Source: Botryllus schlosseri
Taxonomy: Eukaryota
DNA length: 64,000 nt
Assembly: GCA_051294905.1 (NCBI GenBank)
Contig: CM119379.1
Location: 22,072,001-22,136,000 of the forward strand
Direction: 5' to 3'
The position numbers and the translations under genes are program-made. Position 1 is the first letter of the stretch, and the number at the start of each line of letters is the position of its first letter. Shown here piece after piece: positions 1 through 64,000 of the stretch. Under the pieces are notes generated by a model. That model was given only the letters and a program-made list of their open reading frames with translations, did not search any database and was not told where the DNA came from.

Positions 1-748
1 CGATGGCTTGTTGACGATATGCCGTTAAGTGCATTCTAATTAGTGATTCTGAGAGTGACACCGCGAAACTGAATGACATCGAATGTTCGCAAAAATGTGC
101 GTGCGTGCAAGCATAATTGATTTCCGCTGATGATTAATTCGAAAAAAAATCGAAACCCCCTGATTTTATTTCAATCCCCCTACATTTTCGGCTGGCTGCG
201 TGCCTGATCACGTGAATTAGAGCGAGGTATCATTTCGGCATCAATTCCAGTATCATTTAGTCGTCCTTCTAGTACTCCAAACCTAAACATAAGGATGGTC
301 AAAAGGATGTAAAGCCGTTGAAGTTTCCGGCGTACGACCTGCCAACCTTTTGACTCTCTACGAAGCGCTGCTTTCTATTCAGCCCACTTCTGTGGAAGCT
401 GAAAAAGCATTCAATGAACGTGGACTCTTTGTTACAAAATTCCGGTCCCGGCTACAGGATCCCACAATTGATGCATCTGTGCTTTATAAAGAGGGCATTG
501 CAGAAGCAGTGAACATTAAATTTGCGTGGTTTTTCTCTTATTCGCTCATACTGCGCGCGTATGTAGGTAGGCCTACTCTACAATAACACTGTGTAATGAT
601 TTTGAGATCCGTTTTACATGCAGACCCAATGAAATCGATTGTCTCACTTAGCAGTTATTATCCGGTTAACCGGTTAGATAAATTCCAAAATATCCGGATA
701 TATCCGTTATCCGGATAGTGAAAATTATTGATATCCGAACTAACCCTA
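1..748 (+). mobile_element. Right part of a decayed hAT DNA transposon (left end probably outside the window)
   Basis: Contains the transposase remnant and clustered ATCCGG/CCGGAT subterminal motifs (660-740). It ends in ...AACCCTA at 748, the reverse complement of a TAGGG hAT terminus. Confidence 0.6.
310..500 (+). pseudogene. hAT transposase C-terminal dimerisation-domain remnant
   Basis: Translation VEVSGVRPANLLTLYEALLSIQPTSVEAEKAFNERGLFVTKFRSRLQDPTIDA matches the hAT dimerisation pattern (LL.I.PTSVE.ERAFS..G...TK.RSRL.D.T.DA). No long upstream ORF, so it is decayed. Confidence 0.8.
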
Positions 749-917
749 GCACTGATCCACCTAGAATCTGTCCTCCAAGTTTGAAATATCGGCATTGTTC
801 GAACAATCGGAGAGTCGCAACGGGTCATTGTTATGGCCATTGTGTTGCGGTTACACGATTGTTCTGAACAATGCCGATATTTCAGACTTGGAGGACAGAT
901 TCTAGGTGGATCAGTGC
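749..917. repeat. Hairpin/MITE-like inverted repeat, ~61-bp arms and ~46-bp spacer
   Basis: 749-809 (gcactgatccacctagaatctgtcctccaag...gaacaatcg) is the near-perfect reverse complement of 856-917. Confidence 0.9.
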
Positions 918-1676
918 CTGATCAATATTTTAATTTATATTTTCGGAATCGATGCAACAGTAGCTTTCGATCAAGACCAGAATCAGTTATTTCTGCGCTC
1001 GGGAAGATAGCTTTTGGATTGCCAGAAATCCTATAGTCGCTTGCGCAAAACAATTCTCCACTCCAGCCTCAGCGAAGCGGAACGACGATGCAAAATCGGT
1101 CGTTGCCGTTCCATGTTTAATTTCTATAGTATTACGGTGTATAGACAGTTGTTGTAAATCGCCGCGGACTGTCAATTATAGATACTTGTTTTGCAGCATC
1201 TAATCAAACGCTAGATGGCAAGAGGGTTTCACTAATGCAAGCAAAGAAAAAACGCCTTTGTGTATTTGGGAGGATTCCTGTTGATGGTGTTCGGCTGAAT
1301 TCATCACTGACCAGACTCGTCCTGTGATCTTATGACATGTGTAGCACGAACGCGCAGACATAGAACTTTACAATATCCATAAATGCGTAAGCGGAAAAGA
1401 TACGAAAATGGCCGTTCGATAGCATTTGGAAACTATAAACGAAAGTGCTACAGCCTGTACGATAGTTTAAGTTGAAGCTAGACTGCGAGTTTGGGTACTA
1501 TATTCATGGTTTTCTGCTCGACGTAAATAATGCCCGCGTTCCTGGATAGTTTGCTCACTGCCTTGATAAACAATCACCTCATTGTTGCATTCGTCACAAT
1601 TAAATTTATGAAAGCCGGATATACGAGGTAGATTTACGAGCAGAAATAAATAATCAGTTGGTTATCAGCTACTCAC

Positions 1677-1737
1677 CAACTTTAGCAAGAGCAATGAGGA
1701 TGAAAATCGCTTGATACGCTCGAAGGCACCGTAACAT
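1677..1737 (-). CDS. Candidate signal-peptide first exon of an unidentified gene
   Basis: ATG at 1737 reads MLRCLRAYQAIFILIALAKV(G) and is followed by a GTGAGT donor in phase 1. No downstream exon was identified. Confidence 0.3.
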
Positions 1738-2166
1738 CCCCTCCTTGTCGTGCATATCTATTTCAACACATCGAGTAATACTCCTTCATCCGTAGTACGT
1801 TTTTGAATTTCGGATTTGACTTTGTCGCGGTGTCATAGGCTATAGTCAATGCATCTCGGTTTCTATCATAATTTTATGATCTATGTAAACGCTTCCTTTT
1901 ATGACTTGTATGTAATAAAAACATTGCATGCGGATATGTAAGGTACCGAGTCACATATGAACACAAACCGAAACACAAATATTAGCGAGGAAAGTTTTTG
2001 AGATACTTGACGCTGCCCGTACCTGTTTGATGCTGGTGTGATCAGACTAGATGACCTTCACGGTCTTATCGATCATTCCTATCTAATACCGAATACTGTG
2101 CAAGCATATTTTCTGTACCACCATCACTGCCGTGTGTTATGTATTTTGGTTGGATGAAAATAAAGA

Positions 2167-2187
2167 CTCTCTCTCTCTCTCTCTCTC
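2167..2187. repeat. (CT)n microsatellite
   Basis: Perfect CT dinucleotide run. Confidence 0.95.
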
Positions 2188-4562
2188 GTGATAATCACAT
2201 CAGTAAAAACATTACAGTCAGGCACCATGCTACGGAAGAGAGTGATTAATATTTCTCTTTCATAAACTCAACTCCTGTTAGCAAGCGCTAACCGCAATGC
2301 TTCGTTGATATAGACATATCGGGCACATTAAAATGCTCCCCCTACGAAGAACAATTGCGACGTATGAGATATTCTATTTAGGCTACCGAAAGCTTCTAGT
2401 AATTACATAAGTGACCTCATCGCATATACATCGTTTGTTCTGCATGTATCTATGTTTCCAAAGACTCCAGTGGGCTTCATAGAGGATATGCGATGATGAA
2501 GCAGATCATGCGACACAGTTTGTTTTCGTTCCGACCAATGATAATACCGCGTATTGCGTCTTGGAGTGATGCTCTGAATGTATTTACCTTCCGGTTTCAC
2601 GTAGGCCTACGCAGGTCACATATGCATTGTATTTGGTGCGGACTGACACCTGACTTGATAACCACTCTATAATCTATTTACAATCGCCGATTTCAAAGAA
2701 TTTTCATTGTACTTTAGGAAGGTTATTGATGGGAAATGCCACCCTATTTCTCCCCATGTAGCATAGATCCCGCATTCTTATCAAATAGACTACGATACTT
2801 CCTTCGCCGTTTGCCAACCCCATAATTGTACTGTAGTGTCATTAGGAGTACTGTACTCCTAATACACATATAAAACTGCTTATGTTTGTTTATATCAATT
2901 TTATTAGGGGTTATCAATTCTCAAGGGACTCTTTAGTTGTTATGCTGAGCGTGCCCATTTTAAAGAAATCACTTCCCGCGGTTCTCGTGTTCGGCATAGC
3001 CCAATCATGTCGTAGCCGTAGCGCATTATATAACGCAGTCGATATTCTTGAGCGATGACTTGGTGACGAAACAGAAGCAGAATCCAGCCCCAACGACGGC
3101 GGTTTCGAATCGGTGCAAATGCGCTATGCTATGAGTCGCCAGAGTCGGTAGAGTCGATTGAATAATCGAATGACTCAGGTATGCATGCCATACATACATA
3201 CAAAAGGCGTGGTTCATCGCTTTTATATGCGAAGTTATGGTGTCAAATGGGCACATACATATATATACTCCTTTCGCACACCGGCCTACAGTAATTTTAC
3301 TTATATTGGTCGAGTCGGACATATCAACAAGCTGGTGTGGCTTCCTAAATTTTTGTCTGAGTCATAATGCTGTCCAGTTATCAACAATACGCAGAGCCTA
3401 GTCATCTTCCGCAATGGATTTTGGAAGGACAATTGCGCAATCGTCCTCATCCAAAGAAAGAACAAAACGAAGCGGGTTATAACAGTTATAGCCTATATAA
3501 ATTATAACATATGGATATTATAAAAATTATAATTAGAGACCGACCTATTATTATCAGTTCGCCGATAATATCGAGTCGATATCAGTTTTTGAAAGGAATA
3601 TCGGTATCGCCCATTAGAGGTAAAAATACCGGGAATTTTTGTAATGTCACAACATGGCTAGCATAGGATGTCAGAGAAGTAAAATATGCGACTGTTATAC
3701 TGGGAATACTGATCTATTTGTTATCGCTTACGGGCAGAAGCGGTCAAGTAGAAGTAACGTAACGTTTCTATGCAAATAGAAGTAGAAGTGGCGATTTCCA
3801 AGTATGTTAAAAAGTAATTATTTTATAGGCTTGATTTTACCTAAAAAACTAAAAACTATTAAATTACCGAGCAAAATCATAACCACTTGAGTAACTTGTG
3901 CATGTGCATGTAGGCTAAACCTACTCGAGTACTCTTATGAAGTACAAGTAGGCTATACATCGTTTCTGACCACCCCTACTAACAGGTGTCAAGATGAAGC
4001 CTTTGTAGTCAATTTCAAGTCCAAGCACAGCTGCAAAGCCGTTCAAGCAAATGTCCGAAGTTTTGGAAACGCGCGTTAAGATGGACCAGTGATTCCCAAC
4101 CGCGGCTCCAAAGTAACCTTCTTGCGGCTCTATTTGAACCTCTAAATATGCCATAAAAATATAATACACTACAGTTGTTATTGTTTCTATGAATAGTTAT
4201 AGTCAATGTATGTAAATGAATGCTAAAAAAGGGATATTGGTTATGTCTAAAGCCGCCCAAGGCCGCTTCCGTAAAAAAGAATTTTTGCAAACTGGCGTCA
4301 AACCAAGACAAGGATATATCTTGAGTTCTGCTGGTCAAAGGCAGACCTTTATATATCGTCTCTGTGAAGAGTACATCTTGACACACTTTTACTAACATCA
4401 AAATAACGGCTCATAGTTAGTATAAATTGCAATAAGTCCGATATTACTTAGCGTATAATCCTCCGAAAACCTGTGCATGAAGTGCCGGAATCACGTGGAA
4501 TGTATGAGGAGCAATCACATAACGACATAATAGTATGTTGTAGTAATGGTATGCATTTTCAG

Positions 4563-7500
4563 ACTGCTGTCATCTGGGCCGAATACTTGTATGAAATTTC
4601 CAAACCGGAAAAAAGATATGACCTACCATTACCATTTTTAACGAATTACCTCCGGGAGGATGAGTTAATACCTTTTCTGGATTCAATAGTGGTATAAATT
4701 ACATAACAATATGAAATAGCTTATTTCCAGCTGCATAAGTACCAGTAAACGTCCACCAAAATTTCTGTGATGTGATCGCATTCGCAGCAATACACCATTG
4801 CTTCGATCAATTTGACCCTGCCAATATATCTTATCGGTAAGGTAACTTATACTTTGTTCCGGAAGATAAGTTATACCTTTTCTGAATCTAATAGTCATCT
4901 ATTTTACACCCAGACTAGAGACAACTCATTTCGGGGTACACAAGTTACTCTAAAATCCACCTTACCATGTCGTATTATCCCTACAAAGGCCAATTAACAT
5001 TCGTTTCACGCAACTCGACCATGCCAATATATGTTATCGATAGGGTACCTTAAATTTTGTTCCGGGAGATGAATTATACCTTTTCTGAATCTAATAGTCA
5101 TCCATGTTACACCCAGACTAGAGACAACTCATTTTGAGGTACACAAGTTACTCTAAAATCCACCTAAATATGTCGTATTATCGTTACAGAGGCCAATTCA
5201 CATTCATTTTACGCAATTTGTCCATGCCAATATATGTTATCGGTGGGGTAACTTAAACTTTGTTGCGGGAGATGAATTATACCTTTTCTGAATCTAATAG
5301 TCATCTATTTTACACCCAAACTAGAGACAGCTTATTTCGAGGTACACAAGTTACTCTAAAATCCACCTAAATATGTCGGATCTCATCGCTCCAAAGGGCA
5401 ATTCACAATTGCTTCACACGATTTCACCATGTCAATATATCTCATTGGTAGGGTAACTTATACTTTGTTCCGGAAGATAAGTTATACCTTTTCTGAATCT
5501 AATAGTCATCTATTTTACACCCAGACTAGAGACAACTCATTTCGAGGTACACAAGTTACTCTAAAATCCAGCTAAATATGTCGTATTATCGCTACAAAGG
5601 CCAATTAACATTCGTTTCACGCAACTCGACCATGCCAATATATGTTATCGGTAGGGTAACTTAAACTTTGTTCCGGGAGATGAATTATACCTTTTCTGAA
5701 TCTAATAGTCATCTATTTTACATCCAAACTAGAGACAGCTTATTTCGAGGTACACAAGTTACTCTAAAATACACCTAAATATGTCGGATCTGATCGCTAC
5801 AAAGGGCAATTCAAAATCGCTTCACACGATTCCACCATGTCAATATATCTCATCGGTAGGGTAACTTATACTTTCTTCCGGAAGATGAGTTATATTTTTC
5901 CTGAATACGCTTCGTTTTGTTACCCTACCAATAGGATATATGGACAAGGACATGGTAAAATCGTGTGAAGCGATTGTGCGATTGTGCATTGCCGCAGAAT
6001 ACGATTATATCACACACATTAACGTGAATTCTGCGGGTCGTTGTGTACCTTGAAATAAATTGTATCCAGTTTGGGTGTAAAATAGATGACTATTAGATTC
6101 AGAAAAGGTAAAACTCATTTTCCGGAATAAAGTATTAGTTTCCCTACCAATAAGACATATTGACATGGTGAAATCACGTGAAACGATTGTGAATAGCCTT
6201 CTGTAGCAATCAGATCCGACATATTTAGGTGGATTTTCCGGTTACTTGTGTACCTCAAATTAAGTTATCTTCAGTTTGGGTGTAAATTAGATGACTATTA
6301 GATTCAGAAAAGGTATAACCCATTTTCCAGAATAAAGTACAAGTTACCCTACCGATAAGATATATTGGCATGCATGGTAAAATCGTGTGCAGCGATTGTG
6401 CGTTGTTGCAAAATGCGACCAGATCCGACATATATAGGTAGGTTTTAAGGTTACTTGTGTACTTTGAAATAAGTTGTCTCTGATTTGGGTGTGAAGTACA
6501 GGACTGTTAGATTTAGAAAAAGTATATCTCATCTTCCGGAACAAAGTTTAAGTTACCCTACCGATAAGATATATGGACATGGTCAAATCACATGAAACGA
6601 TTGTGAATAGCCTTCTGTAGCAATCAGATCCGACATATTTAGGTGGCTTTTAGGGTTACTTGTGTACCTTGAATATAGTTGTCTCTGATTTGGGTGTGAA
6701 GAAGATGACTATTAGATTCGGAAAAGGTATAACTCAACTTTCGGAAGAAAGTATAAGTTTCCCTACCGACAAGATTTATTGACATGGTAAAATCGTGTGA
6801 AGCAATTGTGCATTGTCGCAAAATGCGATCACATCACATACAGTTAGGTGAATTTTGTGGACGCTTGTGTACCTTGAAATAAGTTGTATCCAGTTTGGGT
6901 GTAAAAGACATGACTATTAGATTCGGAAAATGTATTACTCATCTATCGGAACAAAGTATAAGTTACCCCACCGATAACATATATTGGCATGGACAAATTG
7001 CGTGAAACGAATGTTAATTGGCCTCTGTAGCGATAATACGACATATTTAGGTGGACTTTAGAGTAACTTGTGTACCTCGAAATGAGTTGTCTCTAGCCTG
7101 GGTGTAAAATAGATGACTATTAGATTCAGAAAAGGTATAATTCATCTCCCGGAACAAAATTTAAGTTACCCTACCAATAACATATATTGGCATGGTCGAG
7201 TTGCGTGAAACGAAGGTTAATTGGCCTTTGTAGCGATAATACGACATATTTAGGTGGATTTTAGGGTAACTTGTGTACCTCGAAATAAGCTGTCTCTAGT
7301 TTGGATGTAAAATAGATGGCTATTAGATTCAGAAAAGGTATAATTCATCTTCCGGAACAAAGTATAAGTTACCCTACCGATAAGATATATTGGCAGGGTC
7401 AAATTGATCGAAGCAATGGTGTATTGTTGCGAATGCGATCACATCACAGAAATTTTGGTGGACGTTTACTGGTACTTATGCAGCTGGAAATAAGCTATTT

Positions 7501-7651
7501 CATATTGTTTTATAATTTATACCACTATTGAATCCAGAAAAGGTATTAACTCATCCTCCCGGAGGTAATTCGTTAAAAATGGTAATGGTAGGTCATATCT
7601 TTTTTCCGGTTTGGAAATTTCATACAAGTATTCGGCCCAGATGACAGCAGT
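4563..7651. mobile_element. Foldback-type element with long modular inverted arms of ~203-bp tandem units and 8-bp TSD ATTTTCAG
   Basis: 4563-4820 is the near-identical reverse complement of 7394-7651. Left-arm units recur at 4821, 5024, 5227, 5432, 5635 and 5840; about 7 complete inverted units lie in the right arm; the arms meet near 5905-5915. ATTTTCAG occurs at 4555-4562 and 7652-7659. No transposase ORF. Confidence 0.92.
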
Positions 7652-8599
7652 ATTTTCAGTTCATTTCAATGCATAGCACTCGCCAATCTGCGTGTATCAA
7701 TGCTCAAAATAGCCTATATAGAAACTATAGAAGTCTATGTGCAATATGTCTATGTGCAATATGTGCATGTGCTGTGCATGATGCTTTTGAATTAGCCCGA
7801 TGGTGAGATCAGAGGTAGGTTAGCTACCGTTAAATTTTCGTTAAGTAGCCTACTTGATTGTTTTCATGCGGCTCCAGCTTCATGCGTACCCGGAAGATGG
7901 ACTCGACATGCTGCTCCGACATATAAAAAGGTCGGGAACTACTTCTAAACGGCTGAATATATATGGATTATCTGTGAAGGTGATAGATGTTGGCTTCATC
8001 AATGCATATTGCACAATTGTTGCGTATTAAATGAATTGCACCTCGCTATACTGATCGCATAAAACGTACACGTTTTATATCTTCAGGTCAGGGATATCTA
8101 TTAGGCTACAACTCTAGATATCCCTGCTTCAGGTTGGTTGGTTGAATTGTACTGTATTTTGATATGAAACGATGCAACAAATACTGCATGCAGTGTATTA
8201 AAATGTAACAAACACATATAGGGTTCAAATAGTCCGTAATTCTTCAAATACAATACTAAGCCAGACATCAAGGACTGAAACCCTATTTGCACTTGATAAA
8301 GCTACACCACAAAACAAGAGGAATTAAACGCAAAAAGCTTTTAGCCGAAGAGAAATTCATTTATCGAAAAGCTAGCAACGCTCTGAAGGCTGAATCCACA
8401 AATCAATGTTTTGGTGGCCGATACGCCGTTATATGAGCTCATTGACGATTGTTACTCCGTAGCTCGTCATTATTTCACCATAATCACCCATCTTGTCTTG
8501 AAACGAACGAAGTACTGTTTATTGTGTCATAATAACCTAACGATGAGAATTGCGAACGGGAGTATTTTACGTGCAATTTCTACTTTAAATAGGCTTTTC

Positions 8600-9250
8600 G
8601 AAGTACAGAACTTCAATATTGCAGCAAAAAATACGTTGATATTGCCAAATTTATTCCACTGGAAGCTTTTCGACTGGCTCTCTTCAGAAGTGAACGCCAG
8701 TAAAAGAGGTTAACCAAGTTCGAAAGATTAATAATTTTGTCGTTGTGACGTAATAATGACAAGTACACATAGTCGATTGCGGTACAGCACACAGATGTAA
8801 AACAGCCGAATGACAAAACAACTCTCATGGAAGATTCCCAGCGTGTAGAGATGTTCCTTTGAACTGCAGCTTTATGGTGGTTGATTCAAGGACCTTTAAA
8901 TGAAAAAGAGAACGAGACCACGAGCAACTATGGAATACTGATCGTTATTGTAATGTTTTGCACACTCTGGGTGTTTCAATAGGTGCTGTCTGATGGTATA
9001 ATTACATGCTGTTACTTGGTCATAATCACGCATGGTAACTATAGGTGTATAATATATGATGTGAACGGCGGTACCTACTTTTTGCCTTGATCTCGTAATG
9101 AAATGCCGAATTACAACTTGTTCAATGTTCGTACAACATACATACACTCCATACCAAGCATTACCTCTGGAATTAAGTGCCCAATAAACTGCTTTTTGGC
9201 GAAAATGCAGGTCAACCTTCCCCTATTTTATCTTCCTTATCCACAACATC
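8600..9250 (-). mobile_element. Penelope-like retroelement remnant (GIY-YIG endonuclease C-terminus plus terminal-repeat region)
   Basis: Minus-strand frameshifted translation TIRQHLLKHPECAKHYNNDQYSIVARG / RSLFHLKVLESTTIKLQ / KEHLYTLGIF, with a degraded YVVRT upstream. This resembles the PLE endonuclease end as I recall it (SAIGQHLL.NP.CA..Y....FSI...ARS.FHL.VLE...IK...KEFVY.L.LF). A hammerhead motif follows directly downstream. Confidence 0.75.
8655..8694 (-). ncRNA. Minimal type I hammerhead ribozyme motif
   Basis: Minus strand: uucacuu CUGAAGA GAgccagUC GAAA AGCU UC cagugga. Complete core, 2-bp stem II, palindromic stem III (AAGCUU), 6-bp stem I with a mismatch at the 1.1-2.1 position. 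Predicted cleavage between 8662 and 8661. Confidence 0.75.
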
Positions 9251-9274
9251 AGTCAGGCACAGATATAACGCATC

Positions 9275-9689
9275 TAGGGGTTGCATTTAAAACAAAAATC
9301 AATTTAAAACAAACATGTTTAAAACAAGGCCCTTATTTAAAATGTGTTTTTTATGTTTTTTTAAGCCATGGCGTCACGAATATTCAATTGTGGCGTCATA
9401 GTGCAGTGACATTGACAATTGAAAATATAGGGTAAAATAGATCTTTTGACGAAATATATGTACTATTGCTGTTGAACCGACTATCTTGAGGGTTACAAGT
9501 CTTACAACCATCCCATATCGATGTACGTCGGCTATATCGGGTGGTAATTGCCATAGGCTCATAAAACATGTTGTTTGTAAAGTATTTACACAATTATGGC
9601 ATAATTTTACAACTTAAAAAAAATTGCCCTTTTTTAAAGCACTGTTTAAAACATGTGTTAAAACACCGTTTGTTTTAAATGCAACCCTA
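9275..9689. mobile_element. hAT-like MITE (TAGGGGTTGCATTTAAAACAAA...TTTTAAATGCAACCCTA)
   Basis: Terminal inverted repeats with flanks AACGCATC / AATGCATC (7/8 TSD). A related copy lies at 26293-26860. Confidence 0.8.
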
Positions 9690-10179
9690 AATGCATCACT
9701 AATTACGCCACAAACCTCCTATATGAAGATAACAGCGTAAGTGTGAAAGTTTAAAATGCGAATATCTTAAAAACCTGACGTGCCAGCACAAAAATACAGG
9801 CATATTCCGAATCAGGGGAAAAACTCTATCAGAATCAAGGCGCGGAGCCTAAATAAACCTGCAACGCTTGGGAAGAGTTTCTTGAGTTGTGTGTTTCACT
9901 GCCCTTTTATGATAAATCATCTATATTCAGACGTTAGCGAAATTGTTACGCAGATCATATGGCGAGGAGCCTGGATAAACCTCCAACGCTTGGGAAGAGA
10001 TTCTTGAGTTGACCTCGGTCAGACGCGAACCCGCAATCTATTTGTGTTGCAGCTGTGGAAATGTACCAGTAGAGTACGCAATCTCGTCATAACGATCACG
10101 CCGTATATAAAAAAGACACCGATTGGCAGATCATTTTATTTCGTGTGTAAGCGCGCGCAACATAAAACAAACGCTTCTG

Positions 10180-13100
10180 TCACAACCCCGAATTCGTGTA
10201 TAAACCTCTCGAAGACCACGGCCCCGACCTCAAGCCCGACTCGTTACGCGCACGCGCGCTACCCATCGTCCTGCTCACGTCTTCAAAGTTCAACTCCTGC
10301 GTCCACCTGAACAAGTCCTTCACCTCCTGGTCCTCTATCTCGCTCTCCCTCCCGCCCGCCGAAGGAAACATCGCGCGCGTGTCGACCCGCGAAGGCTGCG
10401 GAGCCGGACTGAGTTCTGTCTCGTCGAAATCCGGTACGTCTCCGGTTTTGGACTGCATCCGGGCGCGGTCGGCTTTCACGGCGATGGTGGCGTCGCCGCG
10501 CTGGTTGTTCTCGGCGTAGTCGGCCGGCGAGTCGAGGCCGTACGTCTTGCGCATTTGGTGAACGCGGCGCCTGGCTTGCACGGAGCGGCGCTTGGATTGG
10601 GACGATCCCGTGACTGCGCGACGGGAGAAGTTGGCTTGCGGCGCGCTGATTGAATCCCGCGGGTCTCTGTACGTGAAGAGACTCGTGGAGGTACATGAAT
10701 TCAGTGTGCAACTGAATCATATATTCGTATTGAAGTAAACCCGAATGCTTTCGACGGACACTCGTCAGGTTTAATCGTCAGTAACTAGTAGCGAATTCTT
10801 AATCAATTCTCCACTGGTGCTGACGATATCTCCTCACGAGTGACAGCCGAATATATTCAATATGAATTTATTACTCAATAGTCTCTGCGAGGAGGATTTC
10901 ACCATCTCGCCAGAAATATATCAGAGGCGGTCAGTGGCGAGGTACTTCAACTTTCTCGGAGTATTTCAGCAGGTTTTGCCTACATTCTTAGTGAATAGAG
11001 AATGTATTCACATCCTAAATATGCTACACTAAAACTGGACCTACCTCAGTATTATACTGCAATATAAATGAAGCAGGACGTTTGAATTCAAATGGCGCTT
11101 GACAAATTAGAATAATCACAAATGGAGTACGAAGGAACGTAGCTTACGTAGGGACGTAGTAGAAATACACATCGCTCAATCAATCAAATTATGAACAATG
11201 AGAAAATAGCGTTAGGTAAGAGATACAACGGGTCTCGTGTCATCATAAATTCATACTATATTTGACGATAATCTTCGCGAATATAGCTGTGGAGAGTGAA
11301 TGGTACATCATCGCTAGAATAAATCTAACGTAGCATAGAATCCAAATTGGTCAATATTAATGGTAGAATTAGGTAGATATCGTCCTCAAAATCAAATATA
11401 CTTACTGAAGTCTTGATATTGCACGAATATGTTGCAGTTGAACGTCCTGCGTCACCGGTCTCGACATTATCGTAGGCATTTGACTTCGTAGTCTATCGCT
11501 CGGCGACTTAGTTTGAAGGTATTCCACGATATCGAACATTATACTTTGCCGTGGCAGTGTCTCTAAAGTGAGCTGGCGCCAGTAGTTTTCCCTGCCTCCG
11601 AGATAGGATGGGGTCTCGTCCACGTTGCTGAGGTACTGAGTAATCAATAAACGTGAGTGTATTGCCTGCGCTTTGCAAATGATTAAAGATGTTGATTCAA
11701 TCACACGATATTCTTAGGGGCCACGATAGAATGAACGAACTTAAGCCGGCATCTTGTATGTAATCTACATCTCCCATGAACTATGTAGGTGGCCAGGGTT
11801 ATGTAAAGACACCTAACAAAGCATCTAATTAATAGTGAGACCGATGCACAAAATAAATCCACCTGCATATAATCTTGCATTGTTGTGACGTCCACTTCAT
11901 CGGTTATCTTGTATTTTTCATGTTGACAAGCATCTATGATCATTTGGTCATAAAACTTTCTATGGCCCATTAACTGGCAAGCATCTGAAGCAGCCTGATA
12001 AAATAACAAGGGTGCAAAACATACTTTTGTAAACCAGGTATGCCTATTTCAAACAAGGAGACATTCACATTTAATAGTCAACAGTTGACTATACTCAGAG
12101 GTGTTTTACCAAGTGTACTTTGTCTACTTCCAGAACTTACTCATGTGGTGAGATTATGGACTAATATCACATATTTAAACCAAACTGCATGCTTTTTACA
12201 TTTTCAATATTTTCAAGTAGAAAGTAGATTATAAATGTAAAATGAATGACTACCTATATCTCACACTAATTGTTTTCAGTGCTAGTTCCGAATTTAGAAA
12301 ACAAGATTTGAGTTGAAATTCTTATATCTACATACATTAAGATCAAGTATTTTCACTTGTGAGCTGCATTAGTTGCATAAATCTTGACCATATATGACGT
12401 TGGATGACATAATTTTTATGAGAACTCAGAGAGCAAAGGAATGGATGCGTCACCAAGAACTAACTTCAGCAAACTTGCAAAACCAATTTCGACAGGGATA
12501 ATATTTAGTATATGCGCTGATTTCCATCATGGGAGTTGGTGGTATGGGTAGTATGCTGGTTCTTTGGCTTGCTGTTTTGGACATTTGAATTTGTGCAGTG
12601 GTTGTTTTGTATGACTGCATTTATAATTTTACATGGTTTTCTGCCCAGTTAGTCCACAGCACTTTGAATATGTCTACATTTTGTCAATATTTGGCAGGCT
12701 TAACAAAAACACGACCAGCACGCAGTTTCACCAGTTCTGGTCTATATCCAATTTTACATCCATCCATTATAAACATACATTTTTATAAATTAGCTGCTAC
12801 AGTAATAAATGTCAAGAAATCTTACTTCAGTTGCTGGCTGTATAGTTCGCCTTCCAGAAATATATTTCATGCCGACTCCAACCAGATATATTTTAAAAAC
12901 TATAATAGGAGGGAATTCGGTTCCAGCAAAACGAAGACGGACCCTCGCTTTTACTGTGGGGTCTTTCAATAAATCTGCTTCCAGTGGGCTTATCTTTCGC
13001 AAGAAATCATAGGTCCAAGACTTTTCCTTAACAAAATATAATAATAAAAACATACTACAATAAGAGCTTAATCCACGGTTCAACTGGACATGAGTAGTAA

Positions 13101-13545
13101 ATTGCAGTTCACAATATAGGTAGAAGCCTGCCTACTATGTTGGTGCATTATATGAAGCGTTTTAAACCTAATTGACATGATGGAGAACTTCATACCATTA
13201 TATTACCACAAAGGCACATGGTACTGCCAAATTCCATAATTTTGAATATAAATTCAAATTGTACTTACAGCTGCACATATTGCGTGCTTCAGCAAGGTAA
13301 ACATCTGTCGATCCCGATATGCCAGGTATACCTTTTCGATCTTAGAAACTGCCAACATCTTTTGCACCCTTAAAATTAGCCATATCAATCATCAGTGTAC
13401 TGCATTAGATTCATTTCATTTGTAACGAAAACATTACAGTTTGGTGGTCATTATAGATATTATGACGGACTTACTCGTGATCAGTATGCATCTCTGGAGC
13501 TTCAGTACTAGTTCCCATCGACGAGTATACCATAGACGGGTCCAT
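10180..13545 (-). CDS. CXorf58: CXorf58-like uncharacterised protein (6 exons, ~406 aa)
   Basis: Exons 13475-13545, 13269-13368, 12826-13026, 11863-11994, 11406-11635 and 10180-10666 join in phase with GT-AG ends (1221 nt). Motifs YRDRQMFTLLKHAICAAE, ISPLEADLLKDPTVKARVRLRFAGTEFPPIIVFKI, DVTTMQDYMQY, DETPSYLGGRENYWRQL and LFRWTQELNFED match CXorf58 as recalled, rather than its paralogue C11orf65. The start codon is tentative. Confidence 0.82.
10737..10772 (-). ncRNA. Hammerhead ribozyme motif with intact core and weakened stem I, in the last CXorf58 intron
   Basis: Minus strand: aaac CUGACGA GuguccguC GAAA GCAU UC ggguuu. The downstream flank aligns with the copy at 47877-47945. Confidence 0.6.
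10833..10858 (+). repeat. Degenerate hammerhead copy, inverted relative to the 10737-10772 copy
   Basis: CTCACGA G TGACAGC C GAAT ATAT TC has the same spacing with two core substitutions. It is followed by aatatgaat, as in the 47877 copy. Confidence 0.55.
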
Positions 13546-15884
13546 TTTTGCATACAAGACGATTTCTGACGTGACAAAGCAGTGAAAGCACCAATTACTC
13601 TACCGCTATCGTAAGTAAATGCGACCACCGTATCTCAATTTGCACTGACCCGTGACGGTTACTCTGGTGATTTAAAGCTGTTTATTTTGATCTCTACTGC
13701 CACATAACGGGAACAAACTACTGATTTTTTAAATCTCTATTTATTGAGTCGCATGTCCTCTACGGGTGTAATATATAGTCGCTGTGGAATCAAAATAGCT
13801 TATGTCCATTTTACTCATTTTGAGAAAATAAACTTCATGTTAAGCTTTCGTTTTCTTTAGGCCATATCTCGGCCGCATTTAACTTTGAAGTGATCATCAA
13901 CATAAACAATAAACATAGTCAAGATTATGACCGAAAAAAATACGACGATTTTAGGTAGGAGGATGTCATCGAAACGACTAACTAGTAATTACGGTGTCTA
14001 AATGTAACATCCACCTCGGGCTTATGACACATGTGACAGTGTTCGATCTGGATCTTTTTATCAGCATTTCATCTCTCTTATCATTCGTCCTTCGCCGGGT
14101 CTTTCTCTGGCTTTCATAATAATTAACGTCGCAAGAACACTCGCATGAGTTACAGTCCTACCGGATCGGTTCTCTGCCTGAAAAGTACTGCTAAAGGATT
14201 CGATTAGAGTCCGCTCTACACGACTGCAAGTCGCCAAGTCATGAGGTCAAAGTGTAAAAAAAGTGATTTATGCTGACGCTCGCTATTCCCGCTGATATGT
14301 AGCCTGTAGCTTAATCGCGTTCTGATTTATTTACCAACTCGCTGCATTGTTTCGAGTGTCACTAGCAAGTGACTTAGGTACCACAGAGACAAGTTGGAGT
14401 GGGATGCAACACTCGTGAAAATGTCTTACCTGTGGTTTGAATACGGTGGCTTTCTGAGGACACCTGGGTACATTCTGGGAACAGACATTTTTTCGTTGCT
14501 GGATACACTGCCATGAGACGGCAATCAAGATTAACTGCATACAACGATCGGCTTATGAACCTATTTCATTTTCATTTTAAACTGTAATCGCTCTCAAGTC
14601 ATCCGACGATCCGTTAAAAAAACCCATTACAAAAGAGTTCTTTTCTTCTCATCATGTCACTCACATTCAATTTACTCATATGTGGTTTCAAGCAAAAAGT
14701 GTAGCATTCCGGTCATTTAGGGGTTCGTCATCCATAGTAACAATAACCAGAGGTGGTCAAAGTAGTCACCGTCGGTACTCAAGTAGAAGTAGAAATAACG
14801 CCGTAAATTTATAGCCTACTCAAGTAGAAGTAGCGATTTAAAAGTAAGTAAATATGTAAGTATTCTAGGCATAGTTTTGCCTATAAATTGAATATTGTCA
14901 AGTAGAAGTAGTCTAAAAACGTAACCGCTTGAGGAAGTAGTGCGTGATATACTTCGAAAAGTACTTCGTTGCTGAGTACCTTTGGTAACAACCTCTGAGG
15001 TTTGAGGAATTCATGATGATCGTTTCGAATCAGCACATTGCAATTGCACATATCTTCATAGCGAGACATTTTGGTTATTCGGATGCCAATCCGCATTCGT
15101 GTCTCATCTTAAGCCCCGTAGACTTAGGGGTTCGAGAACCCCATTCGTTCCCGAAAATACACGAATACCATATCTCGCTACCGTCTCAGCTCCGGCCTTT
15201 GCCGCCTGAAGGGGCATTTATTTAACACAGGCTGCATCAATACGCATTTGTGAGACCTATGCCTCGTACCCGAGACTGTGGATCACGTCCTCCTCGCATG
15301 CCCAAAATACGACTGGTACCGAGCGTACTTAATTGATTATTGCCGGAACTTGAACGTAGAATTCACCACAAAACCTTCTCATACGTTCAGAAATTCTATC
15401 ACCTCTCGTTGAGTTCGTTCTGGCCAGCAACCCGATAATTTAAGCCATTAGGTAAATCTCTTGTGATACGAAATTTTTGCCGTGGTGCACCAGACCGATA
15501 AGGTGTTAAGCGCCACGTTGTCTCTTTTTCACTGTTAATAATAATAATATATCGCTGTCTATTTCCATTTATTGTCCATTCGCTAAATTCTTGTCGTTCT
15601 TATGCATCGTTCCCGTGGAGTAGACGCAATACTTATTTTCAAAAGTATACTTGTTAATTTTTACCGCCCGACAAGAAAGTAAATTGCAAAATTGACACTC
15701 GTAAATGAAAAAGTGAGCTCAATTTTACGAATATATAAACAAGAGTGCAACATGTAAACTTGTATATTGTACACACACAACGCCCATTCGCACAATTATA
15801 TGTGTCCGCTGTCAAGCTCGACATCCACCAATTTGTAACACGCTACTTTTAGCAATGTTACACTAGTTCATCATCAGTTCCCCG

Positions 15885-18800
15885 TCAAACGGCTTCTTGT
15901 CTGGAGTTAGTCGCCATACTTGGATCCGAGTTAACGCCACTATCATTATCGGGACTCAGCGGGGTTGAGCTCTTACTTTCGGAATTCGGCTCCAAACCAT
16001 ACTGATCTATGAAGGACCCGTCTTCCTCGTATTCGCGAGTGTTACCGTTGCCGAACGCTTCAATCGAATCTCCCCCAACGCTGCTTCCGCGCAAACGAGG
16101 CTGCCCGTTTTGAGTTGTCTCATCTACCTCTTTTACATCATTATCAAGACCGTTGGTTCGCGAGAGACTGTAAAGCAAACACCGGTGATATAGTGTAGTG
16201 ATGACAGGCATAAGATTATATAGTGCTGCAGGTAGTGGATAATTCTTTTCGGTGACGTCACCTTGAAGATTGGTTCGAGGTTTTGAATGACTCTGCAAGA
16301 CAAGTGGATTTAATATTTTCAAATTCTCAGAATCAAATCCAAGTGAAAATTCAAATCTAGATTTGATATCGTATCAGGTTCAGATTGAAGTTATTATTTG
16401 ATGACAGTCCCGCGGAATTATAAATTGAATGAATGGTTCATGATGCAGAACTTCAATATACTCATCATTCTTCAAAGCTTTTCGATTGATTCTTCTTAAC
16501 AGGAAGAATCGTCATTACAAAGGTAAATACAAAATGTGAAATTGAAACGGAGTAGTACGATATAAATTAATATGGCATTGTGACGGACTGAAGAAAAATA
16601 GGGAAAAAGAAAAAAATGTGGTGAAAGAAATCACACCGGAAATTAATAAAAAGAAATGAATAGGGAAAAAAACGGATTCGAAAACCGGGAATCCCCAACC
16701 TTTTGAAAATATAGTGCGATGAATATTCTATTACGAGTAAATTATAGATTATTCCAAATGTTCACGTCCAAATTCAAATCCACCCAATACTGTGATTCAA
16801 CTTATTTGCATAAGCAGAGCTCAATACCTGTATTTCCCGCCCTCTTGACTTTTCATAAGCTGAGCCTCGCTCTTGACCAGTTCCTCTTCTTTTTCGGACA
16901 CTGTGAAAACATCATTGGCCAATAATGCTTCATAATACTTTCTACTATACCGCATCGCAAATCGAATGTGAAACCGGGCTTTTCAGATTGTCGATAGTGG
17001 CATGTAGATAAGCAGGCAGCCGTTTCATGTTTTACGATCCGACAAATGATATTGTGTGCGATACACTCAGCATAGTTTGTTCAAAATTTGATCGTAAAAC
17101 GATCAAGTCGGCCCAATTTGTTATCTTTAACACTTGTCGACATAATATGATATTTTTATTACATCGTTCGCGGAATCTCTTTATTGTACAAATGGGATCA
17201 CATCACTATATATATGACTCAGACAATAAACATCGCTATAGCCGAGCTTTAAGGCCAGTGATATTTCAAGCTCCGCAACTTTAGGCGGATCAATACAGTC
17301 ATACACAAATGCATGTAAAACGCCAACTCACATCTGATACCATAATAACGCCCAAGTTTCCTATCTCCCACGTTTTCACGGCAAACCAGGCGATAGGCCA
17401 GATAGATCTATAAATCTGAGGTCATTGCCAAGAAGATAAGTGAGACTGCCTCCTTCAAGGATTCCAGACATTGTGTCGTCACATACACTATTTTTCGTTG
17501 TATCCGAACTATATTTGCTGTGACAATTAACTGATCAGTAGTGCAAGTTTGTGGGACTTCTTTTTATACAGCTTACGCGATTCTAAGAATCTATCTAGCA
17601 TGATGTTTGAAGCTGTTTACAGGAACTTTATATTGCAGCTTTTTTCTATTTTTCATGCAACATTTTACTGTAACTTGTATCAAGTATTGCGCAAAATGTA
17701 AAGTAAATAGTGATTTAAATTCTCGATATAAAATTATTTCTAGTATGTTTCTATTTATTCTCTTTGATTTGCATAACGAAGAGCTATGTTATGGCATATA
17801 TATCTCAATGTGATCTATGCAGCAACGGTTGGCTTGCAAGCTAAATGCTCAACAACCCGACCCAAGCACGACAGTGCCCAAACTAAATTAGAAGTAGAAG
17901 TATTGCTTGGCTTTTGGCCAAGCCCACACAAACGAAAACAGGTTATGTCTAGTCTTTCGGGGTCAAGTTGATATAGCTCGTTAAACTGTGTGTTTATAAA
18001 AGTGCATTCGTTATTTTACAAGTAAGAAAGGTGGGGTTATCGCTTTGCAGTTTGTATTTTTGCGGAAAATTAATCGCGTATTGCGTTATTTCTTGCTGGG
18101 TACTGGAAAAAAATGTTATTCTCGTCAGGCCTCCGTGAAATTGGGAATAACGAAATCGGACACGGACAGCTATACATGAGCTGACAGCGAAATGCTGTCA
18201 TGTACGTTTGATACCTAATGAACATAAAAATATATGCATGATCAATTGTGTGGCGGCGAAAGAAATGGAACAAGCAGACACCCCAATACCAATCTTAGAC
18301 TTTTGGGTTATACAGAAGAACCTTTCGAGTAAGTCATACACTAATAATTAAAAAAAAACTTTTGTGAATAAATGCAACTTTTTATTGCAACCTTTGTAAA
18401 AAATAAATGCAACTTCCTATGGCAAAAACTTTTGTTAAATATAAGTGCAACTTTCTCGCGATTTTAGTACAACAAAAACTTGCCTTACTGATCACTATAC
18501 AGTACACCTTTTCATATTGCAGCCCTATTATGATGCCACGATAAGAAAGACTTTCCAACTTATGCATAACACTTTACAACCTACGTGATCCCCGTATTAC
18601 ATCGGTACTGCGGTTGTGTTCTATTCTTAAATCATGATTTCAGAGAACTAGCGTTCAGGTTTTCTTGAACCTTGACCCGAAAGGACTGACCCTGTATTGG
18701 AGTCAGTGACTAGTTTCATTTGTCCGCATGTAATTCGGCGGGTAATTCAATAATTGTAATCCTCCGTTATCAGGGGTTGGTTTCATTAGAGTAAAACAAC

Positions 18801-21800
18801 CCGTGAGAAGATCTAACCGTGCGTTTTTTGAGTTTCTGAATTCTATCCATAGTGGTGATCGTGCACGAAAAAATAACATTTTCGAGATATATGCGTCAGC
18901 AGTATCGCATTGGATCGAATATGTGAAGAATAAATAAAGTCAACGTGAGTCGAGTTGAGCAATCGCACGAGTGGGTTTCCTCCATCGGCTTGTTAAACAT
19001 TAAAAACATCCGGTGAATTCTATAGTAATGCGATAATTACCAAGTCTTAACGGGATTGTTACGGCCGTAACGAGCGATTCGTCATAGCAAAAATACATTT
19101 AGATCTGGTATGTACACATCGCATTACTAAAGATGAAGACCAGCCGTTCACTGGCTGGTGGCGCAGATTTTGTTACCGGTATTTCAAAAGCTTTGTATTT
19201 GCGTTTTCATTGCGGGATCACCGAACTTTTTTCAGGAATGATGCAAGGAAAATTTTACGGTAAACGTAGTTGAAGTAGTAAAACTCGTCAGAGTAAATAT
19301 TAGGACACTTAGCGAATTCGAATGGTTGCTTGTGTGACACGTTAAGATTGTCGATTTTCGGGTATTAGAGCCCGGGCAGATATCCTACTCCAATTATCTC
19401 GGTAATGAGGGTAAATAAAGGATTAAAGAGGTATCGCTTCTGTAAGCGGTAACAGTGTATGCTCTCATCGGCCGGGTGATTCAACGCAGAATCATTTTAC
19501 TAAGCGTATATATTTTAAACATTGATTCACAATAAGTGCAATAAGTGGTGTGTTGTCACGCGAACACTGTTTGTATGAATACGATTGTTGAATTAATTTA
19601 TGTTTTTCTCACTGTCCTCTACTATTTTAATTTACACCACGCTCATAAGTTTAATTTGTTATCAATTTGTCATTTGTCAAATCATTTGCGTACAATCTAC
19701 TGACAGCCCATTCAAGTTCTACAAGCATTTCGAAATTACTGCCTTTGCAGATCGGGTGGCGAGAAGGGGCCGAGAAAATCCCACTTCAACGGGGATATAT
19801 ACTCCGCCCTACTGGTGTTGTGGCAGCGAATGTTGTTACTTAACCACATCGTATAATAACTCATGTGAAGTAGTTCCCAGCACAGGCCATCGTCCAAATT
19901 GAAGATGAAGATCCAGCATGTTTCGTCTAGTGGCCGCCAGTGTTGGGGCTGATGTACAATTGCACCGATGAAGTCTTTTGTGCCAATTGGTACGTTTTGG
20001 AATTTCTAATGCGGGATTTCATACGTGGCGGGGAAGGGTTCCACGATCTGTGCTATTTGTTAATCACTATTTAATATGCCGGGTCCATTCGGATATATGA
20101 TAATTAATCTGTAATTTTACAATAGCTCCAAGGTCCAAGGAAGATGGTCCTATTTTCATAAGATGATCCCGTCGACCGCAACTCCATCGAGCAACTTCGT
20201 AATGAGCTCGCGTAACGCGTAAGGATGGCACACTCCAAACGGTATCTTGAAATTTAAAGCCGCAAAGCACCCAACGATACGGCTAAATTCGGCACGGACG
20301 CCTATTTTGTCGTTCTACTTTGCTTGATCAAACAGTAATTCAATCATACATGACATAGGATAAAAGCCATGAGTGGCGACGCCATCTTTTCGTAGGGTCT
20401 TGGCTTGGGTCACAGACAAACATAATTATAGAATGGGAATTTAAAAATCGGAAATCGTTGAGTTGAAATTGAGAATGGCGCTATTATTTCCGGGTTGACT
20501 GTATTACTTTCATAAAATATATGTTATTTCTCTAGTATGCCGCTACAACAATGAGCTGTTTGGTCCTGGAATATCACGCAGGGGATTCCGGAAATACTCT
20601 GACACACATAAAGAAGGATTTCGTTTCGCAATTATGCAATCTTTCTAAATTCGTAAATATCATCTTACCTGGATAATGTCCGCCTCTGCGTCTTCGTATG
20701 AAACAAACAACCAACAAGATCAGTACCACCAACGCGATTATACACAGTATCATGATCAGCCAAAGCTGCCCAGCGACGCCACCGCTCGAAATGGGGTAAC
20801 CTGTCAAAAAATAACCGTTATTCTTTCAATGTAATCACTACAGTAATGTTTATTCATTTTTTCGGATGACACAAAGCATTTTATAAACGAAAATATGAAG
20901 CCTCAGTTTACGTTTAATTTTAAACAAAAGTAGTCCAACACCAGATATCCCTTTCTATATGATACCATACGAAACCACAAAGCGGCAGTTAATCGAACTA
21001 ATATTGACATTATACAGCGACGGAATAATTCATTGGAATGATAACATTTCATTTTATGCCATCAAGTCAAATGTGAACTAAATGTTCCTATAATAGCATA
21101 GGTGCAGAACGAAAGTTTCAAGTATAGCTTCAGTGTATAATATGCTCAACCCCTCAATGCATCAGTTGGTATGATGAATTGCGAGTATGGGAATGGAATT
21201 TGAACACGACCATCTGCGATCAAGATGATTCAACGCTGTTCCATTATGTTGTTTTGGTATTATATATGAGATGAGAGCATTGTCGGACGTCGGTGTGCGT
21301 TATAGATGCCTAAAACCTCGATTTGAGTGAACTATCATGACAGGGGTCATGTTATCCTGAAATCTTTACGTTACTGTTATGAGCGATGCGTCTTGCAAAG
21401 GAGAGATCTATCTAAAAACCGCAAGGGCAAGTATCGTGGTCTACCTCAGATGCTCAATTCCACATAACACCCAAACCCGTTAAAATCGAGATTATGCAGG
21501 CCTACTTGCTACAGAGTTGCTTGATATTATGCCGCGTCTCCGGATTAAATTGAGTTTTTCCTGAATCCAGTAAGGCAGAGCCTGATTTTATTGCCAACTG
21601 TCAGTTGAGTTAAAGGGAAACCTATTTTCAGGAGCAGAGATAACCCCATTTTAACATTTTAATATCACAGTGTCAATAAGTCTAATTAGAACGACAAATA
21701 AGTAACAAGTCGAATGATGAATGCATGGAGGTTGGAGGCAGTGCGCGCAGTGAGTCAATTTACGCGATACATTCGAGGGTCAATAAATTTGTCGTCGGTT

Positions 21801-24800
21801 CCATCAGTAGCGAGACTTTCCGCATCACCATAAATATACACTGTTATGGAAATGTATGTAGGCCCACACGAAATCAAAACCTACTTCAGAATTCAGAAAC
21901 CCCGTGGTCGGGGTGTCGATCAAATATATCACCAGACTTGTTAGCGACTGAACAGCATTTGCGTATTTTTGTTTTTCAATTTACAGCCAATCACTATCAT
22001 CTGGCGTTTTTACTTCTCTGCGTATATTAAATCGCTAATTTTGGTCATTTGATTACTTCGTGGAGAAAAGGCTGTGATTGACTCATGCTTTAGCATTGTT
22101 ATAAAGCGTGCATTGCATACCTTCCAACGCCCCTATGAGCCTACGTTCATTTGTACTCCATTCTAGTTTGATAAGCATTTGGATTGATATGCCGTTTGAT
22201 TTATACCGCATATTATAAGCAAACGAGAGTTGTCATCAGCCGCTTTCGATATCATCCTTATGCTTCACTATTTTATGAGCATCACGACTCACGAGGCCTT
22301 ACCAGGAATTTTTAGTATTTCGTTTGCCTTCACATCACGGAATGCGCTCAGATAAAAACATTCTCTTACATGGGGTTACATTCACAAATCGTGAATTAGA
22401 CTCTATCTATGATATGTACCGAGTATAGTGGGATCCACATTTAAACACATATGCAAGCTACCACATAGGTGGCTTAAAATTCCAAAGCAGTTTCACATCA
22501 TCGTCGCGGTATGTTACCTCCGCGGACAGCCCCACACCTCGCACTCACACGTCACAGCTGCGGCGCAAACGATCTTGCCCGGTGATGACGAAATCGCATC
22601 AACGCCGACAGTTGAAAGCTTTTCGCCTGTTTACAATATTCTCTCTGACAGATGAGCGATTCTCGTAAAGGTGGCTAGACTTTGATTTTTTTGCGGAAAT
22701 TTATCGCGACATAAAGATGCATTTTACGGCTCACCTACAAAAGAATTGATTTCCTGTCCCGCCCGCTACACGGTGGGGTGTAAGAATTTGCTCTTCTATT
22801 TTGGCTACGGTGTAAAAACGATGTAAATCGTCTTAATACGAGTCAACAAATAACGCGGGATATTTATTTTAGTGAGTTACTTATCCCCAAAGTATTCCAA
22901 AATCGCTTCTTCTGCGTTTGACTTTTTTGGACGACAGTTATATATAAATAGCCCGGGAAACGAAAGACCGAAGATACGAATCGTATAGTTGAGATATTTA
23001 TCAACGCAACTAATCGGATCATGAGCGGATGAAACGAGCCGATATCGCGAACATCAACGCAAAATGCAGTCAAGGTTGCTGTGGAAGGATGCCAAATTTC
23101 TCCCAGCTAGTACATAGATTCCTATATCGTGGTCATCGAACGAATACCCGAGTGCAGGAAGCAAAGACAGTGGGATTGAAGAAGACACAATTAACGCACC
23201 TCGCCTCAATTATGGTATTATTAGCGTTCAATACCAAACCGACTGGAGGTCAGACAGACTTTCGTGGCAGAGCTTATTCGAAAGATGAAGGAAGTACACA
23301 TGCGCCGATGGCGAACATCGACAATGATGTAATACATAGGATACGTGCGTTAACGACCCAGGCCGTTATAACCGTCCTAGGCCGCGGTTATCAGAGGCAT
23401 TTAACTGTATTTGAAGCGTCCATACACGGCCACATAGAATTTGGATTCCCGCCACCAAAGCATCGACCGTTGGGTGAGAATACGATTTGTATTCATATCT
23501 TTGAATTTTGATGGCGTATTGCAACTTCCTCAACCAATGTTGTCAACGTAACGAATACTTTTCAATGAATTTTGTATGATTGATAGCAATAATCGAAATT
23601 GTGCATCGTAGACGTTGCGGGGCAATAGGATTCATTAATTATAGCCTACTCCCAAATGTACGACTTCTAACATTAATTTGATTGGGTGGGTCAAGTCCTC
23701 TACATATATAGTTCATACCCTTTATAAAGTGGTTTCAGTCGACAAAAGATTGTCTTGGGCAGACGGTAACGATAACGATCAACAAGATACCTGTACAATA
23801 AGTGTACATGAAAAGCCACGTCCCAGTATTTAACTATTGGCATGGCGTAAAAGTTTAGTATACGTAAAACATATCACTGGAATGCGACGGCTGGATATTG
23901 AATATAGAAGCTTATCGAACGGTGATGTCATCGCATACCTCGCATTTGATACTGAGAAAAATTATCCCGGACGTGTGTATTGAGATTAGGAAACAAGCAC
24001 GCTGGTATGATAGGTCAAACAAAATCTGCGTTACTAGAGATGTTTTGAACCATGTAATGTGTACGGTCTGATCCGTTTCTATATGAATATTGAAGTCGAA
24101 TTATAGCAACAAAAAGCATTTGCAACTAGAGTTTTCGTCAATTTTTTTTTATTGTAAACAAGCACGGCGACGACTCCATAGTAAATAGTGTTTCAAGACA
24201 TCTTGGGGGTAGTTGTATCAGATAGTTGGTGCATCTGACTCCTATTGCGAATCCCGTGTATAAATAATCGTGGAGCATTATCAACTAAATCCAGTTTATG
24301 GCCTTCCTACAAGGGGCGGTGCGAATGTTCTACATCAGCGGTGGCCAAACTTTTCGGCTAAAGGGCCACATTTCATTGACGAACCATCGCGCGGGCCACT
24401 ATCCGCGCTAAGCGCGAAAAATACTCAAAGTTTATAGGTCAATCTTACTGTTACTTGAGCATATTGCGGGTCTGCAGTATATTGCTGGGCTCAGTTTGCA
24501 ATAACTGGACGATTCGGCGCCTGGACATATCGATAACGAAAGCTTCGGCCAACATGAGTCAATAATTTTATGCCTATGTTTCATCGTCGACGGTATTTCT
24601 GCGAGCGAAAACGCAAGGTCGCATCTTAGACGACACTTTCTCTCGTAATTGCGATCATAATTAGACTTAATCTGGTACATTGGCCGTTCTTTTATTTTGA
24701 GGAGGGGGTAACAATATTAAAAGCAAGAAATCGAGTGACAACATATTGCGTGTAGGGTGAAGAAATTTTCACTTTGGATAAATCTACCGCAGAACATTCT

Positions 24801-27800
24801 GCTTATTCTAATGTACGAATATTTACCAAAATTTGACTGGCCCATGGATCTGCCAATTAGGGCTGGGCAAAATCGAGTACCTGAGTGATTCGATTCTGAA
24901 TCATGTATTATGCTTCGAGTCGAGTCGAGTATCACTCCTTATGACGTCATAACATGGCGCTCGACAATAGAGACCGAGCTAGCGCAACGCAGGCTATCGC
25001 TTGAAGACGCCCACGACCGCCCACGCTGAAGGCGCTTAACAAGGGCCCAAAACTGATTATCTTGATGTTCTTTTGTTTCCTGTTTTCTTTTGCCCTTTTA
25101 TTTAATTGAAAGTCGATATCTATATATATATAATGTAAGATGTCAAAGTTCAAATATGTACTTTGCATGTCACCCGAAAGAATAATGCTTGTTATCCATC
25201 ACATTAAAGATACTTTGGTATTTTTTCGACCATACCGAATTCATTGCACTGTGTTACAATGTTGTCGGATGGTCAGAATTTCGGAAATGGGTTATTCCCA
25301 GTAACGTTACTAGCTTTGTACTATATGTTTCGTATGCTGCGATACAGCCAATTAGGGTTCCAAGGCTGTCATAGTGAAAAATAGTACCAAAACTTCAAAT
25401 CTCGTCGATAAATAACTTCCAGTGGCGAGGAGCGTATAATTTCAGTACTCGAAAAACTCGTCTTTTACTACTCGACTCGAATCATTAAAATTATTACTCG
25501 ATTCAGATTCGAGTACTCGAATCATTATGCCCAGCCCTACTGCCAATGCGTCGGACCTGATATTTTAGTCGTCACACCCCAAGTGTTGCAGCCAGACTAA
25601 TCAAATAATTGGTTGGCTATATGCAAGTTCACAATCTGGACAGTGGGCAATCCATAAAAATATTACTATCTTCTAAAATTACCTCGCGGGCCACTCAAAA
25701 CGTTCTCGCGGGCCACATGTGGCCCGCGGGCCACGGGTTGGCCGGCCCTGTTCTACATGTTCGTAGTCAGTATGCGGTTCGCCAAAGTTTTTATGAAATA
25801 TCAGAATTTTCATTGATCTTAGCATTTTTGATTACACGTTCTTGTATTTCAACTTCCGATCACTAACTGCATCACGGTTGCAGCAAGAAAGGATATTCGA
25901 CAGAAAACTAAGATGAATATTGCCAACATTCATATTGATTCTCGTAATTTTTGCTTAATATATCAAGTTATTCCGGGTGCACGTCAAAAATGAACCGCCT
26001 TCGCCCGTGCTACGTGCTTGGGCGGAAATGTTCTAGATGAGATCATGAGCCTATATATGTTCTCACGTAGTAGCGCAGCTACCGATGCCCTATACAACCG
26101 CAAATCATACCTAGATCCGTTACCTAAATCGTTCCTTCTTCCCACAATCCTCCACGAATAGCCCAGCAATACTGGGTGCGAAATACGGGCCCTTACGGGG
26201 CGAAAACTAAGCCAGATGTATTTGAATGTTACCAACGAGTTGTTTTAAGATCAATGATTAGATATCTTACTCCTGCCATTGACAATGACAGCTAGGGTTG
26301 CATTTAAAACAAAAACCAATTTAAAAAAAACCTGTTTTTTTATTTTTATTTTGTTTTTTATGCATGACGTCGCAAATCATTAATTGTGACGATAAAGTGG
26401 ACTGTTATTGTCAACATATAGGGTAAATATGATTCCTTTGCCGATAAAGGCTTCCGACCCCTGTCATAAACGGACAAAAATCTCTTTAGCCTGGACTACA
26501 TCGTTATGCATCATTTTAAAGGTCGGTGGTCATTATTACCAGAACATCCATTCCGTTCCAATGATTCATATCTACGTGCTACAACAATATGTTGAACCTA
26601 CGACGATTTCGAGGGTTCGAACCATTCCATACTGTATACGCTGACTATAGCGGGTGCAAATCGTTCGTAGGCCTACACTCTTACTACAAGTTTGCAGTAT
26701 GTACACAATTTACACAATTAGTATTTATTATTTTGTATTTACACAATTATGGCATACAACTTTTCAATAAAAGCACAATATTTTAATACGCACTTTTTAA
26801 AAACACTGTTTAAAATATGTTTCAAACAAAGTGTTTTAAAACATCATTTGTTTTAAATGCTATTCGAACGATAGCACTCTGATTACCCTGGCAACAGGCG
26901 GGATGTAGTCAGGAATGCAAAATAGATCTGTTTTTAATTGGCATTGTGATAATATACGCATGGTGTCACGTGTACGTGCTTGCTTATGCTTGTTTTCACA
27001 AAAAAACTTTTCTAAAAGTTTGAGTACGCACGAACCCGAAACTTCTAATGGTAAACTCAATCCCTACTTCCTACAAGTTACAACTTCGCGGTCATTGACT
27101 CGCGATCGATCATGTTCACATCACAGCAAGTGATGAAACACTTCATGGTTTGCAAACTTCTTATGTGCCGATACGGAAATTTACTGCAATGCGCTCAACT
27201 AAATCATTCTTCCAAAGCATTGGCGGATAACTTGAGTCTATTCCACTTGATGGATGTATGACTGAATTACCGAGTGAAATTTCCAGCAACTATAAAATGC
27301 GATGCATGAACTTTTTCCGATTTTCATTAATGGCAAATATTGAAAATATTGATTCTGTTGATAGAGGGTATGATATATCAGAGAATACTCGATATTTACG
27401 CAATACCTGATGTTACACTGGTAGATTGAAAAATTCATTGTGGTTTGTTTGTTTGTGGTATTCCTGGTGTTTGTAGACTACTGTGGTCATTTACACCAGA
27501 CCAATTTACTCCATTTCTATTCAGTAGCGGCCGACTTATAGCATGGCCCATTGCGGTAATATGTGGATTGTGGAAGCAAACGTAATTGGAAGTCATTTTT
27601 AAACTGACGCAAGAGGCTGAATGTGACATTCATTTCGTGATTTGGTTAGTTGTTAGAATATATATCACATTCAAAACTAATGTTGAAATTGAAATGGTAG
27701 CCGTATAGTTCGTTAGTGGCTACTCTCCCAATTTATTAACCTAATGATCACACTGCGAGCAATAGGAACCCCGTCAAAAGTTCATTTTGAATTGAACGTC

Positions 27801-30800
27801 CGCACGTTCAACCCTCAACTCGTTAAATAAACAATGTTAATTCATTGGACTTATTGTCCTATGCATGGCGTAAGTAAATTTTCAAATCCATGAAGTGTGG
27901 TTCTTTGTGGTTGACTTCGCAGCCAAGCTGGTATGATGCATTTATTCTCTCCATGAGTTGAGGAATCGTGCGCGTATGTTCGGTGATGCGCATCGAAGTG
28001 CTTTGATAATTAAATTAGCCGAAATCGACGAAAACAAGAACTGCGTGTGGTTTGTAATAATATCAATACATTACGGATAACTACCACCGATTATTGCATT
28101 TGGAATTGTTTGGCGTAATTCAACCCCATTATGACTTTAGCCTATTTGAGGTGTCAAGGCACGCTACGCTGCATAGTATAGTGTAATTATAGAGTCGATA
28201 AAAGATTGTATACGTGCATTCGTTCACTTCAAATTGAGATCTTTCCTTCTACTACAATGCGTGGATAATGGATATCCGATGCATAATCCTAATCGCTCGC
28301 CCTTTCCGTTTTCAGGATCATTGGAGATTTCCGACGTGACGCCTCTAGCACATAACTGCTGCCCCCGAGGTGTCAGGAAAGTGACTCTGAAACACAGCTG
28401 TTCCAACCTTTATCTCACAGTAGACAACTTCGGCCAGGCACGTGCGTGTCAGCTGACGCAGGAAGGGCGAGAGCCCGGCGTCCTGCGTAAAAGCACGCAC
28501 TGCGTCAACGGAAGGAACCTGCACTCCTGCCGTGAGACTCCTTACCTTTACCTTGACTCTCTGAAAAGCGTACGTTCCGTAAACGACACGCCCGTGGACG
28601 CAAATCAGTACAAACTTCGTTTTGAAAGGCGGAATATTCGCAAGAGAGGCAAAAAGGTGATGTACGCTGTAGTCGTGCGAAGCACTTGGGAGATAAAACT
28701 TCGAGCACAGAACAGCATCCTTAGAAGGGCGGTCTCGAAGGCTTGCTTGCAACTGTGGCAAAAATCCATCGACTCTCTATTTCAAAGAGCTTTGTCGGAA
28801 CATAATACCCGGCAAAGACACATACGTTTTGCGACGGTATGCAGTAGCGATCCTGTAGTCGTGAAGGCCGCCATTACTGGTGCTTTTCATAGGGATGATT
28901 TCACGAATGCAGTCGAAGCCGCGTGGCGACAGCAAACTGTTATTGGCCTTCTGGGGACTTCGATGCCGTGGACTCACATGAGTGATACTCACAAGGGCGT
29001 GTTCGCGGTTATAGCGTCTAGAATCGTGAGGAATTATTTACTGGAGTCGCTGCTGCGCGCTGGTAACACACATTGTGTGCGTCAGTCGCAATGGAGCCGG
29101 TTGCCTGCCGAAAATAGGAAATCCCTTCTCGAAAAGACCCTCACGCTATCTTGGCTTCAACGCCAAGTAAACGCACGCGATTTGATCATATCGAGTATCG
29201 AGCAATACCTCGACTCCAGAACTACAACATTCGTCGTAAATGAAGTCCGTTGATTAATAACAATGCGTAAAATACGCGTGTCATCAATTCCCGTGAATCA
29301 AATCCAAATTACAGGTAAGCTTATGCAATGCATGCTTCATTGCAAAAAAATAAACGATCATATCATTACTATACTGTCAAGGAACTGTTCGCGGGCCTTT
29401 ACCAGTTACGGAAACTGAGCCAAAGTCATTTTAAGCCACCTTTCAACTCTTTGACTGATGAATTGGAAGTAGTATACTGGTGTTACGTTACAATGCTATT
29501 ACTAAGGGTCTGCGTTAGAAGCAATCATGGTCACTCCGTTGTTAGTAAAATCCCGGCGTTTGCCGGCGTTGTTTTATTGCGCGCAAATAAACGAAATGTC
29601 AAATGTACCGTGTTTTCTTTACGCTGCGCGACAATGGAAATCGTGCTGTAAAATTATTTTTATGTTTGACGACAAATTGAACTAGCATCTGTAAAAAGGA
29701 CTCCGTGTGTACCGATTGGATTATTCTTTTACGGCTTGCTGAAACTCGCATTTACGACACTTGCGTTACGACTCTTACGAGTGTTGATTGAGAATGATGG
29801 AGTCTCGCGGCAATGCTGTTAGGTGCGATTACACGGTGAGTCTGAAACTACCCAAAAACTCTGCCCGAATTTGATGGGATAGGCTCCAGATGCACATTCG
29901 AACGCTTGTGCCGGTTTTCCCTGTCATACTTTGCCGTACTGGTACGCGGACAACAACTTACACGTTTTGCAACTTCATATAATTAATATTCAATATAAGT
30001 ATAGTCTTGATGAGGGGATAGCACTTTGATGCATTAACATCATTAATTACCACAAGCAGGATGGAGCGCTTGAGATAATCGGTGGCTCTAATACAGGGGC
30101 GGGCAACTTCTTAATCCGGCGGGCCGGATAGGGGAACATGAACATGAGCCGGGCCGGATTCCTGACATTTTTTTATGATTTCAGCATAGTGTCCTATATG
30201 GTGTCGACACAGGCAAATCTCACGCCTCAGTGAAATTGTATCACGTCACAATTTCACTGAGGCGTGAGAATTGCCTGTGTCGACACCATATAGGACACCA
30301 TGATTTCACGGTAACTCCCACCGTGGGAAGGCGCCACAGATCCGCTCAACCTACCTTGCACTACCCTTTGTACATACAATTCAGAGACGCACACATTCCT
30401 GCAGTTGGGCGACCGATTCACGAGCGAGCCCAAATCGGTGATATGAATGTGATTCGAAATCCGATCATATTTGGCAGATAGTCGCGCCAAGCGCGAAAAT
30501 TTTTGGCATATATGAATGAATTTGATCAATGGTATTGGTGAGTGTATGAGCAAGTGGTTTCTTCGAAAATTTACAGCACGTATGATTATAATTTTGAACA
30601 TTGATCATGGCAGTGGCGGCTCGTGACAATATCGGGTGGTGGGGCAAGGGCTGCAAGCGACTTTTTATCAAGATGACGTCACAATGGCGTTTTCCAACGT
30701 AAACAAGTAACTTAATGATGGTGCGGTAACATGAATTTCCCGGCAACAGTGATTTTAACGTATGTGCCACGAGAGGTCCGCTGGTGAGCTGTGACTTGAA

Positions 30801-33800
30801 GTGTGGTAACTGCGTAAACGGCGTACGGAACAAAGATTCAACACGGTTCATGTTCGCATTAGACCTGACTAATTATCTGCAGAAATGGAAATGACTATAA
30901 CTCGAGAGATAGCGTAAGCCTAATTGGAAAGGTCAACGAATTCGGACAGATACGCAATTGTTATCTCATAGATTGGGCCTGTCCTATTGAATCCAAAACA
31001 TCATTCTAAAGAACTAAGAATAGCAGCCTCGGAAATTTGGTCTCGGCAGTCGGTACAGCATAAGAGATTTTGGCCTTGAAACTGCAGACTGTAACACGAC
31101 ACATACGTTTTTATTACTGTCTTATAGGTCTGCTGCGAAATCGCCTTTGGAAAATATGTTACGGAATAAATACGTGGATGAAAGCCTTAAACTTGGTAGA
31201 CTGTTACATGACATTATCGAGAAGTGGCCTCATGGCCCTTTTCGGTATGGTACACTGTCAAAATTAATGCGAACAGACCAACACCGAATTCTGCGTAAAA
31301 TTTACTGAGGAATAGGCTGATCAAGTGATCAGCTGTTAGCCGCCATCGAAAACCTAATAACTATCGCGCTTGACAGGGGGTTGTAAGCAAAGGGCTTGAA
31401 GACCACAATTTCACGGTGAAATTGACATTGGAGAATATAATATCAAAGTAAATATTTGAATGCAAACTGAGAATGATATCATCATCTCAGTTAACGTTAC
31501 CGCAGATACACCGGCTTTTGGGTGAAATCCGCAATGTGTTGTAGGCTAAAGTGTCAGATCGGAGCACATCTTTACCATACTCGACCTTGATAACGAAATT
31601 ACTGCCCTAATCATTGAGTGTCAACCTTGAGACTTGGCACAGCGTTCGATACTAAAATCAAGACATACGGTGCAAAAGCTTATGACGGATCTAGGTAAGG
31701 AGCATCGTTAAAATCAATAGAGACCAATACCGGCTTTGCGTATAATCTGTTAGCGATAAATGACGAGTCAGCTCTCACTCGAATTAGGAAACGAAATTAC
31801 CACTAACACAGTTCAGTGACAAACTTAAAACTTGGTACAGCGTTCGATACTAACATTAAGACTTACCGTGCCAAATGTCATAACCGATCTCAGTATTGAA
31901 CATCGTCAAAACCAATGGATACCATTACCGGCTTTTGAGTAAAATCTGTTTGCGATACATGACGGATCAGCACACACTCAACTTCGGAAACGGAATTACT
32001 ACCCTAAACTTTAAGTAGAAACCCTGAAACTTGGGGCAGTGTTAAATATCACCATCACGACATGACATAACAAGTTTCAAGAGTTTTCATGGTGTGAAAC
32101 CCCATTAAAATCGACCTACACCAGCAAAGGTCGACTAAACGCATATGACGGTAACAGAGTTTAGCTATAGATACGATTGTTACATCACACCTTAAGGGCA
32201 CAGAGCTATCGTGCCCCGGTTGCTCGGTAATTTTATGAATAGGAGAGAGTAAATCACCGTTTCTTTATTGGGCGCGGCTTTGAGAGAATAGATAGTGAAA
32301 GCTTGTTATGAGCGCTACCGGGGCAAGCCCCGGCTAGGCATTCGCAAAGCGAAAACACAGAAGAGAATTCGATTTTCGCAGAGACTTCGCTATATATGGG
32401 CGTTTACAAGCGAAAGGACAAGAAGTATACGATTTTCGCTGTGATTTCGGTTTATATAGATAGGTGTGCGTCTATACATGGTAAAGAATTGTTATTTAAC
32501 AGAATTTTAGGTGGGGCAATGCCCCAGTTGCCCTATAGGACGAGCCGCCACTGGATCATGGCATAAGAATATACATACATCCATGAGCTTATCGCAGATT
32601 TTTCACTTCGGGTGGGTTCATTCTTATTAATTAGTTTGTTGAAAACTCCTGCAACCCAACGGTCTCGGGCTATTCTAGTGTATTTATGATACTGTATTCT
32701 CATAATCAAGACACGCGCGACGCACGTATATAGAGACACTAAACCACGCGCCGCGCGCGAAAAGATTTTAGTTTGAATCCATCTGCCCGAAAATATTCCA
32801 CTATTTATAAATATTACGAATATTCTCGAAAAATTTGGGAATGACATGGTCCCATTCGCCCCTGGCTACGTCAATGCGGTGAACATCAGTTGTATTGGAA
32901 GGTCGCTTTGTCGTGCTAATGTTCATGCTTGAAAATGTTTGTGCCTAAATGCCTGTACACGGCGACGCGGGCCTCTTCATCACGTAAGACCGAAAACTGT
33001 CAGCGGGCCGCACAAAATCCCCTCGCGGGCCGGATCCGGCCCGCGGGCCGTATGTTGCCCGCCCCTGCTCTAATATATATGTCTGGGCGGTCAACGAAGA
33101 TGTAACAGCTGGCGGTGGCGGTGTATTGTGTGCAGAAAGGCATAATTCTAGTTTTCTATAATTAGACCAGAGGTTTTCAACCCTTTTTTGAGCGTGGCCC
33201 ATTTTCGGGGTTGAAAATGTTCTGCGACCCACCTCTTTGCCTAGATTCATAGTCCTGCTCAATGCGAGGTAACCGTCGGGGCCGATCTGCCTATTTCTCT
33301 ATGCACATTTTCTTACTATTTATATTAAAACCTAGACCTCTTGCGACATGGAATCTAAACCTCTTGCGACACAAATTTTCAAGTTGATTAAATCTCCTAA
33401 AAAACGACTAACGAAATAAACATTCAATCAACGTTCAATCCAATGATACAATAAATTCATGTGGCTCTTACAATATGTAGAACGATTTCAAGACCGGACA
33501 TTGTTAGACCGACTCCAAAGATTAATGCGCTTCACTACACTACACCCCTGGGATATATCTCTAATATCTCTCTTTACGTGTAATCTCCAATTTTGTACCA
33601 GAAAGTGTTGATGGCCTGGTTTTCACGCTATACGCTGGCGGAAATTTGGTCAATACACCTATTTTCTACTCACGTATTTACAGCATATAGTATGTACGCA
33701 GCTGGTATCATAAGTATCTCTGATTTCTGTTGTATTATTATTAATGACACGAAATTTAGTTTTCGTTAGCAAGCACGCATAATTCGGCTGGACACATTCA

Positions 33801-36800
33801 TTCCCGAATTTGAAGAAAACCTACTTATCGCCTATACAACAGGAGTTCACAAACTAGGGGTCGCGACCTCAATGGGGTCGTTTGCCTATTTTCTGGGGAC
33901 GCGGAGACGAACATTAAATACCGATGACTATTAGAAGAATGTCATACAAGCGGATGCTATCGGCGGCTCATTTCTGAAGATTTTAGTTCATTTTTCAAAA
34001 TACAAGAAAAAAAACAAGCGAACCCGGCAAACAAGTTATCAGGTTAGTCGAAGCGTCATTTAAAGTGCCGCATACTATAACACAAGGTTGGTAGCTGGTC
34101 ATTAGTACGAAGATTAAAGTGTCGGGGGTTTACCTTCTCGCCATCTCATCCGCGAAAGTCGTGTCTTATAAAAAGTCTAGAAATGGGCCGTGTATTAGTC
34201 GGCAGCTACGGAATAAAGAGGAAGAAAATCGGCCTGCTGTAAATGACCACTAACCATATAGTAGTCGACAAACACCATCAATACACCACTAACAAAGTGT
34301 AGGGAGCATGGAAACTAATAGGACGGCTATATTTCCTTCTGGGAAAATTACAAATGACCGGTAGTGTTATGTACTAACAATATAATACATGAACAGGACA
34401 CACGTAACAATCACGTTAATAAACACTTAGTAATCAGCACGCCAAATTGAGAGGCGAGGTCGTGGACTTTTTTCAAATCGAAATTTGAGGTCGCGACCAT
34501 AAAAACGTTGGGAGCCCCTGGCCTATAGTCTACAATCGTAGCGAAAAGATGGTACGCGAAAGCAGAACCTAACTCAGAATAAAATCGTGGTTATAAATCC
34601 TATGCATGCCCACGTGAATACATTCATCCGCCACAACGTGCGAACATCATTTGGATTAAAAATGTTGTGTTCGATTTATACCGTATGGCAGGGGTGTCAA
34701 ACATACGGCCCGCGGGCTGCATCCAGTTTCATCCGGCACGCGACGCGATTCTGAAAAATGCCTGTGTTATCCAGCACATTTCTGACAAATGTTGAAATTT
34801 TTTGTACGAAATACTTTCATTAAATATTCCCTCAATGTAGAAAATATCGAGCATATGTTCATGTTCGTAGGCCACATTACAACCATCCTTCAGCGGTGTT
34901 ATTGTTTCACTCTGGTAACCAATAGGAACAAGTTGCTGCCATTGATACCAATTTCGACAAGGCAAAAAGGGCACCTTGATTTCGCAGTTGAATGGGAAAA
35001 TGGACCAAAAGTAGTAATTTATTATAGCTGTGCCCACCGTAAATACTATTTTATTCAAATCCAAATTTTTCGACGGCAATAACTCGCTTCCACTGGTTGG
35101 AATGCAGCCAAATTTGGTGAACATCGTTTCTATAGACAACCTAACTTTGTTCTCCTGTAGCAATGCGGCTACTGGCTGGAATTGAACCAAATTTGGCGTG
35201 TAGGCTTAAATTAGGTAACCTAACAATTTTACAAGTAGCCAGTACAATTTGAGAAAAAAAGTCATTTTTTAAGACGCCTAGTGTATATAACTATTCAACC
35301 GGCCAATCATCGTAACTTTGCCTATTCCATTGTTTGCGAATAGAGGTGTTGATACCTTGATAGAATAATAAAACCCTATGTTAATGAATATTATGTTAAT
35401 AAGCTTGATATTTGAGTATTTAGGCTAAAAGACAAGGGCATGGATTTTGAGGTAACATTTTGGAATCATTAGACTGGTCCGGCCCGCGAGTGCTCTGAAG
35501 GTTTGAACCCGGCCCGCGACGCGATTTGAGTTTGACACACCCGACGTATGGTGTAAGTCTGAGGTAGGTTCTGGTTTTGCGTACAAGGGGTGTATATTCA
35601 CATCCGTATATCACGGGTGTATCATTGTGTCGTACACATCCTTCTCGCTAAGAGTACGTACGCGCACGGCATAGCCTTGACCTACCTTTGGTGAGAGGGT
35701 CTATCGGGTCCGAAGTACTGATACCATACTTGTTTTTCGCCAGCACTCGCAACTCATACGGTCCATTCAGACTTGTCTTTGTGATCGTGAAATTGTACAT
35801 GCCGCGACCCGTGGCAGGAATGCGCTTCGAAGTAGTCCACACAACATTTGCTGATTAATGTAAAATCAAAAATAACCGGACAGAAACAAAACTGATCCTG
35901 GTTTCTGATCGCTTCACCCAGTGGCGGGCAACAAACGGCCCGCGACGGGGATTTGAGCGGCCCGCAGACAGTTTCTACCCCGAAACAGAAATTTGAATCT
36001 GAAGCATGTTTTAGTTGGCCAGGTCTGAAAACATTGCAAATTTTATGGGTCACTGAATGAATCCAAGTCTGCCAACCTGAGAAAGTTGGCCTTAAAATTA
36101 CCTGCTCTGTTCGGGTCTACATACTTTTGCCAGCAAAAGGGTTTCTACGTCCGACCGACATGCAGCCGTAGTTGAAAGAACTTGTTGACAACTTTGATCT
36201 ACCACAGATGTCTCATTGACTTCAACAGCTATTGAAGTATGTTCCGGTAATAAATTGATTAAATAGTTTTTTGGTCTCTATTTTTCAAGCGTAAATTTGA
36301 CATTAAATGCGATTAAATTAAATACGCGATTAATGTATCGATTCAGAAATCAGACCCGCCAAATACTTCAGTTTCCCATATCAGGCCCGTCTACTGGAGA
36401 AGTTGACCCCTTGGCTTAACCACTGTATACAACCATGATAATTTTGTGATTTCCAAAACTTTACCTGCGTCTGTGATCCGGTGTTGAACGATATATCCGG
36501 ATATTGGAATTCCATCGTTTTCGTCTCGGGTCGAATCTCTCCATGTTACAACGAATGAGTCGGAGTTGGCGGACACCGTAGCTACCGGTTTTTCCGGTTC
36601 TAAAGGATTTCGTTAAGAGCGAGCGCGTGCACATTAATATTATTATAGGACAGTGTTACTTCGCGGAGCTACTGTCTTGGCAGTCATTCGCGAGCAATTT
36701 AACCCGATTCCTGCGATTGTCTCCACACATAGCGTAAAAACGAAACTGGTGTTTGGAGTTAGACCGTTCAGGTAAATGTATCCATCCTTCGTGTATGACG

Positions 36801-39800
36801 TGTTTGATTTTCTAAAAAAAATGATAGTTTTTTCTTATCTTTTATAAGCAGCGATATTATATGACGATATACTTCTCCCCATTTTCTTCCCAGTCATATG
36901 TCAGTACAAATCCAATAATTTCCCCGTTCCCTGCCACAGGTTCATTCCATTTCAACTTGATATCGGTCAACGAGCTCTCCATTACTTTGAAATTGTCAGG
37001 GGCCGCTGGATCTGCGGATTAAACTACAGTTACAAAATATTACCGATGCGATTGAATAGGAATAATAGGTATAGGACGTATAGTATATTTTTGTCCTTGA
37101 TGTATTTGCGGCATATACAACGACTCGTGATATGCATACACACAGGGTTACCAAATTTTGGAATCAGGAAAGGATACTTTGTCAAAATTTTCAAACTTAG
37201 AATACCGGTGGAAAATCCTGAAAAATTAGTCAGTTTTTCTCACTTCGCAGTCGTACGGTACGTATGGTAACCCTATATACACATGATCTGCGCAAATGCA
37301 TACCACGAGTTGAGTGCGTGATGTGCATATGCCGCTGGACAAGGAAGGTACAGATATAGCCTCGTAAGGCTTTATAAGTCTTGCCCCGCCCCTCCATGCT
37401 ATCCCAGTAATGTTGAGCGGCAAGCGGGGAGTTATGAGTGTTACTAATCAGGTCTTTGGTCTGACCCGGACGGGAATCGAACCCACGACCTACCGATCAA
37501 TAAGCCGGACGCTCCACCATCACGCTAGTCTTGTCGGTCAAGCGTTCATATCTATATATGAAACTGTATAGTCGTGTATGCTGTATAGGTATAAATCAGG
37601 GGTGGTCAGAATGTGATTTTATTCACCCCCATGAGATGTTGGCTATCAAATAATGATCATTGTTGTGTGGGGATGCTGTCAGTCCCCACCTGGGCAGCAC
37701 GACATTTTCAATTATGTCTATATAACGATAAAGCAGCGAGGATTAGCTCCTTCAAGTGTTGGTTTGTCAAAACTGAACGATGCTCTATTTCAGAAATTTC
37801 ATCGCCAAATAAAATGACTCACAGCATTATGTTGTGCTGAAAGCAGAAATCAGCCGAATACCTGTTGAACATTTAGTTGCGGAACCACTATTATATTCTA
37901 GCGGCGTCAACTATCGTCATCGAGCCTCGGAGAAGTATGAATACTTTGAGCTTCCAACTACCATGCCATAATCTATCGTATCTCACTTAATAAACTTTTA
38001 ATCGAATTGGGTTCCGAGCACCTAGAAATGTTGCGTTAATTATTGAAGTATCGTTGTGTAAGTTATACGCATAGCCAGTCACTGGCTCCACTTTTATACG
38101 CGGATACTGGACAGGGGACAGTCACAAATATGGGCTGGTACTCTACCATGACCAGCAGCCATATGAGGAAAGTTCATGATCGCCGACATCTATAACATCT
38201 CACTCATGTGCCTCGTTGTACTTACAATCGTAGCCTGAGCGGCCTTTGAATGACTCGGGCTCCGGTCCTTTGCCGATATTGTTATCGCTTCTCACAGCGA
38301 TGCGAAAGTCAGAATAGCTCGGTGTGTCCCTCACGGTGTATGTTGATTTGTCGCGCGTTACGAACTCCTCTTTCCACGAACAGTTGGCCAAAAGGCACCA
38401 TCTAGCGTGAATTTACATTAGCATGTTTGGTCGCTAGTAGAACTAAGCAAAATCGAGAGAGAGAGAGAGAGAGAGAGAAAGAGTACGCGAGAGATTCGAT
38501 TCTCAACCGAGCATTACTCAGAACAGTAAGAAAGATGCGGGAAGTTCAAGTAAGCATCCTTTTATGTTAACACAACGAATATAATTCCAGTTCCATACCA
38601 CATAAAGGTAATTTGGTATTTTTTCGACCAAGCTCATTTCATAGCACTTTGTCACTACACAGATATGCCATTTTATATTTTTAACTGTTAGTGGTATGGA
38701 GCGTAAAATTTCAATACCGGAAAAAGTCAATTCTCACTACTTCACTCCAATCATTAGAGTTAACACTTTATTCATATTCGAGTACTTGAATCATTTTGTG
38801 CAGCCAAATTCGCTAGTACGGGTAGAGTCTGGTGGTATATGATGCATACCTCACGGCATACCCGAATCCCGGACCGCTATGCTCAAACGGAGACAGTGGA
38901 TTCCAAGATATCACCATAGTATCGCCCGAAGATCCAATTCCAGATACGTTGTTTGGATTATATTCTGGAGCTAATTTCAGAAATGTTATTGAATGACCTA
39001 TACACTTGAGCTATCCCCATACCCTTTGCCGGCGTTAAATGCGTTGGAGTAGGTGTACTCGCTTGCAAACTTTTTCCAACATCATTTTCCGCCCAAACTC
39101 TGAAACTGTACCTCACCCACGGCTTTAAACCAACAATCGTACACTGTTCCATCCCAGATGTCGAATTGTAACGTCTCCATTCGCCAGTGACAAGATCATT
39201 TGAAGCATTTACGTCGACGTGATAGCCTGTATGTTATTCGTCATTAAATGGTTACGTGCGTGATGTGCACATAGAAAATGAAATAGTCACCAGTTATTGG
39301 AGAGTGGCCATCGAACAAGGGTGTTTTCCACGACAAGGTGCCGTTATATCCGGTATCGTTTTGAAACTGTACATCAAATGGAGGACTTGGTACATCTAAA
39401 ATAAGGGTCAGACATAGCGCCCCATTCTCCTACCTATACGACTATATACTATTACTCATAAATACAGCATAATACTTCGCGCATTTAACAATATGCCATG
39501 ATGCCATTACCAGCGATCATATTTCAGATTTGAGGGTCAAATCGATATCTACATCCACAATCAATTCCGTACCATGTCCTAATCCCTATCCGTACCCGGA
39601 AATGACAGAACTATTTTTGATTCTGTAAAGCCGAAAGTAGATTTTGGATATGCTTTCATCAATTATATGGGTGACATTGTCATGCCAATTCGTCGAGAAA
39701 GGCTCTGTATCACGATTGGGGCTGGGCACAATAATTCGAGTACTCGAGTCTGAATCGATTATTAATTCTAATGATTCGAGTCGAGTAGTAAAAGACGATT

Positions 39801-42800
39801 TTTTCGATTACTAAAACAATACGCTCCTCGCCACTTAGAGTAAGTTTATCAACGAGAATTATAGTTTCGATAGTGTTTACCACTGCGGAAGCTTTGAAAC
39901 CTTGATTGGCCGTATCGCAGCATACGAAACATAGCACTAAGCTACGAAGGATACTGGCAATAATAGATTTATGAAGTCATGATCAACCCACAACATTGTC
40001 ACAGAGTGCAATGAAGTCGGTATGGTCGAAAGAATACCAAAGTATCTTCAATATGAAGTGAAACTGGCATTATATTCTTTGTAATAGTATCATAAAAGGT
40101 ACATATTTGAACTTTGACATCTTACATACAGTTATTACGTCATAATGAGTGATACTCGAATACTCGACTCGAAGCATAATACGTCATTCAGAATCGAATC
40201 ACTCAGTTACTCGTATTTGCCCAGCCCAAATCACGATAACTGAAAATATTTTCGAAAACTGCTCTTACTGTAGTATCATTGGCGTTTTCGTTGGTCGCAA
40301 AGTTGCAACCTGAAATTTCATACGTGACCACTTCCGATCAGTGATAAAAATTTGGCAACCTTCTATTAAATCTTTTCATACATTCATTTTCTACTTCTAA
40401 CCTGTCACTGTCAAATCAAATTTGACGGAACGCTGATCCAGTTCCGTTTGCACTTCGAAAACGTATATCCCAGAATCAGATAACTTCGCGTCGACGATCT
40501 CCAGAGCGTTGCCAGTTCCCATTCGGCGGCCGTTTTTCTTTGTCCACGTTGAGCGTATCACTGCGTTTCGGTCGGTCGTTACCTAAGTGCAGTGGAATCG
40601 CATGGGGTGTTCAGAGCGGACGTATTGGCCCCGACGATTTATGACTGTAACCTTAACTTCCAATGCGATCCTGTCGCCCCGGGCAACGCTGTACTTTTCT
40701 GAATTTGGCTGGATTGTGGTGGGCGACAGAACGGTCAAGTTGATGGCCAGATGCGCAGAACCGTATTTATTGGTGGCGTTGCATGTGTAAATGTCTTCGT
40801 CGTCTACATTGATGCGCTGTATGACCAGAGTCGAGTCGGTTGTTTGGCTGATCCTACGAAAAATAACACCTATGACGGTTTTTTCCGAAGGATGCATATC
40901 GAAATATTTCAAAACAGACAACTCTCGATGAAGAAAGTGGAGTCAATCTACACTACCACCGACTCCGACTCCGTAAACTCTGAAAACTCTCAAAGTATGA
41001 ATCCAGGTTCCAACTCCTATTATTTCCTTCACAGAACTCCACCTCCAACATTCCTGTAAATCATCTTAGAAAAATACACGTTTATGACAACACCAATAGT
41101 CATTAAGATTACCAAATTATTCCCGAAGAAAGTAATCAAGTTTACGAGAGTTTGCCTAGCTGTGAATGTAGGCCTACGCCACTTTTAGTAATATAAGTCC
41201 TCGTATGATTTAAAAACTTCGACTCCAGCTAGGATATGTTTCTACAACTCTGACTTTAAATACCGTTTTACTAAATCTCCTCAGCCGTACTCTTGAGACT
41301 ATTATATTCTCGATACTATTGTATTTACTATATATCCGTGTCCATATTCGTCAAATCTATATCCTGCAATAATATATCAATTATTAGTGTTCAGTAGGTG
41401 ACGAGAGAGTGGGAATAGACATATCATGGGACACGAATACCATTGCATGGACAACTTGGACATACTGGCATGTAACTTTCAGTCACTTTCCATGGACAAG
41501 CAGGAGTAACCAGAAGTATGTTATGAGTCTTTGTTTTAACGATATGAACGGCTATACGACACACAGATACCTATTATCTCGAAGCAAATTCTTTTGCGGC
41601 TGATTTGACTTGGTCCACACCACGGTGACACCGGATGGTGGGAACATGGCGCACGTGATGTCAACTGCAGTGCCCTCTAGCTTGCGGTACAATAGTGTGT
41701 TGTTGGGCATTGCTACCGGCGGCGTAGCTGTAACAAATAGCGAAAAAATGTAAATCACAAACCGCATACCGTTTTTGGTGATCGTATAAACGTATAAATC
41801 AAAGTTTTTCGACGTATAGCGAAAAACTTCCGACAAATAGCAGTTTCGAGAAGACGTATTTGTTACGTAACCGACCCAATACGTTGATGAACCCTTGTGC
41901 CATCGTGGTTCCATGTTTGTTCGTTCCGATACACTGATATACCGCAGTGTCATCTTCATTCAAATCGTTCAGTGGAACACGCGATTTACCATGAAAGTGC
42001 GATCCTATGAAGAAAATCGATTTGAACGCGTGACTTAGCGGCCAGAACCTAACGCAGCGGAGATCGCGCGAAGAATATATTTTATTTTTGTTATTCTTGC
42101 AAACTACCAAGCTAAAATAACGTCTCGTCGCCATTCGATCCGCAAGCGGTGTCTTACAGAGCCGAGAACGAAAGTGGGCCGTGTTATTAGTTCAGGAATC
42201 ATATCATTCAAGATAATATCGGTCTGATGTTAAATGTCCATTGATGTCGGAACACCGTGAATACGAAAACAACAAACCATATCACCAGGCTGGAATCACC
42301 ATAATGCTCGGGGCAAATATCTTACATTGCCTTTTATGACCATAAAATTCCATCTTAAGTATTACATATTCAAGATTACAGCAATCATGCATGTAGATTG
42401 TAGAAGGAGCCCCTGTACAAGGCGGCTGCAATGAACTGCGTATCGCCAGAGCCTTTGTGGCTCTCGAATATTTAGCAACCTATATTTAGCGGTACGTTTT
42501 CGTATGTTAATATCGTCGAGTTTCTTCATTCTACTTAATTGAATCGACCACATTCAATGACAACCCGATAGAGTTCACACTAAAAATACAACTCACTGTA
42601 CCGGTAAGTATTTTCCCGTTTTTCATCCACGTAATCTCGGGAGCTGGCGTGCCGGCTGGTTCACAGGTCACGATTACATTGCTAGCGGGCTCCACTACTG
42701 TGTCGAAAGGTTTCATCGTTTCGTCGGCAAAATAAGGCTTGGACTCTACGATTAGTTTTACCTTACGCGCCACGGAGTTGAGTGCGTTCTCCGCAGAACA

Positions 42801-45800
42801 TCTTGGAAAATGAATGACGGGTTAGCACCAGGGATATATAAAACTTTATTTATGCGAGGTATGGTCCTTGATGGGAATCGGTCATGAAGAAGCGAACACC
42901 GTATCAACTATTTACCATCATCGTTGAAGATTATGCAATAAAAGAATGATCTACATTCGAATTCAATGAATGTGGTTATGTAGCAATTTTCAACGAACGC
43001 GTGAGAAATTAAGGCTGCGTGCAGCATAAGATATTTGTATATACTAATTTCTTGGAGGTACAGAACTTCAATATACAATTGAATACCATTAATTTCACGG
43101 TATAACAAGATCCCTCAATATGAAATACAGATTTGTGGCCATTCTGATAAATGGCCTATATATGCGCTATTTAGGATAGCGTTATCATGAAAGTTCTTAA
43201 CTAATGGCTACAAAATACTATTTTTCGCATTTGACAGAATACAGGCAAGTAAATAGTAACACCTTCAAGTTTCATTCGTGTCATAGACACGTATCGCCAC
43301 AACGATATCAAGTTAAGCAATCCTAAAAACTTGAAACTGTTTGGAAACCTTTAATTATGTTGTGACAGTGACAGCTATATAGACCACCGTAACTATGCAG
43401 TCGTGCTGCAGCCGTAGAAATTGTAAGTAAAACGGACGTGGCATATAATATAACACCACTATTCGGAGATTTCACGCCCTTCTTGATGACTTACATGTAT
43501 GTTCCCTCATCGGAATACTGCACATTCTTTATCACGAGAGTTCTGTTGAAATCAATCGCTTCGAATCGATTTTCAGAACTCCAATATACCGACGGCGTCG
43601 GACTGAAATGGAATATAGATAAATAATTTAACAGCAGTCAGATGTAATTGAGTATACAAGCGACGCGTTGAGGTATAGTTTCCAATAATCCGCTTCTAAA
43701 TTCATGCATATGTACTCACTGTCCCGTCGCTATACACGGTAAAGAAAAATCTTCTCCCCGCATGACCACGATGGAAGCCTCATTCGATTTTGGATACACA
43801 ATTTGCGCTGATTTATCATTGAATTCAACATCTGTATAGTAAGGGGTAATTCTAGTAATATAACGAAATAAGGCATGCATAATAACCCATACACGGAACT
43901 AACCATTTGTGACTCTTATGGTGTGGTGGATGGAATCGATAGAAGTGCGCGTAGCAAGATACTTCCAGGAGCAATAAAAGACCAAGCCATTATCAGAAGA
44001 AACGACATTCGAGAAGATAATACTGCCATCGGGAGCCTTAAGAAAATTGACATCAATTCAATATAAAAACATAGTAATACTGTGTGTATATACAATAGTT
44101 GTTCCTATACGAACCTGTGCAATTCTGTTGGACTTTTCAAAATCGTCAGTCTTAAACTGCCAGTTGACTCCGACCTCGTTTGAATTACCGTCGGGCCGGA
44201 CACAAGGTTTAATCAACGGGTCACCGAGTGCAACTGTAATTTCATCATCTTCAGGTGTTATAAAGGGTGGAGCTGAAACGGAATTCACCAGGGCTTGAGA
44301 TTCGTTTCTACAAAAGCATCGGTCGCTCTTACTGGTCCCGATCCTGACAACGGCCTTTGTTGACAGCGCCGTGCCCCACTTATTTTTAGCGAAGCATTGG
44401 TACGTGCCTTCGAAATCGCGATTTATAGCGGAACTTGAGTTGCCAGGCTCACTGAAAAGAGCGAGTTGTCAATTAGTAACATCTCGTCATTGTGCGCGAG
44501 TAGAATGCACTGGAATGATCCCAAAGTTTCTGATTACTTCGATTCCCATTGCGTGACTGCATAGGGCCGTTATAAAGGAAACAGCGAATGCGTATTAGGG
44601 TTTGCAGTCATAGATATGCAGATACCAGTTCTGACAACGTAATTAAAAATATGCCAAGTCGACAACTAACGATTGTAATGGCTCTCAGTGCTGAGGTGGT
44701 CACTGACACATTTCGGGAAAGCCATAGACCAGACCTGGGCATTCTGGGCAATGGGCGGCCCGCGACGTGATTTTGAGCGGCCCACGAAACGTTGGCTGTA
44801 ATTGAGAACATAAAACCTATTCTTAAATGTTAATCTGTGGACAAAAATCATTGGCCGTATAAATTGAACCGTACATTCGTTCGCTGTGAAACCGACTGTC
44901 GAAATCCCAAGAAGATTCGGAGCACTAAAGATTTGTTTACTGGAGTCAGGGGTGATGTCGAACTACTTCAGGAAAAATCACGTTCTATGTCAGTGGGCTT
45001 AGTAATGTATTATATGAGATTAAAAGTGTTAATGATACAAAGTTTCGTCCGCTAATGTCACTGCAATCTTCTCACGACTCCACGTCACGCGTTGGAAATT
45101 CAGGGAGTAGCCGAAGAAATCAACCTAGAATTCGGGGTATCGGACGAATATCTCGCCGGACTTGTTAGCGACTGAATTGCATTTCCTTATTGTGTGTTTC
45201 GATTTTGAGCCAATTTGAGCCAACCATCATTATCAATCGGTGTTGTTTATTCTCTAGATACATTCAATCGCGGGTTTAGGTAATTTGGTTGCTTCGCGGT
45301 AGGGACGGTTGTGATTAATGCATGGTTTTTAAAACTTTGTTATATATACAATATACATCCAATCACTGTGTGCTTACGTTCCGTCGTACTCCGTTTTTAC
45401 TCATTTTAGTTTCTTGGGCATCATTTGGATTAAAATGCTGTGTTTGATTTATACAGCAGTATAATACTGAGGTAGGTTTTGTTATCGTGTAGCGTGGACT
45501 ACCACCTTTAAGGGGTGAAAACACACTACAGATTCTTTTCTTTTAGGGTGCAGCAAATGGTAGGATATGCAGACTGCAGACATTGGGCATTGCCATATAT
45601 ATATTATATATATAACAGGAAGCCTATGAATATGTATGGATATTGGCAATGTTCAAGTGTTAGCTTTCCAACCTGAATGTGACAGAGCCATGTGGTCCTG
45701 GCATAATCAATTCAAGCGAGCCTCTTCCACTGTGCAAGCGATTGACTTTCACCCTCTTGCCATCCTTCTTCCAATGGTAACTGTTCGAACAACATAGCAT

Positions 45801-48548
45801 TATCCAACACGACTACGCGCAATGAAAATACATAACTATATAATACCTTGCGTAGGCTTGCTACGACAACAGCAACAACAACAAAGGTTACAAGTGAATT
45901 CGGCGTTTGTCAGCCCCTAAAATAATCCCTAACTTCTACACCAGCGGTTCTCAACCCTTTAGGACATCCAACCCCTTGGCGATGGTCAAAAAAATTGCGC
46001 CCCCCGATCCCCTACACTTGTCGTCATGTCAAAAAGAGCACATCATCTAATACAAAGGTAGGCAGCCTTTTTGCTAATCACGGCCGCATTTCGATTACTT
46101 ATGTAGCCTAAGGTTGCATTCCAGGGCATAGCCGTATTGAAGTAACTGGGCGCAAAATACCTATGTTAATCTGTCCATATCCATTCCAGGTGAACTCAAG
46201 ACTATTCTACTTTTCACAACGGCCTATTGTACGCATGCACCAAAATCGTGAGTGACAATGTTGAATAGTTGCTGGGATCGCATATTGTCGCGCAGAGCGC
46301 GACAATTTTTTAGATTCACGAATGAATTCCGTAATTAATAGTATCAGTATCACATATTACTATCAAATATTTATTCTTTCCCCGCCCACGTGATCAGATT
46401 CACCGGTAATGCATCTTCGGGTGTGCCAATTGTTAATAGTCACTTTGTTGCATGCTGTTATTTCTTGACTACCCATCAGGATTGTCAATTGTATCGGTAG
46501 TGGAAATAGTGGAAATATATTGAAATCGCCCAAATGTACCTTCAACAAATTTCTTTCGCGATGAGCACACGACTCCGATTCCGGCTCAGATTGAAAAAGG
46601 TGCTACTATATTGAAATCAAAAAATGAAGTTATGTTGATTTTAGCGGAGCGCGAAAACAGTTTCAAGGTTAATTAAAATCTCTTAAAAAAATTGGGAGTG
46701 AATTCGTAATTTCCATTTGCATGTCGACGGACGCCAACACATACTAATTGAATTAGGTGTCGATGGCCGCACAAATTCCCTTCTACGGCCGCAGGTTGCC
46801 TATCCCTGATCTAAAAGTATACACATGGTATGTCTTACGCCAAGTTTATATCCGCATTCCAGTTGTTGAGTCTTTAACATTTCTGACAAATTTCTCCATA
46901 CTTGTTTGAAAATAGCAAAAAACATTGAACGGACATCAGACACAATCAGCCTCGAATTTTTCATTGTTATGGAGATTGGCATTGGGACGCAACAATGCTG
47001 TCTGGCGAAACGAGAGAGTAGCTCAAGAGAAAAAGAGCCAGACAGCATTGTTCAGCATTGTTGCGTCTCAATGCCAATCTCCATAACAATAAAAAATTCG
47101 AGGCTGATTGTGGGAGTTCCAGGGCCACGAGCGGAATAAAATTTATATTTTTGTAATCAGTGCAGAGTCCGCTTTCGATTGATACCTGTTTTACCAAATT
47201 TAATGCTCGGCAAGCCGGTCAAAAATGACCGTCAAATTGCCTGTAGCCAAATGGAAATTGTGACGTGATGCAATTTCACTGAGGCGTGAGATTTGCTTGT
47301 GTCGACACCATATAGGACACTATGATAATACGCTTCCATGTGCGTAATTTACTGACAACCACAACAACTAGTTGGCAATTCCCCGAATTCGAAGCACGTG
47401 CCAGCTTTGCCATTTTGCATACCTGTTCAATGTACACCTAGGGACGGGCACACGAGACGCCTCACAAGTGAGTCGTGTGGGATCATAAAACTAAAACATA
47501 GGAAAATAGTGATCCATGGAAACAATGCTTGAGTACATGGACTATAGCACTAATTTGTAAGAACTAACCCAGTCGGAAATTCTACCGCAGGATTAGCATC
47601 CGCTTCGCATGGCAGTACGGTCTTCACGCCAGGTAATATGTGATAGATTTGATCATGTGGCTGACGAATAATCCTTGGCGGCCGTCGAACTTGTCAAAGA
47701 AATACAAAGCTATTTGTGTACTTGTACTATGGAGCTATAGTGTCAGACTGCTTTGGCGGTAGAATTTCACCGGCAGTATTCAATTCGTTGCTATGCAAAA
47801 AAGTACTATTACTAGATTTAAATGGCTTCTTGGAGGTACATAACTTCAATATACAATTGTTAAAATGAACCCGATTACCCCTGACGAGTGTCAGCCGAAA
47901 ATATTCGGGTTCATTTCAATATGAATATACTATTCAATTGTGTATTACTAGATTCCAAATGCAGGTATTATATTAGGATTTTAAGGGATAGACGGTCATG
48001 GTCACCGCTTTCATTGCGAATAGAAATCATAATTTCCCTCTCATGACGGACCCGAATCCGCATAGCCTACTGAATAATTGTGCCGTATACCTCAGTGGTT
48101 CCAACCTGTTTTGACGGGCGGCCGCGTGTGTTAACTATTTCGCGACCCCACTCTATGATGAGCTATATTTTATCTATTCGGCGTAATCAATTAAAATTCA
48201 TGTTACATAATATCATCTATTCGCAGCCATAGTGGGGCCCATGCTATACGTTGAGCTCTCCGAACATTTTCGAAAGCCGTACTTGCGTGTTGGATGAGCG
48301 TGGTTCCCTATCATCAACGCCTTTGTTCTGATTAGTAGAAGTACCAAAAATCCGCCTTGTATGTTTTGGTAACGGGAAATAGTAGCCTACGTAAAAAGGT
48401 TTGCTTTAATAGTGGGTAGGATGTTCGCATAGAACACCGAAACTGCTCATATGCGGCGTTTGGTGAAAACTATACCCGGGACTTCAAATTTACCACAGGC
48501 TGCAGCAACAAACGAAAGCAGACGTGGATATACCAACACCAAACTCAT
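15885..48548 (-). CDS. L1-family cell adhesion molecule (L1CAM/NrCAM/neurofascin/neuroglian-like), 24 exons, ~1162 aa
   Basis: Exons join in phase (3489 nt): 48494-48548 (tentative signal exon), 47569-47689, 45673-45780, 44333-44451, 44115-44293, 43904-44036, 43720-43831, 43495-43602, 42602-42801, 41876-42004, 41571-41727, 40652-40853, 40402-40582, 39291-39395, 39023-39226, 38850-38970, 38226-38401, 36873-37011, 36660-36811, 36465-36599, 35686-35850, 20669-20800, 16828-16900, 15885-16167. Six Ig domains (e.g. FEGTYQCFAKNKWGTALS), four FnIII, TM followed by IRRRRGGHYP, and a tail with EDGSFIDQY. Confidence 0.93.
16440..16500 (-). repeat. Degraded terminal-repeat/hammerhead fragment of the family at 8600-8694
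   Basis: Shares CAGAACTTCAATAT and AAGCTTTTCGA with 8603-8674. On the minus strand it reads ...AAGAAGA atcaat CGAAA AGCT TT, with the core mutated. Confidence 0.5.
21730..22215 (+). repeat. Dispersed repeat related to 44840-45470
   Basis: Shared blocks such as gacttgttagcgactgaa and ttgatttatac at matching relative positions. Confidence 0.55.
24336..25750. mobile_element. Non-autonomous hAT (Charlie/Buster-type) element with 8-bp TSD TTCTACAT, carrying a nested element
   Basis: Left end CAGCGGTGGCCAAAC, right end ...GGCCCGCGGGCCACGGGTTGGCCGGCCCTG. TTCTACAT at 24328-24335 and 25751-25758. Confidence 0.88.
24858..25539. mobile_element. hAT-type MITE (TAGGGCTGGGCA...TGCCCAGCCCTA) nested in 24336-25750, TSD CTGCCAAT
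   Basis: TIRs with CTGCCAAT at 24850-24857 and 25540-25547, plus ACTCGA-type subterminal repeats. A sister copy lies at 39717-40229. Confidence 0.9.
26293..26860. mobile_element. Second, right-truncated copy of the TAGGGTTGCATTTAAAAC MITE family
   Basis: Aligns with 9275-9689 at both ends. It has a different internal segment and lacks the final AACCCTA. Confidence 0.7.
28316..29253 (+). CDS. Nested antisense gene (terminal exon or intronless ORF) with an FGF-like beta-trefoil segment and a long helical C-terminus
   Basis: 1020-bp open frame (28234-29253) that is visibly GC-richer than its flanks, with a strong acceptor ctttccgttttcag|G at 28315/28316 in phase 1. VTLKHSCSNLYLTVDNFGQARA resembles FGF2 VSIKGVCANRYLAMKEDGRLLA. 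AATAAA near 29586. Coding status is well supported; the FGF identity is tentative. Confidence 0.6.
30185..30302. repeat. Near-perfect 118-bp palindrome
   Basis: catagtgtcctatatggtgtcgacacaggcaaatctcacgcctcagtgaaattgt pairs with acaatttcactgaggcgtgagaattgcctgtgtcgacaccatataggacaccatg. A partial copy lies at 47254-47324. Confidence 0.92.
30611..32553. mobile_element. hAT-like non-autonomous element (CAGTGGCGGCTCGT TIR) nested in 30094-33067, TSD GATCATGG
   Basis: Perfect 14-bp TIRs. GATCATGG at 30603-30610 and 32554-32561. Confidence 0.9.
31510..32060 (+). repeat. About three diverged tandem units of ~200-218 bp inside the nested element
   Basis: ACCGGCTTT starts recur near 31510, 31728 and 31928, each followed by aacg(g)aatta and a(a/g)acttgg blocks. 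Confidence 0.75.
34689..35543. mobile_element. Charlie/Buster-type MITE (CAGGGGTGTCAAAC...GTTTGACAC)
   Basis: TIRs with GGCCCGCG subterminal motifs and flanks CCGTATGG / ACGTATGG. Same family as 50707-51594. Confidence 0.85.
37226..37538 (-). mobile_element. tRNA-derived SINE
   Basis: Minus strand has an A-box-like TAGCGTGATGG and a B-box GGTTCGATTCC, followed by a non-tRNA body starting TCAGACCAAAGAC. The 3' boundary is approximate. Confidence 0.7.
38455..38478. repeat. (GA)n microsatellite
   Basis: Perfect GA run. Confidence 0.95.
39717..40229. mobile_element. hAT-type MITE, sister of 24858-25539 in opposite orientation, TSD ATCACGAT
   Basis: Ends TGGGGCTGGGCA / TGCCCAGCCCAA. ATCACGAT at 39709-39716 and 40230-40237. 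Internal blocks are reverse complements of the first copy. Confidence 0.88.
46941..47112. repeat. Hairpin/MITE-like inverted repeat, ~65-bp arms
   Basis: cacaatcagcctcgaattttt...caacaatgctgtctggc pairs with gccagacagcattgt...aaaaattcgaggctgattgtg around a purine-rich loop. One arm has a short duplication. Confidence 0.88.
47877..47910 (+). ncRNA. Intact minimal type I hammerhead ribozyme motif
   Basis: accc CUGACGA GugucagcC GAAA AUAU UC gggu. Full core, 4-bp stem I, palindromic stem III (AAUAUU). Predicted cleavage after 47906. Confidence 0.75.
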
Positions 48549-50706
48549 GCGTGGGTCACATTGTTGTACCAACTTTTTCGCGTGGGCCACTTGAACTATA
48601 GTCAAACATCGATAAATTTGTTGGAAATGTTAGCGGTCAGCATCAAATGACTCAGTTCGTGCGAAAGGGCGAAAGAATATTCCAACTCCTGCGGATCAAA
48701 ATATTTTAAAAACTTTAAATCAACTCGAAACATTTGGACCATTGCATAATGATACACTGATAATGTCAATCTCAATATAACTTTAATCCAAATTTAAAAC
48801 AAGTACTAATTTCTCTTGCAAAATGATCTTCAGGCACAAAACAATTGCGCGACCCATATGCTGGAAAGCACCGCTATACCTGATGGTGGAATCTCAAGAG
48901 CAAAGGTCACCAATGACGGAAAAAACGACGTCCACAGAAGTATAATCCAACGATACTTATCCATATTGGATAAATAATACATTTCTTTTTGGTATACACG
49001 ATGATTTAACGTAGACTATATGCGCATAATTAAAAGCCTCTGAAACAGAAATGTAACATAAATTCCAACGATTATTATTATTTTTTCTTGACATATTCAA
49101 TTTATTTTCTTAAGGACGAACGAGCAACAATTTAGAATATTAGTTATACATAATCATTCTCAAACAGGAAAGAGAAAGGAACAGTTGTAAGGAACTTCAC
49201 AATATAACGTATATTATACGCGTATTCTTCTATATTACGATTACGCACACGCATCTTAATCTCACATCTATGAGATTTCCCTCCTTGGTAACCGGACTTG
49301 ACCTTCGTAAAAATTTGTGCTGTTAAGGACGACGGGTACATGATTAAACCGGCGAATTCATTATGCGGAGCAAACAACAGATGTGGAACCTGTCGGTGAT
49401 CATTCAGATACCCGAGGAAGAGTAATACCATGGGAGGGATTTGCACAGTGAGCATGCGCGATTTCGGTAACAAAATCGATCGGAATAAAGGCATTGCGTA
49501 AGTTATTGTGGATTCAGTCCGCGATTCAAGAAATTGTTCACTAGACTATAGTAATCCTAACCGATAGGCTATTCCCAAGAGTGACTAGAGCGAAGAGCAA
49601 CCAATAAAATCGCTACGCCCACGCAGGTAGACTGTAACTCTTTGGGTCAGAGAATACGAAATGTAAACACGCATGGATGACGGGAGTGACATCCGGGCCC
49701 TCCAGATATTATTGTATGGAATAAGTCTTTTACATAATGTCCATCACAAGTCCCAATAAACTTTCACGGCGATCGTGTGACTGTTTAATTGCGATACAGG
49801 CTATAACGAGAATCCTGTCACACCGAACATATAGGAAAAACCGAGTCTATTTGATTACCACAGCTAAAATCGACGCGGGTAACCGGACTTCGAAAACGGA
49901 CCGCGATTTTTGAATCCAAAAGCACCTTGCGTCGACTGACTTTTATCTACTAAGCTGTAAGCATAGACAGTTTCTTCCGTGGAATCGTGAATATAAATTA
50001 ATTCTATTTCATCAAATGTCAAATGAATTCTCTCGCTCTCCTAACTAGAAACACTCGAAAAAACCGCACTGAGTCAGTAATAAGTACGACGTAAACTTTC
50101 AGACACGAGTCAACATTGAATAACTCCTATACCCTGGCAGACTTTTGAATGTGGATCATAATACCTGAACCAGTTTAGATTATCATATGATCAAACCTAA
50201 ATACGCCTTCGTGAAATTGGATAACTCTATATGCGATGACCTTTTTCATTTATTGTTCCACTAAGATATATGACTACGTAAAGCAATTACTGGTGGCGTC
50301 GAGCGTCTGTGTCCACTGTCCAGTATTCCCCTCCGTCCGCATTGTGTTTCTATGCCAATGATTCCAACCAAAAATGCATGTTTCGATGTCGCATTTATGG
50401 GAAAAAAGTGATATATACGTATCGCGGACAGGCGAGAGCGCAACTGATCGATCCTGTTTGGATCAAGTGCGAAGAGACGATGAGATTGAATAATTTATGT
50501 GGAGCAGGGCTAGAAACATAGATATCAATAAACGTGGTATCGTGTTTCATTGTCAATGCCAATGTACGCTGCATTGAAACTAAGTAAGACCAGCTCATTA
50601 TAATTGAAACTCTTACTAAGTAAAAAGAATAATACTAAAACATTCCAGATCTGCAATTGAGTTTCCACGGGAGCGAAGCGAATGTGCGCATTTCCTTGCC
50701 TTACAT

Positions 50707-51594
50707 CAGGGGTGTCAAACATACGGCCCACGGGCCGCATCCAGCCCGCAAGATGATTTCATCCGGCCCGCGAAGCAACTCTGAGTAAAAAACATTCTTA
50801 TATTTTCCAGCACATTTGTAACAAATGTTGAGATTTTTTGCAGGAAATAGTTCCATGCTCATAGTCTACATTATAACCACCTGACTACGGCGTTGTGGTT
50901 TTACTCTAGTTACCACTACTAAAATTTCGGCGAAATTTACATCTAATATCAAGAAGGCCGAAAGTGCACACTGCACACTCATCAGTTTAGAGTATTATAC
51001 AAATCAGACTCGAAGTAGTTATTCACAGAAGCGAAAACGTAAATACGGAACCGTTATATGCAGTTTACAAGGAAAATATATTAGTTAAACAAATATATAA
51101 TTGAAATATCTATAGTCGCACTGCTGTGTCACTTTCGACCCAATAGAACCCGCGACATGAGAGAAACCGGACACGCGGTTTAATATTTATAAATCAAATT
51201 CCAACGTCCCCGTTCCCAATTAAATATCTTGTATTCCTCACAATGCATATATGCACTATGCAGGGCTTATGGCAGATAACGACTAAATCAAATGGAGCAT
51301 AGGTTATGCCAACTTATCTCGTCGTTAACTTCGCCACTGTTTTAGCGGTTCTTAACTGTATTCAACAGGACAATCCTCATCTTTTTGCCAATTTCATTGT
51401 CCGCGAATAAAGGTGTTGCGACTTGCTACTTTGAAAACCCTATGATCCGTGTATTATCTATATATGCTTTTAAGGTATTCAAGGGAAAAGCAAGAGCACG
51501 GGGTAACGTTTTGGAATCAGTTGAATGGTCCGGCCCGCGAGCGATTTGAAGGCTTGAATTCGGCCCGCGACTTAATTTCAGTTTCACACCCCTG
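50707..51594. mobile_element. Charlie/Buster-type MITE with TSD CCTTACAT
   Basis: TIR CAGGGGTGTCAAAC / GTTTCACACCCCTG. CCTTACAT at 50699-50706 and 51595-51602. Confidence 0.9.
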
Positions 51595-53714
51595 CCTTAC
51601 ATTGTTAGTTATGGCAGTGTTGACAGTTGTTATGAAAGGCCAATTGTCAGTTATGCAAGACAATAAAGCACAAATTATGTATATACAATTATTATTCCTG
51701 CAATGTAAATTAAGCAACCGACGAAAACAACTGTAGTCTCGATATGACGAGTTCACGGCCACTGCAATATGGCATGCAGATTGTTTGTTTATCCATCTAT
51801 ATCATGTATTCCAATATCCGAGTATAATTTAGTCCACAAGGGGCGCTAGTTTCTTTCTGCAGCGTTGTTTCGTTGCATGACAGCAAAGTGTACTCAAGAC
51901 ACAGGCTCACAGTACTCACCCAGGAGTGAATGTTAAAATACAGATTATATTCCACCAACAATCAAAGTCATACGAGTGCCATAAGTGTAGCTGTCGAAAT
52001 ATCACATTAATAGTGCAGCATAGTTTTCCGTTTCGATGTGGTTATGAATAATAATCGACCTAATTGGCTGCGACATACCAGAGCGCGACATTCTTTCTCA
52101 TTCTTTCTCGTACTTGTAATGGCTCCAGGTAAAGATATGTACCGATATGTGGATGTATAAGTTGAACATTCAAAATTTTGTTGTGCCACCAGTACTCCTT
52201 TGCGTGAGATGTCCTGTCGCTAATATAATTTTAGAGTTTTGCGCGATGTATGATCTTCGAATAGGCAATAAGCCACCATCGTGCTGATTATGCAAAACGG
52301 AATGCATGCTGTAATGCCCTCGCGCACAAAGGATGCATTTCTATTCTGATATTTGCAACAGTTATGTATCTATGGTCGCCAGTTTGGTCGCGTCAGTAAC
52401 ATCACTACCTCCACATAAAGGATGAACTCATCCTTGTAGAGCAACAAGGTTGCGATGCCACCGCACTGTGCGGTGATTTTTGTATGTGTAGTATTGCACA
52501 TGTATCGATAGACTCAGTATATCAAATATCGCTACAGATGTGATGCGCTTTAACCAAACTTTTCACGCCGCGAAGTCGGCCATGATGTTGGCGAGACGTT
52601 GTTTATTTTCACACATTAGGCGCCTATGAATGTGTAGAACTATTTGCTTCGTCGTTAACCTGTCTAGATCATACAACAGCTAAATATATATAACCGAAGT
52701 AGGCGAAGTTGAGCAAATAGGCCCAGGAGTGGAAGAGATGGGTGCCTCCAAACGTCAGGTGTACATGATATTCGGATATCCGGTTTTAAATGTTCATTAC
52801 GATTCGAACACGTACAAGTACACACGATGCGTATATCAATCTTGCGTGCAAAATACGATAAGCCCAATCCGTTTCCTTTTGATACGGTCCTCTTATCCAA
52901 CAAATTGCAGTTCAGCTTTAATCTCTTATCTCAATTCTCACGCTAATCTACAAATTATCCGCACCAAATCAACCAATTCTCAGAATATTTCCATAAACAA
53001 TTCACCCTTTACCAACTCGCGAGACCAGCCGGCAATATCCAGGCTGCCAATCGATCCGGGGAAGGAATGAAGGGAAATCATGCCTCGAAGTCACGTGACT
53101 TATTGGCGACGCAATGTGTCGACACAGGTTCTCATAGGTCGTAAGAAAGCTGAAGACCCTGCTAATAGTATAGTACCTTTCTGGTGATTATAGTCGTGGA
53201 GTGTTTTATTTATTCAAGTAACAAGCGAATGAAAACTGTCAGTCTGATATCCTGATATTAAGCTATATTCATTATTCAACCGTAGAATGTTATAAATGTC
53301 AAGAAGTATCGACACCATGTTTAAATAGATTGAATACGGGTATTCCACGATTGGCTTATTGTCAGTAGAATATCTATATCTATAAAGATAAATTGCAAAT
53401 TCACGAAATCCAGAAATGTTAATGAAATGAGGCATACTTTTGGGTAACAATACACAATATGGACATGACTCTCAGTAATACCGAAACACGCACATGAAAT
53501 TTTAGTCAGTCTAAAATTTTAGGTATACATCGGTTTGTTCCATCGCTCACTAGTTTTATCGAGGGAGGATGAATGCAAATAAGTAAAGAGTAAAGTTCAC
53601 ACACTATAGCGCCATCGCCCAGACTCCCGACGCTGTTTTATCAACGGCGCCACCGATTAGTTGAGGTTTTGTTTTCTACGAACACCTGATCAAAGTCGAC
53701 AAGGCCGTAAAGAC

Positions 53715-53721
53715 TATATAA
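53715..53721 (+). promoter_or_regulatory. Candidate TATA box of the lipid-transfer-protein gene
   Basis: TATATAA about 115 bp upstream of the ATG at 53832. Confidence 0.4.
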
Positions 53722-53831
53722 GCGGTGATTTGTGCCCACTGTTTCATACTCTCTCGGCGGAGAACCAGTGAAACATTGTCGGTAATTCGAAAAATAGAAA
53801 AGTGAATTGCAGAAGAACTGCTGAACGAAGG

Positions 53832-56800
53832 ATGAAGCTTTACGTTTTCGTCCTGCTCGCTCTGGCGCTCAGTGCCACTGAAGGGCGCAGGCATAGACGT
53901 GAGTATTAGTTCATGCTGTTTTCTATTAATATAGCGAGAATTAGGACTAGATTACTCGGAAAAAATGTTATGGCGCGAGAAACTGTACGCGGTACATTGT
54001 ACAAATTGTACATTTAGTCAATCATGTAGCGACAGCTAGATCCATACTCCTTTCATACTAACGTACACGACCCTCTAGCACCAATTAGCGACCGATTCAT
54101 TATGGTATCGTACGCGGTATGTGCTTCGACATGATAACTCCAATTTCTGTACCGCAGGTCGAAAAACTGTACCGAAACCGGAAGGAAGATGTGCACGTAA
54201 GTGTACACAACGTGAATTTTCTGCCATTTGTGGGATTTTAATTTGATTATGTTTCAGCCCTACAACCTTTTGACAATGACTGGGTCTACACCTACCAATA
54301 CGTCGCGACAACGGAAAACTGGGACGCCGAAGCGAACACAGGAAACATAATAAGGATCAAGTGAGAAAACCTACGAGACACCACCGCTCCAAGTGCCAGT
54401 ATCTAACTATTGCTTTTCAACAGCTGCACCGCCACCATCAATGTGCCACAGAGCTGCTCCGGCAACCTCCGCGTAAGCGATTGCGTTGTAGAGGAAGGAG
54501 TCAAGGAAGGCCGGGGTAACAGGGGTATAAGATACCACAAACTCCCACAATCCGAATCCTTCGACCGGCAGATGGGCGTCACCGAAATGGCTTTCCATTT
54601 CAATGGTAGCGAGGTGGGTGGACAGATAAGGGCCACGCCGCAAACTTCGTGGACGAGGGTTGTATAATTCAATTGAAATCTTATTCGCTGTTATCTGTAC
54701 AGATCACAGCTCTCTTCGTTGACAAGCAAGAAAGAACAAACATTACCAATTTCAAAAGAGGTATTCTTTCAAACTTGGTCGGAGTCAGCCCACACGCAGC
54801 CAGGGAAACCGAAGTTGGCGTATTGATCAACGTAAGAATGCAATTGCTTGGTTAATTGGCGTCCATGTAGCGATTCTGCTCAAATATTATTTAGATTACC
54901 GAGATGAACGTTTACGGTCGTGGCCAAGTCGAACATAAAGTAATGCGAAAGTCCCGCGGACTTCCGTCAATGGTCGAAGTTGTTCGCGACACTGCTAAAA
55001 TAGAACTGCCATGGGAAAGGAAGCAATGGAACTTTTTGCGCATGCGTAATAACAGAGCAAACCCGATCGTTGCAGCGTTGAAGAACTATGTAAGTAACAG
55101 CTCAACACCTGATGTAGCTTCTAGCTTGACATCATAGTTAGTGGATCGAATATCACATCGAAGCGGATTCGCCGGCTATACCAGCCTACTGTTCCTGTTT
55201 CTCAACAGCAAATATTCCATTCTCACCCAAGTTGAATCCACATTCAACAGGTTACTCTGAAGAATGACGAGATGTGGGCGAAACCAAGGCAAACTTGCGA
55301 ATATCAACTTTTGAGAGGAAGACAAATCGCATCTGCCGAGTGCGTTGAGGAACACCCTCTCAGCCTTGCCTACCCAGAATTCATGGTATGTTTGTAAGGC
55401 TAGTGGCCACCAAACGCACTGGAGTCGTTAGTCGCAAATCTTGAGCTCTTCAATGAACTCGTGATTGATTAATGTGAACATTCGTGCAATCAAAACACCA
55501 AGTGATAAACTCCCTGCACTCAATTCTATAGTTGCAATTGCAATTGTAAATTGCAATACAACGGCATTCACTATGTGATATTGAAAATTATATAGATTTA
55601 TAACCTACTCGATACCAGTGACATACCTGTATGGTGATATTTCCTTTACAAGAACTAATACCACATTCGCTCATCGCAGGCCAACGTCTTCGAAACCAAC
55701 CCGCTACAGACAACCATCAGACAACAAATAACCATGAAGGAAAAGAGACAAATGACTTCTCGAGACCGCAGCAGATGTGAGGCGATTTGGCTGTTACTGT
55801 AAAACTCGATTCTCGCATGTCTATAACGTCGTAATCTGTACGTCATAAGGGGATGTCAGTCGCTTCGATCAAGACACTATCATGTTCGAGGAAGAGTGGG
55901 AAGAAACACACATGATCTACAACCAACAATTCGATGCCAAGGCAGCTTTCATGAGCCTCCTCAGATCCAAAGCTAATGAGACGACGCCAGCGCTGATTTC
56001 GAAATTGACAAAATGGATGGCTATCGCTGACCAACAGCAGATCGAGGCCGTATGGGCGACTTGTGAGAATAACTGCGATAAACTTGAGAAGGAAGAGGGA
56101 AGGTGAGGTCACATTCCTTGATGGCTAATGGCAAACAAATCCCGTTGCAAAATTAGGGAGTGTATCTATTTCTCATACTCAGGGATATCTTGAAACTTCT
56201 AGATATCCCTGCTCATACTATCAACAGTTTGCCACCTAATGGAGAAATGTAAAAATATGGATTTCTTCAAAAGTAGCCAACATCAATCGGGGTTAGCGGT
56301 TGACTTATGCATAAGTTGCATATGCAATTTCAGAATCCTGTACGCCGAACTCCTGAACAGCTGCATCACCAACGACTTGTGCCAGCTTCCATACTGCTCG
56401 ACCGAGAATTCCACGACCTGCGAAATGGCTTTGGAAACTTTCGTACGTCCCAACGCTGATAAGAGCCAGAAAGTCAGATACATTTCCTTGGAGGCTCTGA
56501 CTAATGTCTTCTCTCCGTCCGAAAGGATTGTTGACATTGCGTTGGTAAGTTTTGCCCGAAGTTAGACGTTGGGACCCGTGTCGGAAGTGTAGTGGTAGCA
56601 CGAATTCCTACTTTTTCACATTCATTCTAATGCAGTCTAAACCCGTGGCGCATAATTTATGATATTATATTGCTGTATATCGCTTTAAGGCTGGTGTGTA
56701 GTAGCTTGGGTTGTTAAACCTATTGATGTCAAAACAAAAATACGTTGCAGAAAATGTGCAAAAGAGAAGATAGCACGACTGCTGAATGCGTGAAAACGAT

Positions 56801-59800
56801 CGGGGCTGTGATCAAAAACTTCCACGAGACCTGCGAAGAAGATTGTATGCGTCGAAAGTCAGTTGAGAGCGCGAAATCGTACTTGGAAAAACAATTGAAA
56901 AGGAACTGCGGGCCCAGAAACGAAGAAACCGGTAAACATCAATAAATTTACTGTATAGTAGCAGTCATGTATTATATAACGTACCATTGCAGAGGAAGTC
57001 ATGATTGCGGCAGCAGATGCAATCTCAAAGTTGGGTAAAAATGGCACATTTGCTTTTTCAACTGTACTTTCGTGCGCAACCAATCTTGAGGCACCTGTTC
57101 GTGTTGCGGTCAGGTCTCTTATCGCCGTTGGAAACGTGACCGCTCAAAACGTAGAACCATCGGTATGGATTGTGTTATTTTCTGTCTATACGAGCTCAAA
57201 ACAAAGTGCGTCTCGTTGCAGACCACGCGAAAACTGATCAACTTATTTGCGAACCCCAATGCCCCTCTTGAGACCCGTGTCACTTGCTTCCACCTCATGA
57301 TGAAGAAGAATATTTCAGAATCTGATCTCAGCGCCCTCGTAGAAACAGGTATTGTGTATGATTACGACCCATGTTGAACCCTTGGTGTAACTTTACACGG
57401 TTTTTGCACACTTTAACAGTTATGCGCCCTGGTGAAAACCACGCTCTCGTGCAACATTGCAAAGAGGACATCCGAGCTCAGATCATGTTGAGAGGAACCA
57501 GCTTCAGCCAATTCCACCCAGAGTATGTTTATTGGGATTTCGTTTCTTCGCCCCTCGTGTTTGATACACATGATATACGTAGTAGACTATATTTATCGCA
57601 TTCCATGGTGTAAGGATTCCCTAGCTTCAAAATTCAATTCCGTTGTATATTTCAGTATATCAGTACCCTGAACAGTGTGATTGATCCCAATGTCCTTTAC
57701 AAACATCCATTTCACTGGTTACCATTTCCTTTTTGTTCTCTCTCAGGGTTGCTGATAAGTGTGTAAAACTCATTTTGAGCGACCGACTTGACGTCGGGGC
57801 GCCGAAATCAGATGTTGAAAAGAAGCCCATCGAAAAATCTTACGAAACGAATCAAGATGTCTACATCCCAGTGCTGGACATCAAGACGAATTGTTCATTC
57901 CGATTCGAATTTGTTTACGAAAGCGCGACATCCATGATTCCAGTTGCTGCCAAGCTTACCGTCGATACCAACGTGAGTGAAGTGGCTTTATATTACGTTT
58001 CACATCGATTCTCTAACAGCGGTTTCTATATTTTACAATAGGTCGAGGGCCGCAAAATCGCACTTGTTGAAGCAGCGATGGATATTGCTGGTTTGAAACA
58101 GATCATGGACAGAATGTTCGGGCAACAAATGGTATATTCTCAAATCATCAGCAAGATTTTGAACAGCCCCGTAAGTGAATTGGGCGAATACAGCCAACAG
58201 TATCCCGACTTGGGTGCCCTCTCGAGCCAGGTATGACGTTAACTAAGGAATGATAAAACTAACGACAGCATAATTGCCTTTTTTCTGTTTAGGGTAAATT
58301 CTCTCACATCATGGACGTTTTCAACGTAAGATCACCGTTCGCCATCAGAATCTTGGGATATGATATCGGCGTGGAATCATTGCTCAACATGGACAGCGTA
58401 CGACAGATCACTATGCAAAATTTGATCAGTGTAAGTATTACAATTCGGTCACGTACTGTTATCATGTATCTCATATGTGGTTCTCCTTTCATGTGAAATA
58501 TATTGATAACTTTGTAAAATTTAGATTGTGGAATCACTGAAATCAGGAATCGAACAAGACATCTTCATAATCGGACAACCCTTCCTAATGCAACATGCAT
58601 CTCCAACTTGCATCGGTGCACCAATGATTTCCACCATCGACTTCTCTTATGCTTATAAGAACAAGATGAATATCAAGGCTGATTTGAGCAAGTTATTGTT
58701 GGCCAGCAACGAGCGAGGAACTTTCCAGGTTTCGCCAGAGTAAGTCATATTAAATCAAGTTACATCTATGATTTGAAACTCCATGGTAATCTATGTTCAT
58801 ATATTTGACCAGGCTCCACGTTTCCGGTTCCGTAAGCCGCAGTGTGCTCCGACAATTCACCGAGAACAGCGGCACGCAGTTGAAAGTCAAATTTGGACAT
58901 GATAGCGGTATCAGCTGCGTCTTTGACAGAACACAACAAGGAGCGGAATTTAGCTGCACGCCGAAAGCAGGCGAAAGCAAACTTGCACGTGTCTCGTATG
59001 TTATATGATGCAGTATCTTCAAAACTTCACTTTGTCAAATTTTCACAAATATTTCCAGGGTAAAACGATCACTCATGGGCAAGGATGTTGCCGAGCCACT
59101 GCCGAGTTTGTGCGTCTCCTTCAGATTGGACGGTATCTACGATGCACGTCTATGCCACGAGGTAAGACTCGACGCCAAACATCACTGATTGTGAAGTCAG
59201 AATTATTGGATATTGGTTGTCCTTGCAGTCGTGGACCGAGTCTGGATTTGCTACAGTAATTTCCATCGATCATGCGACGGACGTTGAATATCGCGGTTCT
59301 ATTGAATACGGAAGTCACGCCGAACAGCAGTCACAGGCCAACGTAAAGGCCTTTGACATCAAAGTAAGCATATGCCTAATTGTAGATCGGATCGGGACAT
59401 TACTTATTTACACTGTAATTATGAATATACTATGCATGACGTGCTACATACAGTAGATGCTGGCTTCAATGTTCTAATATTGGTATATCCATTTGCAGCT
59501 CACTGCTGATAACCGAGCCAATCCCAAAGCCGCCGTAGATATATGGTCCAGCAACTTCAACTGGATTCAAGAACGCAACGAGGTTCAAGTAGATATCGAC
59601 TGCAGGGCGTTTTCTTGGAAGGCGGCCGCTAGGGCTCAAATGCCAAAAGTTGAGTCGATGCACGGTCTCGAATTTTCATTCAACTGCTCCACACTGAAGA
59701 GGAAAGAACTGAAATACTTCAACCAACTTACAATCAAACCAATTACGGTAAGAAATCCAACGAATCCATAAAATATAAAATATTTATGGAAATTACTGGT

Positions 59801-62800
59801 TAACAGGGCAAAAAGTACATCATGGAAGGCGAATTCAAGCAAAGGAGACCCGACGGATCTCACTCGGGAGCGTATTTGACTGGCCTGTACGATGAAACCA
59901 AGCAGGATGTCAACACCACAAAGACCCTCCAAATCAGTGTCAAAGATATGGAAGCATCTAGCCATTCGTCTGAAAGCCTAGTAGACATTTCATTCAAGAC
60001 CAAGAATTCTTCTTCTGCCAACCTTCCCGGTTACGAGACCAAATTCTCGGTAAAGGGCTCAATCCTCCCTGTGTACAAGAGTTATGTTGGTGAAATGAGC
60101 ACTTACGACAATGGAATCAAGTACGACAAGGTAATGAGAGTAAGCGCACATTACCGTGACACCGCTCAACAGCCGTTTTTCTTCGTCCATCACATTTCCG
60201 GAATCTTCAAGTCTCGTGAAAGTCAAGCTTACAGAGGAAAAGTCAACTGCATCAGCAATTTCTTCCGATACGAATACTCTGCCGAAGCTGACAATAACGG
60301 TGATATCAACAGTACTACTCGTTTGGATATTGCCAAAAAACCCATACCCTTCAGCCAGATTGTCCAAGAGTCAAGTTCCGAAATGTCCATCTACAACGTC
60401 TCATATGTACCTACACAATCCAGGTCTATGACCGCTCACTACTTCACTGAAACACCAAAAGGTGGCCCACGCCAGTACAATCTTTGGATCGCATACGACT
60501 TGTGGAATCCCGCCAAGAACGATTACGAACAGCAACAAGGAAAATTCAATTTCACCAAATATCCGGAATGCTATTACTGTCACGCATTGGAAATTCAACA
60601 TCCTCTTTTGTCTGTGGTCAGTATCAGCAAGCAAGGAAAAGAATATCACGAGGAGAAATGGGTCAAGATGACTTACGCCGTTCTCGAGTACATTCCATCC
60701 CCGGCTTTTGTGACCCATTACTTGCTCAACAATCTCAAAAATGATTCCATGCAGATTGGCTACAAAGTGCGATACGTGTCCAACAAGACGCAAGACCTTC
60801 AGGAGATGAAGTACGCCTTCATGAACAACGTTATTTATTGTAACCGTACGGTGTTCAGCGGAATCGAACTGGACAACTCAACGTGCAGTTTGGCGCTGCC
60901 TATCATGAACGCCCGACTCAACGTGTCTTTGGAGCTTCGCGGCGAACACATGAAGTCATGCTGGAACGCAACATACGGAATTCAAATGATGCAACTGAAC
61001 AGCTCGCTTTACAGCTTGTCTCAAGACGATTCGAAATTGGTCGTGCGCGCAGAGTACGGATTGAAGAAGCATTATCAACTCAGAAACAACGCAACGGTGG
61101 ATCTCACTATGCACAAACGTGGATCGAATTACGACATCACCGGTAAATACAACACCACGTCAAAAAGAACAGGGGAAACCAAAACCTACCCGATCTGTGG
61201 ATCATCCGCTAATGTGGAAGGAGTCAGAAACTACGACTTCAAGATGATGTGCTCCGAATCCTCCGATAAGCAGTGTTCCCGCCTTCGCATCAACCACGAA
61301 GACCGTTTGGTGGAATACAAAAACCTTGTAGAAGGTGAATCCTACGATTACGTGAACGTGACCAAGAGTGGAGATCGCTACGTGCTGGATGCTGATCTCT
61401 ACAGCATTTCGGCTCTCAAGCTCAATAACTTCTCCGTCGCTTTGGAAGTCGGCCCGGCATATCATTTCGAAATCAGAAGTCCCGTTCTCAATACCTCCGC
61501 TGGTTACGACAGTCAGCACGGGCTCGGTCTCAACTACGCTGTGAACACGCCGATCTACAGCTACCGATTCCAGGTCAATGCCAGTGGCGAAAGGATCGTG
61601 TACAACTACACCACCGACAGCCGAAAGCTTGGCGGCGCACGTCTTGAAACCTATGCTATCGTAAGGTACAGCATTGTTCAATGGAAGAAACCCTTCTTCA
61701 CTCAATTAGTATACGGTACATCTCCCGAATCCTTCGGCATGAAGGTTGCAATTCCGGACATGGAAATCGCCTACAAAAGCACCACCGACCTTATGGAGCC
61801 AACACCTTACAGGATGTACGTCAATGTCACAATCAAGCCCAATAACGTCACTGTGAACAAGATGAACTGGGAACTTTACGGCAGAAGGTTCGAGGTAGCC
61901 AACACCTCTGCGTCTGTTCAATATCAGGCCGGCTACTTGCATTCATTCAATGTAACCAATGTCAACGTCACCATCCAACCAGAATGCCAAGACAGCAAGC
62001 CGATTGTCATCATTGGAAACGCTACCATCACGAAAGACCTCATTTACATCAACATCTCTGATCCGCACAGAACCGTCGTCGGCAACGTCAGCCTGTCAGC
62101 TTCCAACCCCTGGAATCACCACATTGAACTTGCGTGGAATCTCATGGGTGCCAAAGTCGAATTCTTGTGGGACATGACCAAAAACACCGGCAGAATGGCC
62201 ACGACTGCAAACTGTACGATCAGCACCAAATCGTGGAAGACCAACACCATGACTCCATTGATCGATTTCTTCGTCTACAACGAGATGCTCGCTAATGAAC
62301 CCGAGACACAGAACTTCCCGACAGTCAACATGACTTGGAAATTCGACCATACCCTCCCGGTAAGATTCATTCCATCAAAAATGCTGTATACCTTCATCAC
62401 AGAGCACAGCGGCGAAGAGACTACCATGAAGTCTGTCGAAAAGTACAACGACTACGTTTACGGGATGACAATCATGAGAATGACTGGATGTTACAGGCGA
62501 ATCAACTTCATGGATGGATTCTCCGTATGCGTACCCAATGCCGGTCACTGGAATATCACCCGTGACATCCCATACTTGATGCACTATGTTCACATCATGG
62601 ATGTGAGACGGGCCGAACAGGGAGAATGGACGTGGAGCAACACTTTCAACGTGACGTCACCAATGCTTGGATTCACCACAACCACCACTGAATTGGCAAT
62701 GAGAGTAGTGTTTGGAGAGAGTGAGGTCGATCCGAAATATGGCATCTCGATCCCTTCTACTATAAATTTGAAGGAAATTAAAGGTACAATCCCAGCTGTA

Positions 62801-64000
62801 TACGACAGATTGCTCCTGTTCTGGTATCATTCCGAGGAATACGAATACGACGACATCGTCATTGAAAACAGCAACGCACTCATCCGTCACGAACTGACGT
62901 CGGAATTGCGAAGAATCACCGTTACCAGCACTATCCACGAACGAAATTCCGGAAAAGATCTCGTATTTACAATGACCAATGAGTTTACAAGGTACTCGGT
63001 CTTGTCGAACACCACACTCCAAATGCCTGAAATCAGAATGAACCACTTCGTCAAAGCTTCATACGATCCAAAAACGTGGGGATGGACCTACAAGCACATT
63101 TTGGACTTACCTAGGTACGTATGTTATTCATTCGCCATTACAGATATTTCTCAACTTACTCACACATGTGCGCTATATTTGCAGAATGTACTTGGGAATT
63201 GAAACGGAAGCTTCAAGGCCGCTTGTAATCGAAAACATGAACGTTGATATCAACGTTACATATGGCATACTTCGTGAGATGACTATGAGAAAAACGCCCA
63301 GTGGAATGAAGTTGGATTCTGAATGGAAATTGTACGGACAGAAAGGAGTCATGAATTTCACAAGCCAGAGCAACGCCCCGGCCGCAGGACAAACCTACCG
63401 AACCAACATCTCTTTCCCAGAGTGAGTAATAACATATGCATTTCTTCTATATGCGGCTGATGTTTTCACGCGATTATACGTTTGAGGGATAGCTTTATTT
63501 AGCATGGGACTGTGATCGCAGAGTTGAGAATGTTATGGGATACGATTTTACAGCTTCTCAATGGCATGGAATGCATCATTCGACGGATCACAAATGGAAA
63601 ACATTTATTTGAACATGTCAACATCCGGATATCTACGACACGTCAAGATCACTTCGGAGAACGAAAATTTCACCAGTTACTTACGGATTGGCAGCCTCGA
63701 ATCCAACATCACGAAATCAGGAAATTCCATCAACTGCACCTTGGGATCACACAGGTAAATATCGACTATAATCCCACCTAGCACATCATTTGCAAACCTT
63801 TAAAACCAATTGCTTTATAGTCAACCTGCATGGAACCAGACATTGGATGTGACCTTTGAGCGTCAAGGCGATGAGGTGCACTACGTTACAAATCACACCA
63901 ACGCGTACTATCAATGCATTACGAAATTCGCTATGCGTGGACTCAAAGCTCGCGCACAGCTCTTGGAATGCAAGCTGATCAATAGCTCTTCAGAGCTCAA
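53832..64000 (+). CDS. ApoB/apolipophorin/vitellogenin-family large lipid transfer protein (5' part, continues beyond the window)
   Basis: Signal peptide MKLYVFVLLALALSATEG (exon 53832-53898). In-phase exons 54158-54196, 54258-54360, 54424-54658, 54703-54831, 54895-55089, 55251-55385, 55680-55776, 55850-56102, 56334-56544, 56751-56931, 56993-57162 and others, a 3308-bp exon 59807-63114, then 63185-63421, 63554-63754 and 63821 onward. Motifs NCTATINVPQSCSGNLRVSDC, NITNFKRGILSNL and MNVYG match apoB [22 protein letters not shown] / ILNIKRGIISAL / DTVYG. Confidence 0.88.

What the first reader, a model, noticed from the sequence alone, without database searches (positions are those of the whole stretch)
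8600..9250. Penelope-like retroelement remnant ending in a hammerhead ribozyme
An unannotated frameshifted peptide (QHLLKHPECAKHYNNDQYSIVARG, RSLFHLKVLES, KEHLYTLGIF) resembles the end of a Penelope GIY-YIG endonuclease. About 140 nt downstream on the same strand is a complete minimal hammerhead with a palindromic AAGCUU stem III. Penelope-like elements are known to carry minimal type I hammerheads in their terminal repeats. The protein and RNA signals support each other and identify the likely source of the other hammerheads in this window.
Basis: partly seen in the sequence, partly recalled or inferred. Interest (0 to 1): 0.75.

Follow-up and report, generated by a model that had tools for sequence, protein, structure and literature searches.

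The report
Dead Penelope retroelement tail with hammerhead
This is a broken, front-truncated copy of a Penelope-like jumping gene. It keeps the end of the element's DNA-cutting enzyme gene and its small self-cutting hammerhead RNA motif, a pairing already known from many animals, so the find is real but ordinary.

Summary
The observation and the reading both hold. Window 9044 to about 8589 (minus strand) is a 5'-truncated, frameshifted copy of a Penelope-like element (PLE). The genome holds 56 scored matches out of 1370 candidates.

- **Protein remnant.** They match the C-terminus of the GIY-YIG endonuclease of fuller copies, which also carry a reverse transcriptase with YVDD and DKG motifs.
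- **Hammerhead.** A complete type I core (CUGAAGA, GAAA, UC) starts 139 nt downstream, with a palindromic AAGCUU helix III. Rfam models miss it.
- **Structure support.** Five PLE families here and three outside contigs share the motif, with compensatory changes. In 31 distinct sequences 86.5% of cells pair, against 24-42% in slid controls.
- **Helix II.** It is only 1-2 bp. Its 5-nt loop pairs with a box just upstream of stem I, in six covarying versions.

- The copy runs 73 nt past the cut site into the start of the next unit's ORF.
- 9045-9250 is not part of the element.
- The window's other hammerheads come from a sister PLE family.

The window copy is dead: no RT, two frameshifts, lost stop and start codons, and one stem I mismatch.

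Other follow-ups of this scan reached the same reading elsewhere in this genome. Self-cleavage and expression were not tested.

The parts
8589..9044 (-). 5'-truncated copy of PLE family A: the end of the endonuclease gene, the 3' UTR, the hammerhead region and the optional tail.
   Evidence: DNA matches to 56 scored copies out of 1370 candidates, all starting at query position 207-210, which is window 9044-9041. Homology ends at 8582-8591. Identity is 92-93% at aligned positions, plus deletions.
8827..9044 (-). Remnant of the C-terminal half of the GIY-YIG endonuclease, in three frame pieces (8917-9044, 8864-8914, 8827-8859). That implies two frameshifts.
   Evidence: Translations, compared with open endonuclease ORFs of other copies. 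Pfam GIY-YIG hit on an intact relative.
8824..8826 (-). Former stop codon of the ORF. It reads TAG in an intact copy and GAG here.
8744..8753 (-). Conserved CRE-like box TTACGTCACA in the 3' UTR / pLTR.
   Evidence: The same box (T[TG][AG]CGTCA[CT]A) lies 67-76 nt upstream of the hammerhead core in all five families. Its function was not tested.
8696..8700 (-). Upstream box CUGGC, complementary to loop II (5' half of the pseudoknot).
   Evidence: 90% of cells paired, and 3 of 5 pairs change on both sides.
8688..8694 (-). Stem I, 5' strand (UUCACUU). The last base is mutated; nearly all other copies have G.
8681..8687 (-). Hammerhead core C3-A9 (CUGAAGA).
8672..8680 (-). Helix II region: G10.1, one nucleotide, the 5-nt loop GCCAG (8674-8678), one nucleotide, C11.1.
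   Evidence: The Rfam RAGATH-1-hammerhead model shows the same layout of 1 bp plus a 7-nt loop.
8662..8671 (-). G12-A14, then the palindromic helix III AAGCUU (8663-8668), then C17. The predicted cut lies between 8662 and 8661.
   Evidence: The central pair is GC in 20 sequences and UA in 7, so the palindrome is kept.
8655..8661 (-). Stem I, 3' strand (CAGUGGA).
   Evidence: 4 of 7 pairs change on both sides.
8589..8640 (-). Remnant of the ORF start of the next tandem unit. The start codon ATG reads ATC at 8638-8640. The stretch includes the ~30-nt optional tail, and the copy ends at about 8589.
   Evidence: the open ORFs of families B-D begin with the same MN/K..LF..ILKFCT peptide; two classes of 3' end, about 43 nt and about 73 nt after the cut site..

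Best explanation
Window 9044 to about 8589 (minus strand) is a dead, 5'-truncated insertion of a canonical, endonuclease-bearing Penelope-like retrotransposon. By its domain order and linker it looks like the Penelope/Poseidon type.

**How the parent element is built.** It is a unit of about 2.7-2.8 kb, found in head-to-tail arrays and head-to-head pairs. Each unit has these parts in order:
1. a type I hammerhead;
2. 15-22 nt later, the start codon of one ORF of about 850 aa (N-terminal region with DKG, RT with YVDD, C-terminal GIY-YIG endonuclease);
3. a 3' UTR with a conserved ACGTCA box;
4. the next hammerhead.

**How a copy is made (inferred).** Copying starts inside the RNA, 43 or 73 nt downstream of the hammerhead cut site. 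It often aborts early. That leaves 3' fragments like this one, which contain the hammerhead and the first codons of the next unit.

**The hammerhead as seen in the sequence.**
- It has the full catalytic core.
- Stem I is 5-7 bp.
- Helix III is only a 6-nt palindrome, so it can form properly only between two copies (a dimer).
- Helix II is cut down to the G10.1-C11.1 pair, and its loop pairs with a 5-nt box just 5' of stem I.

**What is shown and what is inferred.** The anatomy, the homology and the covariation are shown. Self-cleavage (most likely processing of multi-unit transcripts, as published for PLEs) and internal priming (as shown for Poseidon of Anolis) are inferred.

**State of the window copy.** It lacks the RT and has two frameshifts. 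It has lost its stop and start codons and has a stem I mismatch. No matching partner hammerhead lies nearby. It is most likely inert.
For: **Repeat family and truncation.**
- The repeat family and the truncation point are seen.
- Longer copies carry RT and endonuclease ORFs.

**Protein markers.**
- RVT_1 at E 4.9e-12, and GIY-YIG at E 1.5e-4 (22.4 bits against a cut-off of 22.6).
- DKG and YVDD are present, and there is no CX2-5CxxC linker.

**Arrangement of copies.**
- Sister families have open frames of 853-860 aa in arrays with periods of 2778 and about 2692 bp.
- An inverted pair is 98% complementary between its arms.
- In inverted pairs, one end carries the long tail and the other the short one. 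This matches the 30-40 bp tail described in PMC8557442 and PMC11167929.

**Hammerhead.**
- The same template is found in families A-E.
- It is also found in three contigs outside this genome, at 58%, 48% and 40% protein identity.
- Six box/loop pairings occur: CUGGC/GCCAG, CUAAC/GUUAG, CUGAC/GUCAG, GUGCC/GGCAC, CAAGG/CCUUG, CCUAU/AUAGG.
- Pair counts are 82.4% and 86.5% paired, against 24-42% in slid controls.
- The pseudoknot was not part of the search model, yet it is 90% paired.
- Position 17 is C, U or A in the family representatives.
- Family D and one outside contig carry the U3-A8 core covariation reported for Cercyon PLEs (PMC4209133).
- All 150 genome candidates that were scored reach at least 63 bits.
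Against: - No Rfam hammerhead model reaches threshold. There is nothing at E <= 10 on the window copy. On an intact sister copy there is only a 20-bit match to RAGATH-1-hammerhead, against a gathering score of 56.3.
- Helix II as a hairpin is only 1-2 bp. With no or one linker nucleotide, the box/loop helix and the 10.2-11.2 pair can hardly coexist in one molecule.
- Family E carries C at core position 4 and U at 11.1 in every copy seen. An intact core is therefore not needed for a family to leave copies.
- Published work on a lizard PLE found hammerhead mutants insert normally in vitro and found no RNA-seq ends at the cut site (PMC11167929).
- Cleavage and expression were not tested here.
- The GIY-YIG Pfam score sits just under the curated cut-off. 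The endonuclease profile finds no solved structure, and the fold model was useless (pLDDT 33).
- The clade was assigned from motifs, not from a tree.
Confidence: 0.9

Rival explanations
1. The conserved hammerhead-shaped motif is not mainly a self-cleaving ribozyme. Instead it is an RNA structure kept for another step of the element's life: recognition by its own RT/endonuclease protein, positioning of internal priming, or control of translation of the ORF that starts 15-22 nt downstream.
For: - Fixed spacing to the start codon and to the RT start sites.
- Family E keeps the helices and the box/loop pairing, but has C4 and U11.1 in the core.
- In vitro, hammerhead mutants of an Anolis PLE insert normally, and no RNA ends map to the cut site (PMC11167929).
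- Metazoan PLE hammerheads cleave poorly in vitro (PMC4209133).
Against: - The full catalytic core is kept in four of five families and in outside contigs.
- The C3-G8 pair changes to U3-A8 in a concerted way. That is hard to explain without selection on catalysis.
- Position 17 is never G in the family representatives.
- The helix III palindrome is kept by double changes.
- The two roles do not exclude each other.
Confidence: 0.2
2. The locus is a non-autonomous hammerhead carrier (a retrozyme- or SINE-like element), not a truncated autonomous PLE.
For: Very short tail-only fragments of the sister family occur in the window. Animal retrozymes are proposed to derive from PLE pLTRs (bioRxiv 10.64898/2026.07.22.740005).
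Against: - The copy is collinear with the endonuclease coding region, the 3' UTR and the tail of autonomous copies, over 456 nt and without a break.
- No short-period tandem repeat of a small unit was noted at the locus. The repeat finders were not run on this stretch.
- The length variation fits 5' truncation.
Confidence: 0.03
3. The peptide resemblance and the hammerhead core are chance matches in AT-rich intronic DNA.
For: Rfam finds nothing. CUGANGA occurs 30 times in the window.
Against: - High-copy DNA homology.
- Open ORFs in relatives.
- A 72-bit model score.
- Covariation far above the slid and shuffled controls.
Confidence: 0.01

Closest known systems
Penelope/Poseidon-type Penelope-like elements (for example Poseidon of Anolis carolinensis, PAc; Penelope of Drosophila virilis)
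   Same: - One ORF with RT followed by a C-terminal GIY-YIG endonuclease.
- DKG motif present.
- Tandem units forming pseudo-LTRs, with inverted 5'-truncated partner copies.
- An optional ~30-nt tail at one end.
- Insertions whose 3' ends lie inside the start of the ORF, downstream of the hammerhead.
- A hammerhead in the pLTR.

Sources: PMC8557442, PMC11167929.
   Different: - In PAc the ORF starts at stem II, and the cut site is 26 nt after the start codon. Here the start codon lies 15-22 nt after the cut site.
- Clade placement was not tested by a tree.
- The host is, by an earlier unchecked note of this scan, a sea squirt.
Minimal hammerheads of metazoan PLEs (Cervera and De la Pena 2014, PMC4209133)
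   Same: - Type I topology and location in the pLTRs.
- Helix III reduced to a short palindrome that implies dimers.
- A conserved G10.1-C11.1 pair.
- Many covarying consensus families per genome.
- The U3-A8 core variant.
[quoted passage not shown]
   Different: - The published motifs have a long hairpin helix II (6-8 bp) and a short helix I (4-5 bp).
- Here helix II is 1-2 bp, its 5-nt loop pairs with a box upstream of stem I, and helix I is 5-7 bp.
Hammerheads whose stem I-stem II contact is a helix or pseudoknot, and Rfam RAGATH-1-hammerhead (RF03152)
   Same: - A base-paired contact between the far end of stem I and loop II is a known hammerhead feature (stated in PMC10085705).
- The RAGATH-1 model has the same CUGAUGAG, 7 nt, CGAAA layout with a 1-bp stem II.
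   Different: - The match is only 20 bits against a gathering score of 56.3, so this motif is not a member of that family.
- RAGATH-1 has a long hairpin helix III, whereas here helix III is a 6-nt palindrome.
- The carrier here is a eukaryotic retrotransposon.

Membership tests
Penelope-like elements (endonuclease-bearing, canonical order) | Reverse transcriptase domain with the YxDD catalytic motif. | tested here: met
   RVT_1 at E 4.9e-12 (family A copy) and 7e-10 (family B). YVDD is present. This part is absent from the window copy itself because of the 5' truncation.
Penelope-like elements (endonuclease-bearing, canonical order) | GIY-YIG endonuclease at the C-terminus of the same ORF. | tested here: met
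   - Pfam GIY-YIG at E 1.5e-4, 22.4 bits against a cut-off of 22.6.
- The IIY...YVG...R...H...E pattern is invariant in four families.
- PF01541 is on record for homologues P0014 and P0080.
- The score is borderline, and there is no support from PDB sequences or from a fold.
Penelope-like elements (endonuclease-bearing, canonical order) | DKG motif N-terminal to the RT core. | tested here: met
   DKG at residues 279-282 in families B, C and D. Named as diagnostic in PMC8557442.
Penelope-like elements (endonuclease-bearing, canonical order) | Pseudo-LTRs from partial tandems, and inverted 5'-truncated partner copies. | tested here: met
   Arrays with a 2778-bp period and head-to-head pairs. Inverted arms of 787 and 613 nt at 98% complementarity.
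Penelope-like elements (endonuclease-bearing, canonical order) | [quoted passage not shown] | tested here: met
   Two 3' end classes that differ by about 30 nt. In inverted pairs one arm has the long end and the other the short end.
Penelope-like elements (endonuclease-bearing, canonical order) | Hammerhead motif in the pLTR. | tested here: met
Neptune / Nematis clades of PLEs | CX2-5CxxC zinc-finger-like linker between RT and endonuclease. | tested here: not met
   No such pattern in the ORFs of families B, C and D or in the endonuclease region of family A. This points to the Penelope/Poseidon type. No tree was built.
Naiad / Chlamys clades of PLEs | N-terminal GIY-YIG endonuclease and no canonical hammerhead. 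| tested here: not met
   The endonuclease is C-terminal and a hammerhead is present.
Hammerhead ribozyme, type I | Conserved core CUGANGA ... GAAA ... UH, in the order of a stem I-open topology. | tested here: met
   - Window 8687-8662.
- The core is kept in families A-C.
- Family D has the known U3-A8 variant.
- Family E has C4 and U11.1.
Hammerhead ribozyme, type I | Stem I supported by compensatory changes. | tested here: met
   4 of 7 pairs change on both sides, and 82% of cells are paired. The window copy has one mismatch at 1.1-2.1.
Hammerhead ribozyme, type I | Hairpin helix II of several base pairs. | tested here: not met
   Only G10.1-C11.1 (GC 26, GU 3 of 31) and a weak second pair (21 of 31 sequences form a standard pair). 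Instead, the loop pairs with the upstream box (90% of cells paired).
Hammerhead ribozyme, type I | Helix III closing the junction. | tested here: inconclusive
   Helix III is only a 6-nt palindrome (AAGCUU or AAUAUU; an 8-nt near-palindrome in family D). It can form a full helix only between two molecules. The palindrome is kept by double changes.
Hammerhead ribozyme, type I | A match to a curated Rfam hammerhead model at its gathering score. | tested here: not met
   Searches give none. One search gives RAGATH-1-hammerhead at 20 bits against 56.3.
Hammerhead ribozyme, type I | Site-specific self-cleavage. | not testable with these tools
   This needs a transcription and cleavage assay or RNA end mapping.

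The most novel reading that the evidence does not exclude
This PLE lineage includes at least five families in this genome and relatives down to 40% protein identity in marine and other metagenome contigs. It may use a hammerhead architecture not yet described for PLEs. In it, the hairpin helix II is replaced by a 5-bp pairing between loop II and a box just 5' of stem I, combined with a dimer-only palindromic helix III. If so, the pseudoknot rather than a loop-loop contact would set the active fold. These motifs would also be invisible to the descriptors and Rfam models used so far to count PLE hammerheads.
Probability: 0.3. Interest if true: 0.45.

Novelty: new member of a known kind. Interest (0 to 1): 0.25.

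Why it matters
**For annotation.** The result explains an unannotated stretch and the other hammerhead-like motifs of the window. They are debris of Penelope-like retrotransposons, which are very abundant in this genome and have young families with open ORFs.

**For RNA biology.**
- The association of hammerheads with PLEs is textbook.
- The modest added value is a well-supported variant: a 1-2 bp helix II with a covarying pseudoknot.
- Curated Rfam models and the usual minimal-hammerhead descriptors would miss this variant.
- Counts of hammerheads in such genomes are therefore probably too low.

**For the open question of function.** The fixed order of the conserved ACGTCA box, the hammerhead and the start codon gives a concrete system for asking what PLE hammerheads are for.

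Tried and rejected
- **Rfam.** The whole window at gathering thresholds gave nothing. The 900-nt region at E <= 10 also gave nothing. On intact sister copies there was only a sub-threshold RAGATH-1-hammerhead match.
- **My first hammerhead descriptor.** It required a palindromic helix III and at least 2 bp in helix II. It found only the 8687 motif. A looser core scan and the custom model were needed to find the others.
- **Endonuclease profile against PDB sequences.** No hit.
- **AlphaFold model of the endonuclease domain.** Built from a 4-sequence alignment, it reached pLDDT 33 and was unusable, so I ran no fold search.
- **ViennaRNA folding and co-folding.**
  - It cannot model pseudoknots.
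  - Its minimum-energy structures pick the box/loop II helix as a nested hairpin.
  - They do not show the hammerhead fold, so I drew no conclusion from them.
- **Is the hammerhead better conserved than its flanks in the window copy?** It is 96.5% identical against 91-92% for the flanks over a short stretch. This is not significant, so I make no claim.
- **Lunse et al. 2017 (PMC5785218).** This paper on dimeric PLE hammerheads is not held. I could not check whether it already depicts this pseudoknot.
- **Target-site duplication.** A look by eye showed none. I did not pursue it.
- **Trans pairing of box and loop II within a helix III dimer.**
  - I considered it because the cis pseudoknot has almost no linker nucleotides.
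  - I rejected it on geometry. Helix II stacks on helix III, so the two loop IIs would point away from each other.

Full report
**What is at the locus.**

The pieces are 8917-9044, 8864-8914 and 8827-8859, so the copy has two frameshifts. A DNA search of the window's own genome (495 Mb in 219 contigs) with 9250-8600 gave 56 scored matches out of 1370 first-look candidates. All start at query position 207-210, which is window 9044-9041.

With a longer query, homology ends at 8582-8591. BLAST identity is about 83%. At aligned positions it is 92-93%, and the rest is deletions in the window copy. The other copies are 95-98% identical to each other.

**It is a Penelope-like element.**

Other copies continue upstream. 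One locus (L011) holds a near full-length copy in three frame pieces of 253, 289 and 180 aa. Head to head with it lies a 5'-truncated partner whose arms are 98% complementary.

- Pfam finds RVT_1 (E 4.9e-12).
- On the last piece it finds GIY-YIG (E 1.5e-4, 22.4 bits against a cut-off of 22.6).
- That endonuclease ORF ends with the sequence of which the window keeps a frameshifted version.

A search with the RT piece found 135 scored places out of 2002 candidates. Among them are sister families with open frames of 853-860 aa in head-to-tail arrays of period 2778 or about 2692 bp, often next to inverted arrays. These ORFs carry DKG and YVDD and have no CX2-5CxxC linker. That fits the Penelope/Poseidon type as defined in PMC8557442. 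I built no tree.

The word search found 614 relatives. They are mostly unnamed proteins on short metagenome contigs about one unit long.

**The hammerhead.**

The core CUGAAGA starts at 8687, 139 nt after the last endonuclease codon. It is followed by 9 nt, GAAA, the palindrome AAGCUU and C17 (8662). The halves of stem I flank it (8694-8688 and 8661-8655).

Rfam finds nothing, neither at gathering thresholds nor at E <= 10 on 900 nt. The case therefore rests on comparison between families.

The spacer between the stop codon and the next ORF in families A-E holds the same template:
1. a 5-nt box;
2. G;
3. the 5' strand of stem I;
4. the core;
5. G, N, a 5-nt loop, N, C;
6. GAAA;
7. a palindrome;
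8. U, H;
9. the 3' strand of stem I.

The loop is always the reverse complement of the box. The pairs are CUGGC/GCCAG (A), CUAAC/GUUAG (B), CUGAC/GUCAG (C, E) and GUGCC/GGCAC (D). Stem I also differs by compensatory changes. The palindrome is AAGCUU, AAUAUU or, in D, an 8-nt near-palindrome. Position 17 is C, U or A in the family representatives. Family D has U3 with A8, the core covariation reported for Cercyon PLEs (PMC4209133).

*Pair counts.*
- On 10 representatives, 82.4% of cells pair, against 29-42% when partners are slid.
- A covariance model was built without the pseudoknot. It collected 54 matches (31 distinct) from the loci I held.
- On these, 86.5% of cells pair, against 24-42% when slid. 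No shuffle out of 500 reached the observed covariation score.
- The box/loop helix, which the model did not contain, is 90% paired, and 3 of its 5 pairs change on both sides.

*Caveats.* I chose the sequences using a template. They are related to each other. The alignment is fitted to the nested helices.

*Support from outside this genome.*
- A TARA ocean metagenome scaffold with three tandem PLE ORFs (48%) has CAAGG/CCUUG, a U3-A8 core and AAUAUU.
- A metagenome contig at 40% has CCUAU/AUAGG.

In the genome, all 150 scored candidates of the model reach at least 63 bits, out of a rough 278,658 first-look candidates.

**Where the element ends.**

The open frames of families B-D begin 15-22 nt after the cut site, with a peptide (M-N/K-..LF..ILKFCT) that the window copy also keeps downstream of its hammerhead. 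There the ATG reads ATC. Insertions therefore run past the hammerhead into the first codons of the next unit.

Family A copies end in two ways: about 43 nt or about 73 nt after the cut site. In head-to-head pairs, one arm has the long end and the other the short end. This is the optional 30-40 bp tail of PLEs (PMC8557442). For Poseidon of Anolis it was traced to two adjacent internal start sites of reverse transcription within the start of the ORF (PMC11167929). The window copy has the long end, at about 8589.

**How it most likely works.**

*Shown:* the anatomy, the homology and the covariation.

*Inferred from published work on PLEs:*
- transcription across tandem units from the pLTR;
- pairing of two hammerheads through the palindromic helix III;
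- cleavage after position 17;
- target-primed reverse transcription that starts internally and often aborts, leaving 5'-truncated copies.

What the hammerhead is for remains open in the field. Metazoan PLE hammerheads cleave poorly in vitro (PMC4209133). Catalytic mutants of the Anolis element insert normally in vitro (PMC11167929). Here, family E carries C4 and U11.1 in all copies seen while keeping the helices. I therefore give a second, non-exclusive reading (a protein-binding or priming structure) a probability of about 0.2.

Helix II deserves a caution. The loop has at most one linker nucleotide on each side, so the box/loop helix and the 10.2-11.2 pair can hardly coexist. The likeliest picture is the G10.1-C11.1 pair with the box/loop helix stacked on it, taking the place of helix II. 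There is precedent for this:
- the helix-type contact between stems I and II is a known hammerhead feature (PMC10085705);
- the Rfam RAGATH-1-hammerhead model has a 1-bp stem II and a 7-nt loop. It is the only model that aligns to an intact sister copy, at a sub-threshold 20 bits.

**The window copy today.**

It has no RT and two frameshifts. The stop codon reads GAG and the start codon ATC. There is a U.C mismatch at the innermost stem I pair, where nearly all other copies have G-C. No partner hammerhead with the same palindrome lies nearby. I take it to be inert.

**The other hammerheads of the window.**

The model finds 47865-47921 (+, 61.6 bits) and 10728-10784 (-, 59.2 bits). It also finds degenerate ones at 10817-10870 (+) and 16459-16518 (-). 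BLAST against whole units shows what the strong ones are. They are tail-only fragments of family C (RT 59% identical to family A), each with a short inverted partner. A further piece lies at 43049-43085.

**Novelty.**

PLEs with hammerheads in their pLTRs, dimer-type helix III, tandem and inverted copies and tails are all published. This is a new member. The pseudoknotted helix II is a modest variant that I could not find described for PLEs in the papers I could read. The key paper (Lunse et al. 2017) is not held.

Notes of this scan already report the same reading on other DNA of this genome. I had reached it independently. One such note says the genome is a sea squirt's. I did not check that.

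**Not done.**

- A phylogeny.
- A usable endonuclease fold.

Noticed in passing
window 8744-8753 (-); L002, L020, L021, L022, L023: A CRE-like box, T[TG][AG]CGTCA[CT]A, lies at a fixed 67-76 nt upstream of the hammerhead core in all five PLE families, although the rest of the 3' UTR does not align between them. It may be a pLTR promoter element or a protein-binding site.
   Followed up: partly
L022:1099-1157, L031, L032, L034; L037:1142-1196: Family D and a TARA metagenome relative carry U3 together with A8 in the hammerhead core instead of C3-G8. This is the covariation published for Cercyon PLEs.
   Followed up: partly
L023:3553-3609, L024:1623-1679, L029:339-395, L030:1012-1068: Family E has C at core position 4 and U at 11.1 in every copy seen, while its helices and box/loop pairing are kept. 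This is a probably crippled core fixed in a family whose copies also have broken ORFs.
   Followed up: no
window 10674-10797 (-) with 10818-10882 (+); 47816-47858 (-) with 47872-47946 (+); 43049-43085 (-): Very short tail-only fragments of PLE family C, two of them as small head-to-head pairs. The copy at 47872 is truncated inside its own pseudoknot box.
   Followed up: partly
window 16459-16518 (-): A degenerate hammerhead-like match (21.6 bits) with an AAGCUU palindrome but a broken core. It is probably an old PLE tail.
   Followed up: no
G000 C11:891245-904878, C13:6124417-6139054, C10:6486739-6501918, C16:20953798-20960028: Arrays of three to six units with open 853-860-aa frames and near-identical RT segments. 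One block sits on one strand and the next block on the other. These are young PLE families in complex tandem/inverted clusters.
   Followed up: partly
L004, L011, L012, L013 (head-to-head family A pairs): In each inverted pair, one arm ends about 73 nt after the hammerhead cut site and the other about 43 nt after it. [quoted passage not shown]
   Followed up: partly
L037 (TARA ocean metagenome scaffold), L038, L040: Contigs filed under metagenomes carry tandem eukaryotic PLEs with the same box/loop II hammerhead. One close homologue is even labelled as a protein of a Pseudomonadota MAG (P0063), which looks like eukaryotic contamination of a bacterial bin.
   Followed up: no
L020:2978-3037: The only Rfam model that aligns to an intact sister hammerhead is RAGATH-1-hammerhead (RF03152), at 20 bits against a gathering score of 56.3. 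That model also has a 1-bp stem II with a 7-nt loop.
   Followed up: partly

What the first reader, a model, noticed from the sequence alone, without database searches (positions are those of the whole stretch)
28234..29253. Hidden antisense gene in the L1 intron: divergent FGF-like (beta-trefoil) protein with a novel C-terminal domain
Seen: the longest ORF outside the three host genes, GC-rich, not flanked by TIRs, with a strong phase-1 acceptor at the position where FGF exon 2 usually starts. Similarity from memory: SLEISDV...VTLKHSCSNLYLTVDNFGQARA aligns with FGF core strands (FGF2 VSIKGVCANRYLAMKEDGRLLA), and NGRNLHSCRETPYLYL loosely with NNYNTYRSRKYTSWYV. A basic RRNIRKRGKK stretch and ~190 aa of predicted helical sequence that I do not recognise follow. 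It could be a highly diverged FGF, such as a tunicate large FGF, or another beta-trefoil cytokine (IL-1-like fold). L1 proteins are known to signal through FGF receptors, so the nesting is intriguing, but any link is speculation. I could not find the expected first exon.
Basis: partly seen in the sequence, partly recalled or inferred. Interest (0 to 1): 0.85.

Follow-up and report, generated by a model that had tools for sequence, protein, structure and literature searches.

The report
Tunicate beta-trefoil gene nested in L1
The open frame is the last exon of a real two-exon gene, found only in sea squirts, that lies backwards inside an intron of an L1-type cell-adhesion gene and encodes a beta-trefoil protein split by a large helical insert; it has the FGF fold but is not a recognisable FGF.

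Summary
A 339-codon open frame lies at 28234-29253 (+), GC-richer than its flanks, single-copy and without terminal repeats. It sits antisense in the intron between the last FN3 exon and the transmembrane exon of an L1/neurofascin-family gene.

It is the terminal exon of a two-exon gene. Its phase-1 donor pairs with the phase-1 acceptor at 28315, giving a 440-aa product. The Styela clava RefSeq model has the same junction.

Against the copy in another species, synonymous sites are saturated (pS 0.82) while pN is 0.33, so the gene is under purifying selection.

An exhaustive profile search found 13 representatives. The two with names are ascidian "uncharacterized" proteins, and none hits any Pfam family.

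FGF membership fails on the HMM test, the signature motif and a profile search of solved structures. The verdict is beta-trefoil yes, FGF no.

The antisense nesting in the L1 gene is conserved in three species. A sister clade is nested in a proprotein-convertase gene instead. The function is untested; a protein of the secretory pathway is most likely.

The parts
22636..22860 (.). Conserved non-coding block about 100-300 bp upstream of the TATA box; candidate cis-regulatory element of the nested gene
   Evidence: 78% nt identity over 232 nt with L001 (E 1e-46), although synonymous sites of the coding exon are saturated. Stops in all frames. No Rfam hit. No significant RNA fold, z -1.4 and -1.2. 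Not detected in Styela.
22941..22948 (+). TATA box (TATATAAA) conserved with L001; putative core promoter
   Evidence: Read directly from the sequence and conserved in the window/L001 alignment. Its role as a promoter is inferred.
23021..23032 (+). Conserved 3-codon upstream ORF (ATG AGC GGA TGA) in the putative 5' UTR
   Evidence: Identical string in the window and L001 in alignment A3. Any regulatory role is inferred.
23089..23473 (+). Coding exon 1: conserved start (MPNFS), N-terminal hydrophobic segment, and the first three trefoil strands; ends in a phase-1 donor G|GTGAGA
   Evidence: Conserved ORF and conserved donor in L001 (G|GTAAGT). 54% identical to Styela exon 1 by tblastx. The Styela and Clavelina gene models have the same junction and phase.
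23474..28315 (+). Single intron of the nested gene (GT...AG, phase 1, 4842 nt)
   Evidence: Donor and acceptor read from the sequence. The spliced CDS is 1323 nt: 440 codons plus one stop.
28316..29253 (+). Coding exon 2 (the finding): trefoil strands 4-11, a long helix, a linker, the helical bundle, the final trefoil strand 12, and the stop
   Evidence: Purifying selection: pS 0.82, pN 0.33, codon-position identity 0.60/0.71/0.36. Structure by homology to the Styela model.
29349..29354 (+). AATAAA polyadenylation signal about 100 nt after the stop
   Evidence: Read from the sequence. Its use is inferred.
20658..20792 (-). Host L1-family gene: transmembrane and juxtamembrane exon, the downstream border of the host intron
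   Evidence: tblastx conservation with L001 and Styela.
35723..35839 (-). Host L1-family gene: nearest FN3 exon, the upstream border of the host intron
   Evidence: tblastx with L001 7319-7435. A neighbouring FN3 exon hits Pfam fn3.
15924..16097 (-). Host L1-family gene: cytoplasmic exon with the FIGQY-type ankyrin-binding motif
   Evidence: Pfam Bravo_FIGEY, 30 bits against a cut-off of 23.8.

Best explanation
This is an intact, selectively constrained, two-exon protein-coding gene (23089-23473 and 28316-29253, + strand, 440 aa). It has its own TATA-type promoter region and poly(A) signal. It is nested antisense in the FN3-to-TM intron of an L1/neurofascin-family gene in an ascidian genome, probably a stolidobranch (inferred).

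It belongs to a small family seen so far only in tunicates, with no Pfam domain.

Shown by modelling the Styela orthologue: the protein is a 12-strand beta-trefoil whose last strand is the extreme C-terminus. A helical region of about 175 aa (one 39-residue helix, a flexible basic linker, and a bundle of roughly six helices) is therefore an insertion between strands 11 and 12.

Inferred: an N-terminal hydrophobic segment takes the protein into the secretory pathway. Four near-invariant cysteines form two disulfides, one in the trefoil and one in the insert. The trefoil acts as a binding module for a glycan or a protein partner.

In most family members the linker carries R-x-K/R-R sites that a furin-type convertase could cut. 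The two chains would stay together because strand 12 completes the trefoil. The window's own sub-clade has lost these sites.

It shares the FGF/IL-1/ricin fold but is not a member of any of those families by sequence.
For: Gene reality:
- Two homologues at E~1e-93 over the whole exon.
- pS 0.82 against pN 0.33, and a 60/71/36% codon-position identity pattern.
- Acceptor, donor, phase and start codon are conserved in L001.
- The same exon junction is in the Styela and Clavelina gene models.
- The spliced window product aligns with Styela XP_039271674 at 42.6% identity, E 3e-122.

Family range: an exhaustive HMM search of 1.84 billion representatives gave 13 hits. The only named ones are Styela clava and Clavelina lepadiformis, both 'uncharacterized'.

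Fold:
- AF2 model with pLDDT 86.7 and pTM 0.86.
- Language-model features of the N-domain point only to beta-trefoil families.

Secretory pathway: every full-length member has an N-terminal hydrophobic segment, and all have N-x-S/T sequons. Four cysteine columns are conserved in at least 93% of rows.

Polybasic linker sites are listed and aligned.

Nesting is conserved in the window, L001 and Styela.
Against: - No transcript evidence for the window's species could be obtained, so expression rests on selection signatures and on gene models in other species.
- The structure is that of the Styela orthologue (44-51% identical to the window exons), not of the window protein itself, which could not be submitted as a spliced sequence.
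- The window's hydrophobic segment is short (about 11-13 residues) and lies about 35 residues from the start, so signal peptide, signal anchor or neither cannot be decided here.
- Nothing bears directly on what the protein binds.
- The furin-processing idea does not apply to the window's own protein, which has no R-x-K/R-R site.
Confidence: 0.8

Rival explanations
1. It is a true but extremely diverged descendant of the FGF family, such as a tunicate-specific FGF like Fgf-L, and still signals through FGF receptors. The helical insert would be a lineage-specific addition.
For:
- The single intron lies just before strand 4. From memory, the first core intron of FGF genes lies there too (not tested).
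- There is an N-terminal hydrophobic segment and there are basic patches.
- Ascidians do have a lineage-specific Fgf-L (PMC11733497).
Against: - No PF00167 hit at E<=10 in eight family sequences, whereas even the most divergent Oikopleura Fgfs score 1e-7 to 1e-13 with that HMM (PMC11733497).
- The family profile finds no FGF among all PDB sequences at E<=10.
- There is no FGF signature or CxFxE core (the pattern was recalled from memory).
- Lectins, IP3R and designed trefoils score as well or better.
- The ancestral FGF has two core introns; this family has one.
Confidence: 0.07
2. It is an intracellular beta-trefoil plus helical-domain protein, in the manner of the IP3R/RyR ligand-binding region, fascin or FRG1. 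The polybasic linker would then be a nuclear localisation signal rather than a cleavage site.
For: The top Foldseek hits that span both parts of the model are IP3R/RyR N-terminal regions. FRG1 and fascin appear among the hits. Arg/Lys runs such as those in clade B resemble classical NLSs.
Against: - TM-scores for the two-domain matches are only 0.2-0.25, with rmsd above 20 A.
- In IP3R the helical domain follows the trefoil instead of being inserted in it.
- All full-length members have an N-terminal hydrophobic segment, conserved cysteine pairs and loop sequons.
Confidence: 0.1
3. It is the ORF of a transposon or other repeat, or a decaying or chance ORF with no host function.
For: It lies in a large intron in a window that also holds retroelement remnants (other first-reader notes). 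It has no known domain.
Against: - Single copy in the window, with no TIRs or direct repeats.
- Conserved position in the same host intron in three species.
- It has its own conserved intron.
- Strong purifying selection.
- The chance expectation for such an ORF is at most 2e-3.
Confidence: 0.01

Closest known systems
Styela clava XP_039271674 (LOC120346089) and Clavelina lepadiformis XP_076801320 (LOC143445854), both 'uncharacterized protein'
   Same: True homologues over the full length: profile E 1e-92 and 6e-34. The window's spliced product is 42.6% identical to the Styela protein. Both have the same two-exon structure and the same phase-1 intron position. The Styela copy lies in the same L1-gene intron.
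   Different: Styela keeps an RKKR site in the linker; the window protein has none. The Clavelina copy belongs to the sister clade and is nested in a proprotein-convertase gene instead. Neither has any described function.
Fibroblast growth factors (PF00167), including the ascidian Fgf-L
   Different: No HMM, profile or signature similarity. About 10-14% identity in structural alignments. There is a 175-aa helical insertion between strands 11 and 12, and only one core intron.
Ricin-B-type and fungal beta-trefoil lectins (for example Polyporus squamosus lectin, 3phz)
   Different: No (QxW)3 motif and no Pfam RicinB hit. No evidence of sugar binding.
IP3 receptor / ryanodine receptor N-terminal ligand-binding region
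   Different: In those receptors the helical armadillo domain follows the trefoil. Overall TM is 0.2-0.25. They are cytosolic parts of giant channels.
Kunitz-STI inhibitors / water-soluble chlorophyll protein / miraculin
   Same: The highest-probability single-domain Foldseek hits, prob 0.96-0.99. They are secreted, disulfide-bonded trefoils.
   Different: No sequence similarity and no reactive-loop evidence. They are plant proteins without a helical insert.

Membership tests
FGF family (PF00167) | Significant match to the FGF domain HMM | tested here: not met
   No PF00167 hit at E<=10 for the window's exon 2, its exon 1, or six relatives including three full-length ones.
FGF family (PF00167) | Sequence-profile similarity to solved FGF structures | tested here: not met
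   The profile of the 18-row family alignment, run against all PDB sequences at E<=10, returns only exportin-5 at E 0.12.
FGF family (PF00167) | HBGF/FGF signature motif (PROSITE-type pattern with the C-x-[FLM]-x-E core; pattern recalled from memory) | tested here: not met
   Regex search over all 20 family sequences found no match, not even to the CxFxE core.
FGF family (PF00167) | Beta-trefoil fold of 12 strands | tested here: met
FGF family (PF00167) | Structurally closer to FGFs than to other trefoil superfamilies | tested here: not met
   Ricin-type lectin 12.9, Symfoil 12.3, IP3R 12.2, BinA 12.1, then FGF10 11.6, fascin 11.2, IL-36 10.8.
FGF family (PF00167) | Two ancestral core introns, ici1 and ici2 (PMC11733497) | tested here: inconclusive
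   The family has one intron, phase 1, just before strand 4. From memory that is near ici1, but the equivalence and phase were not checked against FGF genes. No intron at an ici2-like place.
FGF family (PF00167) | Binds FGFR and heparan sulfate | not testable with these tools
   Needs biochemistry.
Interleukin-1 family (PF00340) | Match to the IL1 HMM or the IL-1 signature | tested here: not met
Ricin-B lectin (PF00652 / PF14200) | HMM match and the triple QxW motif | tested here: not met
   No Pfam hit. At most one or two scattered QxW per protein, and not conserved.
Beta-trefoil fold (structural class) | Twelve strands in three four-strand units, matching solved trefoils over most of the domain | tested here: met
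L1/neurofascin/NrCAM family (host gene) | Ig I-set and FN3 ectodomain, a single TM, and a cytoplasmic Bravo_FIGEY region | tested here: met
   Pfam on minus-strand exons: I-set 37 bits, fn3 24 bits (just under its 25-bit cut-off), Bravo_FIGEY 30 bits. TM exon. The Styela host gene model carries the same domains.
Transposable-element ORF | Multiple copies, terminal repeats, transposase or RT domain | tested here: not met
   Single copy in the window, no TIR or direct repeats, no such domain, conserved synteny. Genome-wide copy number was not testable.

The most novel reading that the evidence does not exclude
This family may be a tunicate invention: secreted trefoil ligands whose two clades are each functionally tied to the gene that hosts them. 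Clade B proteins, which carry strong furin-type sites, would be substrates or regulators of the convertase gene in which they are nested. Clade A proteins, including the window's, would act with the L1-type adhesion molecule in whose intron they have stayed, for example through coupled antisense transcription or as an L1 or FGFR ligand.
Probability: 0.06. Interest if true: 0.8.

Novelty: new variant of a known kind. Interest (0 to 1): 0.5.

Why it matters
This gives a fold and a complete gene model to a family that databases list only as 'uncharacterized' and that no Pfam model covers.

The architecture is unusual: a beta-trefoil interrupted by a large helical insertion just before its last strand. 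I found no description of it in the searchable literature.

Secreted trefoil proteins (FGFs, IL-1s, lectins) are major signalling and recognition molecules. A tunicate-only family of this kind is therefore a candidate lineage-specific ligand worth testing in Ciona or Styela.

The two stable antisense nestings, in an L1-type gene and in a convertase gene, are also a clean case for studying how nested genes persist and move. The finding is a useful caution as well: trefoil-like sequence motifs recalled from memory identified the fold correctly but not the family.

Tried and rejected
- Pfam, and PDB sequence searches with the single ORF and with the family profile, gave nothing meaningful.
- AF2 on a 3-sequence alignment of exon 2 alone gave pLDDT 41 and was discarded.
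- The word-indexed homologue search with the family alignment added no new members.
- tblastn against phage records found no match.
- The protein-atlas feature search on the helical insert scored at most 0.61, which is uninformative. On the whole ORF it gave ERAP1_C at 0.68, below any useful level.
- No structural match to the helical insert appeared in the top 50 of the wide search. The model could not be cropped to search the insert alone.
- Exact look-ups of the window ORF and of P0008 found no record, so the source species was not identified.
- I tested the conserved non-coding block as an RNA: no Rfam hit and no significant fold.
- A 24-nt, 83% inverted repeat at 22096 and 29322 brackets the gene. 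I judged it a chance match, because the flanks are syntenic host intron.
- I did not fold the window's own spliced 440-aa protein. It has no single reference and I did not type it in.
- I did not run a profile-profile comparison with an FGF alignment, because no FGF sequences were available by reference.

Full report
**Observation.** It is the second-longest ORF in the window. It lies in a locally GC-richer kilobase, 0.47 against about 0.38 upstream. From base composition I expect about 1e-4 to 2e-3 such open frames by chance in the whole window. It is single-copy in the window and has no flanking inverted or direct repeats. A pyrimidine tract and CAG end at 28315 and leave a split codon, so the intron is phase 1.

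**The host gene.** Minus-strand exons around the ORF hit Pfam I-set, fn3 and Bravo_FIGEY, the last being the L1/neurofascin cytoplasmic region. A transmembrane exon lies at 20658-20792, and FN3 exons begin at 35723.

**It is a gene under selection.**
- A search of 5.8 billion proteins found two homologues, 48% identical over the whole exon, at E~1e-93.
- One of them is on a 9.6-kb contig, L001. Against that copy, synonymous sites are saturated (pS 0.82) while pN is 0.33.
- Identity by codon position is 0.60, 0.71 and 0.36. This holds equally in the strand-rich and helix-rich halves.
- The acceptor lies at the identical codon in L001.

**The missing first exon.** L001 is collinear with the window across the host's FN3 and TM exons, and also across a second plus-strand ORF upstream. 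That ORF is 23029-23511 in the window and 2475-2885 in L001. Three features are shared between the two:
- a start context, ATGCCARATTTCTC, at 23089 in the window;
- a hydrophobic segment followed by a well conserved stretch of about 55 aa;
- a donor, G|GTGAGA in the window and G|GTAAGT in L001, in phase 1, matching the acceptor.

Joining 23089-23473 to 28316-29253 gives 1323 nt, which is 440 codons and a single terminal stop. Upstream lie a conserved TATA box (22941-22948), a conserved three-codon uORF (23021-23032) and a 225-bp conserved non-coding block. An AATAAA follows the stop by about 100 nt.

**Relatives.** An exhaustive HMM search of 1.84 billion cluster representatives found 13 proteins at E<=1e-3. 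The named ones are Styela clava XP_039271674 and Clavelina lepadiformis XP_076801320, both 'uncharacterized'. The Styela model joins its two exons at exactly the residue I predicted for the window. The same phase-1 intron is present in Clavelina. The spliced window protein aligns with the full Styela protein at 42.6% identity, E 3e-122. No family member hits any Pfam model, even at E<=10. The family profile finds no solved structure by sequence.

**Structure.** With only three sequences AF2 failed, pLDDT 41. I then used an 18-row alignment with Styela residues 96-464 as the query and both window exons as rows. That model is confident: pLDDT 86.7, pTM 0.86. Its elements are:
- eleven strands in residues 14-185;
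- a 39-residue helix at 186-224;
- a short lower-confidence basic linker;
- a helical bundle at 237-359;
- a last strand at 363-368.

**Which trefoil family?** None stands out:

|---|---|
| Ricin-type lectin | 12.9 |
| Symfoil | 12.3 |
| IP3R core | 12.2 |
| BinA | 12.1 |
| FGF10 | 11.6 |
| FGF12 | 11.5 |
| FGF4 | 11.3 |
| Fascin | 11.2 |
| IL-36 gamma | 10.8 |

Identities in these alignments are 5-16%. Language-model features of the N-domain likewise point to trefoil families in general. FGF and IL-1 signatures and the ricin (QxW)3 motif are absent (patterns recalled from memory). A recent survey reports that even the most divergent tunicate Fgfs score 1e-7 to 1e-13 against PF00167, and that ancestral Fgf genes have two core introns (PMC11733497). 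This family has one. I conclude it has the trefoil fold but belongs to no known trefoil family. The helical insert has no informative match.

**Clues to mechanism (inferred).**
- All full-length members have an N-terminal hydrophobic segment and N-x-S/T sequons.
- Four cysteine columns are near-invariant, two in the trefoil and two in the insert, which suggests two disulfides.
- Most members carry R-x-K/R-R sites in the flexible linker just before the first insert cysteine.

This pattern fits a secretory-pathway protein that furin-type convertases could cut. The two chains would stay together through strand 12. The window, L001, P0001, P0002 and P0004 lack such sites, so processing is not a universal feature. 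The ligand or partner is unknown.

**Nesting.** The Styela orthologue lies antisense in the same FN3-to-TM intron of its I-set/fn3/Bravo_FIGEY gene. The arrangement is thus shared by the window, L001 and Styela. A maximum-likelihood tree splits the family into two clades, each with 99/98 support. Clade A contains the window, P0001, P0002, Styela, P0004 and P0005. Clade B contains Clavelina, P0006, P0008 and others. Where context is known, clade B genes are nested antisense in a subtilisin/kexin-type proprotein-convertase gene. This is seen in Clavelina and in contigs from other samples that are about 89% identical to Clavelina in a conserved convertase exon, so apparently a different organism (L004 and L007). 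I could not decide whether the clades are paralogues or relocated orthologues.

**Verdict.** The FGF label, the idea of a separate C-terminal domain, and the L1-FGFR link are not supported. I found no prior description of the family.

Noticed in passing
window 22636-22860: A non-coding block 78% identical to L001 over 232 nt, although synonymous sites in the neighbouring exon are saturated. It has stops in all frames, no Rfam hit and no significant RNA fold. It lies just upstream of a conserved TATA box (22941-22948) and a conserved 3-codon uORF (23021-23032). It is probably a cis-regulatory module, and it was not detected in Styela.
   Followed up: partly
L003 4459-16499 (-) with 10001-11681 (+); L004 976-13385 (-) with 4124-8900 (+); L007: The sister clade of the family is nested antisense inside a proprotein-convertase (Peptidase_S8/P_proprotein) gene, both in Clavelina and in contigs that look like a second organism. 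These clade B proteins carry the strongest furin-type polybasic sites.
   Followed up: partly
window 59822-63202 (+): A 1126-aa ORF, non-repetitive, rich in Ser/Thr/Asn/Tyr with many N-x-S/T sequons, and no Pfam hit at E<=1e-3. It is probably a large exon of an uncharacterised extracellular protein.
   Followed up: partly
window 30185-30302: A near-perfect hairpin: 55-nt arms, 96% complementary, 8-nt spacer, about 1 kb downstream of the nested gene. It may be a foldback or MITE-like element.
   Followed up: no
window 10001-11000: An isolated GC spike (0.53 against about 0.37-0.40 on either side) in the composition profile.
   Followed up: no
P0001 (contig of SRR25569784): In this homologue the reading frame runs 35 codons past the position where the window, L001 and Styela proteins end. 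The family C-terminus is otherwise strictly conserved because it forms trefoil strand 12.
   Followed up: no
window 22096-22119 and 29322-29345: A 24-nt inverted repeat, 83% complementary, brackets the whole nested gene at 7.2 kb spacing. I judged it a chance match.
   Followed up: partly
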